Shown in pieces: positions 1 to 64,000 of a stretch of 64,000 nt of DNA; within the stretch, counting starts at the first letter, position 1; each line of letters starts with the position of its first letter. A program made the position numbers and the translations under genes. The notes below the pieces were generated by a model, which saw only the letters and a list, made by a program, of their open reading frames with translations, did not search any database and had not been told where the DNA came from. Location of the stretch: IMG/VR virus record IMGVR_UViG_3300030061_001589. One strand, written 5' to 3'. The DNA is from an uncultured virus (IMG/VR IMGVR_UViG_3300030061_001589) (Duplodnaviria > Heunggongvirae > Uroviricota > Caudoviricetes).

Positions 1-99
1 CAACATCATTCAAACAGCGAAGAGAAAAGAGAGCAGGCAAAGTGTTTACCTTAATCTTTAGAGAGAGGGCATCTATGAATTAAGGCTGCCTACAAAAAT

Positions 100-120
100 C
101 CCCCCCTCTTTAGAGGGGGG
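100..120. terminator. GC-rich hairpin, possible terminator
   Basis: CCCCCCTCT-TT-AGAGGGGGG inverted repeat. Confidence 0.4.
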
Positions 121-349
121 TCTATTCTTTATGAGGTTAAGTTTTGTAGGCACTCTTGACTACCTTTCTTAAATGAGTGTACTTATCTAACATTTTTTTA
201 GATTTTTTTATCTAACGCTGCCTACAAAACATCGGGTTGTGTGGGTGTTGTTTTGTAGTCATCTTTAGCAAAGTCTAGGTCTGCCTACAAAATTAAAAAA
301 CAAAACTAAAAACTGACTACAAAACTGACTACAAAACAATAAAATAATT

Positions 350-370
350 AAACAATAAGTATATATACCG
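350..370 (+). promoter_or_regulatory. Archaeal-type TATA promoter, class A
   Basis: AAACAATAAGTATATATACCG, identical at 885-905; ATG about 30 nt after the TATA (leaderless geometry). Confidence 0.8.
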
Positions 371-389
371 TACCCGTCTATGAGTTAAT

Positions 390-611
390 ATGGAGATAGC
401 CGCCGAGCCGATACCCACGCATAACGATGATATGAACAACCACATGAATGTAATGATTCAAGTAGATTGGAATGATGGAGTGAAAGATTGGAGAGCCAAT
501 TTTACACATTATAGTCAGTACAAAATGTTTAAGAGAAATCTTAAAGAATCAAGAATGAGAAATCTTACGGGATTCCCATATATCAAAAACATTCAGTCAG
601 TATATTATTAA
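390..611 (+). CDS. Hypothetical early protein
   Basis: ORF between a class A promoter and a conserved 3' element. Confidence 0.65.
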   Translation: MEIAAEPIPTHNDDMNNHMNVMIQVDWNDGVKDWRANFTHYSQYKMFKRNLKESRMRNLTGFPYIKNIQSVYY

Positions 612-618
612 AACTGAA

Positions 619-690
619 AAAATAACAACGAAAGCCCAAGTCCTCGACACACGCATTTATTCGGGCATTGTGTGTCGGGGCATTTTTTTT
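619..690 (+). terminator. Conserved 3' element: 22-nt box, hairpin, T tract (copy 1)
   Basis: AAAATAACAACGAAAGCCCAAG, then CCTCGACACAC...GTGTGTCGGGG, then T8. Confidence 0.75.
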
Positions 691-884
691 CTTACCACTT
701 AGTTTTGTAGGCACCTTTACACTTGTCTAAGTCTGACTACAAAACATATTAGCAATTTTGTAGGCATCCCTATTTATTTGCGAATAGGTGGGGCGTGAGG
801 CACTTTTTTTGTGGTGCCTACAAAATATATTTGTAGGCTTCTTTATTTTTTATTTTGACTGACTACAAAACATTACACCAACAA

Positions 885-905
885 AAACAATAAGTATATA
901 TACCG
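885..905 (+). promoter_or_regulatory. Class A TATA promoter
   Basis: 21-nt exact repeat of 350-370; ATG at 924. Confidence 0.8.
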
Positions 906-923
906 GCATACAGTCCTAGGTAT

Positions 924-1274
924 ATGGTACGACAAATACTAGACGGTACTTATTACCGTAATGGAATGATGGCGACTCCTACGCATGGTTATGCAGTAGG
1001 TTTAGAAAAGGGAGATGCTTTCGCAACTCATAGTGAAAAACATACATTATTTATGTTTTTGGCTGTTCTCGAAAAATACCCCACAGCAAATTATGTTGGA
1101 GTTTGGACAGAAAAATTAGGAATGTCAAAAAATAATCCTAATGGTTCAAAAATTGTTTTCGACCCAATAGCAATTTACTCAAACATCGAGGTTGCTCTAA
1201 GAGTAGCAAAAAGAAACAATCAAAAAGCAATATGGGATTTTTCGACAGGTAGCGAAATCCCAATTCTTAGATAA
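924..1274 (+). CDS. Early protein of a widespread phage family (GxW...QxAIWD), possibly SAM-lyase-like fold
   Basis: YVGVW and ALRVAKRNNQKAIWDF motifs; function inferred. Confidence 0.6.
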   Translation: MVRQILDGTYYRNGMMATPTHGYAVGLEKGDAFATHSEKHTLFMFLAVLEKYPTANYVGVWTEKLGMSKNNPNGSKIVFDPIAIYSNIEVALRVAKRNNQKAIWDFSTGSEIPILR

Positions 1275-1276
1275 AT

Positions 1277-1338
1277 AAAATAACAACGAAAGCCCAAGAC
1301 CTCGCACCTTTTATTCGTGGGTGCGGGGCAATTTTTTT
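1277..1338 (+). terminator. Conserved 3' element (copy 2)
   Basis: Same 22-nt box, CCTCGCACC...GGTGCGGGG hairpin, T7. Confidence 0.75.
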
Positions 1339-1662
1339 ATGCTCTTACGCTGCCTACAAAACATTTTGTAGGCCGTCTTTTTTACCCACCTTTAGGTGGG
1401 GTTTTTTGTTTGTGTTTTGTGCTGCCTACAAAACATTGAACAGCCGAAATATTTTAGGTGTTTCGCACAACCTTCCGTCTATGTTTGACTATATAAACCT
1501 GCCGGTAGGCGTTTTGTAGTCAGTCTTAGCACTTTTTAGCGTTGCCTACAAAACAGGTTTATTTTTGTTATCTAGTGTTTTTTTTACACTTAGTTTACTT
1601 TTTACACTTAATGCAGATTTTTCACCACTTTTGCTGCCTACAAAACATTGAGGTATTTATAT

Positions 1663-1678
1663 AGTTAAGTATATATAC
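1663..1678 (+). promoter_or_regulatory. Class A-like TATA promoter with no convincing downstream ORF
   Basis: AGTTAAGTATATATAC, identical at 2119-2134. Confidence 0.55.
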
Positions 1679-2118
1679 CCCCATCTCATCTCGTATGGAC
1701 AAAATGATATATGCGATTTTCGCCTACAAAACATTTTGTAGGCACTTCAAATTGTGTCTGTCAAGACCCACCTAGTCGGAGATTATTTTTGCTGCCTACA
1801 AAACAAAAAAAACGCTGTACTGCGGCGGTGTAGATTCTACACCAACCCAAAAATGCCTACAAAACTACTGCCTACAAAACAATTTAGGTGTTGTGAATGT
1901 AAGTTAGTGTTAAAAAATCATCAAGTGTAATATATGCACTAAGTAATGTTTTGTAGGCGGTCTTACTAGAATATAACGCTGACTACAAAACTTTTATAAC
2001 AAATAAAAATATTTTCTTTTTTCTCAAAAATAATAATTCGGTATGTACGGCTACAAAACATTCAATATCTCAAAAAAACCACTAAAAAGCCGCCTACAAA
2101 ACCAATGATGCAGGAGTG

Positions 2119-2134
2119 AGTTAAGTATATATAC
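2119..2134 (+). promoter_or_regulatory. Class A-like TATA promoter
   Basis: AGTTAAGTATATATAC; ATG at 2156. Confidence 0.7.
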
Positions 2135-2155
2135 TATGACAATATATTAAAAAAT

Positions 2156-2737
2156 ATGACAAACAGAAAACCATGCAGATACAAAGCCTGTAAAGGTGTA
2201 ATTCATGCCGAAGGCGAAAAATGCCCTGTCGCTTCTAGTAGAGGTAAAAAAGGCGGGTCAGGTAAAAAATCCGAATCATGGATTCAAAATAGAATCGGTT
2301 CAAAAAATCCTAATTTCAAAGGTACTAGAAAATGCGGCTGTCCAATTCGACAGCATTTACCAACTTGTTCTCAATCGAGAATGTCAAAAATCAAAATCAA
2401 TGCAATCAATAATCACGATTTCAATAATTATAATCCTCTTTCAAAAACGGAATATATTTTCGATGCTATGCAGGATAAAATAAAAATTGTTAAAATTGCC
2501 CGAAAAGAAAATATTCCACTCAAAAGAACCGTAGCAAATTGGGAATTAGAAAATGCGGTAAAAGTAAAATCAGTACCACATTTTCAATTCTTAAAATATG
2601 ATGGAGTTTGTTCATCATGTCAAAAAATCAGTCCTGTAATATCGGCTTCAAAAATCCATGCCGAAGATATAAAATATAAATTACCCGAAGAACATTTTTT
2701 CAAAGCGAGGATTATTTGCGAAAAGTGCAACGCTTAA
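2156..2737 (+). CDS. Basic Cys/His-rich (zinc-binding) protein
   Basis: CRYKAC..H..C, CGC..H..C, CSSC and CEKC clusters; Lys-rich. Confidence 0.7.
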   Translation: MTNRKPCRYKACKGVIHAEGEKCPVASSRGKKGGSGKKSESWIQNRIGSKNPNFKGTRKCGCPIRQHLPTCSQSRMSKIKINAINNHDFNNYNPLSKTEYIFDAMQDKIKIVKIARKENIPLKRTVANWELENAVKVKSVPHFQFLKYDGVCSSCQKISPVISASKIHAEDIKYKLPEEHFFKARIICEKCNA

Positions 2738-2784
2738 GAATCAGAATCGAGGGTATTAAATAAGATGAAATAGGAGTTAAAAAT

Positions 2785-3021
2785 ATGACGACAAGAACGG
2801 ATTACAACGGATGGACTAATAGAGAAACATGGTTAATTAATTTACATTATGAACCTAAAAATGAACAGACTTTAGATTGGATTAAAGATGAGTTAGAAAT
2901 TATCCTTGAAAGAATCGGCGATTTACCTTACGGCCGTTTTTTCAATGATTTCATAGATTTAGATAAAATTAATTGGTATGAATTAAAAAACCACGTTCGA
3001 GAAAATTACGAGGAAGAGTAA
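2785..3021 (+). CDS. Conserved phage protein, YNGWxNxETW family
   Basis: N-terminal YNGWTNRETW and C-terminal INWYEL motifs. Confidence 0.75.
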   Translation: MTTRTDYNGWTNRETWLINLHYEPKNEQTLDWIKDELEIILERIGDLPYGRFFNDFIDLDKINWYELKNHVRENYEEE

Positions 3022-3093
3022 GACGCTTAAGAATCACAAACGAGTATATTAAATAAGATAAAGAATAAGAATAAATTGTAGGAGAAACAGAAT

Positions 3094-3165
3094 ATGACAA
3101 CCGAAGAATTACAGCAAATGATTGACGACACGAAAGCAGGTAAATTATATTGGGGGCGAAAATAA
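3094..3165 (+). CDS. Micro-ORF, 23 aa (not in ORF track)
   Basis: GGAG RBS downstream of class B promoter 3023; abuts next ATG. Confidence 0.45.
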   Translation: MTTEELQQMIDDTKAGKLYWGRK

Positions 3166-3288
3166 ATGGCTAAAGATTTACGCCCAACATTACAGAATCG
3201 AAAAGATTTGAGAGAATCAAATCCTGCCTTGACCCTTTGGGCTAGGCAAATGATTGACGAATTAGGATTGAATGCAAATCAATTCTAA
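3166..3288 (+). CDS. Small ORF, 40 aa, MAKDLRPT... (not in ORF track)
   Basis: ATG directly after upstream TAA. Confidence 0.5.
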   Translation: MAKDLRPTLQNRKDLRESNPALTLWARQMIDELGLNANQF

Positions 3289-3476
3289 AATCCCACTCCC
3301 GCCCCTTGAGCGTTGATTAGGGGATGCATCCTAAGTATGATGTGAGATTGCGAATAACCTATTGACGAGTAGGCGAAAACTTTCGGAAACTGCTTTTACA
3401 TTTAACGAAAAAGAAAAATATGCCTTCCGGCATTAGGTTCGGAAGAGGACTTATTTTTAAGGTCAAAATACCTTTC

Positions 3477-3512
3477 GGGGTGCATCCATTTCGGGTGCAT
3501 CCCACTTTTTTT
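3477..3512 (+). terminator. Hairpin plus T tract
   Basis: GGGGTGCATCC-ATTTC-GGGTGCATCCC (two G-U pairs) followed by T7. Confidence 0.65.
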
Positions 3513-3719
3513 ATTTTTAAGATAAAGTTTTGTAGGCACTCTTAGATAAGTGTAAGACCGACTACAAAACATTTTTGCGTAGTTTATAAGCAGTTAAAAT
3601 CATTAAAGATGCCTACAAAACATAATGAAATCCGAAAAATAAAACTGCCTACAAAACTAAAAATGACGCTTAAGACTCACAAACGACAGGGTTAAATACT
3701 AGCACATATAGTTTAGTTT

Positions 3720-3935
3720 ATGAGCAAGAAAAGCCAACAACTAGAAGAAGCAGAAATCACATTAGGTGAAATTGACAAAGCATATAAGGTATATGAAAAT
3801 AGTAGAGATTTATTTCAAGAGGAATTACTTTCACTTCAAAAGAAATTAACTTTGGGTCAAGTAATTAGTCTGTATAGTATATTAAGAGAAGAATTATCAG
3901 TAGTAGAATACGACTTTGGTTTGCATGACGCTTAA
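3720..3935 (+). CDS. Hypothetical helical protein
   Basis: Starts 54 nt after class B motif 3666. Confidence 0.7.
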   Translation: MSKKSQQLEEAEITLGEIDKAYKVYENSRDLFQEELLSLQKKLTLGQVISLYSILREELSVVEYDFGLHDA

Positions 3936-3982
3936 GAATCAAGAAGAGTAGATTTAAGTAAAAAGAAAAAGGAGAGAGATAT

Positions 3983-4270
3983 ATGACAAAGAGAATGGTT
4001 AAAAGGAATACAAAAACACCAATAGAAGCATTAGAGGATTCGGATATTGACTTTACAGTCAATACTCATAAAAATGCTACGATGAAAAATGTAGTAGTTT
4101 GGAAATACGATGCGAATAATAAAAAGCCTAATTATGCTAAAGATAAGTATAATGAATCTGAAAGAAAGATAGAAGAAAGACGCTTAAGAAGCGAGAAGGA
4201 AGCACTTATAACTAATGAGAAATTAGTTAGTTTTGTGGGAGAAGTACCTACACCAACAGAAGAGGAATAA
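3983..4270 (+). CDS. Hypothetical protein
   Basis: Starts 55 nt after class B motif 3928. Confidence 0.7.
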   Translation: MTKRMVKRNTKTPIEALEDSDIDFTVNTHKNATMKNVVVWKYDANNKKPNYAKDKYNESERKIEERRLRSEKEALITNEKLVSFVGEVPTPTEEE

Positions 4271-4290
4271 AAAAAAGGAGTGAAAAAAAA

Positions 4291-5280
4291 ATGAGTATGA
4301 GAAATATGTTAGGGGCTTATGCCCGATTTGGAAAAGAAGCACAAGGAACGACTGTGAAAGAGGTATTGAAGAATGCAAATGCCGATTTCAATATAGGTAT
4401 GGAATCTATCTATACTAAAGGTGGTAAGGTTATACCGAACCAATTTAGGACATTTAGAGAAGATACCGATGAAACTTTTGGTGTTGTAAAAGGCACATAC
4501 AAAGTTATGCAGAATGAAAGACTGTTAGACATATCTGACGATTTAGTAGAGAGAGAAAAAGTAATTTGGGATAGGATTGGACTTGTAGATAACGGTAGAC
4601 AAATCGTAGCATCTTTTAAGATGCCGGAAGGGTTCTCTATCGGTGGAATGGATTCAGTAGAGCAGTACATAATGCTGATGAACACAAATGACGGTTCGGG
4701 CGGCATCCGTATTTTACCCTCAAATGTAAGAATTGCTTGCAGTAATCAATTTACATATATGCAAAGTCTGTTAAATAAAATGGGTATCAATAAAAATGCT
4801 CTAACTATCAGACATTCAGCACGTCAAGAGGATAGGATTGCACAATTGGTAGAGGCTCTAAAAATTGTAGACCATCTCAATCAGACATTTATGGAAACAG
4901 CGACAGAATTAATTCAAGTGCAAATGTCTCAAGATGAGAGAATTAATTTCTACATAGATACTTTAGGGCTAAAACAAAATGAAGATATGATGAAGGGCGG
5001 CAAAGATTATGATGCTAACAACCCTTACGGATTAGGTACTAGAGGCCAAAATACTCTAACCACTTTGTTAGAGTTAGAAACATCAGATACGAATACTATC
5101 AACGGAATGGGCGGCTCGGCTTGGGGCTGTTTTAATACAGCAACGGAATATATAGACCACGCATGGAGTCATACCAAAGATGGAAAGTCAAGCGATAGCA
5201 AAGTAGAATCAGCAATCGTAGGTGCGGGTGCAAGAATGAAGTCAAAAGCATGGGAAACCATCACGGAGATGTACGCTTAG
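4291..5280 (+). CDS. DUF932/DUF945-family phage/plasmid protein
   Basis: GVVKGTYKVMQN, LMNTNDGSGG, RIACSNQ, IRHS and GSAWGCFNTATEY motifs. Confidence 0.85.
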   Translation: MSMRNMLGAYARFGKEAQGTTVKEVLKNANADFNIGMESIYTKGGKVIPNQFRTFREDTDETFGVVKGTYKVMQNERLLDISDDLVEREKVIWDRIGLVDNGRQIVASFKMPEGFSIGGMDSVEQYIMLMNTNDGSGGIRILPSNVRIACSNQFTYMQSLLNKMGINKNALTIRHSARQEDRIAQLVEALKIVDHLNQTFMETATELIQVQMSQDERINFYIDTLGLKQNEDMMKGGKDYDANNPYGLGTRGQNTLTTLLELETSDTNTINGMGGSAWGCFNTATEYIDHAWSHTKDGKSSDSKVESAIVGAGARMKSKAWETITEMYA

Positions 5281-5293
5281 AATTATCTTAAAA

Positions 5294-5324
5294 GTAAGTA
5301 GGGGGGTAGTACCCTCTACTTACT
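5294..5324 (+). terminator. Hairpin after the DUF932-like gene
   Basis: GTAAGTAG-GGGGGT...ACCCT-CTACTTAC inverted repeat. Confidence 0.5.
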
Positions 5325-5401
5325 CCTAAGACTGACTACAAAAATGACGCTTAGGAATCACAAACGGTATAGTTAAATAGAATGAAAAAGGAGTGAGATA
5401 T

Positions 5402-5815
5402 ATGACAAGAAGTAGACGAGGCAGACACGGAGAAATATGCGAGAGACAAAACGGAAGTATAATGATGACTGTAAGACCGACACCATCGGTTTTATATGAT
5501 ACAGATATAGCCATGATGATAGGTTATATTTGTGATGTAGGTAGGCCGAGTTATTATAGTGAAGAAGTTATATCCAAATCTGATGCTAAACAGGCAATAC
5601 ACGATTGGGAATATAATACCGGCCCTATTACACCTTTGACAAAGAAAATGGTTATGGGTTATCTACAAAGTAATTATTATTTAGCACAAATTGAAGAACG
5701 TACTGATACGCTTGATACCTATGATGAAGATTGTGGAGTATGTCAAGCATTATTAGAAAGGGTTCATCAGATATTCCCTTCTTTTGTCGTAAAAGAAACC
5801 GAGGTGATTGCGTGA
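5402..5815 (+). CDS. Hypothetical protein
   Basis: Start moved to ATG 5402, 55 nt after class B motif 5347. Confidence 0.7.
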   Translation: MTRSRRGRHGEICERQNGSIMMTVRPTPSVLYDTDIAMMIGYICDVGRPSYYSEEVISKSDAKQAIHDWEYNTGPITPLTKKMVMGYLQSNYYLAQIEERTDTLDTYDEDCGVCQALLERVHQIFPSFVVKETEVIA

Positions 5816-6042
5816 GTTTAACATTAGATGATATAATCAGTTTTATATTCGTACGGAATGAAAAAGAAAGAGATGATGCTAACAATCCTTACGGTAATTT
5901 TGATTGGATGAAATATCCTATTACAGTCGCTTTCAAAGATAGAGATGGATTAACCGTTGTATCAGATATTACAAGTATTTGCTTTAACGGTAAAAGTATT
6001 CAACTGAATGAAGAAGAGTTTGACAAAGAGGTGATTGCATAA
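5812..6042 (+). CDS. Hypothetical protein
   Basis: GAGGTGA RBS; GTGA start/stop overlap. Confidence 0.65.
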   Translation: MSLTLDDIISFIFVRNEKERDDANNPYGNFDWMKYPITVAFKDRDGLTVVSDITSICFNGKSIQLNEEEFDKEVIA

Positions 6043-6383
6043 TGGCTAATCTAAATATTATTACAAATCAAGTTTATAATTGGATAAACGAATCTAATAC
6101 AGATTTTAATTTACATTTCGGAGAAAACAAACTTTACTTAAGCGTAGAATGGATTGACGGTAAATCGCTTTTTATAGAAGATTATTTTTATTTTATGAAT
6201 GAATTGATTGCTGCTTATTGTGATTTAGATAGAGATACTGATGAGGTAAAAGTAATTTGGTTTAACAGAATATTCGGAATCAATAGTGAGTATCATGGAA
6301 TCGCTGATGGTAGATGGGCTGATGACGCTTTAGAATCACAAACAGCAGACTTAAATAAGATGGAGAAGGAGAGAGATATATGA
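6042..6383 (+). CDS. Hypothetical acidic protein
   Basis: GAGGTGA RBS; TAATG coupling. Confidence 0.7.
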   Translation: MANLNIITNQVYNWINESNTDFNLHFGENKLYLSVEWIDGKSLFIEDYFYFMNELIAAYCDLDRDTDEVKVIWFNRIFGINSEYHGIADGRWADDALESQTADLNKMEKERDI

Positions 6384-6607
6384 GTAAAAGAGAAGAAGAG
6401 ATGGTAGACTTAGCCCTAAGTGAATTAGAAAATGCTATGGATGCACTACATAAAATAAATAGAGAAACAGATATAGTAGACGATGTTGAATACAATAAAA
6501 TAAATAGAGCAGTATGGGATGTAGAGCAAATACTAAAAGATTGGCAGGATGTAAATGTAAGTACCCAAAATAATTTAGAAGAATGGAATCAAGGATTTAG
6601 GAGATGA
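6380..6607 (+). CDS. Small acidic helical protein with PIP-box-like tail
   Basis: Starts 55 nt after class B motif 6325; QNNLEEW near the C-terminus. Confidence 0.7.
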   Translation: MSKREEEMVDLALSELENAMDALHKINRETDIVDDVEYNKINRAVWDVEQILKDWQDVNVSTQNNLEEWNQGFRR

Positions 6608-6873
6608 ATAAAATGAATAGCATAAGTATGAATGGACACGGCATAAAAGAAATAAAAATATTGAGAGGCGAAGGTGATATTAAGCATTTGCTTAGAATTG
6701 TCATCGTTGATAAAAATGATGAATCTACTGATATTAATTTATTCGGTATGCGAGATAACGAAACAAGAAAAGATATTACAATACCCGTAAAAGTAGATTC
6801 TAGGACTTTAGATACTGTGTCCTTTGATTGTGAGTTTAATTTTCTAGGTGATGAAATAGAGGAAGAGGAATAA
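6604..6873 (+). CDS. Hypothetical protein
   Basis: Coupled ORF with GGAG RBS. Confidence 0.65.
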   Translation: MNKMNSISMNGHGIKEIKILRGEGDIKHLLRIVIVDKNDESTDINLFGMRDNETRKDITIPVKVDSRTLDTVSFDCEFNFLGDEIEEEE

Positions 6874-6875
6874 AT

Positions 6876-7181
6876 ATGAACGACCATCTTAATTTACACA
6901 AGTATGATGACGAGATAGAGACATTATATGGTGAACACGACTTTAACCCCAATATTTCTTTCGCTAAGAATTACGCTAAAAATAATATTTGGGCTGCTTT
7001 TTATTCAGCAGCGAGAGAGGTAGGTATGCCCGAAGATATGGCTAAACAATTTATTGATTCAAAGTGGTTTAGACACAATGAAGAAGAAATATACCAACAA
7101 CTTACAGCGACATTATTTACAATGCTTTGGTCCAATAGACTTAGACTAGAGCCTTACATTGATAGAGGGGATGTAGAATGA
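6876..7181 (+). CDS. Hypothetical protein
   Basis: Coupled ORF with GAGG RBS. Confidence 0.65.
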   Translation: MNDHLNLHKYDDEIETLYGEHDFNPNISFAKNYAKNNIWAAFYSAAREVGMPEDMAKQFIDSKWFRHNEEEIYQQLTATLFTMLWSNRLRLEPYIDRGDVE

Positions 7182-7293
7182 TTAGAGATAGTTTTAAGGA
7201 AATACTAAAAGATGAATTGATGGTGTTAGTTATGACGCAAGTTATTTTTGGGGTAATATCATTAGGTATCTTAATTACTGCGGTTGTGATGTT

Positions 7294-7878
7294 ATGAATA
7301 TACCAAAATACTACGACTACAAATACTACGTGGGCGACCCTTGCTATGTCATAGATGATAGTAGATGGGGTGAGTTTTGTGATTTGTTGTGGTTTTGTCA
7401 AGCAGAAAATAAAAAAGATTACGGACATGAATATCCTGTACATCTTAAATGGGTTGTTGATGATATTTCTTATACCATAGAAGTATGGGATAGCCCAAAC
7501 GGAGATGGTGTTTGGAACTTTAGTAATACCGTAAAAGAAATGCGTGGTTGGATTGCAGGTACAGAAATGGGTGTTGATGCAGGTTTATTGGCTATCGTAC
7601 CCTATGGTGCTATTTCTAATAACAGCACTTGTTCAGATAAAGATAGTATAAAAGAAATATCAAATCTAGGTATTATTTTTACCGAAGAACCAATCTTAGA
7701 AACAGGTATGCACGTAGTAGGTGAAGTAAGACTAAACGACAGGGATGAAAATAATGTATGTTATTGTTTTAATTGTGGTGATGAAATACAAGAACATGAT
7801 GTAATAGATTGTGAAAACTATAATTGTATGGGATGTCATATGTGTTTTGAATGTGAATGTGAGGATGAGGAAGAATGA
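7294..7878 (+). CDS. Conserved phage protein (GDPCY...VDAG family) with Cys-rich C-terminal zinc module
   Basis: YYVGDPCYVI, GVDAGLLAIVP; CFNC...C..C..CHMC tail. Confidence 0.7.
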   Translation: MNIPKYYDYKYYVGDPCYVIDDSRWGEFCDLLWFCQAENKKDYGHEYPVHLKWVVDDISYTIEVWDSPNGDGVWNFSNTVKEMRGWIAGTEMGVDAGLLAIVPYGAISNNSTCSDKDSIKEISNLGIIFTEEPILETGMHVVGEVRLNDRDENNVCYCFNCGDEIQEHDVIDCENYNCMGCHMCFECECEDEEE

Positions 7879-8267
7879 GTAGTAGGCGACCTAGAAAAAT
7901 CATGGCTGATTTCTGTTATAGATATATTAGAGATAACGGAAAACAAAATGCTGCTTCATTACTTGAAGCATACGAAAAAGCAGATTTAAGTAAAAAGAAA
8001 ATCGGTCTTTGTAGTCATCGTGAATTAGCAGGTTTATTATCTAAGGATAGACTTTTCTTTAGGGTAAAAGAAGATTGGGAAATAGTTAATGGAAATAGGG
8101 TTTACAAATATGATATTAAAGATGTGCATGAGGTAGCAAGAAAATTGGCTTCTCTAAAACACTTGCGAGCGACACCTGCTCAAATGCCTAAGATTCTTAG
8201 AGATGCCTACAATGACGCTTTAGAAGCACAATCAACACGCTTAAATAAGATGAAGGAGAGGGTATAA
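7875..8267 (+). CDS. Putative winged-helix DNA-binding protein
   Basis: ELAGLLSKDRLF...VYKY pattern; resembles 14217-14636. Confidence 0.55.
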   Translation: MSSRRPRKIMADFCYRYIRDNGKQNAASLLEAYEKADLSKKKIGLCSHRELAGLLSKDRLFFRVKEDWEIVNGNRVYKYDIKDVHEVARKLASLKHLRATPAQMPKILRDAYNDALEAQSTRLNKMKERV

Positions 8268-8268
8268 T

Positions 8269-8433
8269 ATGAGTAAAAAGACGATGCAAGTAAATATGAG
8301 AGTGTTAGAATGGACATGGTGTGATGGAGATGATGAGTGCTATGTCGTACTAGAATATAGTGATGGTATTCAAACAAAGCCTATTATTTATAGAGGAATT
8401 GTAGAGATAGATGATGTGAGGGATTTACTATGA
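8269..8433 (+). CDS. Small protein, 54 aa (not in ORF track)
   Basis: ATG 54 nt after class B motif 8215; ATGA overlap with next gene. Confidence 0.7.
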   Translation: MSKKTMQVNMRVLEWTWCDGDDECYVVLEYSDGIQTKPIIYRGIVEIDDVRDLL

Positions 8434-9005
8434 ATATTTTTATCTTAAATGAAAACCCCGAATTAGCAGCAAGAGATTACTGTAATAAGCACCTACCTAA
8501 AATGTGTGTAGAGATGCTTCAAATGTTAGGTAGTGCCGTGATTAGACACGGTGCAACGCCCGACATGATGCCTCTTACTAAAAAAGGTACGCCTCTTAAG
8601 GGTGGCTATCATAATCATCCGTGTACTCGATGGGTAGGCGACAGTAGCGATAATTATGTTTGGACTGTACGACACGCATTAGAATTATGCAAGGAGTACA
8701 CTAACAAGTATAACAAAATACATTTTTGCGAGGCAGGTATTCGACACCTTAGTAATATGGTAAAACTAATTCCCCAAAGCAATCGTACACATTTCGCTCT
8801 TGCTATGCCCGATGAGTATAGACCGAATTATATGACTGCTGTAAGTAAGCCCTTTGCTGTAATAACAGACGATGAAAAAGGTATCATCAGTCATGCAAGA
8901 GGCGAAGAAGCAATACAGGCTTACAGACGCTATTATCATAGCAAAGAGTTTGCTACGTGGGATGATAGGCGTACCCCTCATTGGTGGTTGGGGTTGGTCG
9001 AATGA
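8430..9005 (+). CDS. Pyrimidine-dimer DNA glycosylase / T4 endonuclease V family protein
   Basis: MNIF..., KHLPKM.VE..QML, HNHPCTRW, LC.EY..Y.K.H, AMPDEY and AYRRYY motifs. Confidence 0.85.
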   Translation: MNIFILNENPELAARDYCNKHLPKMCVEMLQMLGSAVIRHGATPDMMPLTKKGTPLKGGYHNHPCTRWVGDSSDNYVWTVRHALELCKEYTNKYNKIHFCEAGIRHLSNMVKLIPQSNRTHFALAMPDEYRPNYMTAVSKPFAVITDDEKGIISHARGEEAIQAYRRYYHSKEFATWDDRRTPHWWLGLVE

Positions 9006-9307
9006 AGATGCCCGACTTATATTATACATATGACACCGATGAAGAGTTTTTACACAATTGCCGCACAGATATTGAGAGGCAGATTGCACTAGGTCAAATG
9101 TATGCTATTGATGAAGAACCAAAGCCCGAACATTGTGATAAGGATGGGAATTGGAACGATGGAGAAAACTTCTATACTATACTCAATCTATGGGGGCAAT
9201 ACCACTACGATGAGACAAAGGCAGAAGAATTACTCTATAAAATGTTCAAAGAGGAATATTCTCAATACTTATATTACCCTAAAAGTAAGGTGATGTACAA
9301 TGAGTGA
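9002..9307 (+). CDS. Hypothetical acidic protein
   Basis: ATGA overlap with upstream gene. Confidence 0.65.
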   Translation: MKMPDLYYTYDTDEEFLHNCRTDIERQIALGQMYAIDEEPKPEHCDKDGNWNDGENFYTILNLWGQYHYDETKAEELLYKMFKEEYSQYLYYPKSKVMYNE

Positions 9308-9485
9308 TTGCGAGCATCCGGCAAATGGTACTTGTGTTTGGTCTGTAATAAGAGTTTATACAGTAAGTGCTGTATCTAACAATAGATTATTGACAGAAGT
9401 AGATGTAGAATGTATCAAATGCGGTATAAAAAAATACGTGGTATCAAGTGGTAATATATTAGAAGATGGAGAGGATATACAATGA
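9300..9485 (+). CDS. Small zinc-ribbon-like protein
   Basis: CEH...CIKCG; AGGTGA RBS. Confidence 0.6.
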   Translation: MSDCEHPANGTCVWSVIRVYTVSAVSNNRLLTEVDVECIKCGIKKYVVSSGNILEDGEDIQ

Positions 9486-9596
9486 GTAGTTTTTTCTTAA
9501 ATAAAAAACCACGCTTAAGAGTCAAGAACGACAGACTTAAAAAGGATAAGTCTTTAGTTAGAAACATGGCGAGAGCCGACAAAGGAGATAACAAAA

Positions 9597-11665
9597 ATGA
9601 ATAAAGAAAAATATGAAACGGAAATGGAAAGAGAGATATACAAGTCAATGTTAGATATGATACACAATGGCGATATTGTAGAAGATATGACGGATGCAGC
9701 AGCGAGGAAAAGAATATTGCACGTCAAAACTGTTCTACATAGAATGTTAGACGCTAATGCGTTTTTATCAGTAGGTGATGAACAATGAATAAACAAGAAA
9801 GAAAAGAAAGAAACCAAGAATTAAGAAAGAATGCCCCTATACCGGATGGTGAACACGACATAACAAATGTAATTTTTGAGAATATACACAATGGTATTAC
9901 AATGACAATTGTTAGTCATTGGGTTGGAGATATGGGAGTAATCCTATGGACTTCTGATGCCGGAGATATATACTCGACTAGAGATATTAAAGCACATTGG
10001 ATTATGTTAGAAGAAGAACCGGAAGGATGGTGAGTAAGATGGATGATGAAGAATATATTTGGGAGAGATTGAGAGGTACTGTATGGAATTACATTGAGAA
10101 AGAACACATGGAAGGTATGTGTGAAGGAAATACCACAATTACTGATGAAGAATGGTATGAGTTTGTTCATATGTTTCAAGACGCATTTGCTGATGAAGTT
10201 TCGGGATTAGCACTTGAGTTTTGGAATCAACGACACTACAATGGTATGGCTAAAATGGAGGAAGAAGAATGACTACAATAACGATAAAAGTAAAAATAGA
10301 TTTAGAAGAAGAATTAGAGATTGAAGCAGATGATTTGATACACCAAAGTATTGATGATTACATGGATTATGTTCGCGACCACATCCGTGATTACATAGAC
10401 ATAGATTGTGGTTTTGATTGGGAGTTGGCTTAGATGAGTAAGATGATTAAGGTTAGACTACAAGAGATTGCTGATGAATTACAAGCACTAAGAGATGCGG
10501 AAGAGGCGTGTGATTATGCCTTGCATTACATATACGAAGTCGAAAGTAGTTTGCCTAGCGGCATACATATGAGTCATCATGCAGGTATGGAGATGGAAGA
10601 TGTGCATTGTGAAATACAAGAGAGAATACAAGAGTTAGAAGATAAAATAGGGGCGATATAAAATGAGTGAATTAAAAAGAGAATATTGGTCGGAGACATT
10701 AGTTTGTACTACCGGAAAAGTAAAAATTGACAGAAGAGAGATTGCGGCAATAGTCGAAAGAGAGGTTTATGGTTCTTTAGATGTACATTTAAAGTCCGGT
10801 ACTATTTTTAACATACTAGATTGGGATGTAAATACCATAGCAAATCTCTATCTAATAGAGTCGCCACATGAAGAGGTACATACAGTACCTAATACTTTTA
10901 CCATAAGAGAAGGTAAAGCACCGGAGAGTGAAGAGTAATGCCTAACAAAAGACAGAATGCAGCACGATTGTATCTATATAATAGAAAGTATAAAGCACGT
11001 AGAAATTATACGGAGGAAGAGTAATGAATGGTGTAGAATTAAGCGATATAGTGCAGTTTGTATGGTATATTAACCAACGAGAGCCTCTTAATGGTGATGA
11101 CATTGAAGATATAATGAGAGCCTTAAAAGAATGGAATGGTGAAGATGAATGAAACAATGCGATTGTGAAGGTAGAGTTATTGATTACCCTAAGCCTATGT
11201 ACCCTAGTTATTGTGGTAAATGTGAGGGTTGGTTCTGATGCCTCAATTACCTAGAGATGATAAAGATACAGGCTACAAAGGTGATATGCCGACAAGTATT
11301 ACAAGTATGAGGAATATGAAAAGCCACCTTAAAAGAAAAATGAGGATGGATGAAATACATCCCGATAATGTAAGTGATGATGAGATGACTAATTTCTTGA
11401 TTAGTAGTTTTGGTTTTAGTAGAGAGTTTTGTGCTAAAGCAGTAGAAGAATGGAGAGATGAATTATGAGAGAGGAAAGAGTTATGATTGACATAAAAGTA
11501 AATCACGCACAACGTAGTGGGTACTTTGTTAGGTGTCAGCAATTAAGAAACGCCATAGAGAAGATTGAGACTTTACGAGAATGTACGGTTGTAGGTCTTG
11601 TGTATGATGGGGCAAATACAATAGAATTACTTCTTGACCCACCACTAGGAGATGATGAGGAATGA
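9597..11665 (+). other. Run of small coupled hypothetical genes (9597-9788, 9785-10033, ~10030-10272, 10269-10433, 10434-10661, 10663-10938, 10938-11024, 11024-11152, 11238-11468, 11465-11665)
   Basis: Start/stop overlaps with GGAG/GGTGA RBSs; several strongly acidic. Confidence 0.65.
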
Positions 11666-11952
11666 GTAGTATTGAGGAAAAAGTAATTGCTGAAATTAGA
11701 CAACGTGCTGTAAAGGGCGAGGCCAAATACGGTACTACAATGGATAGGGATGACCTATCTTTTGTCGAATGGATGCAACATTTGAAAGAAGAATTGATGG
11801 ATGCAGTAGTGTACGCACAAAAGATACTTGAGTATTCACTAGATGCTCACCCAAACGAAAATATTAGAGATGTAGCAAAAGCGGCAAATGAATATGTAGA
11901 TTATGAGGCTTTAGACACGCAATCGAACACCTTATATATAGAAGAAGAGTAG
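11662..11952 (+). CDS. All-alpha NTP pyrophosphatase-like (MazG-superfamily) small protein
   Basis: R..KG..KYG and HLKEELMDAVVY acidic helix motif. Confidence 0.55.
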   Translation: MSSIEEKVIAEIRQRAVKGEAKYGTTMDRDDLSFVEWMQHLKEELMDAVVYAQKILEYSLDAHPNENIRDVAKAANEYVDYEALDTQSNTLYIEEE

Positions 11953-11959
11953 GGATATT

Positions 11960-12232
11960 ATGAGAAAAGTACAGTTAAAACGCATGGTCGCTAAGGCACT
12001 TATCGGCCAAGAACAGGGCTTAACAGCACAGGAGATTTACGGTAAATTAAACTACCAAGCACTATCCAAGATTAAGAACCCTAAGCATATATCTAACATA
12101 CTAAAGAGTATGAAAGGTGTAGGTAAATATAATACAGGCGTAGGTGTTAAACTAAATGGAGATAGATACAAAGTAAATCTATACAAGATTGAGGACATGG
12201 ATGAAGTAATGAAATTGGGGGGGCTTAAGTGA
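11960..12232 (+). CDS. Putative winged-helix DNA-binding protein
   Basis: GLTAQEIY...ISNILK...NLY pattern; own class B promoter. Confidence 0.65.
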   Translation: MRKVQLKRMVAKALIGQEQGLTAQEIYGKLNYQALSKIKNPKHISNILKSMKGVGKYNTGVGVKLNGDRYKVNLYKIEDMDEVMKLGGLK

Positions 12233-12570
12233 AGAAGTTAGAACCACAATGGCCGTATGTAGATTATGAATACCGAGAAGCAGATGAGAACGCAATAAAT
12301 ATAGACTATGTAATAAAGATACTAAAAGACGATGGTTGTTGGGAGTTTAGTAATGTAGAATTGGCTAGGAGAATAGAAGAGTTTGGTGTCTATGTTCCTG
12401 AATATGAGAATCGCATACAGCGATATAGAAATACATTAGAGATGGCTTACGAGTTTATGTTCATAGGCCAATTCAAAGCGAAAACCCCGCAGAAAACAAT
12501 CAAGAGATTCAAGAATGCTATTGATAGGGTAAAAGAAACAGTAAGGAGAAATAAAAATGAGCGAAAATAG
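12229..12570 (+). CDS. Hypothetical protein
   Basis: Coupled ORF. Confidence 0.6.
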   Translation: MKKLEPQWPYVDYEYREADENAINIDYVIKILKDDGCWEFSNVELARRIEEFGVYVPEYENRIQRYRNTLEMAYEFMFIGQFKAKTPQKTIKRFKNAIDRVKETVRRNKNERK

Positions 12571-12763
12571 AAGATGGATAAACTTTGGAAAATACAGTAG
12601 CCCACCGATTGGTAAAGGTAAGATATTAGATTGTGTCGTGATGGAAAAAAGAACGGACAACCCACTAGCGACACAAGCGGGGTTGTATATCAAAATGACA
12701 CTAAATGGTGTTTTGTTTGAAGGTATATTAGAATCAGTAATAAGTGAGGATGAGGAAGAATGA
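12557..12763 (+). CDS. Hypothetical protein
   Basis: Coupled ORF with GGAG RBS. Confidence 0.6.
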   Translation: MSENRRWINFGKYSSPPIGKGKILDCVVMEKRTDNPLATQAGLYIKMTLNGVLFEGILESVISEDEEE

Positions 12764-12887
12764 ATGAAAAGATAGGAGTATATTACGTGGAAGAGGTCGG
12801 TTATATTACAGGTCTAGCGGAAGCGGAGAGAATAACGTGTTCTTTTACAGGTAAGCCGCCTGTATTCGTTGAATGGGAGAGAGAAGA

Positions 12888-13121
12888 ATGAATGAACATA
12901 CATGGGAAAAACTAGACGCTGATATGAGAAGCGACATGGCCGAGGAATACATACAAGAAAGGTGTCCACATGAGGATGTACATATTGATGACTTTGAGGT
13001 TATCAATAATGGTGAAAATGTTCTTGTTCATATATGTTGTGATAGGTGCGGAAAATCACAAGAGCATACCTTAGATATATACGCCATGCTAGACGACTTA
13101 GATTTACGGTGGGAAGAATGA
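12888..13121 (+). CDS. Small zinc-ribbon-like protein
   Basis: CPH...CDRCG. Confidence 0.65.
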   Translation: MNEHTWEKLDADMRSDMAEEYIQERCPHEDVHIDDFEVINNGENVLVHICCDRCGKSQEHTLDIYAMLDDLDLRWEE

Positions 13122-13981
13122 TTACACATACTTTTAACTTAAAAGATTTAACCATATATCATGCTTCGCCTGTAAGGAGAAACGATGAGGGTAAAACTGT
13201 TATACAACAATGTCATGTAGGATTGCAGAATAAAAAAGATAATTTCCTTATTGTTAGGAGAGAAGTATTGAAGCAGTTATTAGACTATTGCTATGAATCA
13301 TGTCGTGAAGAACCTTTGAGTAAATCCGAGTTTAATTTTATGTATAGAAATTGTATAGAACACAGGCCATCTAGTTTTTCGCTAAAAGCAATAATACACG
13401 ATGCTATTTACGATGCAGATGATGTAGAAATTACATTTGTTGTTGGTGATTATAATACAGTAGTAGAAATACCGCAAAAGAAACCACTACAATTAGATGA
13501 TATGTTTTACACTACTTGTCGTGATACTTTATCTAGTGTTGTAAACTTGAGAACAAGCGATAGACCAAAAATGTTTTTAATGAACAGTCAAGCCACTAAA
13601 GAAATGAGAAATCTTAAGAAGGGTAGAGTCCTTTGTAGTGTTTTTACGACAAATCTAAATACTCTATATGATTTTCATAATCTAATATTCCTTGAGATAA
13701 CACAATTACCAAAATACTATACCATAGCGGTCAAAATTAAGTGTGGTAGTGGGTATGTACAACCTGTACCCGAACACACGAATGACGGGCTTGTATGTAT
13801 GGAAAACAACGATGTTTTACATAGTGTTTTGAAACAGATGTTAGAGAACCTAGATGATGAAATAAGTTTGGATAATTTATCAAAATTACAAGGTAAAAAG
13901 GCGTGGAATAAATACAACCCTAACCTTTGGTTTTCCGATAAAAATAAGTTAGAACGTGAAAATTATTTATTCTTTTTATGA
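13118..13981 (+). CDS. Hypothetical protein next to the candidate origin
   Basis: Long ORF with ATGA overlap; no recognised motif. Confidence 0.7.
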   Translation: MITHTFNLKDLTIYHASPVRRNDEGKTVIQQCHVGLQNKKDNFLIVRREVLKQLLDYCYESCREEPLSKSEFNFMYRNCIEHRPSSFSLKAIIHDAIYDADDVEITFVVGDYNTVVEIPQKKPLQLDDMFYTTCRDTLSSVVNLRTSDRPKMFLMNSQATKEMRNLKKGRVLCSVFTTNLNTLYDFHNLIFLEITQLPKYYTIAVKIKCGSGYVQPVPEHTNDGLVCMENNDVLHSVLKQMLENLDDEISLDNLSKLQGKKAWNKYNPNLWFSDKNKLERENYLFFL

Positions 13982-13991
13982 TTCTAAATTA

Positions 13992-14154
13992 CGCAAAAAG
14001 AATAACAGGCTTGCAGTACTGCGGTTTTGTTAATTCTTTAATTAATTCAATAGTATGTTTGGTATGGCCTTCTACTATTATTCTCATCTATACTATAGAA
14101 GAAATAAAATTAATTAGAAAATAGAGAGCAGTACATCGTTTTATTCTTTTTGTG
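13992..14154. repeat. Long imperfect inverted repeat in an AT-rich intergenic gap (candidate origin)
   Basis: CGCAAAAAGAATAA...TAGTAT mirrored by ATACTA...TTATTCTTTTTGTG with equal 45-nt spacing. Confidence 0.7.
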
Positions 14155-14216
14155 AAAAGCAGAAATAAAAAAAAGAATTAAAAAGTTTATAATCGAAAGA
14201 AAAGGAGAGAAGAAAT

Positions 14217-14636
14217 ATGAGTAGAGCGACAGGACAAATGCTTCAAGACGAAGTATATCAAATACTAAAAGACAAACCGCAAGGAATGACAGCGTATGAG
14301 ATAAACAACATATTGAATGACAAAGAACGACTTAGAAAGAAGAATGAAGAAAAATATGAAAGGAGAAATATTGACGGTTATCATCCTATTAGACTAAGGG
14401 GAAATGGTAGCGGTAATACTACAATACAATTATCCGCAAAACTAAGTAGAAGTATATTGTTTGATAGTAGGATGGAATCAAAAAGAAACCCAACGGGGCA
14501 ATTGACCCCTACTAATATTTACACAGCAAGAGATTTAGAAGTAGCGTATGATAAAATGATTAAAAGTAAAAAGAAACTAAGTAAGTTTCCTAAAGTATTA
14601 CAAAATTACGCTAAAAGTAAGGCGGTGGAACAATGA
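14217..14636 (+). CDS. Putative winged-helix DNA-binding protein
   Basis: VYQILK..PQGMTAYEI...QLSAKLSRS; TTTATAA 30 nt upstream. Confidence 0.65.
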   Translation: MSRATGQMLQDEVYQILKDKPQGMTAYEINNILNDKERLRKKNEEKYERRNIDGYHPIRLRGNGSGNTTIQLSAKLSRSILFDSRMESKRNPTGQLTPTNIYTARDLEVAYDKMIKSKKKLSKFPKVLQNYAKSKAVEQ

Positions 14637-15514
14637 AGGCTAACATAGTAGAAACTTATGGAGATACAGATATTGTATGGAATAAGATATATGGTGAACA
14701 CACATCGAAAACACCTACGACTCTCATAGTCTTTAATCAGAATGAAAAGGGTTATGCTAGTTTTATTACAGGTATGGGTTTGATAGGTGATGAGAAACCT
14801 GTCGCTAGAATCTTTAGTAGGTTGCATCAAGTAGAGCCTTTCAATAATTACCCCGAACCTGTATTTCCTGAATGGAGATTGTTTGAAAAGAAAAATATGG
14901 ATGGTGATAGATTCTTTATTCTTAGGATTACACATACATTCCCTGTACACAATGATGATGAATCTTCTATATCGTGGTTATACACATACCCTATCATTAG
15001 AGATATAGTCTTAGCACTAAATAATAAGGGTGTTGATTCTCTATGTTATCTTACGGTAAATCTAATGCAGGAGTTTTCTACTACTACTCATGGTATGATA
15101 CATGAGAATGAAATAGGTATCTTTGACTACATGAACCACGAAGAAGATATTCAGTTAATTACTAATCACGGAACAAAAGCCCATAATGTTAAGATGAAGA
15201 GTGAACGAAAACTAAAAGAAGATATAGTGATGCCGTTGCCTGTTTGGGCTTTCGGTGCGGTGTTCAAAAACTTTTGTAGAAATACTATTAAGGAAAATAT
15301 AACTGTAATAGGTGGTAGGGATAGAAACACATTTGTAAATACTGAAACACAAGAAACACTATCATGGTTTGTTCAAGATAAATATAAATTGACCGTAGAC
15401 CATGAAAAGGAAAAGTATTTAACCGTTCTATTGTCTGACTTAGAACACCTTACCAAGCCGCTAAGTCTTGATAGGGCTATGGTAGAGTTTGGGGGTGATG
15501 AGTTTGGAGAGTAA
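14633..15514 (+). CDS. Hypothetical protein, weak resemblance to PAC2 proteasome-assembly-chaperone fold
   Basis: Long ORF; alpha/beta pattern only. Confidence 0.5.
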   Translation: MKANIVETYGDTDIVWNKIYGEHTSKTPTTLIVFNQNEKGYASFITGMGLIGDEKPVARIFSRLHQVEPFNNYPEPVFPEWRLFEKKNMDGDRFFILRITHTFPVHNDDESSISWLYTYPIIRDIVLALNNKGVDSLCYLTVNLMQEFSTTTHGMIHENEIGIFDYMNHEEDIQLITNHGTKAHNVKMKSERKLKEDIVMPLPVWAFGAVFKNFCRNTIKENITVIGGRDRNTFVNTETQETLSWFVQDKYKLTVDHEKEKYLTVLLSDLEHLTKPLSLDRAMVEFGGDEFGE

Positions 15515-16838
15515 TTTTAACGTATTTGAAAAGACGCAGGAGTTTGCTACAAGAAACTTCTTCATAGATGTAGAAGATAAGATACCTATATTTCTATGTA
15601 GTATCGGTGGGCATTTATTTAACAGTATGAATAAGTGTAGCCGATGCGACTTCGACCCTGATAGCCCATTATACACGACAGGCGACTTCGTTATAGAGCA
15701 TTGTCCTCTACGTCATAATAATATGCCTTTCTACACGCCTATGTCTCAATTACCTGATACAAGGATTCACCTAATGCTTAGAGGTGCTAAAGGTTCGGGT
15801 AAAAGTATTCTCATCTTAATGTTCTTAGCAGAAAATACAGGTCTTGTTCATAGCAACAATGCAGATATGGGTCATGGCTACCGTACAATGATGGGTGCTA
15901 ATTCTATTACGGAAGCAGGTATGTTTGGTTCGGTAGACGAGGATGGTAATATAGCAGGGCGGCCTATCGCTAGAGAATTATGCGGTGGCTTCTTAGGCTT
16001 TGAAGAGTTTTCCTCTATGTCTGATGCGTCTAAAAAAGACCACAGCCTAGACATGAAAAACCAATTACTTACATCACTCGATAATGGTAGAGTAAACAAA
16101 GCCATGAGAAACGGGTGGGTAAATTATACTACACGATATACTATATGGGCCGGAACACAACCCGCTAGGTTTGAGTTAGAATCCGGTCTTGACAGAAGAT
16201 TCTTTATCATTGATATTGAGATGACACCGGAGAAGGAACAGGCTTACAAGAAAGCACAACACGCACAAGCAAATATGCAGATAGAAGAAAGGTCATCCTT
16301 AGCAAATCTTAATATTGAGATTAAGGATTGGATTAGGACTAGACAACAATATGCTACACGCAATCCACCAACAGGTGTTTTGTTTGATGATGAGGTAGCA
16401 GAATGGATTGACAGGCCGGATGTACGTTCTTTTGAGGCAGATTTATTTCGTAGATTATGTATAGGTTATCACATGATGCAACCTACTTATGTTGGTGGAC
16501 AACCACTAATTATTACTCTTGACGATACTCTTAGGGGAATACTAAATCAATCACTAGAGATGAGAAGAAGAGTAATGGATGCAGACCTTGAGTTAATCAA
16601 GAGTACGTTTTGGATGAAGGATATATCTAAATCAATATTACTAAAAGAAGTCTCCAAGATGATTACAGCAGGTGATTATCAATCAGCGAAGAGATGGGTT
16701 GTGGAAAACCTAGAGGGTCAATCATGGTACGGTGAATATGCACCTAACGTCAAGAGGCGTGGTAGAAAGGGTATTACTTGCCGTATCGGAACACAGCGTC
16801 TTGAATCAGATGAAGAGGAACAAAAGTGGGGTATATAG
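15498..16838 (+). CDS. mcm: MCM-like AAA+ ATPase (putative replicative helicase)
   Basis: IHLMLRGAKGSGKS Walker A, TEAGMFGSV, GFLGFEEFS Walker B, LLTSLDNGRV, WAGTQP, GLDRRF. Confidence 0.75.
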   Translation: MSLESNFNVFEKTQEFATRNFFIDVEDKIPIFLCSIGGHLFNSMNKCSRCDFDPDSPLYTTGDFVIEHCPLRHNNMPFYTPMSQLPDTRIHLMLRGAKGSGKSILILMFLAENTGLVHSNNADMGHGYRTMMGANSITEAGMFGSVDEDGNIAGRPIARELCGGFLGFEEFSSMSDASKKDHSLDMKNQLLTSLDNGRVNKAMRNGWVNYTTRYTIWAGTQPARFELESGLDRRFFIIDIEMTPEKEQAYKKAQHAQANMQIEERSSLANLNIEIKDWIRTRQQYATRNPPTGVLFDDEVAEWIDRPDVRSFEADLFRRLCIGYHMMQPTYVGGQPLIITLDDTLRGILNQSLEMRRRVMDADLELIKSTFWMKDISKSILLKEVSKMITAGDYQSAKRWVVENLEGQSWYGEYAPNVKRRGRKGITCRIGTQRLESDEEEQKWGI

Positions 16839-17447
16839 ATGAGGACAGCAAGAGAAATACAACAAAGACTACACGGAGAAAATGATGCCTTTGCTATCGA
16901 GGTTCTTAGGTGGGTTTTAGATGGTGGCTGCCCTATGTGCGACCACAAATCCAAGAAGGATTACGAATTAGGTATAATGAATGAAGAGTTTAGTGCTACG
17001 TTTTTAGAAGTAAGACACAATTGGAATGAAGGTGTAGTTATGAACCACATGGATAATCATATAGAGTTTGATGCTTTACAGGCAAAGAATATGGAAGAAG
17101 ATAGGCAGCAAACTATCTCTACATTAGATGCGGCAGAAGATATTGTTATTAGGATTCAGAATTACTTAAACGAATTAGAAGTGCAGAAAGAAGCAGCAGG
17201 TGGTATATCATCCGAGTTTGTTAGTGATGCGGCAAAACTAATTGGACAGGCTAATTCTTCTTTGAAATTAGTAGGTCAATTGAAAAAAGAAATAGGTGTA
17301 GATTCGCAGTTGATGTTGGCCCAAGCACAGGTCAATGATATGTCGAGAATATTAATAGAGGTATTAGGTTCTCACCCACAATTATTAGACCAAGTAGAAT
17401 TGAAAATGGCTTTGTTGAAAGAACCTTCGGTGATTATAGATGGGTAA
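16839..17447 (+). CDS. Zinc/HTH-like protein with coiled-coil C-terminus
   Basis: CPMCDH...NHMDNH. Confidence 0.6.
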   Translation: MRTAREIQQRLHGENDAFAIEVLRWVLDGGCPMCDHKSKKDYELGIMNEEFSATFLEVRHNWNEGVVMNHMDNHIEFDALQAKNMEEDRQQTISTLDAAEDIVIRIQNYLNELEVQKEAAGGISSEFVSDAAKLIGQANSSLKLVGQLKKEIGVDSQLMLAQAQVNDMSRILIEVLGSHPQLLDQVELKMALLKEPSVIIDG

Positions 17448-17688
17448 AAAATGGCGGTCTGATTCTGTTAAGACTCTTATAAATAGGTCTATCTATGAAA
17501 AAGATATGCCTAAATTAATTAGTGCTATGAAAGAAGATAATCTTACGGCAAATATAACTCACAACGGTATAGAATGGTATCATGCAGATTATAGGATAAC
17601 TAAGACTTCTATAATGGATGTTTGGGGTCTTACCGCAGGACAAATGGAACGTGTGCAGAATTACGTTTATGGGCATGACCCATTCTAA
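17440..17688 (+). CDS. Hypothetical protein
   Basis: Coupled ORF with GGTGA RBS. Confidence 0.65.
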   Translation: MGKKWRSDSVKTLINRSIYEKDMPKLISAMKEDNLTANITHNGIEWYHADYRITKTSIMDVWGLTAGQMERVQNYVYGHDPF

Positions 17689-17741
17689 CTTTATATAGTA
17701 GTATATCAAAAAAATTGTAGCAAAAAAATTATGGTGAGCCT

Positions 17742-18407
17742 ATGGGTATAGTGATATTTACAGATGATGACAGTAAGTTTATGGAATCTAAATACATTAT
17801 GATGATAGGAGAAATTGATACACCACCTACCGACAAAGATACTACTTACATTTTGCGTAGCAATAAGTTTAAGGAAAAGGATGTGTTAGAATGGCTTCCT
17901 TTAATAACAAACCGACTTGTAGTTTGTTGTGATAAACCACCTAAGATAACTAAGAAAAGTGAGGACTATGTTATTGTATCTGATTCTCTTAAGATTAAGG
18001 GTAAAAGTAATCACTACTCCCCAATAAACGCTTTGCTAACATGGAAGGATAGAAGAAGAGTTAATGCAGTATTTAGTAAAACTCCTTTGCCTTTGGCTAA
18101 GGCTTTCTTGAAAGAAAATGACGTAGACATTACAGTATGGCGTAAATTAGCCAAAACTGCTATGTTTTTACCGGAAAAGTATGTGAGGGCGATAATGGTT
18201 TATGGTATAGAACCTGCTCATAAAAAAACTAAGTTTCCTAAGAAGAAAAAACAGGAATACAGACACGAACAATGTCGTTTAACTGATAAGCACATAGAGG
18301 TCATTGTGGAAAACTCTATAACCGTAAGTAATCGTATTAAGGAACAAGGCGGAAGCATACCTAAAGGTATGAACAAGTCTAAGGGTTTGATACAAGAATG
18401 GTTATGA
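17742..18407 (+). CDS. Hypothetical protein, possibly a degenerate clamp-loader partner subunit
   Basis: GGTGAG RBS; basic C-terminal region ending LIQEWL. Confidence 0.55.
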   Translation: MGIVIFTDDDSKFMESKYIMMIGEIDTPPTDKDTTYILRSNKFKEKDVLEWLPLITNRLVVCCDKPPKITKKSEDYVIVSDSLKIKGKSNHYSPINALLTWKDRRRVNAVFSKTPLPLAKAFLKENDVDITVWRKLAKTAMFLPEKYVRAIMVYGIEPAHKKTKFPKKKKQEYRHEQCRLTDKHIEVIVENSITVSNRIKEQGGSIPKGMNKSKGLIQEWL

Positions 18408-18607
18408 GTTTTATTTTAATGTGTTTAGCGGGGGAAATGATAGGTAAGGCTTTAACACAACCGTATGTTAAACTTGCTATAAAAGAAAAATTAGTACAAA
18501 CAGATGCAAAGCATTCCACTTCACCTAGTAGTGAAGCAGAAGGTGTCTCTTATGGAGATTCTTATATGATGGCCGCTATGTATCAAAGTATGGGGAATGA
18601 TTTATAA
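18398..18607 (+). CDS. Small hypothetical protein with hydrophobic N-terminus
   Basis: Coupled ORF. Confidence 0.5.
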   Translation: MVMSFILMCLAGEMIGKALTQPYVKLAIKEKLVQTDAKHSTSPSSEAEGVSYGDSYMMAAMYQSMGNDL

Positions 18608-18631
18608 GCACTATGAGGCTTACATTTATAC

Positions 18632-19030
18632 ATGAGTGCTAATAACAAAAGGGTCAGACGTATTATCGTGGACATTTTGTGGGAATATGGTGCTATGACG
18701 AAAGAGGGGATGGCTGCTATGTTAAGTAAAACCAAAAACATTAGAACCGTTCCTTCACCGCACAGTCTTTCGGCTTTGTTAAGTAAGAACCCACAGATTG
18801 TACAGGTAGGCTCTACTAAAGTAGAGAATGCAATAGGCACATCAGCAAATCATTTAGTATATGACATTAACAGAAAAATAATACACACAAAGGAAGATAT
18901 TATGCTTACAAGAAGTCCAACAGTTATGACTCCTGCACAGATGCAAGAAGCACAACAATGTTCTTGTGGTAAGATAAGAATATTTCCCCCAAATGAAACT
19001 AAATGTTTGCATTGTGTTAGGAAAGTATAA
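18632..19030 (+). CDS. Winged-helix protein with C-terminal zinc ribbon
   Basis: IVDILWEYGAMT...SLSALLSKNP; CSCG...CLHC; TTTATAA 31 nt upstream. Confidence 0.7.
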   Translation: MSANNKRVRRIIVDILWEYGAMTKEGMAAMLSKTKNIRTVPSPHSLSALLSKNPQIVQVGSTKVENAIGTSANHLVYDINRKIIHTKEDIMLTRSPTVMTPAQMQEAQQCSCGKIRIFPPNETKCLHCVRKV

Positions 19031-19048
19031 TAATAAAACACTAGAGGT

Positions 19049-19423
19049 ATGACTATGCAGGGAATAGAAATGGATGACTTATCCACTATCATAGCAAGTG
19101 TCTTTAATGTTGAGAAACCGATAGATTTAGGGGAAATATTAACTGCACCAAATATGAACGAGGCTCAATACATGAGGTTTGTTCTTTGTCTCGCTACCGA
19201 TGTAGATTACGAATTAGGAGATGACGAAGTAATAGATGATATGATTACTACTCTTCCCGAAAAAGTAAGTACAGAATACCTAAAAGGTATTATGGTAGGA
19301 TTACTTTTATCCCTAGAAGCAGAAGCGAGAACAGGCGGCCAATTAGGTTTCAGACCTGCACACGCAGAAATTATGAGTTTATTCCAATCAGCAGAAGCAT
19401 TGATTTACGAAAGACAGGTGTAA
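19049..19423 (+). CDS. Hypothetical acidic helical protein
   Basis: GAGGT RBS. Confidence 0.7.
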   Translation: MTMQGIEMDDLSTIIASVFNVEKPIDLGEILTAPNMNEAQYMRFVLCLATDVDYELGDDEVIDDMITTLPEKVSTEYLKGIMVGLLLSLEAEARTGGQLGFRPAHAEIMSLFQSAEALIYERQV

Positions 19424-19482
19424 ATATGACGCTTAAGACACACAGCATAAAGTATATAACCGTAGAAAAATGAGGTATTAAT

Positions 19483-19635
19483 ATGGGAGAAACAGATGAC
19501 TGCGACCCTAGACACCATGAGTTTGACTTTGTTAGAATCAAGGGTGATAGTAGGGGAGACAGGATGTTAGTATATTGTACTTGTAGAATATGTGGAATGC
19601 AAACAGCATTACACGGTACTATAGGTCTTTATTAA
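19483..19635 (+). CDS. Small zinc-ribbon-like protein, 50 aa (not in ORF track)
   Basis: MGETDDCDPRHHEF...CTCRICG; follows a combined class B/C promoter. Confidence 0.7.
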   Translation: MGETDDCDPRHHEFDFVRIKGDSRGDRMLVYCTCRICGMQTALHGTIGLY

Positions 19636-19822
19636 ATCTCAAGTTGGCGAGGTTAGTTAAACAGGTCTAACCCAAAACCATAACCGATATGCACAGAAGT
19701 AAAAGGGTCGGAGAGAGATTAGATTGCAGCACCCAAGCCATTCTGATAAAATGGAATAAAGATACTTACATAGAGCATTAACAAGTTGGATAAGCCAATA
19801 AAAAAAATTAAGGGGAAATACT

Positions 19823-20713
19823 ATGACAATATGGGCTACTGAATACAGACCTACACTTAGTGAGATAGTAGGCCAAAACGAAGTTATTAATCAGATAACT
19901 TCTTTACAACACTTTATCTTTTATAGTCCACAAGCAGGTACAGGTAAAACAAGTCTTGCTTTGGCTATGGCTAAGGTGTTCGATTGGCCTATTCATGTAT
20001 TCAACGCTAGTAGTAAAAAGACTAGGGGTATTGACTTTGTAGAAGAAGAGTTATTACCCATGTCTAGGACAGGCAACCCAAACCAATTCTTTTTACTTGA
20101 TGAGGCAGACCAATTGACACCTGCCGCACAATCAGCATTAAAGGGTGTTATAGAAAACTCACAGGGTTATTTTATCCTTACTTGTAATGATTTGAGTAAG
20201 GTTAGTAAGTGGCTACAGTCTAGGTGTAGAGTTTTGAGGTTCAATCCTATTTCTAAGGAACACATAGTAAAAAGATTATCTATGATAGCAGGTAAAACAG
20301 GTACGGTTATTACAGAAGGTCAATTAAATCTGATTGCTGATGCACATGAAGGAGACTTAAGGAATAGTATCAATGCTTTACAGGCATTTTCTGTTCACCC
20401 CGAACCGGAAGGGTTCATTAACGGCCTTGTTTCACAAGGTCTTGACGCTAAACATTTTCTTACTTTATGTTTCCGAGAGAATGATTATAATTTAGCCTTA
20501 AAAGAAACATACGGAATACCACCTAGAGAAGTGGTAAAAACAGTATTCGACTACGCTATTACATCTACCGCAAAAGTAGATAGTATAATGCGTATCGTAG
20601 ATGCCGCAGCAATAACCGAAAGGGATTTGATACACGGTGTCGAGGAAAATATAGCCATAGCAAACTTTGTCCGTTTGTGCATGGAAGGATATACAAAAAC
20701 TTTATATCCGTAA
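19823..20713 (+). CDS. rfcS: Replication factor C small subunit (clamp loader)
   Basis: WATEYRP, IVGQ, GTGKTS, NAS, LDEAD, AQSAL, SRC and GDLR motifs. Confidence 0.93.
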   Translation: MTIWATEYRPTLSEIVGQNEVINQITSLQHFIFYSPQAGTGKTSLALAMAKVFDWPIHVFNASSKKTRGIDFVEEELLPMSRTGNPNQFFLLDEADQLTPAAQSALKGVIENSQGYFILTCNDLSKVSKWLQSRCRVLRFNPISKEHIVKRLSMIAGKTGTVITEGQLNLIADAHEGDLRNSINALQAFSVHPEPEGFINGLVSQGLDAKHFLTLCFRENDYNLALKETYGIPPREVVKTVFDYAITSTAKVDSIMRIVDAAAITERDLIHGVEENIAIANFVRLCMEGYTKTLYP

Positions 20714-20750
20714 GAAAATAGGACTAGAATTACAACAAGAGGAAACCAAT

Positions 20751-21935
20751 ATGGATGACACGATGATTAATAACGTAGCAAAAACAGTAAATGTGGCCGC
20801 AGACACCCTGCGTAGTAAGGCTGAATCAGTCTTAGCAGAACAGGGTGCGGCTTGGAAAAACGCAGGTAAGTCTGATGACGACTGCGGTATTCTTGCACTA
20901 AGAGTAGCAGCAAGAATGATTAGTACGGAAAATGCGAGACTGTCTCGTTCCGGTGCAACAAAGTATGAAGGTATGTTTATTTCAGTACCACGCCCTAAAG
21001 AATGGGGTAAAATACTATACAATAAAATGTCCGGTCAATTAAAGACTGCTACAGAAGATGTAAGAAACGTATTGGTTGAATCCGGTGCGGTTGTTCTCTT
21101 TGAGAATAACCATGATGGTACTTATACTAGACACGCTAGAGAAGATTTCTACGGTGTAGAGACTGCTGACGTATCAGAATTACCACGACATACACAAAAA
21201 CTAGATGAGAATACACACTTCTTCGTAGTATGGGATAAGAACAATAAGACTTTCCCATCCGGTGATGCTAACTTTAAGTATGGCCGACCTAGACCACAAG
21301 ACGAAAGAGAAAGGACTATGTTATTCTTAGGCCGCAAACAAGGTACTACTGATGAAGTAAAACCACTTACTGTTAAGGCAACACAAAAAGGTGCAGATGT
21401 ACAGTACCCTACCTTTACAACAGGTACTATCGCATTAAGACCTGCCGCTAACGGCACTACTGCTTACGCTAAAGACGGAGTTTCAGTCTTTGAGTCTGAC
21501 GCATCATTATCAAGTATCTTTTCAGCAGACCCATTGACACTTGTACCACAGATTATCGGTCAAGAGAATATGATTTCGGGCTTAGATAAACTAGGTCAAT
21601 ACTACGACACCCATAACGGAAATGCAGGTTGGTGGGATAGAACCCTCGCTACTGTAGCAGAAGTTATACACATAGACCCTAGAGATAATGGCGGATATGT
21701 TTTAGTATGTGCTGATTTAGATATTGCTTCTACGGCAGCCACCGTAGATGTTTACATTCCAAGTGAACAAGATTCACTTGTGGACTTCGCTGTTGGTACT
21801 AAGGTACTACTTCATGGACAGGCATGGCGAACAAAAGAAGGAGAAGATAGAATGTCTATCTCCGGTTGGTATGCCTTTGACAGAATAGCAGTCATGGATG
21901 AAGTAGTTTCTACTAACGATGGGTGGGATGAGTGA
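20751..21935 (+). CDS. Putative RPA-like ssDNA-binding (OB-fold) protein
   Basis: Beta-rich OB-like C-terminal half, acidic aromatic tail NDGWDE, replication-operon context. Confidence 0.5.
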   Translation: MDDTMINNVAKTVNVAADTLRSKAESVLAEQGAAWKNAGKSDDDCGILALRVAARMISTENARLSRSGATKYEGMFISVPRPKEWGKILYNKMSGQLKTATEDVRNVLVESGAVVLFENNHDGTYTRHAREDFYGVETADVSELPRHTQKLDENTHFFVVWDKNNKTFPSGDANFKYGRPRPQDERERTMLFLGRKQGTTDEVKPLTVKATQKGADVQYPTFTTGTIALRPAANGTTAYAKDGVSVFESDASLSSIFSADPLTLVPQIIGQENMISGLDKLGQYYDTHNGNAGWWDRTLATVAEVIHIDPRDNGGYVLVCADLDIASTAATVDVYIPSEQDSLVDFAVGTKVLLHGQAWRTKEGEDRMSISGWYAFDRIAVMDEVVSTNDGWDE

Positions 21936-22150
21936 AGGCTTTAGGTCATTACGTCTTTCTCCATAACACCATACAGGAAACTGTCGGTGGACTCATTCTT
22001 GAAGGTCATCTACAAGTCCTATCCGTAGGCGGTTTAGTACCTCTTGTAATAGAAGAGGGCTATTCCGTCATGGTGGATGAGACAAAGGTTATTCCTTTTG
22101 ACAATGAAGTTAGTGCTATACATTGGGAACACATATTAGGATATTATTGA
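21932..22150 (+). CDS. groES: Divergent short co-chaperonin
   Basis: MKALGHYV...ETVGGLIL...VLSVG...HILG; directly upstream of groEL. Confidence 0.75.
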   Translation: MKALGHYVFLHNTIQETVGGLILEGHLQVLSVGGLVPLVIEEGYSVMVDETKVIPFDNEVSAIHWEHILGYY

Positions 22151-22159
22151 GGTATAAAT

Positions 22160-23674
22160 ATGGAAAATATATTACATGGAGAAGAAGCGAGAGACAAATT
22201 ACTCTTAGGGGTAAACAAAGTCGCTAATGCAATCAAAGGCACACTAGGTGCTAATGCAGGTACAGTAATAATACAGAACCCTGCGGGACTACCCTTAATT
22301 CTTAATGATGGTGTATCTATCACTAAGTCTATTACCGACCCCGACCCTTATATTCAGATGGGAATTAATCTCATGCAAGAAGTGGCTCACGAAGCACAAA
22401 GTAAATCGGGAGATGGTACTACTACTGCTACTATCTTAGCACAGGCATTATGTAATACAATGGCTGATGATGATACAGATAATATTAAGATAAAAGAAAC
22501 TCTTAGTAATATGTGTAAGTTTATAGTAGATGAATTAAAAGACATGGCTACTGATGTTAATGACGATGACTTACTAGATGTATGTATTGTCGCATCTAAT
22601 AATGATTTAGAGTTAGGTAGATTGATACACGAAGCACTTTTGGCTGTAGGCGAAGAGGGTAATGTGATAATAGAAACCAATTCCGATAACACTACTACAT
22701 GGTCTTTGACCGAAGGACTTGTTATGGATAGTGGGTATGTAAACAAACTAATGGCTAATACAGATAGAGAGAAGTGCATTTATGACAATGCCTCTATACT
22801 TTTAACACAAGAGAAAATAGATACTTTCAATCATATAGTACCTGCACTAGAATTATCTATGAAAGCAGGTAAACCTTTAGTGGTAGTTTGTCAAGATTAT
22901 AACCCAAGCATACTACCTAACTTACTTGTTAATATTATGCAAGGTAAATTAAATGTCTGTATAGTTAAGACGGCAGGTTTTGGTGATACTCAAGACCATT
23001 GGCTAAAAGATATAGAGGCAAAATGTGGTGGTAAAGTATTCAATTCATTTGACAGTATTATTACGGTAAAAGAACATGAGTTAGGTGTGTGTGATAAAGT
23101 AGAGATAACTTCTACTACATCTACATTCATTAAGGATGGGGTAGATGAGGATTACATAGGTAATCTTACCTCAATACTAACTCAAGTAAAAACAGATTTT
23201 GAGCGAGAGATAGTAGAGAATAGGATTGCTAGACTTACTTCCGGTATTGCATCTATCAAGGTAGGTGGGATTACTGACATAGAACAAAGAGAACGTAGGG
23301 AACGTGTAGACGATGCTGTCAATGCCGCTATTCTTGCTAGAAAACAAGGGATAGTATGCGGTGGTGGCGTAGCACTTAAGGATATTTGGTGGAAAACTCA
23401 TCAGACTGTTGATGAGGTGGATGGTATAAAGTATTTTGATGCTATTCTAGCACCTATGAAACAGATTTTATCTAATAGTGGTAGGATAGAAGATAACTAC
23501 GACTTTAAGGATAAAAACATGGGTTGGAACGCAGTTTCAAGAAAGACTCAAAACTTGAGATTCAATGGTATTATTGACCCTGTTGGCGTAAGTATCAACG
23601 CTGTTGAATCCGCTTTCTCTATCGCTATACTACTACTTACTACTGATTGTGCTATAATTGCACCACAGGAGTAA
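22160..23674 (+). CDS. groEL: Group I chaperonin
   Basis: TLG, NDGVSI, GDGTTTAT, GFGD, RIARL, IKVGG, VDDAVNA, GGGVAL and GIIDP motifs. Confidence 0.95.
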   Translation: MENILHGEEARDKLLLGVNKVANAIKGTLGANAGTVIIQNPAGLPLILNDGVSITKSITDPDPYIQMGINLMQEVAHEAQSKSGDGTTTATILAQALCNTMADDDTDNIKIKETLSNMCKFIVDELKDMATDVNDDDLLDVCIVASNNDLELGRLIHEALLAVGEEGNVIIETNSDNTTTWSLTEGLVMDSGYVNKLMANTDREKCIYDNASILLTQEKIDTFNHIVPALELSMKAGKPLVVVCQDYNPSILPNLLVNIMQGKLNVCIVKTAGFGDTQDHWLKDIEAKCGGKVFNSFDSIITVKEHELGVCDKVEITSTTSTFIKDGVDEDYIGNLTSILTQVKTDFEREIVENRIARLTSGIASIKVGGITDIEQRERRERVDDAVNAAILARKQGIVCGGGVALKDIWWKTHQTVDEVDGIKYFDAILAPMKQILSNSGRIEDNYDFKDKNMGWNAVSRKTQNLRFNGIIDPVGVSINAVESAFSIAILLLTTDCAIIAPQE

Positions 23675-23706
23675 ACTATATAACCGTAAGAAAATGAGGT
23701 ATTAAT

Positions 23707-24651
23707 ATGACATGGGGTACACAAGCACCACAAGCAACTAAGACGACAGAAGCACCACAAGGAGTGGTGTATAACGAAGAATACTACCGTAATATCTTTA
23801 AGAATAACAAATCACAATCTGTTGATTTGCGTATGGGATTGGTAGGTTGGGAAAACACCGCTAAGACAGGACTAGCACTATCTATGATGGATGCAGAAAT
23901 CAAAGCAGGTAAAAAGGTAGCAGTATTTGATGTAGATAATTCAGCAAAATCTACCGTAGATTATATCTATCCCGATGCAGAAAACATTATGGTAATACCA
24001 CTACACGATGAAACAGATGATTCTATCTTTGATACAGATAACAACGTAGATTACAAAGCATTGGTTGATAAGACTAATTGGTTTGTAAACATTCTAGCAG
24101 AAGAGGTAGCAGCCAACCCCGATGATTGGGCGGGTGTAGTATTCGATGGTGGTTCAACATTCCTAAAATGGTGTGAACACGCTATGAGAGCATCACTACT
24201 AAGTCGTGGTATCATTGAAACAGAAGATGGTACTTTTAACCAAAAAGAATGGCGAGAACGTAATCGTATGAACAGAAATGTTCTGACTAGGATTCACGCT
24301 TTGCCTGTACCCAAAGTATTCTTTACCTTCCACCTAAAACCTGTACAGCAGTATATGGATGACGGCACAGGTAAAAAGGTACTAATGACAGTCGGTGATA
24401 GACCCGATTGGGATAAAGGTACTATGCGTAAGTTTTCGCAACAGATTTTCCTAAATAGATACATGAAAAAGGCAGACGTAGCCGCAGGTGTTAAGGGTGA
24501 TAAAACCTTAGCCGATGGTGAGTGGGCTATCAAAGGTACTATTGAGGAAATGAAAGGTAAGAACATGGAGTATGTAGGTACAACACATACTATTTTGACG
24601 GTGAAAAGCGGGAAGGTAGAGTGGACAGGGCTACCTTTCTTAAATGAGTGA
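23707..24651 (+). CDS. RecA-superfamily ATPase (Sak4/AAA_24-like)
   Basis: GWENTAKT Walker A variant, VFDVD, VVFDG Walker B, FTFH. Confidence 0.7.
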   Translation: MTWGTQAPQATKTTEAPQGVVYNEEYYRNIFKNNKSQSVDLRMGLVGWENTAKTGLALSMMDAEIKAGKKVAVFDVDNSAKSTVDYIYPDAENIMVIPLHDETDDSIFDTDNNVDYKALVDKTNWFVNILAEEVAANPDDWAGVVFDGGSTFLKWCEHAMRASLLSRGIIETEDGTFNQKEWRERNRMNRNVLTRIHALPVPKVFFTFHLKPVQQYMDDGTGKKVLMTVGDRPDWDKGTMRKFSQQIFLNRYMKKADVAAGVKGDKTLADGEWAIKGTIEEMKGKNMEYVGTTHTILTVKSGKVEWTGLPFLNE

Positions 24652-24660
24652 GGCGATAAT

Positions 24661-25488
24661 ATGCAATCTATCGTAGATACACAATCATTGATATGGTTGC
24701 TAAAGTGTACACAACGTAGACAAACCATTTCCGGTAAAAATATACCACAAGTTTCGGCTTGTATGTTGAATGCCGTAGGTGGTAGAATGTCTACTTGTTC
24801 TCTCACTAAAGATGGTGTATCATCTGTAGGTATCTTCTCGATACCATCTACAGGAGAAGCCAAAATACCTGTTAGCGACATAGAGACTATGTTGGGAATA
24901 CTAAAGTATCATGGAAATGCTTTGACCTTAACTTATGATAATGATAAGTTAAAACTAAAGTCTAAGTACAAGCAAACAACGCTTACTGCTTCCGAGAATG
25001 CTTTGGCTTTCCCACATAGTCCTACCACATTAAATGAGTGGTCTAATACATCAATAACATTTGCCGCAAAACTAAATGTAGGTAATGAAATAGGATATAC
25101 TATGAATGATGGTAGTATCTTACAACCTGCTTGTTCTTGGGAATCGGTAGATGCAGTACGTTTATTTGAAGCAGTTAGATGTGATGAAATGAACGGACAA
25201 AAATTGAACACATTCACTTTTAAGGGAGATGAAAACGGACTTAGTGTTGTCGTTGGTAAGGAATTAAAAGGTAGAACAGAATATGAGTTAGATAGGAGAA
25301 GCACTCAATGGCCTTTCATGGCTACCTATCAAGGTGGATTCAATAATCTATTTGCTAACATTAACGGTAAAATAAACTTATACTTTTTTGATTTCACACA
25401 ATGGGAACAAGGCGTTAAATTGCTTATAACTTTAGGTGATGGCGACTTTATTTTCCAATCAGCACTACTAGGAGATGAATATATATGA
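24661..25488 (+). CDS. Divergent PCNA-like sliding clamp
   Basis: 275 aa with repeated beta-alpha-beta-beta-beta pattern; RFC and PolB in the same block. Confidence 0.6.
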   Translation: MQSIVDTQSLIWLLKCTQRRQTISGKNIPQVSACMLNAVGGRMSTCSLTKDGVSSVGIFSIPSTGEAKIPVSDIETMLGILKYHGNALTLTYDNDKLKLKSKYKQTTLTASENALAFPHSPTTLNEWSNTSITFAAKLNVGNEIGYTMNDGSILQPACSWESVDAVRLFEAVRCDEMNGQKLNTFTFKGDENGLSVVVGKELKGRTEYELDRRSTQWPFMATYQGGFNNLFANINGKINLYFFDFTQWEQGVKLLITLGDGDFIFQSALLGDEYI

Positions 25489-25829
25489 TAATGAATACAG
25501 AAGTAATAGCGACACCAACAGACACTAACGTAGATAACCCTACTTTCTATACGATAAAGGATTTTATAGTACCTACTCCCTCTAATGGTGGACTAGCAAC
25601 ATTTACATTTACGGGTAAACACGGTGAAAACTTTGTTGCATCGGTAAAAGTTAGACAGGAGTTAGACCCACTCTACAGGGATGAAATATGGCTAAACAAA
25701 CAATATGTAGAGATGGAACGAAGTATGGCTGATATAGCAGACCAATTTGGTATTACACCTGCGGCCATCAATCAATGGTTAAACAAATATGATATACCTA
25801 CAAGAAGTAGAGGTAGAGGTAATGAGTAA
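25485..25829 (+). CDS. HTH DNA-binding protein
   Basis: WL...Y....RSMADIADQFGITPAAINQWL..YDIPTR. Confidence 0.8.
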   Translation: MIMNTEVIATPTDTNVDNPTFYTIKDFIVPTPSNGGLATFTFTGKHGENFVASVKVRQELDPLYRDEIWLNKQYVEMERSMADIADQFGITPAAINQWLNKYDIPTRSRGRGNE

Positions 25830-26004
25830 TTGTGAGCATTGTGGTAAACCCTTAGTACCTATTGGTACATCCCGTAAAAATGGGAAGGCTACACACAATG
25901 ATTGGGGTACTCGTAGATTACACAAGAAATGTTGGATGGAATTAAAAGATTATAACCGTAAGATTAGGTGGAATAGTTATGATAGTAGAGCAAGGCAAAG
26001 GTAG
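25822..26004 (+). CDS. Small zinc-finger protein
   Basis: CEHC...HKKC; GAGGT RBS. Confidence 0.65.
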   Translation: MSNCEHCGKPLVPIGTSRKNGKATHNDWGTRRLHKKCWMELKDYNRKIRWNSYDSRARQR

Positions 26005-28219
26005 AGAAGTCCTAGTGAGGTATAGAGATGCACAAGGAAATAGAAAAACCGAGTCAATCAAAGGCCACTATCCGTACTGTTTTATTGAGACTGATAATGC
26101 CCCTTATGTAGAAGATTGTATAAGAAAAGAAGATGGTTATACAGGTCTTTATGGGGAAGATTTAACTAAGATTGTTGTTTCGCATAACTCGGAGTTAAGG
26201 AATCTATCTTATTACGGGACAACATGGGAAGCAAACGTACCTTATGTTAATCGTGTACTTATAGATAGGCTAAAAGAAAAGGATAACAAACCCTTTGAAA
26301 ATTATAAACATAGGACTTGGTATCTTGATTGTGAATGGAGTCCCGCTACTAGCCAAATGAGAGTGATAGTTGTTTATGATAATTTTACCGAAAATGAATA
26401 TGTATGGTTTGTATGTCCTTCTATTAAAGAAGAAGGTTTGGCTGATGGCGAGCCTAAAAGGTTCGATACATACGGTGATTACGAATACCCTACCCCTGCA
26501 CTCGGATTTGGTAGTGAAAGGGATATGCTTATTCATTTCCTGCGACACATGAAGAAACAAGACCCCGATATTATTACAGGTTGGTATGTCGTTGGGGCTG
26601 ACATTAGAACAATAGTCGAGAGAAGTAGGGCTTGCGGTCTTAATCCCGCCACACTATCTCCTATGAGAAGAATTAGATATAAGTTTGGTGATTGGGAACA
26701 ACCAATAGTAGGTAGAAACTGTATAGATTTAATGATAGCATTCTCTAAGATATGGGAATTGAAAAACGGTAAATTACCTTCTTACAAATTAGATGATGTT
26801 GCTAGTGAGGTTTTAGGGGAAAAGAAAGTAGAGTTGCCCGATGGACACGATACTTACTTTTCAGACCTACCTTTGTATGTACATTATTGTAGACAAGACG
26901 TAAGATTACTACCTAGACTTGACTCAAAAGTAAATGCTTTAGATTACTATACTGCTTTACAGCACGTTGTTCAATGCGATTTACGTTCCACACCTTTTAT
27001 TACCAAGATGTTTACAAGTCTAGCATTAAAGGATGAGAAGTTTGATAAGAGAATACCTACACAACCACAGTTTCCTTATACGCCTTATGACGGGGCTAAT
27101 GTGTTAGAGCCGGAAACAGGTGTGTATGAAAACGTAGGTATCTTAGACATAAAGGCTATGTATCACAGCAACGTACACAAGTATGGTATATCATGGGACA
27201 CGCTAGACCCCGAAGGTGAGGATTGTGGTAATGGTAGTAAGTTTAACGTAAAAGAAAAAGGATTACTTTGTAGATTAATGGATGATATGACTTATCTAAG
27301 GAATGAAAACAAACTTAAAATGCTTATGAGTGATACTGTAGAACAGAAAAACAAATGGGATATTATGCAATTTGCTTGTAAGTCATTAGTAGCATCTATG
27401 TATGGTGTAGCGGGTGATTCTAAGTACGGCTTTTATCACCCCGAAGTAGCATCTGCTATCACATATACATCAAGGAATACTCTTGAGGAATTAATGTATC
27501 ACGCTGAAAACGTAGGCTTCAAAGTTTACTATGGACATACTGATTCTATATTCTGTAATATACCTAACCCCGAAGAGGGTATGAAGGCACTAAAGATATT
27601 CAATGAAGAAATGTCTCCAATAGAAACCGAGTTTGAGAAGTGGTGTCCTAGTATGTTGATTATGGCTAAGAATAGATATGCCGGAAAAGTAAGTTGGACT
27701 GATGGTTCTTATCACGACCCCAAAACTTATGTTAAGGGAATAGAATTAAAACAATCAAGGATGCCTAGTGTAATGAAATTGTGTATGAATACAGTTATTG
27801 ATGGTATATTGGATGGTACAGACCAAAAACAAATCACACAAAGTATATCCTCTCTTGTTGATGATGTAGTTAAGGGAAAAGTAGACCCTTCCGACCTATG
27901 TATGAAGGGTAAACTAGAGAGAAACCTAGATGATTATAAGGTATTATCGGGTTCTTCCGCAGGTGCGGCTTGGGCTAATGAGTTTCTAGGTAAAGGATAT
28001 AGAAAAGGTTCATTCTTCAAAGTTTCTATTGATGAGAACGGTAAATACATAGCATTTGATGACCCGTCTGATATAGAGGGTGTAGCAAAAATAGGTAATA
28101 AGATTCTCGCACAAAGATTTATCTTAAATAAAATAGAACCTTATTACAATTTAGCCCAATGGGATATTCAACCTATACATAACTCTTTAGAGGGTATGAG
28201 TGGGATGAAGTGGTTGTAG
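25979..28219 (+). CDS. polB: Family B DNA polymerase with proofreading domain
   Basis: ExoI LDCE, ExoII, YKLD, YCRQD; DIKAMYHS, KSLVASMYG, YGHTDS, KNRY and KGIE motifs. Confidence 0.97.
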   Translation: MIVEQGKGREVLVRYRDAQGNRKTESIKGHYPYCFIETDNAPYVEDCIRKEDGYTGLYGEDLTKIVVSHNSELRNLSYYGTTWEANVPYVNRVLIDRLKEKDNKPFENYKHRTWYLDCEWSPATSQMRVIVVYDNFTENEYVWFVCPSIKEEGLADGEPKRFDTYGDYEYPTPALGFGSERDMLIHFLRHMKKQDPDIITGWYVVGADIRTIVERSRACGLNPATLSPMRRIRYKFGDWEQPIVGRNCIDLMIAFSKIWELKNGKLPSYKLDDVASEVLGEKKVELPDGHDTYFSDLPLYVHYCRQDVRLLPRLDSKVNALDYYTALQHVVQCDLRSTPFITKMFTSLALKDEKFDKRIPTQPQFPYTPYDGANVLEPETGVYENVGILDIKAMYHSNVHKYGISWDTLDPEGEDCGNGSKFNVKEKGLLCRLMDDMTYLRNENKLKMLMSDTVEQKNKWDIMQFACKSLVASMYGVAGDSKYGFYHPEVASAITYTSRNTLEELMYHAENVGFKVYYGHTDSIFCNIPNPEEGMKALKIFNEEMSPIETEFEKWCPSMLIMAKNRYAGKVSWTDGSYHDPKTYVKGIELKQSRMPSVMKLCMNTVIDGILDGTDQKQITQSISSLVDDVVKGKVDPSDLCMKGKLERNLDDYKVLSGSSAGAAWANEFLGKGYRKGSFFKVSIDENGKYIAFDDPSDIEGVAKIGNKILAQRFILNKIEPYYNLAQWDIQPIHNSLEGMSGMKWL

Positions 28220-28255
28220 ATAAGTATATAACCGTAGGAAAAGGAGAGATAAATA

Positions 28256-28564
28256 ATGTCTAACGCAAGCGATATAAGAGAATTACAAGAGAAACAAGAA
28301 CAATTGACTAAAGGTGTAGTAAATGCCTTTGAACAAGTGAGTTTTGATTATGCAAAACTACAAACAATGTTTTTTGCATTACTACAAGATTTAGGTAAAA
28401 CAGATACTTTGTCCTGTTCAGAATGTAATGAAGAAGTGATGAGGCCGTTATTGTCTAAATTACCTGTAGAAAATACCTGCCCTATGTGTGGTGGTGATTT
28501 AATCAATGACACTTCACAAACTACTGTTGATGATTGGGATAACGGAACAACAGAAGAAGAGTGA
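28256..28564 (+). CDS. Coiled-coil plus zinc-ribbon protein with PIP-like tail
   Basis: CSEC...CPMC; QTTVDDW. Confidence 0.7.
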   Translation: MSNASDIRELQEKQEQLTKGVVNAFEQVSFDYAKLQTMFFALLQDLGKTDTLSCSECNEEVMRPLLSKLPVENTCPMCGGDLINDTSQTTVDDWDNGTTEEE

Positions 28565-28568
28565 TTAT

Positions 28569-29435
28569 ATGAAGGCTACACAAGAGCAAATCAGTAATTC
28601 GTCTTACCGACCTACAGAAAAAAAGTGGTTAAGGATAAGTAAGTCATCTTATATGACATACAATATGTGTCCTAGACAATTTTATTGGCGGTATATAGCA
28701 GATATACCTAGTCCACCACCTAGTGAAGCCGCCATTCGTGGTGGTAAAATACACAAGGTAATGGAGATAGGTCTACTAGAAGGGTCAGATAAAATAATGA
28801 GTGCCGCCATAGAAGAAGGTGTGGCTGATGACGTAGGGGTAGATAGCCTCAATATGTTATTACATCAGATAGCACATGACATGGGCGGCTTTGACATAGT
28901 AGAAGCGGAAATTAAGCACCAAGTAGCAGAAGAATACAACGGCTACAATATTATTTGGGTTGGTATGATTGACGGTGTTATTAGACACCCCGATGGTGGT
29001 TTAATTCTCATGGAATTGAAAACAGGTAAAATGAATATGGGTAAACTAGGTAGGACTAGAAAGGAATTAGTCTACTATTCTAGGCTTTTAAGTAAACTAG
29101 GGTACGATGAACCCATAACACATTTTATGTATATCTCTCCCGATTATGAAATACCGGAAGATGGTAATGATAAATTATTATTAGAAGGAAACAAAAGGGG
29201 TAAGAGTTTGTGGTTGGGTGCAGAACGTGGAATCGCTATTCTTGAGAAGATAAACAAGCGAAGTATAAATGCTTTCTCGGAATCATTAAGTAGCACTATC
29301 GAGTCGCTAGTAATCCAACAGTACCCTATGAATTGGAATGACTATTTTTGCCCTTTATGGTGTGAGTTTAACATGAATTGTGAGTCCGAGATGACAGGGT
29401 ACGTTGATAACGGATTAGGTGAATGGAATGAGTAG
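28569..29435 (+). CDS. Cas4-like PD-(D/E)XK nuclease (Fe-S staple cysteines)
   Basis: CPRQF, G..IH, E, GMID, ELKTG, CPLWC...C. Confidence 0.88.
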   Translation: MKATQEQISNSSYRPTEKKWLRISKSSYMTYNMCPRQFYWRYIADIPSPPPSEAAIRGGKIHKVMEIGLLEGSDKIMSAAIEEGVADDVGVDSLNMLLHQIAHDMGGFDIVEAEIKHQVAEEYNGYNIIWVGMIDGVIRHPDGGLILMELKTGKMNMGKLGRTRKELVYYSRLLSKLGYDEPITHFMYISPDYEIPEDGNDKLLLEGNKRGKSLWLGAERGIAILEKINKRSINAFSESLSSTIESLVIQQYPMNWNDYFCPLWCEFNMNCESEMTGYVDNGLGEWNE

Positions 29436-29583
29436 AATTAATGTATGTGCGGCTTGCGGGACTAGCGAATCTTGGGTAGACCAAGATATTATGTGGAGAG
29501 TAATGGGTGAAGAAGGGGCAGACCCCGAAGAGATTACCGTAATTACTTGTAAATGTGGTAATAAACAAAAGAAAGAAGAGTGA
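29428..29583 (+). CDS. Small zinc-ribbon protein, 51 aa (not in ORF track)
   Basis: CAACG...CKCG; AGGTGA RBS. Confidence 0.65.
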   Translation: MSRINVCAACGTSESWVDQDIMWRVMGEEGADPEEITVITCKCGNKQKKEE

Positions 29584-29587
29584 TTTT

Positions 29588-30601
29588 ATGCTTAGTTTTC
29601 CTAGAGAGATTGGTCTTAGACGTAAGATTTGTAAATCTCAAGAGGAATATGATATTTACGTTAAAAGTATTAATGGTAAATCTTCTTGTTATACATCTTT
29701 GTATAGTTTTCAACAAATGCACCCGAATATGTCTTGGAAAGTAGACCCCGAAACGGTCATCATGGATAGAGCGTGGTGGGATTTTGATATTGTAGAGGGT
29801 GGTACTCTCGATGATGTAAAAAGAGATGTAGCAGTTTTACTAAATAGACTTAAGGGAGATGTAAGGTTAGTCTTTACAGGTAGAGGATTTCATATCCATC
29901 AGATGTTCGATAAAAATGTCATTGGTACTACCATAGCCAAGCACGTTGATAGGTACGAGAGAGAGGTCGCTAAGGGACTAAAAACACTAGATGGTGTAGG
30001 TCATCCCCTTAAACTTACACGAATACCGGACACATATAACACGACAAGAAAAAAGTGGGCGGTCAATGTAGATTTAGATGCTTTCAAAGCAGACCCTTTA
30101 GGGTATAAGATACCGGAAAGACCTAGCCCATCTCTTAAAATCAATGACCCTTTTAAGGGAAAAGAAAAACAATCAAACTTTAGTATCATAAAATGGATTG
30201 CTAATAATCCTTTACAGGTAGAATACCTACCTATTACGGGTAGTTTTGACGGAAATATAACTTCTGCTAGTCAAATACCAATACCACCATGTATAGACAA
30301 TGCTATGAGGCATGAGAATCCTAGACATGAGGTAAGAATAGCGTTGGCTCAACATTTGTATGAGAATCTTAGGTGGTTTGCACACCCTAGTACATTAACG
30401 GTAAAACAAAAAAGTGATATTACCGAAGAAATTATAGATTTTATATCCACATTAGGTTGGAGAGACTTCAACGAGTACACAAGTAGAAAGCACGTTAGAA
30501 GTTTACTTAACTATGAGAGAACACCCTCATGTTCGTGGCTACAAACAAGAGGATTATGCGAAGCGTCTTGTTGGAGAGATGACGGTACAAGGAGAAAATA
30601 A
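29588..30601 (+). CDS. Archaeo-eukaryotic primase with fused PriL-like C-terminal domain
   Basis: WWDFD, FTGRGFH, D...RIPDT.N; then PPCI, H..R, PSC..L...GLC...C. Confidence 0.88.
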   Translation: MLSFPREIGLRRKICKSQEEYDIYVKSINGKSSCYTSLYSFQQMHPNMSWKVDPETVIMDRAWWDFDIVEGGTLDDVKRDVAVLLNRLKGDVRLVFTGRGFHIHQMFDKNVIGTTIAKHVDRYEREVAKGLKTLDGVGHPLKLTRIPDTYNTTRKKWAVNVDLDAFKADPLGYKIPERPSPSLKINDPFKGKEKQSNFSIIKWIANNPLQVEYLPITGSFDGNITSASQIPIPPCIDNAMRHENPRHEVRIALAQHLYENLRWFAHPSTLTVKQKSDITEEIIDFISTLGWRDFNEYTSRKHVRSLLNYERTPSCSWLQTRGLCEASCWRDDGTRRK

Positions 30602-30602
30602 T

Positions 30603-30749
30603 ATGATGCGAACACCCAAACACTCAAGAGTATTTTTTGAATTAGTAAATGAAGAATGTAATTTCTGTAAAAGCAGATTAGGTTTCCTTTACCCTAAAAA
30701 TATGCCGCCTGTATGTATGAATTGTAGTATGGAAAAACAATCCTCTTAA
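30603..30749 (+). CDS. Small zinc-ribbon protein
   Basis: CNFC...CMNC; AGGAG RBS. Confidence 0.6.
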   Translation: MMRTPKHSRVFFELVNEECNFCKSRLGFLYPKNMPPVCMNCSMEKQSS

Positions 30750-30774
30750 ATAGAGTAATAATACTGTACCAATT

Positions 30775-31479
30775 GTGCTTCTAATAGATGACCGAGAAAA
30801 CCAAAAAGTAATTAATAAGTTGTTAATGAGATTGGGTGAAGAAAATACCCAAGTTTTACGGATGGCTTCTTCCGATTATAGAATAGGTTCATGGGGAATT
30901 GAGGCAAAAGAAATAAATGATTTGTACCGTAGTATCTTAGGTCTAGGTAGAAATGGTAGAACAATAGTACATCAATTAAGAGAATTACAAGAAGATTTTG
31001 ATAACCCTATGTTAGTAGTCTACGGTACTAAACTAAAACCATACGTTCATGGTGCTAGGCCGTCAGCAAAACAGATAGCCATAGAAATGTCTAGGATGAA
31101 AAAGGTAAATCAGCAATTCAAAATGACATTTTATCAAAGATTTCCTAAAATTAAATACATGGAATTGACTACTATGGATGATTTTGTTGAATGGTTGGTA
31201 ATAAATCATACACAAACACAAGTAAAAGAGGCTACGGGTCTTAATGTTATGGAAAAAGAAATAAGAAATGCTGCTGATATGAGTAATTTGGACCCAAGAG
31301 TAGCAGTTTTATGTTCCCTTAAAAATATCTCCGTACAAAACGCAGAAGATTTACTAAAAGAGTTTGGTAGTATTCCTAAATTACTTATGAGTAAAAATAC
31401 GCAGAAATCTTTGATGGAAGTTAGAGGTATAGGTAGATACAAAGCACAAACTGTACTAAAACTTAGAGATAATTACTGA
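30775..31479 (+). CDS. XPF/ERCC4 structure-specific nuclease with HhH2 domain
   Basis: LIDDRE, SDY, IEAK...DL..S, QL; FGS and GIG HhH motifs. Confidence 0.88.
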   Translation: MLLIDDRENQKVINKLLMRLGEENTQVLRMASSDYRIGSWGIEAKEINDLYRSILGLGRNGRTIVHQLRELQEDFDNPMLVVYGTKLKPYVHGARPSAKQIAIEMSRMKKVNQQFKMTFYQRFPKIKYMELTTMDDFVEWLVINHTQTQVKEATGLNVMEKEIRNAADMSNLDPRVAVLCSLKNISVQNAEDLLKEFGSIPKLLMSKNTQKSLMEVRGIGRYKAQTVLKLRDNY

Positions 31480-34400
31480 ATCTCAAACTTATTAGATGTA
31501 CCACTAACAGGTGCAGATGCTCTATTTAGTTTTACCTTAATACTTTTTAGTAGAACACTATTTCTATCCGAGTTATCATCACCTGTTGCTGCCTTTCTTG
31601 TTATTTTAACGGTTATTTTATTACCTGCCTTTACACCACCCAAAGCATTCAAGGGTATCAACTCTACTATTTTTTCTTGTGAGTTTGTTTGTACACGAAT
31701 AGTATTAGTGATTGTCTCTCCTGTTTCTTCAATAACTGCGGTTGTATAAAGAATAGCAGTTTTAGTAGCAGATGCACCTATACCATGATTTACTTTTGCC
31801 GTAATTAAAACATTATTATTAACTACATCATCGGGGATTATAAACTCGGTTTGTAAAGTAGACTCAAAGGTAGTAGTCGTAGCAGTTTCGTTTAGTATAT
31901 CTACTCTACCCTTACCTGCTAGTATATACCCATCAGAAGTTATAGACGCATTCCCACTCGCAGTATGTATATCTACATCCATACCTTCTATTCCCTTAAA
32001 CAACGTAGGTACTTTAGGTGGTTTTTGTTGGCCTAAGATACTAAACTTAGAATTATGGCTTAGATTATCGTTCATCAAATGCATTTTACCATTCAATTTA
32101 CGGTAAGTAGTATTACTAAGTTGTCCTATCCCTACCGGACCACTTGAAGTAGTAATTATATCTCCGTTTGCATTGTCGGATTGAGTAAGACCAAACTCGG
32201 ATGTAGTATCTGCTTCCACATTTACTTGTTCGCTAGAAGTACTACCTACGGGTATTATATATGTTGTCGGGGTTGTGATAGGTTCACTATCATTAGTCAT
32301 AGTACTACTAACTTGTCTTGTTTTACCTTGATTTGGGAACAAGAATCCTAAAATACCACCACTAGATAAAGACTCATCTCTTTCTAATTCAAGTTGTATC
32401 TCTTCTTTGCTACCCGATACTACATTCCAATTTATACTTTTTATAGTTAGTGTTTCTGCGGAAGATAACCCTATACCTGCATCTGTAAAACTTAGATATG
32501 TAGCAGGAGTATAAGATAAATCATTAGTAATATGTATTCTAGGTGCGTACCACTCACTTCTAGCAGTAGTAAACCCACCATACATTTCTGAATATTCTCT
32601 ACCACCAAGCGGGAATATACTATCTGTGTTAAATCCACTACTGCTTAAATTAACTCCGTATATACTATTAGCATTCTTTAAAATATTAGCACCTGTTGGG
32701 TCGCCACATCTATGACGTAATAAAGCACGACAATATTCTGCGTTAAAACTAACTATAATTTTAGCGTTAGATTGAGTACTATATTGTGCAGGTATAGGCA
32801 ATTCATAAAAACCACTATCTTTTACATCTACACTTGTAATTTGATTTGCGGTTGCATCTTTTGTAATTAAATCTTCAAAAGTATAATCAGCACAATAAAT
32901 ACTAAATTGACAATCATCAATTGTTGCACCTGCTGTTTGGCTAACTTTTAAGGCAACATAAACTCTAAGGTGTTCTTTAGTAGCCTCACTTCTATGCGGA
33001 GTAAAATTAGGTATATGTACTATCTGCATAGCATAACTTAAAGACCTAGAGCCGTACCAATAATAATTATCAGCCCAAGCCACATCAGCAGAAGTATGTG
33101 TAAAAGATGATTTACCGTGTCGGTGGTACAAATCAGTAGAGGTTTTCATATTTCCATCTAATCCGTTAGTCATACCGGAAAAGGGTACTCCACCCGTACC
33201 TAAAATAGTCCAAGAATTACCCCTATTTGTATCAGTAGCGTCATAATCACCATATCCTTGTAAGGCTAATTGTGGGTCGGCTATGTAGCCGTATCTACCA
33301 CTCTCTATCATTTTATTATTATGATTATTTTCTAAAATAGGCTTAACACTAATTGACAACCTAGAGTTTTTAACTTGATTATATTTTTGTTTTGCTACTT
33401 GTCTTGCCTCTAAACTGTTAGTTATTTTTGGGTATTCTAATACTGTCCATCTAGTAGTATCTGTTAAAGATGTGTTAGGAAAATCTACAAAAGAATATCC
33501 TTTGTTATAATACACTCTAACATTTGTTATTTGACCTGCTACATCCGTATCTAAATCAGATATAGTCACGTTTTCTCTTGTAAAAATTAAACCACTATTA
33601 TATTTAGGTCTATATTCAAATCTATTGTCTCTACCTATCAAGTAAGAAAAGGTTGTTTTAAGCCCGTTGTTTACACCGAAGCCACTCTTACCCCTAGCAT
33701 CCTCTACAGTACTTAGAATCGTCTTAGTACGGCTATCTACGATACTTCCGTAGCCATCACTACTAGAAGTACTGTTATAGGTAGTCATAAGAGAAGTAAT
33801 AGGTACATTATTTATGTCAAACATAGTACCCAATCTTGTTTTAGGTGTCCATGATTTCATAATCGCTGCATTCCACAACAACCTAAACTTATCGCTGTCA
33901 TAAAAACTACCACTATTTTTACTTTGTACATCCCCTTCAACGTGCATTAATAACCTAAGCATAAATTGACTGCTTACTGTGTTGTGTACAACAACCAAAT
34001 CAGCCTGTGGGTTATCTCCTGTTATTCTTTGGCTGACATTTACACCTATACCTTCCATATTACCTTTTAGTAGTGGTGTGTACAAAGCCCATATTTCATT
34101 TTCTACGCCTGTTGAAGAAGTTTCTATTGAAGAAGTAATATGGTCGGCAGTTGTTAAAAACGCATTAGCCAATTGTACAGGCAAAGTATAATCATCAGTA
34201 TCGCTTTGAGTAGCAGACCATGTACCGGAAACTACTATTTGAGTTTCACTTAAAACTGCTAATACATTATGCCTAGTTTCTTTTGTCGTATTTTTAATAA
34301 CCATACCACCTTTAACACCTTTTGTTTGAAAGGTTTCTCCTATTTTTGTTATTACTGTGTTAGTAGGATTTGTCGTAGTAATGTTTTGACTTCTATCGTA

Positions 34401-37400
34401 GGATGTTATTGTTATACCTGTACCTGTTATTGCTGTATCTAATTTATATTTCCAAGCAAAATAATACTCTACCGTGTCATCACTATCGGCAATATCTACT
34501 ACTATAAGACCTGCGCCTGTATAATTAAAATTAGCCGTAGATTCAACAGGTATTCCCATATCACCCATTATCAAACCTTCGTCTGCTGTTGTCAAATCCG
34601 ATATTAACCTTTGGTTATTAGGGTGTGGAGAAATAGGTGCGGCTGTATTTTTATATGAAGATATTGCTTCCGCATAATAATTATCTATTAGTGCAGGGAA
34701 TCCCTCAACCGTTGCTACATAATCCCCTAAGTCAGTATTTCTTCCTATCACTTGGTCTGATGCACCTTTGTTTGCTAAGGTGTTTAGATTGAAAAACCTA
34801 GCCGAATCTATAACTATAAATGCACCTGCTTTATCTTCCCAATCTCGGTATAGGCTTAAATCTATTTCCGAGGCTGCTGCGGGGGCTATCATAACATTAC
34901 CTATTACTGCGTTGGTATTTGTACCTGCACTAACACCTTTTAAGGTAATAGTACTTGTACCACTAATAGATGCTATTTCATAAGTACCATCATAATGTAG
35001 ACTATTATATATTGTAGCGTAAGAACCTACTGTATAATTTGTAGTTGTCGGCCCAAAAGTCAATGTAGTATTAGAAGTAGTTAAAAACGCAGGAACACTT
35101 AATTCAAAAGTAGTTGCATTAGTTATACTAAATACTGTTGCACCACTAGGTATTCCTAAACCGGAAACAGACATACCTACAACAATAGAAGCGGTACTAT
35201 TCATTGTAATAGTAGCGTCTGTATTAGTAGTATCACAAGTAGCATCGGTTAAACCACTAACTACTAATTGATTAGCACCGTATGTAATATTTACCGGATT
35301 GCCTAAAGAATAATCAGGTGTCTTAGAAAATGCTGCACCACTAACAGGTTCGTTTGTAGCATCCACATTCCATATATCTATATCTTCTCCTATTTTTAAG
35401 TTAGCAAACTTATCTATATTTCCGTCTGTATCTGTTTGGTCTACATAATAAAGAGAAACTTCATAGTTATCTGTTGTTGGATATTGTAAGCCAAAATCTG
35501 TTTTTCTTGTAGACCCGTCTGCATCTGCTCTACCGTTATTTCTCATATCAGACCAAAGAAGCCAAAGATGTTTATAGTCATTAGAAACATCTAAAATTGA
35601 TACTTTACCTGTAGATGCACTATAACCCTTTGTAATATATTTACAGCCTACAAGGTAGTAATTACCACCACTACTGACAAGACCTGTATATACAAATATA
35701 GTACTTCCTAGACTGTTGCTTAATTGTGCTATGCCGCTTTTATAATTAGTAATTAGATTATCATATAGGGATTGTGGTATTTGTACTTTATTGTCTCCTG
35801 TACTTACATTTGCGGAAACATTAACTTTAAACAAAGCAGTACGATTTATTTTACCAAAATGATATTGAAACCAAAGACTCTTAGGCAAATCTCGCATCCA
35901 TCTAGCGTGTATTGGTTTGTATTTTACTTTATCGAAATTACCTGCTGTGGTCGCTATGGTACAAGAATCTACAGAAATACTTTTTCTATCATTACCATCT
36001 CTTAATCCATCTTTATCGGTATAAGCCTTACCCGATGCTACAAACTCAATACCGTTGTAATCCGTTGATGTAGTAACGGCCCACAAGAACGGATTAGTTA
36101 TTGTGCCTGTATCGTAATAATTCATAATTTTTTTAACACCTATAACCGTGTGTTTACCATCATAACTTGTATTAGCAGAAAGTCCTACTGTCACATCACT
36201 CACACAAAACTCATCGTTTATAAGTAAAATAGGGTCAGCATCAAAGAAAAATGTAACATATTCTGATATAGCCTCATCTGAACTAGAATTGGGTAGTGCG
36301 TCATATCCATTTTCAGCAATACGCCATGCAAGCCAAGCAGAACTAAACGCTGATGTACCTACTTCTAAACCAATCCTAGCCAATATTGATTCGTTATTTG
36401 TCTCCCCTAAATATTTACCTGCATATACTATTTTAGCAGCAGGTGTGACATAAGGTACATCAGTTGCACTAAAAGTAGCAGAAAGGCTTGTGACAGAATC
36501 TACAGTATAAGACCCATTAGTAGCCGCATTATTAGAACCCCTAATGACAGCAGTAGAACCTTGAGTAATACCATGACCTACTAATAAGTTTATAACTGTT
36601 TTACCATTAGTATCTTGACTAAACCCTTGAGAAAATACACCTTCGTATTGTGCTTCTAAATCGTTAGGACCAAAAACTGTATCTTCATTGTTGTACATTT
36701 GTATAGGGTGGCCCGAACCTAGTTGTGTTCTTTGGTTATTTACTTCTAAATATGAATCATCTACATCAAACCCTACTTTATTACTAAGTGTTTTTAAGGG
36801 TAAAGTACCTAGATTCATAATTTGTCTATATCCTTGTGCATCATATAACCAATATTGCGGTGTTTCTGTATTATTACTAAGGCTTTTCTGTCCTACTTCC
36901 CATAGTGGTATTTGTCTATCTAATAAATTAAGATTGTCATTAGCGTTTAATGTTATTGTTCTACCGTCATTATTTCTTTGTTTGATAGACATTTTATCTA
37001 CTATGCCTCTCCATACCGGCCTATCTATTCTTGGTGTTTGACTAGCAAAAACTAATAAAGACCAATCAACGGGGGTATCACCACTAAATATATTTTTTAA
37101 ATTATGTAAATAATCTTGGGAACGCATACCAACATTAAGATTCGCTGCACCGCCACCATCTAGTTGTTTTTGTGGGTCATCAGCAATAACAATTTTACAA
37201 TTAGATACACCGTTTACCGGCATAGAAATATTCATATTTTGTATGGGTGCATCATAACTTTTGTAGTTTTTAGCGTCTGTTAAATATCTAACAAGACCTA
37301 CTCTATCAACCATTAATGTAGTACTACTTGAGGGGTTAGCACTTGTTGGTGCTGCCTCTATTTGATAACCGTATAAATCTCCCGCACTAGGACTACCCAC

Positions 37401-38567
37401 CATATTTTGATTAGAAGCAATTAATGTTCCGTTAATATAAACATCAAAAGTACCTGCGCCACTATTACCACTATAATTTAAGACAAAATCTACATCTAAC
37501 CACGAATCATCGTTAAATATACTTTTTTTTGTAGTACTTTCAAATTGTAAACCTAGTAAATCATAACCTAAAGAAGCACTAGACAAATCAATAGTATAAG
37601 TAATTGCGGGTGTACCACTAAATCCTAAAGACGAAGTTATACCTTTTTGTGAAGCAGGATAACCTATTTTAAATCTTAAATTAGTCGGTACTTTTCCGTT
37701 TTCAACTACGCCTGTTCCCCCTGTTGTACCATTAAATGCTCTTACTGCTACTCTTGCGGTAAAAATATCTCCGTCTAATAGACTGTTCAAGGGACCATCA
37801 TAAACTAATTGTGGTTTACTACTACTATCATTATAAGCCGTTCTCCAAGTTTGTACACATAAAAACGGTTGTCCCGATGGTGATGAAACAGGCGCAAACA
37901 AATTGACAGGAGTAGTAGTTAAAGCATTAAAAGACAATGTTTCTCCCATCCAAACACCCGCTAAATGCGCTCTTTGCATAAAATCTCCCGTAGCATCTAT
38001 TTTTCCCGCAATTTTATTAGCGTAATTAGCCGCACCAATAGCATTAAAATATGATTTCATATTACTTCTACCAAAAGTAGCATCGTTATCTCCTGTAGGT
38101 ACTAAATATCTACCTTCTGTATCATTACCGTTTGTAAATAACAACCAATCAGTAGCATTACTACCTGCTATTTCCACATTATTAAAAGCATATCTATTAG
38201 CAATATGCCCATCGGGATATTGTAGTTGCGCTCTACCTTCCCATTTTTCCGCATTTTGTCTTGTGTTGTCGTAAGATAGCCATTCAAACGAACCTTTATT
38301 TTTAAGATACTGATTATCACTATCTACATTATCAACGTGTGTAGAGCCTATTAAGTTTCTATCAGCAATACTAAATCTATATCTTTGATTTAGAGTAGCC
38401 TCTCCATTCATAGGATTTCCAAAATGCGTAAGTGTACTTTCATAAACACCTGTAGAATATGTATTACTAGGTGTGTTAAAATCATCCGAGATAGCCCTAG
38501 CACCCATAAAGTCATCGTAATATCCGGCGAGCCAAATATTATACATAGCCGTGACGTGTCTTACCAT
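31473..38567 (-). CDS. Giant tail-tip/baseplate-hub-like virion protein, 2364 aa
   Basis: Directly downstream of tape measure; beta-rich; hub-like WRGIVDK...ITLNANDNL..LDR and ITNVRV segments. Confidence 0.7.
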   Translation of the reverse strand: MVRHVTAMYNIWLAGYYDDFMGARAISDDFNTPSNTYSTGVYESTLTHFGNPMNGEATLNQRYRFSIADRNLIGSTHVDNVDSDNQYLKNKGSFEWLSYDNTRQNAEKWEGRAQLQYPDGHIANRYAFNNVEIAGSNATDWLLFTNGNDTEGRYLVPTGDNDATFGRSNMKSYFNAIGAANYANKIAGKIDATGDFMQRAHLAGVWMGETLSFNALTTTPVNLFAPVSSPSGQPFLCVQTWRTAYNDSSSKPQLVYDGPLNSLLDGDIFTARVAVRAFNGTTGGTGVVENGKVPTNLRFKIGYPASQKGITSSLGFSGTPAITYTIDLSSASLGYDLLGLQFESTTKKSIFNDDSWLDVDFVLNYSGNSGAGTFDVYINGTLIASNQNMVGSPSAGDLYGYQIEAAPTSANPSSSTTLMVDRVGLVRYLTDAKNYKSYDAPIQNMNISMPVNGVSNCKIVIADDPQKQLDGGGAANLNVGMRSQDYLHNLKNIFSGDTPVDWSLLVFASQTPRIDRPVWRGIVDKMSIKQRNNDGRTITLNANDNLNLLDRQIPLWEVGQKSLSNNTETPQYWLYDAQGYRQIMNLGTLPLKTLSNKVGFDVDDSYLEVNNQRTQLGSGHPIQMYNNEDTVFGPNDLEAQYEGVFSQGFSQDTNGKTVINLLVGHGITQGSTAVIRGSNNAATNGSYTVDSVTSLSATFSATDVPYVTPAAKIVYAGKYLGETNNESILARIGLEVGTSAFSSAWLAWRIAENGYDALPNSSSDEAISEYVTFFFDADPILLINDEFCVSDVTVGLSANTSYDGKHTVIGVKKIMNYYDTGTITNPFLWAVTTSTDYNGIEFVASGKAYTDKDGLRDGNDRKSISVDSCTIATTAGNFDKVKYKPIHARWMRDLPKSLWFQYHFGKINRTALFKVNVSANVSTGDNKVQIPQSLYDNLITNYKSGIAQLSNSLGSTIFVYTGLVSSGGNYYLVGCKYITKGYSASTGKVSILDVSNDYKHLWLLWSDMRNNGRADADGSTRKTDFGLQYPTTDNYEVSLYYVDQTDTDGNIDKFANLKIGEDIDIWNVDATNEPVSGAAFSKTPDYSLGNPVNITYGANQLVVSGLTDATCDTTNTDATITMNSTASIVVGMSVSGLGIPSGATVFSITNATTFELSVPAFLTTSNTTLTFGPTTTNYTVGSYATIYNSLHYDGTYEIASISGTSTITLKGVSAGTNTNAVIGNVMIAPAAASEIDLSLYRDWEDKAGAFIVIDSARFFNLNTLANKGASDQVIGRNTDLGDYVATVEGFPALIDNYYAEAISSYKNTAAPISPHPNNQRLISDLTTADEGLIMGDMGIPVESTANFNYTGAGLIVVDIADSDDTVEYYFAWKYKLDTAITGTGITITSYDRSQNITTTNPTNTVITKIGETFQTKGVKGGMVIKNTTKETRHNVLAVLSETQIVVSGTWSATQSDTDDYTLPVQLANAFLTTADHITSSIETSSTGVENEIWALYTPLLKGNMEGIGVNVSQRITGDNPQADLVVVHNTVSSQFMLRLLMHVEGDVQSKNSGSFYDSDKFRLLWNAAIMKSWTPKTRLGTMFDINNVPITSLMTTYNSTSSSDGYGSIVDSRTKTILSTVEDARGKSGFGVNNGLKTTFSYLIGRDNRFEYRPKYNSGLIFTRENVTISDLDTDVAGQITNVRVYYNKGYSFVDFPNTSLTDTTRWTVLEYPKITNSLEARQVAKQKYNQVKNSRLSISVKPILENNHNNKMIESGRYGYIADPQLALQGYGDYDATDTNRGNSWTILGTGGVPFSGMTNGLDGNMKTSTDLYHRHGKSSFTHTSADVAWADNYYWYGSRSLSYAMQIVHIPNFTPHRSEATKEHLRVYVALKVSQTAGATIDDCQFSIYCADYTFEDLITKDATANQITSVDVKDSGFYELPIPAQYSTQSNAKIIVSFNAEYCRALLRHRCGDPTGANILKNANSIYGVNLSSSGFNTDSIFPLGGREYSEMYGGFTTARSEWYAPRIHITNDLSYTPATYLSFTDAGIGLSSAETLTIKSINWNVVSGSKEEIQLELERDESLSSGGILGFLFPNQGKTRQVSSTMTNDSEPITTPTTYIIPVGSTSSEQVNVEADTTSEFGLTQSDNANGDIITTSSGPVGIGQLSNTTYRKLNGKMHLMNDNLSHNSKFSILGQQKPPKVPTLFKGIEGMDVDIHTASGNASITSDGYILAGKGRVDILNETATTTTFESTLQTEFIIPDDVVNNNVLITAKVNHGIGASATKTAILYTTAVIEETGETITNTIRVQTNSQEKIVELIPLNALGGVKAGNKITVKITRKAATGDDNSDRNSVLLKSIKVKLNRASAPVSGTSNKFEIQ

Positions 38568-38575
38568 TAAATCAC

Positions 38576-41500
38576 CTATGCGTTGCTAAGATTCATGCCT
38601 CTTAAACCTGCGCCTCTCTCTATCTCATCTAATATTTGATTTGCTGCTTGTGTAGTAGTCATACCATTAAACGTATTACTCATAATTACTTCTGTGGTAG
38701 TTATAAGAGTTTCGACTCCCTGTTGTACTACTTGTTTAACTAGATTACCTGTTAGTTTGTCAGAAGAAAATCCATAGAATAATTCTTCTCTTGTATTGTT
38801 AAAGTTTTGTAGAGCCTCGTCTGCCTCGGTGTACCCATCTACCATAGCACCTAACATATTCATTTCTGCTGATGTTAAAGCATCTGCACCCATTTGTAGA
38901 CTTTCTAATAAACTAACAACCCCTTCTTCTGTAGTTATATTAGCCTCATCAATCATTTTTGCTAATTCGGGATATTTTTCTGCAAAACTTTCAAACTGCT
39001 TTGTGTAATCTTCTATAGCGTTATTAGAGGTCATAAAGGAAGAATCTCCTATTGTGACTTTTTCCGCAAAACTAGGCATATTTCTTTCCCACCATGATAA
39101 CCCATCTTCATATTCTTCTATTGCATTTTTTCTAAGTGCTGCGCTAATATCCGGTAAATTATCTTTATCGTACATTCTCGCTGTTAAAATATCTATTAGC
39201 ATTTGTTCTTTAGACATTACTTTATCTATTTGTGCTATTCTTTCATCGGCAGCCGCAGAATCTTGATTTTCTAATGTTTTTCTTTCTGCCGCAAGGTCAG
39301 CAAGAGAAGCAGTTAGACCTTCTATTGTTAAAGTTTCATCTTTAAGGGCTTCTACTAAATCTTCTGTTGATGCTTTATACATATTTAAGTCCGAAGTTTC
39401 CGATGCGAAATCCGGTATGCTAGTGTCCCAAACACCTAGTCTTTCTAATACTTCTACCAAAAGAAGGCCAGCCCCTATTAAAAGAATGTAAGGTGCAAAG
39501 GCTACTACTGCTGCTTTACCCGCCGCCGCTATTCCACCTGCCGCAAAAATGGCCGCACCACCTACTGCGGTAAATGTTACCGCCTTTATTGCATTTACAC
39601 TCGCTACTACACCACTAATACTTATATTTTTAATCATGGCTATTCTTTCGACCATAAATGCTTTTATTTTAATATAGGTTGCTGTTATTAATGCACTTGT
39701 AGTAGCAATAAGACCTGCTTCTATTATTAATTTTACCTTTTTTACCGCATTATTTTTTATCTCGGTAATTGTTTCTAGGCTTCTAGCCCCTATAAGACCT
39801 TGTATAAGACCTATTTGCTTATAAATAATTACTGATTCTTGATACCTTGAAAGAGTGACTTTGTTAGTTGCTATTACATTTACTTCTTTTGCCTTTGCTA
39901 AACCAAAAAGCGATAGTGTTTCTTGCATATTAAGCATAATACTTTTACCGCTTTCAACAGCATTTAGTTGCATTTGTCTAAACATTGTCAGCATACCTGC
40001 TATGTTTAGCAACATACCAATCCTCATAGATTTCTGACCTTTACCAAACATCATCATGGCTGAACCCGCCATCATAAAGTTAGTAGAAAGTTTTTGCATA
40101 AGAGAGGCTTCTATGGCGGCAGCCTTAATTTTTTCTTGTCTTAGTTGTTGCTCTTTTTGCATAGCGTGTGTTTGAGCCATACCTAATTTATCCATAGAGT
40201 TATTCATTTTTATAGCATTCTCTTCTTGTTCTATACCTAACGCATTTGTCGCTCTAGTTGTACTTCTCAAACTAGACTCTAATGAATCTAATTCTGCTTC
40301 ATACTCGTTAATAATAGGTGTACTGTTTATTATATGATTATTTAGGTTTGCTTGTGCGTTTTCTGCTTTCTTTAAAGAATCGTCAAACTCTTTTATTGCG
40401 ATTGCATCAAAACGCATGAAGTTTGTATCTGCGTTGAAGTCTCTTGGGTCATCACCTAAAAGAGAATGACGAAGTTTTTCGGCCTGTGCGGTTTTTCTTA
40501 ACGCTTGTTCTTCTCTTCTTAGAGCCTGTATTTGTAAGTTTTTATTGTCTATATCCCTTTTAATTCCCGTAGCCGCTAAGTTTTGACCGTATATTTTACC
40601 TTGTATTTCTTTAGTAGTGTTATGTAGAGTTGATTGTAATAATAATTCTGCTTCTATTTGGTCTTTAGTTAATTCTACATTATGTTTTGAAGCAAGAGTA
40701 GTAAACTCTAATCTTTTAGTATGTTCTGTAATTAATGAGTTTAATTGAAACATCAAACTTGTATGACTTTGTAGTACTTGGTTTTTATTACCGTAAGCAT
40801 TTGCATTAACAATTTCTTCTTGATTTAATGCTCTCATTATTGTTTGTTGAGTTTGGAATGCTACATTTAGAGATTGCATATTTACCATTAGATTTACCAT
40901 AGGCCCTATCAAATCTCTCATTTCAGAACCAAAAGCAAACATTTGTCCTATACCTGCACCGAGAATACCATCTCCACCTACTAATATAGCAATTTCTTTA
41001 TTAAAATCAGCGTGTCTATTAGTGGCTTGTGTTAAAGCCGGCATAAGCCCATAACCAATAGCACCTGTGTAGTTTTTAAGTCTTGCTTCCGCTTCCTGTA
41101 ATTGGAACAAATCTGTATCTCTTCTTCTTTGTATTTCCTCTAACGCAGGAGATAATCTCATAAGAGCCTCAAACTCTAACTCTAAAACCCTATTGTAGTT
41201 TTCGCTTAACTTTAAGAATCTAGTGTAGTGTCTATTACCTGCTACTTGTTGAGCCAATCTTGTTCTTTCAGAAGAAGTTAAATCGGGGTATATTTTGTTT
41301 AAGTCTTTCATTATATCTGAAAAATCTCTTAGATTTCCGTCTGCATCTTTTGTGGCTATACCTAAATTATGGAATGCGTCTGCTGCACCGTTTGTATTAG
41401 CACCTAACCTAGCATATATCATACGCAAGGCTCTACCACCCTTTCCTTGTTCTTCACCGGCTTCAATAAGAACGGCAGACATAGCAGCCATACTAGCGAT

Positions 41501-42121
41501 ACTTTGTCCCGTTAGGTGTGCCTGTGAAGCGAATTGATTCATAACATAAGTAATCTGTTCCATAGTAGCAGCAGACCTGTTTTCTACTGTGTTAAGTTGG
41601 TCGAGAACTTTTATAGAGTTAGCCCTAATTTGATTTTGTCTTTCTTGTTCAGAAGCGTTATCCGCTATACCCTTTGTCATAAAATGAGTTTGTTGCTGTA
41701 AGTTAATCATACGTTGCATAGCACCTTCGGTACTCATACCACTTATTAGACCGAACTCCATACCTAACCGAGTACCTACACCCATTGTACCCGGACCCAT
41801 AACACCGCTTAGTTGCGCCATTCTAGCAGATGCTTGAAAGGCTTCATCAGCAGCGAATCCAAAACTTAGACCTAATTCTGTGACTTCTTGCTGTACTGCG
41901 GAAAAATCGTGTGCTGCTGTCAAAAACTTTTCTAACTCTATTCTTCCTTCTTCTATTTCTCTTGCTACGGGTATTACCGACTCCATAAACGCCCCAAATT
42001 GGTCGCCTATGGCTATACCTGCATCTTGAATACCTGTCACGGCATCAAGCATAATTGCTTGGAACATTACACTTGCTGCTTTAGCGTCTTTTAGTAGCCT
42101 GTTTGCTTGGAATGTACCCAT
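38576..42121 (-). CDS. Tail tape measure protein
   Basis: TP901-type core (LNTVENRSA, GRALRMIYARL, LGIATKDADGNLR), coiled coils, hydrophobic stretch; follows chaperone pair. Confidence 0.92.
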   Translation of the reverse strand: MGTFQANRLLKDAKAASVMFQAIMLDAVTGIQDAGIAIGDQFGAFMESVIPVAREIEEGRIELEKFLTAAHDFSAVQQEVTELGLSFGFAADEAFQASARMAQLSGVMGPGTMGVGTRLGMEFGLISGMSTEGAMQRMINLQQQTHFMTKGIADNASEQERQNQIRANSIKVLDQLNTVENRSAATMEQITYVMNQFASQAHLTGQSIASMAAMSAVLIEAGEEQGKGGRALRMIYARLGANTNGAADAFHNLGIATKDADGNLRDFSDIMKDLNKIYPDLTSSERTRLAQQVAGNRHYTRFLKLSENYNRVLELEFEALMRLSPALEEIQRRRDTDLFQLQEAEARLKNYTGAIGYGLMPALTQATNRHADFNKEIAILVGGDGILGAGIGQMFAFGSEMRDLIGPMVNLMVNMQSLNVAFQTQQTIMRALNQEEIVNANAYGNKNQVLQSHTSLMFQLNSLITEHTKRLEFTTLASKHNVELTKDQIEAELLLQSTLHNTTKEIQGKIYGQNLAATGIKRDIDNKNLQIQALRREEQALRKTAQAEKLRHSLLGDDPRDFNADTNFMRFDAIAIKEFDDSLKKAENAQANLNNHIINSTPIINEYEAELDSLESSLRSTTRATNALGIEQEENAIKMNNSMDKLGMAQTHAMQKEQQLRQEKIKAAAIEASLMQKLSTNFMMAGSAMMMFGKGQKSMRIGMLLNIAGMLTMFRQMQLNAVESGKSIMLNMQETLSLFGLAKAKEVNVIATNKVTLSRYQESVIIYKQIGLIQGLIGARSLETITEIKNNAVKKVKLIIEAGLIATTSALITATYIKIKAFMVERIAMIKNISISGVVASVNAIKAVTFTAVGGAAIFAAGGIAAAGKAAVVAFAPYILLIGAGLLLVEVLERLGVWDTSIPDFASETSDLNMYKASTEDLVEALKDETLTIEGLTASLADLAAERKTLENQDSAAADERIAQIDKVMSKEQMLIDILTARMYDKDNLPDISAALRKNAIEEYEDGLSWWERNMPSFAEKVTIGDSSFMTSNNAIEDYTKQFESFAEKYPELAKMIDEANITTEEGVVSLLESLQMGADALTSAEMNMLGAMVDGYTEADEALQNFNNTREELFYGFSSDKLTGNLVKQVVQQGVETLITTTEVIMSNTFNGMTTTQAANQILDEIERGAGLRGMNLSNA

Positions 42122-42190
42122 AATGTCGAATACAATTCGGGATGCACCAATTGGTATATTACCACCTCACGCTACTATTCTTTTTATAAA

Positions 42191-42510
42191 TCATTCTCCA
42201 ACACTATCTCCACTACCACCCTTTATAGGGACTCCGCTATCTCTAAGTGCTTTAAGAACGCCCCCACCGTCTGATAAGTGTTTTCTTTGCTCTCTTCTTT
42301 GGTCCCGTCTTGCTACTGCGCTCTTTGCATCTGTCTTTGCATCTTGCGTAGCCTCTTTAATTTTATCATTTATATCCATAGCAATTAGTATGTCTAATTG
42401 CATTTTATATGCACCGCCTTCGCAGTCATATTTATCAAATAGGTCCGAGGGTAAAACCCCCTTAAAAGCCATACATAGAGAGGGGGCTACTCTAATAAAG
42501 TCTATAAAGG
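42191..42510 (-). CDS. Tail assembly chaperone, -1 frameshift extension (gpT-like)
   Basis: Open -1 frame from the slippery site into MAFKGVLP... Confidence 0.8.
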
Positions 42511-42852
42511 GACTGCGCCTTCTTCTATATCGCCTCTAACGAATAGTAAAATATCTTGTAATTCCTCGAAGGTAAGAGTATCTATATCGAAACCTTCTGT
42601 TAATATACACTTAGGAATCCATTCTTCTATTTGTGATTGCATTCCGCCGCCCATTTCTTCTATTTTATTAGCAAACTCTTCATTTTGTTGTGTAGTCCAC
42701 TCACTAGGCTCTCCTGCATGATTCATTTCTCTAAAGGCTCTAGCCTGTATATTAGTTATTTTGAGTTTAGCCATCCCTGACGCTTGTTTAACCCAAATCT
42801 TGCTTCCATCATTTAATTCTATTTCTTTTTTTAGTACCGGCATTTCTATCAC
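42502..42852 (-). CDS. Tail assembly chaperone (gpG-like)
   Basis: Between tail tube and tape measure; slippery site at 3' end. Confidence 0.8.
   Translation of the reverse strand: MIEMPVLKKEIELNDGSKIWVKQASGMAKLKITNIQARAFREMNHAGEPSEWTTQQNEEFANKIEEMGGGMQSQIEEWIPKCILTEGFDIDTLTFEELQDILLFVRGDIEEGAVPL
42505..42511 (-). other. -1 ribosomal frameshift heptamer C CCT TTA
   Basis: X XXY YYZ in frame, immediately before the TAG of 42502-42852. Confidence 0.85.
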
Positions 42853-42961
42853 TCCTTTTCTTTTGTTTTGGCGGTTCCGCCTCGCTTATTAGACGGACTG
42901 TTCCATCCTCTTTAATTTCCCAAACACCTAAAGTGTTTATGAAGGTATTCCTATCATTCAT
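42809..42961 (-). CDS. Small basic-tailed protein, 50 aa (not in ORF track)
   Basis: ATGA overlap; MNDRNTFINTLGVWEIKEDG... Confidence 0.5.
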   Translation of the reverse strand: MNDRNTFINTLGVWEIKEDGTVRLISEAEPPKQKKRSDRNAGTKKRNRIK

Positions 42962-43200
42962 TCTTCTTCATCTACTTTTGACGTAAAAGAACGTGGTAAT
43001 GCTTTCATTACTTTGTCCCAACCCATATCTATTGCTTGCTCTCTTGTAGGCGTTTCTACTATTCTATATCTTAATAGACCCAAAGCATAACCTTCTTTTC
43101 TTCTTGATTCTTCACTCCACCACCAAATATCTTCGGCAGGGTGCTGTCCTAATGCGGCAGCCAAAACTTCTATATCTTTACTTGCTACTAATACTTTCAT
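42958..43200 (-). CDS. Hypothetical protein
   Basis: AGGTG RBS; late operon. Confidence 0.7.
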   Translation of the reverse strand: MKVLVASKDIEVLAAALGQHPAEDIWWWSEESRRKEGYALGLLRYRIVETPTREQAIDMGWDKVMKALPRSFTSKVDEEE

Positions 43201-43209
43201 TTTTACACC

Positions 43210-43347
43210 TTACTGTTTTTTAGATTTCTTAGCAGCCTTCTTTTTAGGTGCTGCTTTCTTTTTTCTTTCGATAAGTTTTTCAACCAATCTACCATCTTTT
43301 ATTTCTTTAGACCAAATGTTTCCTTCTTTATCTTCGTATGTTTCCAT
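43210..43347 (-). CDS. Small Lys-rich protein, 45 aa (not in ORF track)
   Basis: AGGTGAG RBS; METYEDKEGNIWSKEIKDG...KKKAAPKKKAAKK. Confidence 0.65.
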   Translation of the reverse strand: METYEDKEGNIWSKEIKDGRLVEKLIERKKKAAPKKKAAKKSKKQ

Positions 43348-43363
43348 TTTACTCACCTTATGT

Positions 43364-43561
43364 TTATGCTACATCAATCCATACTACGGTTAATGTAATA
43401 AAATTACTATCTTTTTTTCTTGAAGTATCACAAGAAATTACTACATCATCGTTGGCTATTGCAGCCCTAAATGCTGTTTGTACTTCTGCTGCTGTACCTG
43501 TAAAAGCATTGACCTTTAGTTTAGTTTTGTCTGCAATTACTGTACCACCATTGTTAGCCAT
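43364..43561 (-). CDS. Small putative virion protein
   Basis: AGGTGA RBS; follows tail tube. Confidence 0.65.
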   Translation of the reverse strand: MANNGGTVIADKTKLKVNAFTGTAAEVQTAFRAAIANDDVVISCDTSRKKDSNFITLTVVWIDVA

Positions 43562-43572
43562 ACTTAATCACC

Positions 43573-44805
43573 TTAGTACATTTCCGGGTACGAAGAATTA
43601 GACAAAGATGCACCTTGATAACCTATCTCTATTGATTTACCCGATACAGGGTTTACTAATGCCGTAAAACCTACTGTCATTGTGTTTGAATCTCTTCCAC
43701 TAACACCTGCACCTGTTGGTGCATCAAATCTTAGATGGAATAACTCAATAACCATTTTGTTAGCGACAGCGCCTTCTTCTATAAACTCTAGTTTCATAAC
43801 AGAAGAATCGTTATATGCTTGTGCTGATGATTTGTATTCTAATCCGCCTTCTGTTGTTAGTGTAGCCCAATGTGGTACTTCTGCGCCTTCGGCAGTATAT
43901 ACTACTTCGTTAAAATCAATACTACCTGTAATCTCCATTAATTGTGAAGCAGGTGCAGTTTTGTATGTAGAAGAACCTAATCCGTATGCGTTGTCAGTAT
44001 CTCTATTCATAGAAATATCTAGTGATATTCCTTTAACTACTGCTGTTGCGCTACCGTAAGAACCGTCAGCGTTAGCGTTAAAGTAAACATTACCGTTAGC
44101 AAAGTGTAAAGCACTTAGAGCCTCACCGGAAAAATCGGGTGTATCTAATGCTGCTACTGCACTTTCAGCCCTACCTACAAAATCAGCACTTATCATAACG
44201 TATTCTCCTACGTTAGCAGTTAGACTAAAACTATCAACCATCATACCTGTAAAAGTGTGTTCTTTTTGTTCTCTACCTACTCTTACGGTATAAGAAGGAT
44301 AACCAATTTTGTACCATTTTGATTCATTAAAACTCTCGGCTGATGTAATTGCTGTTGTACATCTATAAACATCTCCTTGATATGTACAGTAAGAATCTTC
44401 GTTAATAGAAGCCGGGCCATTTCCTGTGTCGGGATAGTTAATAACATTAAAAGCATCACTTGATGATAGTTTTGCACTAAGAGCGTAAGATGCAGGTTTC
44501 ATAGTATGTAATTGTGCAGAACCACTTAATGTCCTTTTATCATCGGGTAAAATACCGTGTAAGACGTGTCCTAAGAAATTGTCTATCTGTGCCGCCATAT
44601 TTATTGTTCCATCTGAATATTCTGTTCCTGTTTGCATTTTTGATGAGATTTGTCTACTTATGTCGCTTCTTGTTAGCATATCAAAAGACATAGCAAATGA
44701 TTCATCATCTACTTCTCCAAATATTTCTGCTGTGCCGTCTGCGCCTGTTCCGTAGCCGGTTTCTCTTTCTAATGAAACATATCTATTATTAAACTCGCTT
44801 GTCAT
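43573..44805 (-). CDS. Major tail tube protein with an inserted domain
   Basis: YVSL.RE..YG N-terminus, SYTVRVGR, FTGMMVDSFSL, EITGSI; gene position. Confidence 0.85.
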   Translation of the reverse strand: MTSEFNNRYVSLERETGYGTGADGTAEIFGEVDDESFAMSFDMLTRSDISRQISSKMQTGTEYSDGTINMAAQIDNFLGHVLHGILPDDKRTLSGSAQLHTMKPASYALSAKLSSSDAFNVINYPDTGNGPASINEDSYCTYQGDVYRCTTAITSAESFNESKWYKIGYPSYTVRVGREQKEHTFTGMMVDSFSLTANVGEYVMISADFVGRAESAVAALDTPDFSGEALSALHFANGNVYFNANADGSYGSATAVVKGISLDISMNRDTDNAYGLGSSTYKTAPASQLMEITGSIDFNEVVYTAEGAEVPHWATLTTEGGLEYKSSAQAYNDSSVMKLEFIEEGAVANKMVIELFHLRFDAPTGAGVSGRDSNTMTVGFTALVNPVSGKSIEIGYQGASLSNSSYPEMY

Positions 44806-44854
44806 ACTATTACCTCTAGTTAGTACTTACCACCTAAAGAGTCTCTTATCAATA

Positions 44855-45919
44855 TTATCTATGTCTCATATCTATTTTACGCATATATGTAAGAGTTAAT
44901 TGGTGTACACATACAGTTTCGTCATCATCCATTTTAGTATCTAGTAAAGCACTATAACTCGTAATACTGTCTGTAGTAGCCAATACACCTGTTTTTGTAT
45001 ATAATTCATCAAACACTTCACCTAAAATATTCATGCCTGTTCTGTATGAGTTTTCGTAATTAGTACCCGCTACGACAACATATATTTCTACATCATAATT
45101 TTGTGTTATTTTACTACCACCTAAAGAATCAAAGGTAGGAGAGCCTACGTTAGTTAATAAAACATGGATATTAGGGCTTGGTAATCTATTTGTCATATCA
45201 GAAGATAAATCATAACCGTATATAATACTACTATCCGGTACTTGAGTTTTTAAATATAATCTTTTAGAATCTTTTAGTGTTTCTACTATACCCAATCCCA
45301 TTCTTGATAGAGTATCTTGTGCAAAGTCTGAAACCATAAGTTGTTCGGGGTCAAAAGAGCCAAACTTAGAATAATATACACTAGACCATTTTATAGAACC
45401 GCTAGTATTACCCCATTGTATAACTTTAGAAGAACCTGTTGCGCCTGTGACACTATAAAAAGCGGTTTCTGCACTATCGTTTTGTATAATTTCATGTGTG
45501 TATAATTTTGCTGCGCCTGTTGAATCTAAAGTTAATCTTAAAACTAAAGGTACAGGGTTTTGTTCCGCTAAAAGTAAATCTAAATTACTTATAGTGGTTG
45601 TTGTAGTACCTACTAATTTAATAGACGTAGCACTACCCGTACCTTTTACTTCTACTTTATGTGTTCCGTTGTCTAATTTAATTAATACCTCATCGTTATT
45701 AGGTGCTGTATTATAAGACAAACAACTTACAAATGTATATGCTGTATTAGTAGTAGGCGTTATTGTATAAGTACCGTTTGTTATAACCCAATTACCACTA
45801 GACGCTGTACCACTACCCGATACAGCAGTCCAAGAATCTTGGAAATTACCTGTTAATGCCGTAGGGTCAGTACCGTTCATTCTACTGTTCCAATATTGTG
45901 TAGTTGTTGCTATTGTCAT
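44855..45919 (-). CDS. Tail terminator-like protein with N-terminal beta-sandwich domain
   Basis: C-terminal RLP.PNIHV...YDVEIYV pattern; upstream of tail tube. Confidence 0.55.
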   Translation of the reverse strand: MTIATTTQYWNSRMNGTDPTALTGNFQDSWTAVSGSGTASSGNWVITNGTYTITPTTNTAYTFVSCLSYNTAPNNDEVLIKLDNGTHKVEVKGTGSATSIKLVGTTTTTISNLDLLLAEQNPVPLVLRLTLDSTGAAKLYTHEIIQNDSAETAFYSVTGATGSSKVIQWGNTSGSIKWSSVYYSKFGSFDPEQLMVSDFAQDTLSRMGLGIVETLKDSKRLYLKTQVPDSSIIYGYDLSSDMTNRLPSPNIHVLLTNVGSPTFDSLGGSKITQNYDVEIYVVVAGTNYENSYRTGMNILGEVFDELYTKTGVLATTDSITSYSALLDTKMDDDETVCVHQLTLTYMRKIDMRHR

Positions 45920-45921
45920 AA

Positions 45922-46878
45922 TTAAGCCGACCTTCCTTTTAATGTTTTATATCCGCCTCTCGGACTAGATTTTGCTTTGTATTTTCCTACTTTTTGTGCG
46001 TACAATTGAGTTAGGCTTTTATTACTTACACCACCAAACTGCCCACCATCCATTCTACTACCAAAAATACCTGTAGGTTTATCATTTTTACTAACTTTAA
46101 GTACTTTACTTGTATAATTAAAAGACCCTATACCATAAGAAGTTATAGGACTTATAGGTTTACCAAACTGTAAAGCCCCTTTTTTCTTTTCAAAATAATG
46201 TAAAGATTCAGCCAAAGTATTATATATTCTTGCTTCTCCCCTAAAAGGATTGTCTCTTATTTTTTCTACTGTTGTACCTGCAAAACTTTTTTTATTTTTA
46301 ATCTTTTCTCTTGTTGTTATTACTGTTTCTCTAGCCAATTCTTCTAGTAATTCTTCTGCTTTTAAATAAACTAAACTGCTTATTTCTTTACTTATAATAT
46401 CAAAAGCCTTTTTATCAAAAAATACACTAAATCCTAATGTATCTTTTTTAGATTGTTTTCTTGTTATTTGTTCAAAACCATACCTACCTGTTCTATTATC
46501 TGTCGAAACAGTAGAGCCTGTTTTATATTTACTTCTTCTTAAAGCAGATGAAGTTTTATGTACTTGTGAACCACCTCTTTTCAAATCCTTTCTATCTTTA
46601 GAAGAAAAACTACCTAAACTTCTTATATATTTTTTAAGTACTTCTTCTTTTTTGTTTACTTCCCTTGCTGCTATTCTAGCGGCCATATCCATTAAAGGTA
46701 TAGCCGGATAACCCGGATAATAAAGATTTTTATAGTCTACAAAAATACCTTTAGTATCTTGTTTTGCCGACCTTTTTTTAAGTTGTGAAAACCCACTTTT
46801 TTTAGTAGATTTTCCGAAGGACCGAGGTTCGTTTGTCATACCATAATCAGTTAATTTTTCGGCCATAATACACCTCAA
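45922..46878 (-). CDS. Very basic protein in the neck/tail-completion position
   Basis: Lys/Arg/Ser-rich long ORF. Confidence 0.6.
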   Translation of the reverse strand: MRCIMAEKLTDYGMTNEPRSFGKSTKKSGFSQLKKRSAKQDTKGIFVDYKNLYYPGYPAIPLMDMAARIAAREVNKKEEVLKKYIRSLGSFSSKDRKDLKRGGSQVHKTSSALRRSKYKTGSTVSTDNRTGRYGFEQITRKQSKKDTLGFSVFFDKKAFDIISKEISSLVYLKAEELLEELARETVITTREKIKNKKSFAGTTVEKIRDNPFRGEARIYNTLAESLHYFEKKKGALQFGKPISPITSYGIGSFNYTSKVLKVSKNDKPTGIFGSRMDGGQFGGVSNKSLTQLYAQKVGKYKAKSSPRGGYKTLKGRSA

Positions 46879-47399
46879 CTAAAAGAGCCAAGATGTGCTA
46901 ACCTAACTAAATTATTAGTGCCTCTCTCTCTTAATACATTACCCCTTAATGTATCTCCGCCTGTATGAAATGTGGATTCATCTTCCATGTAATATGCTGC
47001 TGCTATATCACCACATATTTCTCTAAGAACGTGTGCAAACTCACCTTGTTGTACTATAACACCGCTTGCGTGTGCAACAGAAACTCCTGTCACACCTGTT
47101 AAATCATTACTAGATTTTCCTGTCCAAGATATTGTATCTCCATCAATATTACCACTACCCGAAGTAGCAAAAGCACTTGCACTTGTTAATGTTATCGTAG
47201 TAGCACCTACTGATACTGCACCATTTAAAGTAGTTTCTAATACACTAGGGTTTGCTCTACCATAGTCATTAAAAACCTGCTCTATTTCTATACTAGCCCT
47301 TCTTACAGCAGTAATTAATCTATTACCTGCTTGTACCCTTTGTGCGCTATTAAGTCCTATGCGAGAACCAACATCACTTGTAGAACAATAATAAACCAT
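46875..47399 (-). CDS. Head-tail connector-like protein with inserted beta module
   Basis: YCSTSDV...RASIEIE...LREICGDIAA; insert TTLNGAVSVGATTITL. Confidence 0.65.
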   Translation of the reverse strand: MVYYCSTSDVGSRIGLNSAQRVQAGNRLITAVRRASIEIEQVFNDYGRANPSVLETTLNGAVSVGATTITLTSASAFATSGSGNIDGDTISWTGKSSNDLTGVTGVSVAHASGVIVQQGEFAHVLREICGDIAAAYYMEDESTFHTGGDTLRGNVLRERGTNNLVRLAHLGSFS

Positions 47400-47571
47400 T
47401 TAAACCAATTACTCCTATTAATAATATTTGCGTTATCCAAAGCATACGCTTATTTATAGTATGGTATTCCTTAAGTGTCTTTTCAATATTACTAACTGTG
47501 ACAGATGTACTAGCAGATGTAGAACCTAGATGTTTTACCCAAGTATTCCATTTTTCTATATCGCTAGTCAT
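47374..47571 (-). CDS. Small membrane protein
   Basis: C-terminal hydrophobic helix. Confidence 0.6.
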   Translation of the reverse strand: MTSDIEKWNTWVKHLGSTSASTSVTVSNIEKTLKEYHTINKRMLWITQILLIGVIGLNGLLLFYK

Positions 47572-47575
47572 ATTA

Positions 47576-47821
47576 TCACATTTGTGTAGAAATACCCATA
47601 GCCCCTGCTACTATTGCTATTAAGGTAAAAATAATTTTTTGCATATTTCCCATATATGTACCTATTAGACCATTAGTTATTTCTAACTCGGTAGCCACTT
47701 TAGCAAGTCCTGTTTGCATACTTACTTGGGATTGTACTAATTGTTCAATTAATCTTTCGTGTCTTTTTACAGACTCTTCTAAATTGTCTAATCTTATTGA
47801 GACAACATCAGAATCAGCCAC
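47576..47821 (-). CDS. Coiled-coil protein with C-terminal TM helix (holin/XhlA-like architecture)
   Basis: Heptad pattern then IIFTLIAIVAGAMG. Confidence 0.6.
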   Translation of the reverse strand: MADSDVVSIRLDNLEESVKRHERLIEQLVQSQVSMQTGLAKVATELEITNGLIGTYMGNMQKIIFTLIAIVAGAMGISTQM

Positions 47822-48216
47822 TAAGCCTCACCCATGTGTGCTTCTAATCGAGCCACAAGGTCTGCTTTTTTGCCTTTTACTGAAAGACCCGCTTCTTTTA
47901 ACTTCTCTTTCAATTCTGCAACATTATGAGAGCCAAGAGTTTTTTCTATTTTCTCTATCTCTTCTTTTGCTTCTTCGGCTTTCTCCTTAACCTCGTCTAC
48001 TGAATCTAATAATTCATCTAATGTTATTTTTCCATCAGCATTTAGTACTAGGTATTTTTTATATAAAAATACACCTATACCCGCTAATGCTACTAAAGAT
48101 AAAAGTATCAATTCTATATCATCTAATAATGATGAAGAATCTAGGGCTATGCAATCTATTGTTTCGTTAAGTGCGTTTAGGCACGTTTCTTTTGTTGTGT
48201 TAGTTGTGTTATTCAT
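47821..48216 (-). CDS. Membrane-anchored SAP-domain protein
   Basis: TM helix, NADGKITLDEL, then VAELKEKLKEAGLSVKGKKADLVARL. Confidence 0.8.
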   Translation of the reverse strand: MNNTTNTTKETCLNALNETIDCIALDSSSLLDDIELILLSLVALAGIGVFLYKKYLVLNADGKITLDELLDSVDEVKEKAEEAKEEIEKIEKTLGSHNVAELKEKLKEAGLSVKGKKADLVARLEAHMGEA

Positions 48217-48218
48217 TT

Positions 48219-48395
48219 TTATTCCTCTCTATCGTATATTACTTGCTTAACTGCTGAATGCGGTATAACTGTAAATGCTCTTTCGCTGCCTCTTCTATAA
48301 ATCTTGAACCCATGAGGTGTCTCTTCAATGTTTACATTGGTATATGACTTTTCGGGCGCAATATACACTATTTTACCTGTTCTTACTTCTCCCAA
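48219..48395 (-). CDS. Small beta-rich protein, 58 aa (not in ORF track)
   Basis: TTG start after GGTGTGA; fills the gap between two genes. Confidence 0.6.
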   Translation of the reverse strand: MGEVRTGKIVYIAPEKSYTNVNIEETPHGFKIYRRGSERAFTVIPHSAVKQVIYDREE

Positions 48396-48399
48396 AAAA

Positions 48400-48969
48400 T
48401 CACACCCAACGTGGACCTTCGGCCCATCCTACTAGGCTTGTTCTACTACCTTTAGTAATAGGTGCTACTCCGTGTTCATAGTAAGACAAGAAACATATTA
48501 CTGTACCTTTCTTAGCAAGTGCTATTGGGTCGGGATTTTGTGTATGACTAAATGTTAATTCTCCACCTTCATAATCTTCGGGGTCTGATAGTTGTACTAC
48601 GATACTTACTTTTCTGTGCATACCATCTTGTCTGTTCCAATCAATATCGTGGTGCATACCATAGTGGTAGCCTATATCCATATATTCTGTAAACTGTAAT
48701 GGTGGTAGATAAGATACTTCTACACCAAAATGTTCATTTGCTTTTTCTATATACCACATCATTTGTTCTGTAAGAGGTTTGTATTTTTCATCTTGTAGCC
48801 ATCTTATTTGTGTTTTTCTGTGGCTATCTTCTTTACCTTCACCTGTTCTAAAGGTAGATGCCGCTTGGGGTTCTGCTTCCTTTGCCGCTTCAATTATTTC
48901 ATTCACTATTTCTTCACTCAACGCTTCTTCCCACATTATCCATGCAGGATGTTCCATCATTTCTGACAT
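48400..48969 (-). CDS. 2OG-Fe(II) oxygenase, prolyl-hydroxylase/PKHD type
   Basis: LQFTEY, HHD (HxD), RKVS, YEGGEL, H.V.P...G.R.SLV.W. Confidence 0.92.
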   Translation of the reverse strand: MSEMMEHPAWIMWEEALSEEIVNEIIEAAKEAEPQAASTFRTGEGKEDSHRKTQIRWLQDEKYKPLTEQMMWYIEKANEHFGVEVSYLPPLQFTEYMDIGYHYGMHHDIDWNRQDGMHRKVSIVVQLSDPEDYEGGELTFSHTQNPDPIALAKKGTVICFLSYYEHGVAPITKGSRTSLVGWAEGPRWV

Positions 48970-49063
48970 AACGTACCATTACATCATAGGGTATATAAGA
49001 TGTATTACAATAACATACCTAGTTTTTTCATTAAGTATAACCAAAATCGGTTATACCCTTCCA

Positions 49064-49381
49064 CTAACAATCAACACCATCAGTAAATCCGGTCATAGTT
49101 TTAAGATTTATATAACATTGTTTAATTATATTGTATTGAGTTTGTTCCGCACTAACATTTAAATCAAAATTATTACCAAAACCACCAATAGGTGCTGCAT
49201 TTGCTTCATAAGCGGCCTGTGAAGCATATATTTTACCGTTATAATTTATTTTAAAACCTTTACTTAAACTACCATCAGCATTTATTATTGTTTCTTTTGA
49301 AGCCATAGTATTTGACATAACACATATTGCGTCATTACAAGTTATACCATAGTCTGTTACATAGTCTATTTTTAAGCCCAT
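49064..49381 (-). CDS. Fibre-associated small protein
   Basis: TTTATAAA 30 nt before ATG 49381; QCY..LK...F....DC tail. Confidence 0.65.
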   Translation of the reverse strand: MGLKIDYVTDYGITCNDAICVMSNTMASKETIINADGSLSKGFKINYNGKIYASQAAYEANAAPIGGFGNNFDLNVSAEQTQYNIIKQCYINLKTMTGFTDGVDC

Positions 49382-49418
49382 ATCCTTACCACACATCATT
49401 TGTTTTATAAATCATTCT

Positions 49419-49925
49419 CTAAACAAAGTTTACTGTTATCTCCACCTTTGCGGTTGATACGACACCGTTAAGAGTGCTTTGTCCTCTTACTGCAAAGATT
49501 ACAGTATCATTACTAGCAGGTGTGTTAATTGTTTTACCTACCGTCTGACATTGAATACGAAGAACTTCTCCCATACCACTTGTGGCATCTTGAGATGTAG
49601 ACGCTGTGCCTACAATACTTGCAGTATTACTATTACTTAGACTTGTCTGTCCGATTTGTAAAGACCACGCAAACGTAGGAGAGCCACCCCCTAGCCATCT
49701 TAAATATCCTGCGGGTATAATATCTAACCTGTCAATTCCAAAATTATTACAGATTTGATTAAATGCGTTTGCATCTACGTCAAGAGTAGCACTAAATCCA
49801 CTTGAAGTTAAAGAAAACTCGCTACCATTAAGTGCGCCGGCTAAAAGAAAAGGTGAACCCATTAAAGAATTAGTTGCCGTACAAGCATTATTATAATTAC
49901 CGCTAGAGCCTGTCGCTACACTCAA
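49419..49925 (-). CDS. Beta-rich putative virion protein (start may lie further upstream)
   Basis: Ser/Thr/Gly-rich ORF downstream of the fibre. Confidence 0.6.
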   Translation of the reverse strand: MSVATGSSGNYNNACTATNSLMGSPFLLAGALNGSEFSLTSSGFSATLDVDANAFNQICNNFGIDRLDIIPAGYLRWLGGGSPTFAWSLQIGQTSLSNSNTASIVGTASTSQDATSGMGEVLRIQCQTVGKTINTPASNDTVIFAVRGQSTLNGVVSTAKVEITVNFV

Positions 49926-49980
49926 AAGAGCAGAACTCCCTATTTGAGAACAAATACCTATTATTGTTGGATAAATAATA

Positions 49981-55887
<5,907 letters not shown>

Positions 55888-55915
55888 ATACTTTCCCTCT
55901 TTTATTGTTTAATAA

Positions 55916-57247
55916 TTATATCACTAATGCGCCCATGATAATGATACCACTATCATTATTACTTACAACTAAGTCGCCTATATCAAGTGTTCCACCGCCA
56001 CCGCTTTCTCCACCTGTGTTAGTAGCCCAAACAGGACTACCGCTATTTATAGTAAGCACCGTTCCTTCTGAACCTGCGGCTAAGATTGTCATATCATCGT
56101 GTCCCTGCCCCACTAATATTGCATCTTTAGTAATAAACTCTCTTCCTGTACCCCCCTCTACGACAGAAGTTGAGGGCGGTGTGTTTCTACTGCGGTAAAT
56201 ACCATCAGATACTTGAGAAAAGTTCCAATCTCCTTTTACCGTAGGTCTTTTTACGGTGTGTATATCAGCACTTTGTTTTGATTGTGAATAAGGACCGTAT
56301 AATGTACCATCAGTTTCTATGACTAATTCATTACACGTTAGTGTACGACCATCAGATATAATCCAATCGTGTGTAGATGCCTCAATAACTACTTTGTTAT
56401 ATTTGACGTTAAACATTTTTAGTGTAGAATTACCGTAGGTTGTATCTCCATTTACAGGTAAAACTTGATTACTAGAAGTAGCGGTATAGTGTACAGTAGT
56501 ATTACCCCAATTATATTCTTCATGTGCTATGCTAATAGTGCCTTGTAATTTAAATATTTTTGACAAATCATCTATATCAATTGTTTGAGGTCTTACTCTT
56601 ACGGTAGAAGGAACAACAAAATTACCAATATCTACAGAACCGTATGTATTCCACACCGCACCTGTTCTTGTATATATGTGTTCAGGGCTAAATGTAGCAA
56701 TACCGGATGCGGTAGCCAATGTAATTTTAGGGTATTTACCGTCTGTTAAAGTCAATATACCTGCGGCGGGTAATGTAAATGTTATTATACTATCAGAATC
56801 CGGCTCTCCGTTTGTACCCGCCCATATACTTGTGTTTGCTTCGTACTGTATGTAAAGTCTATTATTTGTTTGAGTTGCGGCACTATCGCCTATTGGAAAA
56901 GGTGGTGTACCTGTAAAAATCCATGTAGTACCTGTGTTATCTTTTATACAATTCGCTACTTGAATTATTAACCCTGCTTCAAAATATAAAGTAGAGCCAC
57001 TACAATTAAAAATCCTACTACCCGTAAATGTAGAATCTATTGTGACAAGATTTAGATAACGTGTATTAGCACCAAAGTTTATTCCTTGTTGGGCTACTGA
57101 TGTAAAGTAAAGTGCATCGTCATTTCCTGTTTGTAGCCAATCAGCCGGAAGGCTGCTTGCTAGTGAAGAACCGTTTGAAGTTGTAGACCAATTATTAGCA
57201 ACCATAGGGTCAGTAGATGCCGCACCAACCCACCAATAATTTGTCAT
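55916..57247 (-). CDS. Beta-helix-like virion/fibre protein
   Basis: WVG..STD..VANNWS N-terminus; V.EGGTG fibre motif. Confidence 0.65.
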   Translation of the reverse strand: MTNYWWVGAASTDPMVANNWSTTSNGSSLASSLPADWLQTGNDDALYFTSVAQQGINFGANTRYLNLVTIDSTFTGSRIFNCSGSTLYFEAGLIIQVANCIKDNTGTTWIFTGTPPFPIGDSAATQTNNRLYIQYEANTSIWAGTNGEPDSDSIITFTLPAAGILTLTDGKYPKITLATASGIATFSPEHIYTRTGAVWNTYGSVDIGNFVVPSTVRVRPQTIDIDDLSKIFKLQGTISIAHEEYNWGNTTVHYTATSSNQVLPVNGDTTYGNSTLKMFNVKYNKVVIEASTHDWIISDGRTLTCNELVIETDGTLYGPYSQSKQSADIHTVKRPTVKGDWNFSQVSDGIYRSRNTPPSTSVVEGGTGREFITKDAILVGQGHDDMTILAAGSEGTVLTINSGSPVWATNTGGESGGGGTLDIGDLVVSNNDSGIIIMGALVI

Positions 57248-57259
57248 ATTTTACCCTCT

Positions 57260-57700
57260 TTAATCTTGATAAAGAGAGCCGGACAATTGCGAGCCGGTTG
57301 TTGTTCCTCCGACTCTTGATGCTGTTGTTCCCGATTTAAACGCACTACCACCCTTCTCTTCTATCGCTGCTAAAGCGTCTTGTGCTGATTTCTCAAAAGA
57401 CGCTAATTGTTTATTGTATCGAATGTCAGATGTACCTTGTTCTTTTTGTGGGAATACAGCAGGTATAGTATCTATTAATACTCTTAGACAATCTACACAA
57501 ACTAAAAACTTTACTGCACTTTCTTTTAAGGTATCAGTAGGTGCGCCTGTAGTATCTACACCAAAGTATTCTGCTACTCTTGCTTTTTTGTTTACTTCTG
57601 CTGTACGAATGGTAATATATTCTGTGATTGTACCATTGTTTAGACCTCTAGGTCTATTAAGTAAATCTCTAATATTATCCGTTGTGACTGCCATCTCCAA
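57260..57700 (-). CDS. Head-tail adaptor-like protein
   Basis: VT.DNIRDLL...ITEYI helical pattern; downstream of capsid. Confidence 0.6.
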   Translation of the reverse strand: MEMAVTTDNIRDLLNRPRGLNNGTITEYITIRTAEVNKKARVAEYFGVDTTGAPTDTLKESAVKFLVCVDCLRVLIDTIPAVFPQKEQGTSDIRYNKQLASFEKSAQDALAAIEEKGGSAFKSGTTASRVGGTTTGSQLSGSLYQD

Positions 57701-58067
57701 ACCTCTCCCTGTAATCTAACGGTACGTCAAGCACTATATTGTTTGATGAAGGTTTGGTTGCTCGGCCTAGTACTACTACAAGTTTAGTAGCAATAATTTT
57801 TTGAACCATTTCGCTATTTGGAATCCAATAAGGTTTCTTTGCATTTCTACTTAACAAAGACATAGGGTGATTAGCGTATCTTCTACCACCGTTCTTATGC
57901 GCCCTTATTAACCATCCCGGTCCGGGCAAATAATTATCTAATCTAAATTGCATATCCTCTATATTACCACTTTCGGGCAAAGGAATACCTGCTTCTTTCA
58001 ATGCAGATGCAAGTTTAGCCTTAGAAGGTTTCTTTGGCTTCGCCTTAGCGACTTTTTTATCACTCAT
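57675..58067 (-). CDS. Basic hypothetical protein
   Basis: AGGTGA RBS; late operon. Confidence 0.65.
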   Translation of the reverse strand: MSDKKVAKAKPKKPSKAKLASALKEAGIPLPESGNIEDMQFRLDNYLPGPGWLIRAHKNGGRRYANHPMSLLSRNAKKPYWIPNSEMVQKIIATKLVVVLGRATKPSSNNIVLDVPLDYRERFGDGSHNG

Positions 58068-58084
58068 TCATTCACCTTTTAATC

Positions 58085-58501
58085 TCAAGGGTTAGAATAT
58101 CCAAGTACGAATACATGGACTGCCGGTGCTGTATCATCAGATGATGTAGATGTGACTTTAAGAGTACCACCTGCACTAATCTTGTAGTAGGAATCATCTA
58201 TTTCTCCACACCTTACAACATCTTTGTCACCTGCTGTTCCTGTGACAAAAGCATCAGTAATAGCGTCAGTACCGTTAAGCAATTGTAGACTGTTAGCGTT
58301 TGCGCCGCCATCTGCTAAAAGATGACACCACACATCAACAACTTCTAAGTTGCGGTCTACAGTTAGTGAAACGCTTTCTGTTGCGCCACCATCTACTGCT
58401 ATTTTGTAAAGGATAGGTATAGACCCACCTGTTCCACCATTAGAGACTTGCTTTGTGTTAAGCCCTGTCATTAGGTTTTGGAGTTTACGGTTAATAGGCA
58501 T
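58085..58501 (-). CDS. Putative minor capsid/decoration protein
   Basis: Beta-sandwich-like; directly after major capsid gene. Confidence 0.55.
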   Translation of the reverse strand: MPINRKLQNLMTGLNTKQVSNGGTGGSIPILYKIAVDGGATESVSLTVDRNLEVVDVWCHLLADGGANANSLQLLNGTDAITDAFVTGTAGDKDVVRCGEIDDSYYKISAGGTLKVTSTSSDDTAPAVHVFVLGYSNP

Positions 58502-58515
58502 TTATTTTAGCCCCC

Positions 58516-59427
58516 TTAAGCCCTTACGCCTGTAATCTTACAGATTCGGTTGTTCTTACCTGCTGCTGCACCATCCTGCATTTCGTGGATAACGCTACCC
58601 ATGTAAGATGTTAATAGCCAATCAAAACCGACTCCCGGTAGACGTGTTAATTCTGTCTCTTGGAATCCCGGTCCGTTGTATGTGAAAAACTCGGCTGTTT
58701 CTGCGCCCGGTATAAGTAGTAGACCATCGTTTACCAATGCGCTACTTGCCCCGAAATCTCTTGTGTAGTAAATTGTTAGGTTTGCGATTCTACCCAAGTG
58801 TTGTTGTAGAGACTCGACTACGTTTCCGTATAGAGTTGTGTTAAGCATAGCACTTCTCTTGTCAGCAGGTAATACTAGAGCCATTGGCTCATTACCGCTA
58901 ACCTTTGCGTTAGCAAAGATTAAGTCCATAGCGTCTAGCAAGTCTTTTTCCTCGTCTGCTGATGCACTACCGAATGTTGATGTTGCTGCTTGTGATTGTC
59001 CATTACCCGCCATTAACTTTGTTAGGATATGGTTGTCTATTAAGTCTGCACGACCTCTTACAACAGCCATTTGTTGCCTGTCAATGTTCTCAAAGGATTC
59101 GCCACGTAGTCTTACTGCGTCTAGGAATGTGACTCTACCCTGTCCTTTCTCAAGTTTAACTGTGTAGTTTGCTGTTCCGATGTTTGTTGGGTCTGTTAGA
59201 GCAACGTCATCAATTGGATAAGCGAATGTACCTGTCACTCCGGTGTACCACTTAAACTCTAACCAAGGAACGGTTCTTACACCGACCAAATCAGTCGCTA
59301 TTGCGATTGTATTAGACTGTAATTGAATGAAATCTCTTAGAGTCTGTTCTAAAACCGCATCTCCTACTGAAAACGGGCCTGTTGCTGCTTCTACATTTAA
59401 TATTTCTTCTAGTGTGTTATTTACCAT
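58516..59427 (-). CDS. Major capsid protein, HK97 fold
   Basis: About 300 aa after protease and decoration genes; long spine helix, C-terminal ICKITGV; GAGGTGA RBS. Confidence 0.85.
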   Translation of the reverse strand: MVNNTLEEILNVEAATGPFSVGDAVLEQTLRDFIQLQSNTIAIATDLVGVRTVPWLEFKWYTGVTGTFAYPIDDVALTDPTNIGTANYTVKLEKGQGRVTFLDAVRLRGESFENIDRQQMAVVRGRADLIDNHILTKLMAGNGQSQAATSTFGSASADEEKDLLDAMDLIFANAKVSGNEPMALVLPADKRSAMLNTTLYGNVVESLQQHLGRIANLTIYYTRDFGASSALVNDGLLLIPGAETAEFFTYNGPGFQETELTRLPGVGFDWLLTSYMGSVIHEMQDGAAAGKNNRICKITGVRA

Positions 59428-59455
59428 TTTATTCACCTCAATTTATTTGCTATAT

Positions 59456-59869
59456 CTAACAAGATACAGGAATAAAGTCTCCCGATGCGATTGCACCTTC
59501 TCCACCAAAGTAGTACCCTACGAATACTGCTGAATTGGTTGAGTCATCTACTGTGACCGTTCCGTTATCGGAAGCAGTCTGTGAAACATATACAGACATT
59601 CCAAACTTAGGTGCTGCTTTTGCTGCACCTGCTTTAAGATAGCAAATACCGTCAAGAGCAACTACTGAAACTGTTCCTGTACCTGCTGCTTCTAATGCTT
59701 GGTCTGCATCTCGGCTTGATTCAGCCATTGTGTATGCAATTGGTGTGTCTGTCACACTTGCTGTCATTAGTATTCCACCTGCACCGTACTTAACTAAAAG
59801 TCCTTTGCTTGCGAAAGTTTCTGCTATATCTACTACGTTTACCGGGTCGTTTCCTGAATATGCTACCAT
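59456..59869 (-). CDS. Capsid cement/decoration protein
   Basis: Small Gly/Ala/beta-rich protein between protease and capsid. Confidence 0.7.
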   Translation of the reverse strand: MVAYSGNDPVNVVDIAETFASKGLLVKYGAGGILMTASVTDTPIAYTMAESSRDADQALEAAGTGTVSVVALDGICYLKAGAAKAAPKFGMSVYVSQTASDNGTVTVDDSTNSAVFVGYYFGGEGAIASGDFIPVSC

Positions 59870-59870
59870 T

Positions 59871-61796
59871 TTATCTCATCTCCTTTATTGTGTCGTATGT
59901 TGGGGCAACCATTTGTGTGCCTTCTCCAACTGCGAGTGTTTTGTTCCATGCACCGGCCCAAGCGTTCCATGCTTTAGCGTATAGTGCTTCATCGTTTTCT
60001 ACTACTCTACCATTTAGATAGTTAGAAACTTTGTGAGTTGATTCAGAAGCGATTGCTTCTTCGATAGGCTTCTCGACTGATTCAACAGGAGACATTTCTA
60101 CTTCTGTTGGTGTCGGGTGTGCCTCATTCCATGAAGCAATTAGAGAAGTTAGTGTATCGGATGACAAATCTTCGTGTCCCGACATTCCTAATTCTGATGC
60201 CTCATCAACAAGAGTTTGACGTGATGCCTCTACTCTTGCTTCTTCTTTTGCCTCAAACTCGCCAACTCTTGAATTGGCTAAAACGAGGGAAGCCTTAAGT
60301 GCTTCAATTTCTGCTGCGTAATCTACTGTATTTTCTTCTTCGGTCATTATCTCACCTGTTTGTTGGTCTGTGTCAGTTTGTGAATGTCCTATAAAGGTTG
60401 CTTCTGCTGCCGTTGCTTCTATTTTTCGTATAGAATCTATTGTAGCCCTTTGATATGCGGGTTTATGTACAATAGCAAGGTGGTCGAACTTAAAATCTTC
60501 ACCAAACAACATACCATCTTCGGAAGCCTCGACAGGTACGCCGCTACCCCCAATTGACACTCCGTAGTTATCCCTAGACCATAGGCCGGACTCTAAAGCA
60601 TCAAATAATTCTGTTCTTACAACGTGTGCTACATATCTAACTTCATAACCACCTGCTACGGTTTTATGGAATGATGCGCCTTTAATATATCCGACTACTG
60701 CTTCTTCTACGCCGCCATTCATATTTCTTGTAAAGCCACTACCATGTTCACTTGCTGCCGGATGATTTAATGTTAGGTCTGCACCTTTCATTTGTTCTGC
60801 TACTAACTTTGCACCTTCTTCTGTCAAAGCCCATTTGTTCTTATTCATACCTTCATGGAATGCTACGCCTCTTATTTCTATAACAGTTTCTCCGGTAGAT
60901 GCTTCTACTATTGCTTCTACCTCATCGAAATCTAAATCTAGTGTGACAGAAACTTTTCTGCATTCACCATCTATCATTTCTTCACCATATCCACATTCCT
61001 TAGCATATTGCTTTTTCTTCATATAACCTGCTTCGTGGTCCTCTTCGTCATGTGCTTCATCTTGGTCTTTGAAAGTATGTCCTTCGTGTGCAGCCATACA
61101 TTCTTCTTTAGAATATCCTGCTTTTTGACACCTAGACATATATTCACCGTGTGTTTCAGAATCTTTAGGTGTAGGTTCTGCTGCTTGTTTCAAAGCCTTT
61201 TCCATTGAAGGTTCGGGGTCCTCTACATATGCAACACTCATACATTCACCATGAGATGCACATTTTTCTTGTGTCATACAAGAAGAACAAACGTCATATG
61301 CTGCTTCTGCCTTTTTCTTAATAGGAATACAGTTAGGTACTTTTCTACCATTTTTCATTTTCATACCGTATTGTTCATATCCCGCAGTACAAGGGTCATC
61401 GGCATCTTTAGCCTCGACTTCTTCATCATTACATCCACATCCACATGGTGTTCCATCTTCTGCTTCTACCTTTGTTCCGCCTCGCCATTGTCTACAAGAC
61501 CAATACCTAGCCTTCCATTTTGGGCCGGGTGTTTTACAGTTATGTCTAGCACGAAACGATTTTCTTCTAGCGGGGTCATCTCTTTTGATTTCCATGTTAG
61601 GGTCGCCAAATCGTACAATAACTACTGTGCCGCTACCATTTTTAGTATATACTGCAAACTTTTTAGGTCCACCCTTTGTTCTAAAGGGTTTATTGAGACT
61701 TACAGTACGGCCTTGATACTCGGCTGCTGAAACATCTTCTTCATCCCATTCTTCGTATGCTACTACTTCGCCACTACAACCGCATCCGCACGACAT
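59871..61796 (-). CDS. Prohead protease-scaffold fusion with long Cys-rich N-terminal extension
   Basis: GVAFHEGMNKN.W, LNH, VSIG and FDHLAIV..PAY motifs; coiled-coil scaffold tail. Confidence 0.85.
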   Translation of the reverse strand: MSCGCGCSGEVVAYEEWDEEDVSAAEYQGRTVSLNKPFRTKGGPKKFAVYTKNGSGTVVIVRFGDPNMEIKRDDPARRKSFRARHNCKTPGPKWKARYWSCRQWRGGTKVEAEDGTPCGCGCNDEEVEAKDADDPCTAGYEQYGMKMKNGRKVPNCIPIKKKAEAAYDVCSSCMTQEKCASHGECMSVAYVEDPEPSMEKALKQAAEPTPKDSETHGEYMSRCQKAGYSKEECMAAHEGHTFKDQDEAHDEEDHEAGYMKKKQYAKECGYGEEMIDGECRKVSVTLDLDFDEVEAIVEASTGETVIEIRGVAFHEGMNKNKWALTEEGAKLVAEQMKGADLTLNHPAASEHGSGFTRNMNGGVEEAVVGYIKGASFHKTVAGGYEVRYVAHVVRTELFDALESGLWSRDNYGVSIGGSGVPVEASEDGMLFGEDFKFDHLAIVHKPAYQRATIDSIRKIEATAAEATFIGHSQTDTDQQTGEIMTEEENTVDYAAEIEALKASLVLANSRVGEFEAKEEARVEASRQTLVDEASELGMSGHEDLSSDTLTSLIASWNEAHPTPTEVEMSPVESVEKPIEEAIASESTHKVSNYLNGRVVENDEALYAKAWNAWAGAWNKTLAVGEGTQMVAPTYDTIKEMR

Positions 61797-61827
61797 GATT
61801 TTTTAATTTAGGGTTTGTCTTATTAAT

Positions 61828-62178
61828 CTATTCTAGTATGCCGGACTGTTTTAGACTTTCTATCAAATCTTTATACAAAGAATAATCAGATAAAGTACAT
61901 ATAGGCTCTATATGTGTATCACCTATACTATAATTAACGTATGATTTAGGACTTACATATACCTTAAAGTCCTCACTAACGTAAGTGTAGTTATCTTCTA
62001 CTCTTATAATAATATAAAATGGTTCTTTATCTACTATTTCTCCGGTAATACTACTACAAGAAATCATATTCGGGTCATAAAAAGGACTTGTTTCAAACGC
62101 AGGTGTAGCAAAAGGCACAAGAAAAACAGACATCATACATATAGCGATAAACTTTTCTATAACTTCGTCTTTATCCAT
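61828..62178 (-). CDS. Membrane-anchored hypothetical protein
   Basis: N-terminal hydrophobic helix; coupled to a 26-aa upstream ORF. Confidence 0.6.
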   Translation of the reverse strand: MDKDEVIEKFIAICMMSVFLVPFATPAFETSPFYDPNMISCSSITGEIVDKEPFYIIIRVEDNYTYVSEDFKVYVSPKSYVNYSIGDTHIEPICTLSDYSLYKDLIESLKQSGILE

Positions 62179-62290
62179 TAACCCCACTTTTCCGTATCAA
62201 GGGCCATAAAGGAAATAGCAATAAATAATAAGATGCAACAAACTTCGTTAAGTGTCATAACACTAGGTCATCCTAGTGTTTTATGATTAT

Positions 62291-62797
62291 TTACTTTTTG
62301 CTGCCTTTAGTAATTTGAAATGCTTCCATATCTAAAGTATGTTTTTGTTGCATGGCTTCCATATCCAAATCGTGTTGTAGTTTTAATTCTTCTAGTTTAC
62401 GAGTATGGTTTTTAGATGCGTTAGTAGATTCTACGTCAGCGTTTAGTCTGTCGGGTAATACTGCAATTTTAGCACTTTCTTTACCCTTAAATAAATCTAG
62501 TACACTTGTTATAATAAGAAGTGCAGGACCACCTAATAGACCAATAACTGTAAGTTGTGAATCCGATATATCCCTTTGTTCTACAACGCTGTAATAAGAA
62601 GCAGCCGCAGCGATTATAACCCACGCCATAACAACACCCATACCAAAAGTTAGCATAAGTGTTTCGTTGGGATTTGACATTTTTGGGCTACTCATGTCTT
62701 TTCGTTGTTCGGGGTGTCTTTTAAGTATTATTGCTGCAACAGCACCCAAAGCCGCTAAAACAAGGCTATACACCGCAAATTGTAATTCCGGTATCAT
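62291..62797 (-). CDS. Three-TM membrane protein with C-terminal coiled coil
   Basis: Three hydrophobic segments; ATGA overlap with portal. Confidence 0.7.
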   Translation of the reverse strand: MIPELQFAVYSLVLAALGAVAAIILKRHPEQRKDMSSPKMSNPNETLMLTFGMGVVMAWVIIAAAASYYSVVEQRDISDSQLTVIGLLGGPALLIITSVLDLFKGKESAKIAVLPDRLNADVESTNASKNHTRKLEELKLQHDLDMEAMQQKHTLDMEAFQITKGSKK

Positions 62798-63999
62798 ATA
62801 TCTTCCTCACTAGGTGCGCTTTCTTGTTCATTCTCTCTAGGTAAACTTCCTACATTTGCAGGTTGTTCGACCTCTTTTCTTTCATCACCTTCTTTGCCTA
62901 TTTCCGGTAAGTTTAGAATATCAAGGGATTGATTAAGCGTAAGTAGGCCACCATCATAACCCATTGTGACTCTTTGCATAACATTTAGTGGAGACTCCAT
63001 ATCCATAGCGTCAAACTTGATAGTAGGCAAATCTTGTCGTCTATATGTTATACCTAATAGGTCTAAGTGCATCATAAATAGTTGCATAGCCGATTCCGCT
63101 AGTATTTTGTGCATACGGCTTATTGCTTGTACGGCCCAAAGGTTAGCATTGAATGTTGCTGCGAATGTAGAGCCACGTTCTTGACCTGCTGCTACTCTTG
63201 GTACTTGCAGAACGGCTGCAATATCGGCATTTATACTATCTAGGAAATCTGCACTATTAGGCATTGTATTACCTAAATCTACGTGGTGTAGATTAACGTA
63301 ATGCGGTAATACAGGTATTTGGTCGCCCCTTAAACCGGAGAATAAACTAATTACCTCATCCATAATAAATGATAGTCTTTGTGATTGCTCAACAGGGTCT
63401 TGTATGTGTTCAATAGCAGATTTGTCTATTGTAATGTATTGTTTAGTCATAGCATCTTCTAAAGATATACGATTATTCATACTGTTGTATTTCATGCGTA
63501 TTGCTTGTTTTAGTGCCGAGAAACGTGATGCACCCCATATACCATAAGTCTTTCTACCTTTGTTATCTGTAAACCAATTAGAACGGAAATCAACCTTTAT
63601 GTGTAATATTTCTTTTGCGGAAATAGCAACTTCGTAAGGTGATGTTTCCCGCATAATATATGTTCTTGGGTTAATTATAGGGTTATCTTCGTCAGCAACG
63701 AAGTAAGAACCTACACCGCCTCTTTCATCAACAATAGTTATTTGTTTGATAGGAAGGCTTTGTAGACCTGTGACTCCTATACCTTGTTTACCTACTATTT
63801 TGTTAATGTCATTACCGTAAACCATCATATTACGCATAGAGTTAATCATAATGTCATCAAAGTCAAGAGTATCTTCTACAAGTGTCTGTATGGCGTTTCT
63901 TATCTGTGCATTTTTACCTTTAGAATAATTTATTTCGTAATTATTAGCCGTAAGTGATACAGCACGAACCGCACCGTTCAATTCCGGGTCTAACTTCAA
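62794..63999 (-). CDS. Portal protein (5' part outside the window)
   Basis: MVYGN, EILHIK, YGI, IAAVLQVP and GLLTLNQ motifs; first gene of the head module. Confidence 0.85.
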   Translation of the reverse strand: MKLDPELNGAVRAVSLTANNYEINYSKGKNAQIRNAIQTLVEDTLDFDDIMINSMRNMMVYGNDINKIVGKQGIGVTGLQSLPIKQITIVDERGGVGSYFVADEDNPIINPRTYIMRETSPYEVAISAKEILHIKVDFRSNWFTDNKGRKTYGIWGASRFSALKQAIRMKYNSMNNRISLEDAMTKQYITIDKSAIEHIQDPVEQSQRLSFIMDEVISLFSGLRGDQIPVLPHYVNLHHVDLGNTMPNSADFLDSINADIAAVLQVPRVAAGQERGSTFAATFNANLWAVQAISRMHKILAESAMQLFMMHLDLLGITYRRQDLPTIKFDAMDMESPLNVMQRVTMGYDGGLLTLNQSLDILNLPEIGKEGDERKEVEQPANVGSLPRENEQESAPSEEDI

Positions 64000-64000
64000 C

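Follow-up and report, generated by a model that had tools for sequence, protein, structure and literature searches.

A fixed-spacing half-site array in a cassette block of a marine archaeal tailed virus: a candidate operator array for early genes

Layout of the half-site array

The window (W), a 64,000-nucleotide stretch of DNA from the uncultured virus IMGVR_UViG_3300030061_001589, carries near its start a block of cassettes in which every intergenic space is filled by a half-site of about 12 bp, TGMCTACAAAAC (Table 1). All genes between the sites lie on the plus strand, and a DUF932 gene follows the array. We count 33 copies between 88 and 5343, always intergenic; the count was made by context and spans 90-5336, and every one of these copies falls outside the ORFs chosen for analysis. 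For the word GMCTACAAAA the window has 31 occurrences where 0.46 would be expected; 30 of them fall inside 88-3656, while the 5.7 kb preceding the first half-site contain no copy. An earlier note, made from the sequence alone, had spoken of terminal gene units here, but base 1 of the window is not a genome terminus: a 99.9% identical contig and another contig, from the probable source run, read through it.

Twelve of the 33 copies form the six inverted pairs, TTTGTAGKC-N22-GMCTACAAA, that the earlier note had described, and a pattern search of the window recovers all of them in place. Matches to TTTGTAGKC-N(20-24)-GMCTACAAA start at 252, 704, 830, 1513, 1950 and 3529, each with a spacer of 22. 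The pattern has no match in 100 shuffles, with none expected by chance, and when 33 half-sites are placed randomly in the same four spacers, six equal head-to-head gaps arise in 0 of 5000 trials (the maximum, three, is reached in 21). The spacer reads N4-TTA-N8-TA(A/G)-N4 in five of the six, TTT replacing TAA at site 828, and the dyads at 250 and 1511 point opposite to the other four, both as reported before. The 18-bp arms that had been proposed are conserved at TA (positions 15-16) and TAA (25-27) but not in the rest of their inner parts, and the six 8-bp cores all differ. Each of the six does pair a GCC with a GAC arm, as had been claimed (P = 0.069 for six hetero pairs out of 6+6 arms); among 26 distinct N22 dyads in five related sequences, however, 20 are GCC/GAC, six GCC/GCC and none GAC/GAC, and the asymmetry is a tendency, not a law. 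The box centres of N22 dyads lie about 34 bp apart, which is no whole number of helical turns.

The array has geometries beyond these six dyads: three head-to-head pairs with a 50-bp spacer, three tail-to-tail palindromes, and a seventh dyad that has the N22 form, without its 49-bp insertion, in relatives and in two contigs from RNA libraries (the RNA-library matches are assembled contigs that cross genes and spacers alike). All ten reverse-oriented half-sites of the window are paired with a forward copy, at gaps of 22 (six), 50 (three) and 68 (one); the corresponding gaps are 22 (9), 50 (2) and 25 (1) in L054 and 22 (10) and 50 (2) in L058.

Table 1. Features of the array region, in window coordinates.
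Positions	Strand	Feature	Context
88-97	+	First half-site of the array	5 nt past stop of upstream 249-aa gene
142-229		Seventh dyad, GCC/GCC	Split by 49-bp insertion (159-207)
250-293		N22 dyad, GAC left, GCC right	
315-337	+	Tandem GAC half-sites, 12-bp period	Second ends 20 nt ahead of TATA box
357-368	+	TATA-like AAGTATATATAC	21 nt before ATG 390; putative class-1 promoter
390-611	+	73-aa cassette gene, no family	Replaced in relative L054, break points 383 and 610
702-745		N22 dyad, GCC left, GAC right	12 nt past T-run of hairpin following gene 390-611
756-825		Head-to-head pair, 50-bp spacer	Spacer contains hairpin and T-run
816-838		Tail-to-tail palindrome, 5-nt centre	
828-871		N22 dyad	Right arm is promoter-proximal half-site of 892 TATA box; left arm overlaps palindrome 816-838
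892-903	+	TATA-like AAGTATATATAC	20 nt before ATG 924
924-1274	+	116-aa cassette gene, no family	Missing in lineage 2
1352-1373		Tail-to-tail palindrome GCCTACAAAACATTTTGTAGGC	
1364-1433		Head-to-head pair, 50-bp spacer	Hairpin 1385-1400 and T-run in spacer
1511-1554		N22 dyad, GAC left, GCC right	CTATATAAAC 13 nt upstream
1636-1646	+	Promoter-proximal half-site	Ends 21 nt ahead of TATA box
1667-1678	+	TATA-like AAGTATATATAC	No ORF of at least 40 aa behind
1722-1743		Tail-to-tail palindrome	Sequence identical to 1352-1373
1734-1803		Head-to-head pair, 50-bp spacer	
1855-1879	+	Tandem GCC half-sites, 15-bp period	
1948-1991		N22 dyad, GCC left, GAC right	Followed by AT-rich stretch 1992-2048
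2092-2102	+	Promoter-proximal half-site	Ends 21 nt ahead of TATA box
2123-2134	+	TATA-like AAGTATATATAC	21 nt before ATG 2156
2156-2737	+	193-aa Cys-rich protein, invariant KPCRYKxCKG...	First conserved gene behind array
3527-3570		N22 dyad, GCC left, GAC right	Directly behind terminator-like hairpin 3477-3503 and T-run
3611-3656	+	Two single half-sites	Precede GACGCTTAAGA-type signal of gene 3720
5334-5343	+	Outlying half-site	Immediately ahead of another GACGCTTAAGA signal

Promoter register and selection on the half-site

In the three related viruses W, L054 and L058, a forward half-site ends 20-21 nt upstream of all 13 AAGTATATATAC TATA boxes (counted over forward AGTATATATA boxes). The proximal element is one forward half-site or a tandem pair, and the distance from box to start codon is 20-21 nt. 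The boxes are probably archaeal promoters of leaderless mRNAs, which would place the proximal site at about -53 to -63. In lineage 2 (L055, 3493-3580, minus strand; read by eye) the lineage's own word again stands at a 21-nt distance, and in lineage 3 (L061) TTAGTCGC-N4-TTAGTCGC lies 10 nt ahead of a TATA-like box at five promoters. Such a fixed register with TATA boxes argues for a role in controlling transcription more than for one in packaging or genome entry. The dimer-binding array that the earlier note offered as its second option comes closer to our findings than recombination does, but not in the packaging or entry role suggested for it.

Half-sites diverge 2-5 times more slowly than the remaining intergenic DNA: 25 of 372 bases versus 215 of 1424 between W and L058, and 5 of 369 versus 100 of 1471 between W and L054. 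The 8-bp cores, with 12 of 48 and 4 of 48 bases changed in the same two comparisons, evolve at or above the background rate, and the best-conserved bases of a dyad are those farthest from its centre, at least 11 bp out, while the core-flanking bases drift. The half-sites are under purifying selection and the cores are unconstrained.

This pattern bears on the idea that no dedicated protein is involved and that the repeats are parts of promoter-terminator modules made up of hairpins, T-runs and upstream elements, copied with the cassettes and kept through recombination in the manner of the PeSLs of T4-type phages. The tail-to-tail palindromes with their following T-runs score as terminator-like, the dyads fold better than shuffled sequence (z -1.9 to -4.3), and cassette turnover (gain, loss, duplication, reordering) has its junctions at repeats (see below). 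We nevertheless consider module copying improbable. The inner arm bases of the dyads are unpaired and 20 of 26 dyads have a mismatch at the GCC/GAC position, so that hairpin strength is not under selection; the spacing is exact between spacers unrelated in sequence; and copying explains neither a lowered divergence restricted to the 12-bp word nor the lineage-wide replacement of that word at every copy.

Arrays and cassettes in related viruses

Relatives keep arrays but build them from other words (ACCCTACAAAAT, GCGACTAAA, GTTACAAAAC and others), without the N22 spacing. Among 34 loci found via the neighbouring Cys-rich gene, 16 have 10-mer arrays of 18-59 copies, in at least seven different words; GCGACTAAA arrays occur at L061, L064, L066 and L068. 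Across the group the word takes at least eight forms, already differs between close relatives with 91% identical DUF932, and exists in each virus lineage as its own version. Orientation is mostly forward (for example 54:11, 55:10 and 71:7). With L126 left out, each of the 9 relative loci contains 2-9 tail-to-tail palindromes centred on 2 nt (or 4 nt); an 8-mer gap count finds such palindromes in 10 of 12 loci, and none in L126 and L100. An array gathers its 30-78 copies in a single locus of 4-6 kb, and the rest of the genome has none: in a relative of 68,491 bp that is 99% complete, all 49 copies of its word fall within 33,180-39,310. Distal outliers are the window copy at 5334 and four promoter pairs at 4306-7861 of L061.

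Half-sites outnumber promoters in the window by about 33 to 5-6. This surplus, and the ORF-free stretches of 0.9-1.9 kb inside the arrays of otherwise compact genomes, are more than simple promoter control needs.

The Cys-rich protein has no support as the half-site binder, its gene being without an array in 14-18 of the 34 loci and lineage 3 having arrays without the gene; its predicted model is mediocre (pLDDT 66) and gave no fold match.

We considered whether the word might be read instead by a host (Poseidoniales) transcription factor, whose site the virus copies to drive its first genes. Immediate-early genes must fire on host factors alone, before any viral protein, and archaeal activators usually bind upstream of BRE/TATA. 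The repeat promoters of halovirus HF2 are described as functioning without viral factors (PMC8707807). A host reader is quite unlikely, however, because at least eight word forms, differing even at 91% DUF932 identity, mean faster change than is usual for a host factor, and a search for the N22 dyad in 185,579 species genomes returned 28 single matches, all bacterial and with no array, where we estimate about 35 by chance.

The concentration of copies in one locus would also suit a replication origin or a partition or nucleoprotein site, where a viral initiator or a centromere-binding protein would use the words as iterons and the copies at promoters would be a by-product, for example of autoregulation. 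The ORF-free stretches, the tandem runs with 12-15 bp periods and the AT-rich tract lying between dyad 1948-1991 and two half-sites are consistent with this. Omega of pSM19035, ParR/parC of R1 and plasmid Rep iterons likewise comprise many short words, direct and inverted, ahead of promoters, and a single protein in such systems can act as transcriptional repressor and also assemble a nucleoprotein complex; those arrays are compact (<0.3 kb) and contiguous, and belong to bacterial plasmids with known ParA/Rep partners, of which none was found here. Magroviruses are reported with MCM, primase and PolB; the list given does not include Orc1/Cdc6, and the text never mentions 'Orc1' (PMC5434244), so that some origin-binding factor would be needed. 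Against an origin, the copies are spread over at least four separate spacers between expressed cassettes, with outliers at distal promoters, the exact TATA register is not predicted, the replication genes begin about 10 kb away, and GC skew tracks gene orientation and cannot place an origin. No ParA/ParB pair was found, the sole trace being a sub-threshold P-loop match at 23707-24651. We regard an origin or partition site as rather unlikely, and a dual role alongside transcription control as possible.

Between the sites, relatives differ in which genes they have and in how these are ordered and oriented, as the earlier note had supposed they might. Comparison shows that related viruses gained, lost, duplicated, swapped and reordered cassettes at repeated words, promoters and terminators. 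Repeats at junctions include 1332-1371 (a 40-bp stretch that borders an extra cassette in two relatives), 158/208 and the GACGCTTAAGA repeats, and only one of about seven rearrangement junctions lies within a dyad core. Cassette exchange looks like ordinary recombination between repeats, with no dedicated recombinase.

It is, by comparison, very improbable that the dyads are core-type sites at which a tyrosine recombinase, either viral or the XerA of the host, inverts or reshuffles the cassettes. The dyads share with loxP, dif and integron attC inverted arms around a short centre and a polarity given by asymmetry; their variable 8-bp centres, the cassette variation and the 49-bp insertion exactly in the centre of one dyad would fit. 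In those systems, however, the arms bound by the recombinase lie directly against an overlap of 6-8 bp that is identical in partner sites, as strand exchange requires, whereas 22 bp separate the conserved boxes of the dyads and the six unlike cores would leave partner sites without a shared overlap. Sister lineages that retain arrays have neither the N22 spacing nor the GCC/GAC asymmetry, an outcome that the earlier note had named in advance as a refutation, and the opposed polarity of two dyads is accompanied by no inverted genes. Searches of 74 window ORFs and 4 flank ORFs (about 69.7 kb) found no recombinase, integrase, resolvase or transposase Pfam family, in agreement with the earlier note, which had listed none in the window. 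Contigs from 4 runs, which can miss rare rearranged forms, have no joint at the six cores, most joints lying at other repeats.

Of the recognition system proposed in that note, then, the protein-DNA part is supported, by purifying selection, strict spacing classes and arrays in relatives, and the loxP/dif-type part is not. We found no prior description of such a system in the literature.

A proposed operator array and its closest counterparts

We suggest, with about an even chance of being right, that the locus is an operator or upstream-site array for a candidate, probably virus-encoded DNA-binding protein controlling early cassettes, and that its repeats double as break points for cassette exchange. 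The dyads would be the paired form of the binding site for this one sequence-specific protein, which would co-regulate a block of small early genes, probably for anti-defence or host takeover; the DUF932 gene behind the array and the ArdA-like anti-restriction genes that accompany it in L061 and L066 point to that context. Each half-site may be bound through an 11-bp box and the TAA five bases inward, with two protomers touching across the 22-bp gap of a head-to-head pair, and the tail-to-tail palindrome could be a classical dimer operator. Surplus sites, placed just past terminator-like hairpins and ahead of promoters, might gather enough of the protein to turn all cassettes of the block on or off jointly, and might insulate adjoining cassettes. 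No Pfam or PHROG DNA-binding family was found in or beside the array, and none of the ORF families in the 6 kb flanking it to left and right follows array presence; both results count against the operator array.

The exact 22 and 50 spacings are not accounted for by this proposal.

Several known systems share parts of this organization. In the PeSLs (promoter-early stem-loop) of T4-type phages, small non-essential genes are each framed by a strong early promoter and a terminator stem-loop, and recombination between the repeated modules shuffles genes among close relatives; the modules are described as sigma-70 promoters and hairpins, with no separate protein-binding word (PMC2839356). Halovirus HF2, the nearest cultured relative type by PolB, is an archaeal tailed virus whose class I/II repeats are solely intergenic, carry promoters, keep their position among relatives and are proposed to bind viral regulators (PMC8707807). 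They are single 58-bp or 29-bp units, in 7 and 2 copies, of the middle and late regions (PMC8707807), unlike the short-word arrays with dyad geometry in a presumed early block seen here.

In archaeal viruses, the strong promoters that drive early anti-defence genes are known to be surrounded by regulatory sequences specific to the virus (PMC11065993). The Aca8-type regulons of rudiviruses and others cluster small unrelated single genes in one region, with conserved sequence around a strong BRE/TATA promoter and flanks that differ by virus and are proposed to bind virus-encoded repressors (PMC11065993). Those crenarchaeal viruses have one block per gene at the promoter (PMC11065993), whereas this tailed virus of marine euryarchaea, in which we found no Aca-like protein, has a 12-bp word in 33 copies, with fixed-spacing dyads, palindromes and tandem runs far past the promoters.

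In Cluster A mycobacteriophages (L5 gp71), an asymmetric site of 13 bp recurs 20-30 times as operators and stoperators, which occupy short intergenic spaces and for the most part point the same way with respect to transcription (PMC6550527, PMC9283540). They are bacterial and genome-wide, with a known monomeric repressor and no fixed-spacing dyads in the accounts cited (PMC6550527, PMC9283540), in contrast to copies confined here to one 4-6 kb locus. Related phages have different consensus sequences, which change together with the repressor, and the lineage-specific words on a shared architecture described above mirror this repressor/operator co-divergence (PMC6550527).

The half-site array and its genomic setting

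A scan for TTTGTAGKC-N(20-24)-GMCTACAAA returns six matches in the 64-kb window, every one with a spacer of exactly 22 bp (N22 dyads), and none in 100 shuffles. Five of the six spacers have the form N4-TTA-N8-TA(A/G)-N4, and each dyad joins one GCC arm to one GAC arm, with the polarity reversed at 250 and 1511. The earlier note described these six sites, their spacing and their polarity accurately. The half-site word itself is far more frequent: the window has 31 copies of GMCTACAAAA where 0.46 would be expected, 30 of them within 88-3656 and one at 5334. When near-variants are counted there are 33 half-sites with the common context TGMCTACAAAAC; 23 point forward and 10 are reverse, and all are intergenic. 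Each of the ten reverse copies is paired head-to-head with a forward copy, across a gap of 22 (n=6), 50 (n=3) or 68 bp (n=1); in 5000 trials with 33 sites scattered at random over the same four spacers, at most three gaps were equal. The array also includes tail-to-tail palindromes (see table) and two tandem half-site pairs with periods of 12 and 15 bp. Distances between neighbouring centres (12, 15, 32, 36, 43, 51, 61 bp and onwards) have no common helical phase.

The three 50-bp spacers have sequences unrelated to one another; all contain a hairpin and a T-run. One 50-bp-spacer unit carries at 780-800 the element GAATAGGTGGGG(..)CGTGAGG, which recurs at about 1495-1525 of L061, a locus of a third lineage whose DUF932 protein is only 47% identical; it is an unusually conserved non-coding element. 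The 68-bp pair (142-229) is an N22 dyad in relatives and has, in the window, a 49-bp insertion at its centre that is missing from two RNA-library contigs of a related strain. The insertion (159-207) stands in place of the TAA at the exact centre of the dyad, for which every relative seen has the N22 form. The insertion repeats TTATCTAAC, and one part of it is similar to the centre of dyad 3527 on the opposite strand.

Contig G001 (16.8 kb, 99.9% identical) bridges bases 64000 and 1 through 5716 bp, and base 1 is therefore not an end of the genome, which measures about 69.7 kb; a contig of the likely source run likewise reads through base 1. The array copies are limited to 88-5343 of this genome, and the word is absent from the 5.7-kb flank, whose genes, on the early-gene strand, are for an exonuclease, the large terminase and two Cys-rich proteins. 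The stretch L031 10174-13918, upstream of base 1, has the terminase, apart from the portal-head-tail block, and then the two Cys-rich proteins (326 and 249 aa, without known family); the array begins 5 nt past the stop codon of the last of these genes. Within the array there are ORF-free stretches of about 1 kb, and at its far end come a DUF932 gene and then a long run of small plus-strand genes.

The window encodes a family B DNA polymerase, a thermosome-type chaperonin, an RFC-like ATPase, and ERCC4 and PD-(D/E)XK nucleases, together with portal, tail tube and tape-measure proteins. The closest cultured relatives of the polymerase are those of haloarchaeal tailed viruses, at 24-25% identity. 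We infer a host among the Poseidoniales. This gene content agrees with the published description of magroviruses (PMC5434244). No tRNA was found in the window, and blastn of 1-4000 against a phage collection gave no matches.

An additional role of the array, as an origin of replication or as the seat of a nucleoprotein complex, is a serious rival to a purely regulatory one. Iteron origins typically combine a compact cluster of repeats with an AT-rich unwinding element beside the initiator gene; here the AT-rich segment 1992-2048 lies between a dyad and half-sites, but the repeats span 3.6-5.3 kb and the replication genes are at least 10 kb away. GC skew was discarded as an origin marker, as it tracks gene orientation.

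Coordinates of features in the window
Feature	Position	Strand	Remark
N22 dyad pattern matches (starts)	252, 704, 830, 1513, 1950, 3529		
Tail-to-tail palindromes	816-838, 1352-1373, 1722-1743		
AAGTATATATAC TATA-like boxes	357, 892, 1667, 2123	+	four copies
Second signal, GACGCTTAAGA(A/C)TCA	2731, 3024, 3667, 3929, 4181, 9512, 19430	+	repeated
Terminator-like sites (examples)	101-120, 1385-1400, 3477-3503		predicted
Hairpin-rich non-coding stretch	3289-3520		230 bp, many hairpins (e.g. 3477-3503); no Rfam match
Indel against related strains	3290-3396		105 bp
1968-aa protein with collagen triple-helix repeats	49981-55887	-	seven matched stretches; explains local GC of 0.49-0.53

Promoter register and selection on the word

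The AAGTATATATAC boxes lie 20-21 nt before the ATGs at 390, 924 and 2156; only a micro-ORF lies behind the copy at 1667. This is the spacing expected of archaeal TATA boxes on leaderless mRNAs, which is what these boxes probably are. A forward half-site ends 20-21 nt upstream of all 13 AAGTATATATAC-type boxes in the window and two relatives. In a second lineage the same promoter distance recurs with that lineage's own word (seen by eye in L055, minus strand), and in the third lineage five promoters of L061 consist of TTAGTCGC-N4-TTAGTCGC, 10 nt and a TATA-like box. The word therefore belongs to the promoter architecture. By eye, there is no consistent antisense promoter 20 nt to the left of the dyads.

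The dyads are placed mainly downstream of terminator-like hairpins and upstream of promoters. A consensus scan of 1-6000 predicts 12 terminator-like sites against 3.1 expected, and reading by eye places a predicted hairpin and T-run after the genes at 390-611 and 924-1274. An Rfam scan of the same 1-6000 gave a single sub-threshold match (anti-hemB, 23 bits against 49.5). The RNA libraries X19 and X20 contain a related strain, most pieces being 90-99% alike, and their long assembled contigs span genes and spacers; such contigs are blind to transcript starts, ends and strand, and parts uncovered in some runs carry no evidential weight.

At 1667-1830 a complete class-1 TATA box is followed by no ORF as long as 40 aa; a micro-ORF of 23-26 codons crosses palindrome 1722-1743, with a length constant in the close relatives L054 and L058, and AACGCTGTACTGCGGCGGTG (1803-1826) is retained in lineage 2. 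This segment may specify a small RNA or a micro-protein. The signal GACGCTTAAGA(A/C)TCA is followed about 17 nt on by a TTAAATA-like box and lies about 55 nt before ATGs with Shine-Dalgarno-like leaders; it resembles a second class of promoter. Several of the joints between strains lie on it, and in some relatives ACGCTTGCGA replaces it.

Arrays of N22 dyads occur in four more IMG/VR contigs, at 77-96% DNA identity. In the comparison with L058, 25 of 372 half-site positions (6.7%) differ from the window, against 215 of 1424 (15.1%) in other intergenic DNA; L054 gives 5 of 369 (1.4%) and 100 of 1471 (6.8%). The 8-bp centres differ at or above background, at 12 of 48 positions (25%) in L058 and 4 of 48 (8.3%) in L054, and the remaining inner-arm bases at 13 of 72 and 1 of 72, respectively. 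The inner seven positions of each arm diverge by 18% between the window and L058, against a background of 15%, with only TA and TAA kept. The half-sites are thus under purifying selection relative to the neighbouring non-coding DNA; the outer 12-bp word and the spacing are constrained, and the centre is free. Among 26 distinct N22 dyads, 20 are GCC/GAC, six GCC/GCC and none GAC/GAC, and one orthologous dyad (1513 in the window, 4997 in L058) changes between the first two states.

In sister lineages the array persists with a different word and another geometry. L055 and L056 (lineage 2, DUF932 91-92% identical) carry 46 copies of ACCCTACAAAAT, mostly direct and including 15-bp tandem runs; N22 dyads are absent. 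At 2021-2101 and 2814-2864 of L055, four to six direct copies with an exact 15-bp period lie downstream of minus-strand cassette genes. The lineage 3 loci (L061, L064, L066 and L068, DUF932 about 45%) have 39-57 copies of a CGACTA-type word along with TTAGTCGCGACTAA palindromes. Two of these loci have ArdA-type anti-restriction genes between the array and DUF932 (6232-6774 in L061, 6304-6837 in L066), which is consistent with an early anti-defence block. We gathered 34 loci through the Cys-rich gene adjoining the array; 16 have 18-59 copies of a private 10-mer (AACTACATAA, AACTACAAAA, TTACTACAAA, ACTTCGTAGG, TGTTACAAAA, CGTTACAAAA and others), four have a weaker repeat, and 14 have none by this count. 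Head-to-head gaps in these array-bearing lineages are scattered, at roughly 11-67. N22 spacing and the GCC/GAC asymmetry, whose loss in relatives the earlier note had named as a refutation, are absent from sister lineages that have arrays. The tail-to-tail palindrome, with a centre of 2 or 4 nt, is kept in all nine relative loci listed, and a count of gaps finds none in the loci L126 and L100. Forward copies dominate in relatives (54:11, 55:10 and 71:7, against 23:10 in the window), and in a 99%-complete relative (68,491 bp) all 49 copies lie inside 6.1 kb.

Taken together, the TATA register in three lineages, selection on the word and not the centre, retention of an operator-type palindrome and the change of word among close relatives lead us to a cis-regulatory reading of the array. 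These four features are those that a cis-regulatory binding site shows, and the putative site takes, in this lineage, the paired form of the N22 dyad.

Recombination and cassette turnover

The layout of the dyads had suggested tyrosine-recombinase sites of the loxP or dif type. This reading is not upheld, given the lack of a recombinase family, the differing cores, the outer conservation and the absence of the geometry from sister lineages. The earlier note's statement that the window has no recombinase holds, and extends to the flank: at cut-offs of E up to 0.001-0.05, Pfam integrase, resolvase, recombinase and transposase families have no match in 74 window ORFs and four ORFs of the 5.7-kb flank; a host enzyme might still supply the function. 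Partner sites of the loxP or dif type would be expected to have a common overlap of 6-8 bp, and here the six 8-bp centres are all different. In such sites the arms abut the overlap, whereas here the conserved part is the outer 11-12 bp, strongest farthest from the centre. Contigs from four runs, which drop rare variants, have no joint in any of the six cores; the seventh dyad shows one 49-bp insertion at its centre.

The genes between the sites do vary in content, order and orientation among relatives, as had been proposed for checking. L054 has a replacement for the 73-aa gene (390-611), the break points being 383 and 610, and two gene families in swapped order. L054 and L058 each have one more cassette, of 755 and 300 bp respectively, which brings its own dyads and promoter and is delimited by 1332-1371/1380 of the window, a stretch that holds a palindrome. 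L058 further contains a duplicated dyad-promoter unit, cassettes on the minus strand occur in lineage 2, and other rearrangement junctions sit on the GACGCTTAAGA(A/C)TCA signal. Only one of about seven junction sets falls inside a dyad centre.

It is conceivable, at long odds, that the dyads are docking points for a recombinase-free insertion of cassettes, with new DNA entering at the head-to-head centre. This would explain the 22-, 50- and 68-bp spacer classes with their unrelated contents, the centred 49-bp insertion and the turnover of cassettes, and would amount to an integron-like gene-capture platform in an archaeal virus. A second bold and unlikely reading is that the arrays, with at least eight words, constitute a fast-diversifying immunity code that decides which co-infecting magroviruses silence each other.

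Candidate readers and comparison with known systems

Several candidates for the protein that would bind the word were considered, and none of them stood up. The Cys-rich 193-aa protein of 2156-2737 has no Pfam, PHROG or PDB sequence match; its AlphaFold model (pLDDT 66, pTM 0.31) gave no Foldseek match to PDB at E <= 0.001, only generic zinc-finger rows. Its family of 31 homologues, none of them named, has the invariant elements KPCRYKxCKG..H..KCPVASSRGKxGG and CGCPxRQH and a C-terminal CxxC...H..D...CxxC, and is encoded directly downstream of the array where both occur; gene and array are dissociated in both directions, so the presence of one does not track the other. The Cys-rich 249-aa and 326-aa proteins encoded upstream match no known family, and the former has no PDB sequence match at E < 0.18, with all ESM Atlas rows below 0.9. 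ParA-like and HTH candidates at 23707-24651 and 25485-25829 gave sub-threshold matches only. The cassette proteins of the three lineages have no family in common, no family is specific to array-bearing loci by presence or absence of 1622 ORFs across the 34 loci, and none co-occurs with arrays within 6 kb. A search of 185,579 species genomes for the N22 pattern gives 28 loci, all bacterial, with no archaeal genome and no array among them; each is a single dyad with 2-4 half-sites, mostly a perfect hairpin, and the total is close to a rough chance estimate of about 35.

Among viruses of the surface ocean, magroviruses are some of the most abundant. To our knowledge neither they nor their hosts have been cultured, and we know of nothing in print on their gene control. 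The array offers a concrete lead: a defined 12-bp word, a promoter-linked position, strict pairing rules and at least eight natural variants in related viruses. From such data covariation could reveal a protein-DNA recognition pair, which could then be tested in vitro with no need of the host. The array also marks the small ORFs that are likely to be expressed first, probably anti-defence genes, and shows the sites where these viruses exchange them.

Sites of this type go unreported in the magrovirus papers searched, which mention no promoters, palindromes or comparable repeats (PMC5434244, PMC11706807, PMC10160649). The turnover of cassettes follows the pattern described for the promoter-stem-loop (PeSL) units of T4-type phages (PMC2839356); the small ORFs here are likewise predicted to be framed by a promoter and a terminator hairpin. 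The wholesale change of word between close relatives argues for a virus-encoded reader; operators and stoperators in Cluster A mycobacteriophages behave likewise (PMC6550527). Stoperators, however, are spread through operons of the whole genome, whereas the array copies lie only in 88-5343 (or, in a complete relative, within 6.1 of 68.5 kb), and the one-orientation trait of stoperators is here a bias of 23 forward to 10 reverse copies that becomes stronger in relatives. In kind, the array belongs with the repeated regulatory sequences of virus early genes (PMC11065993, PMC8707807).
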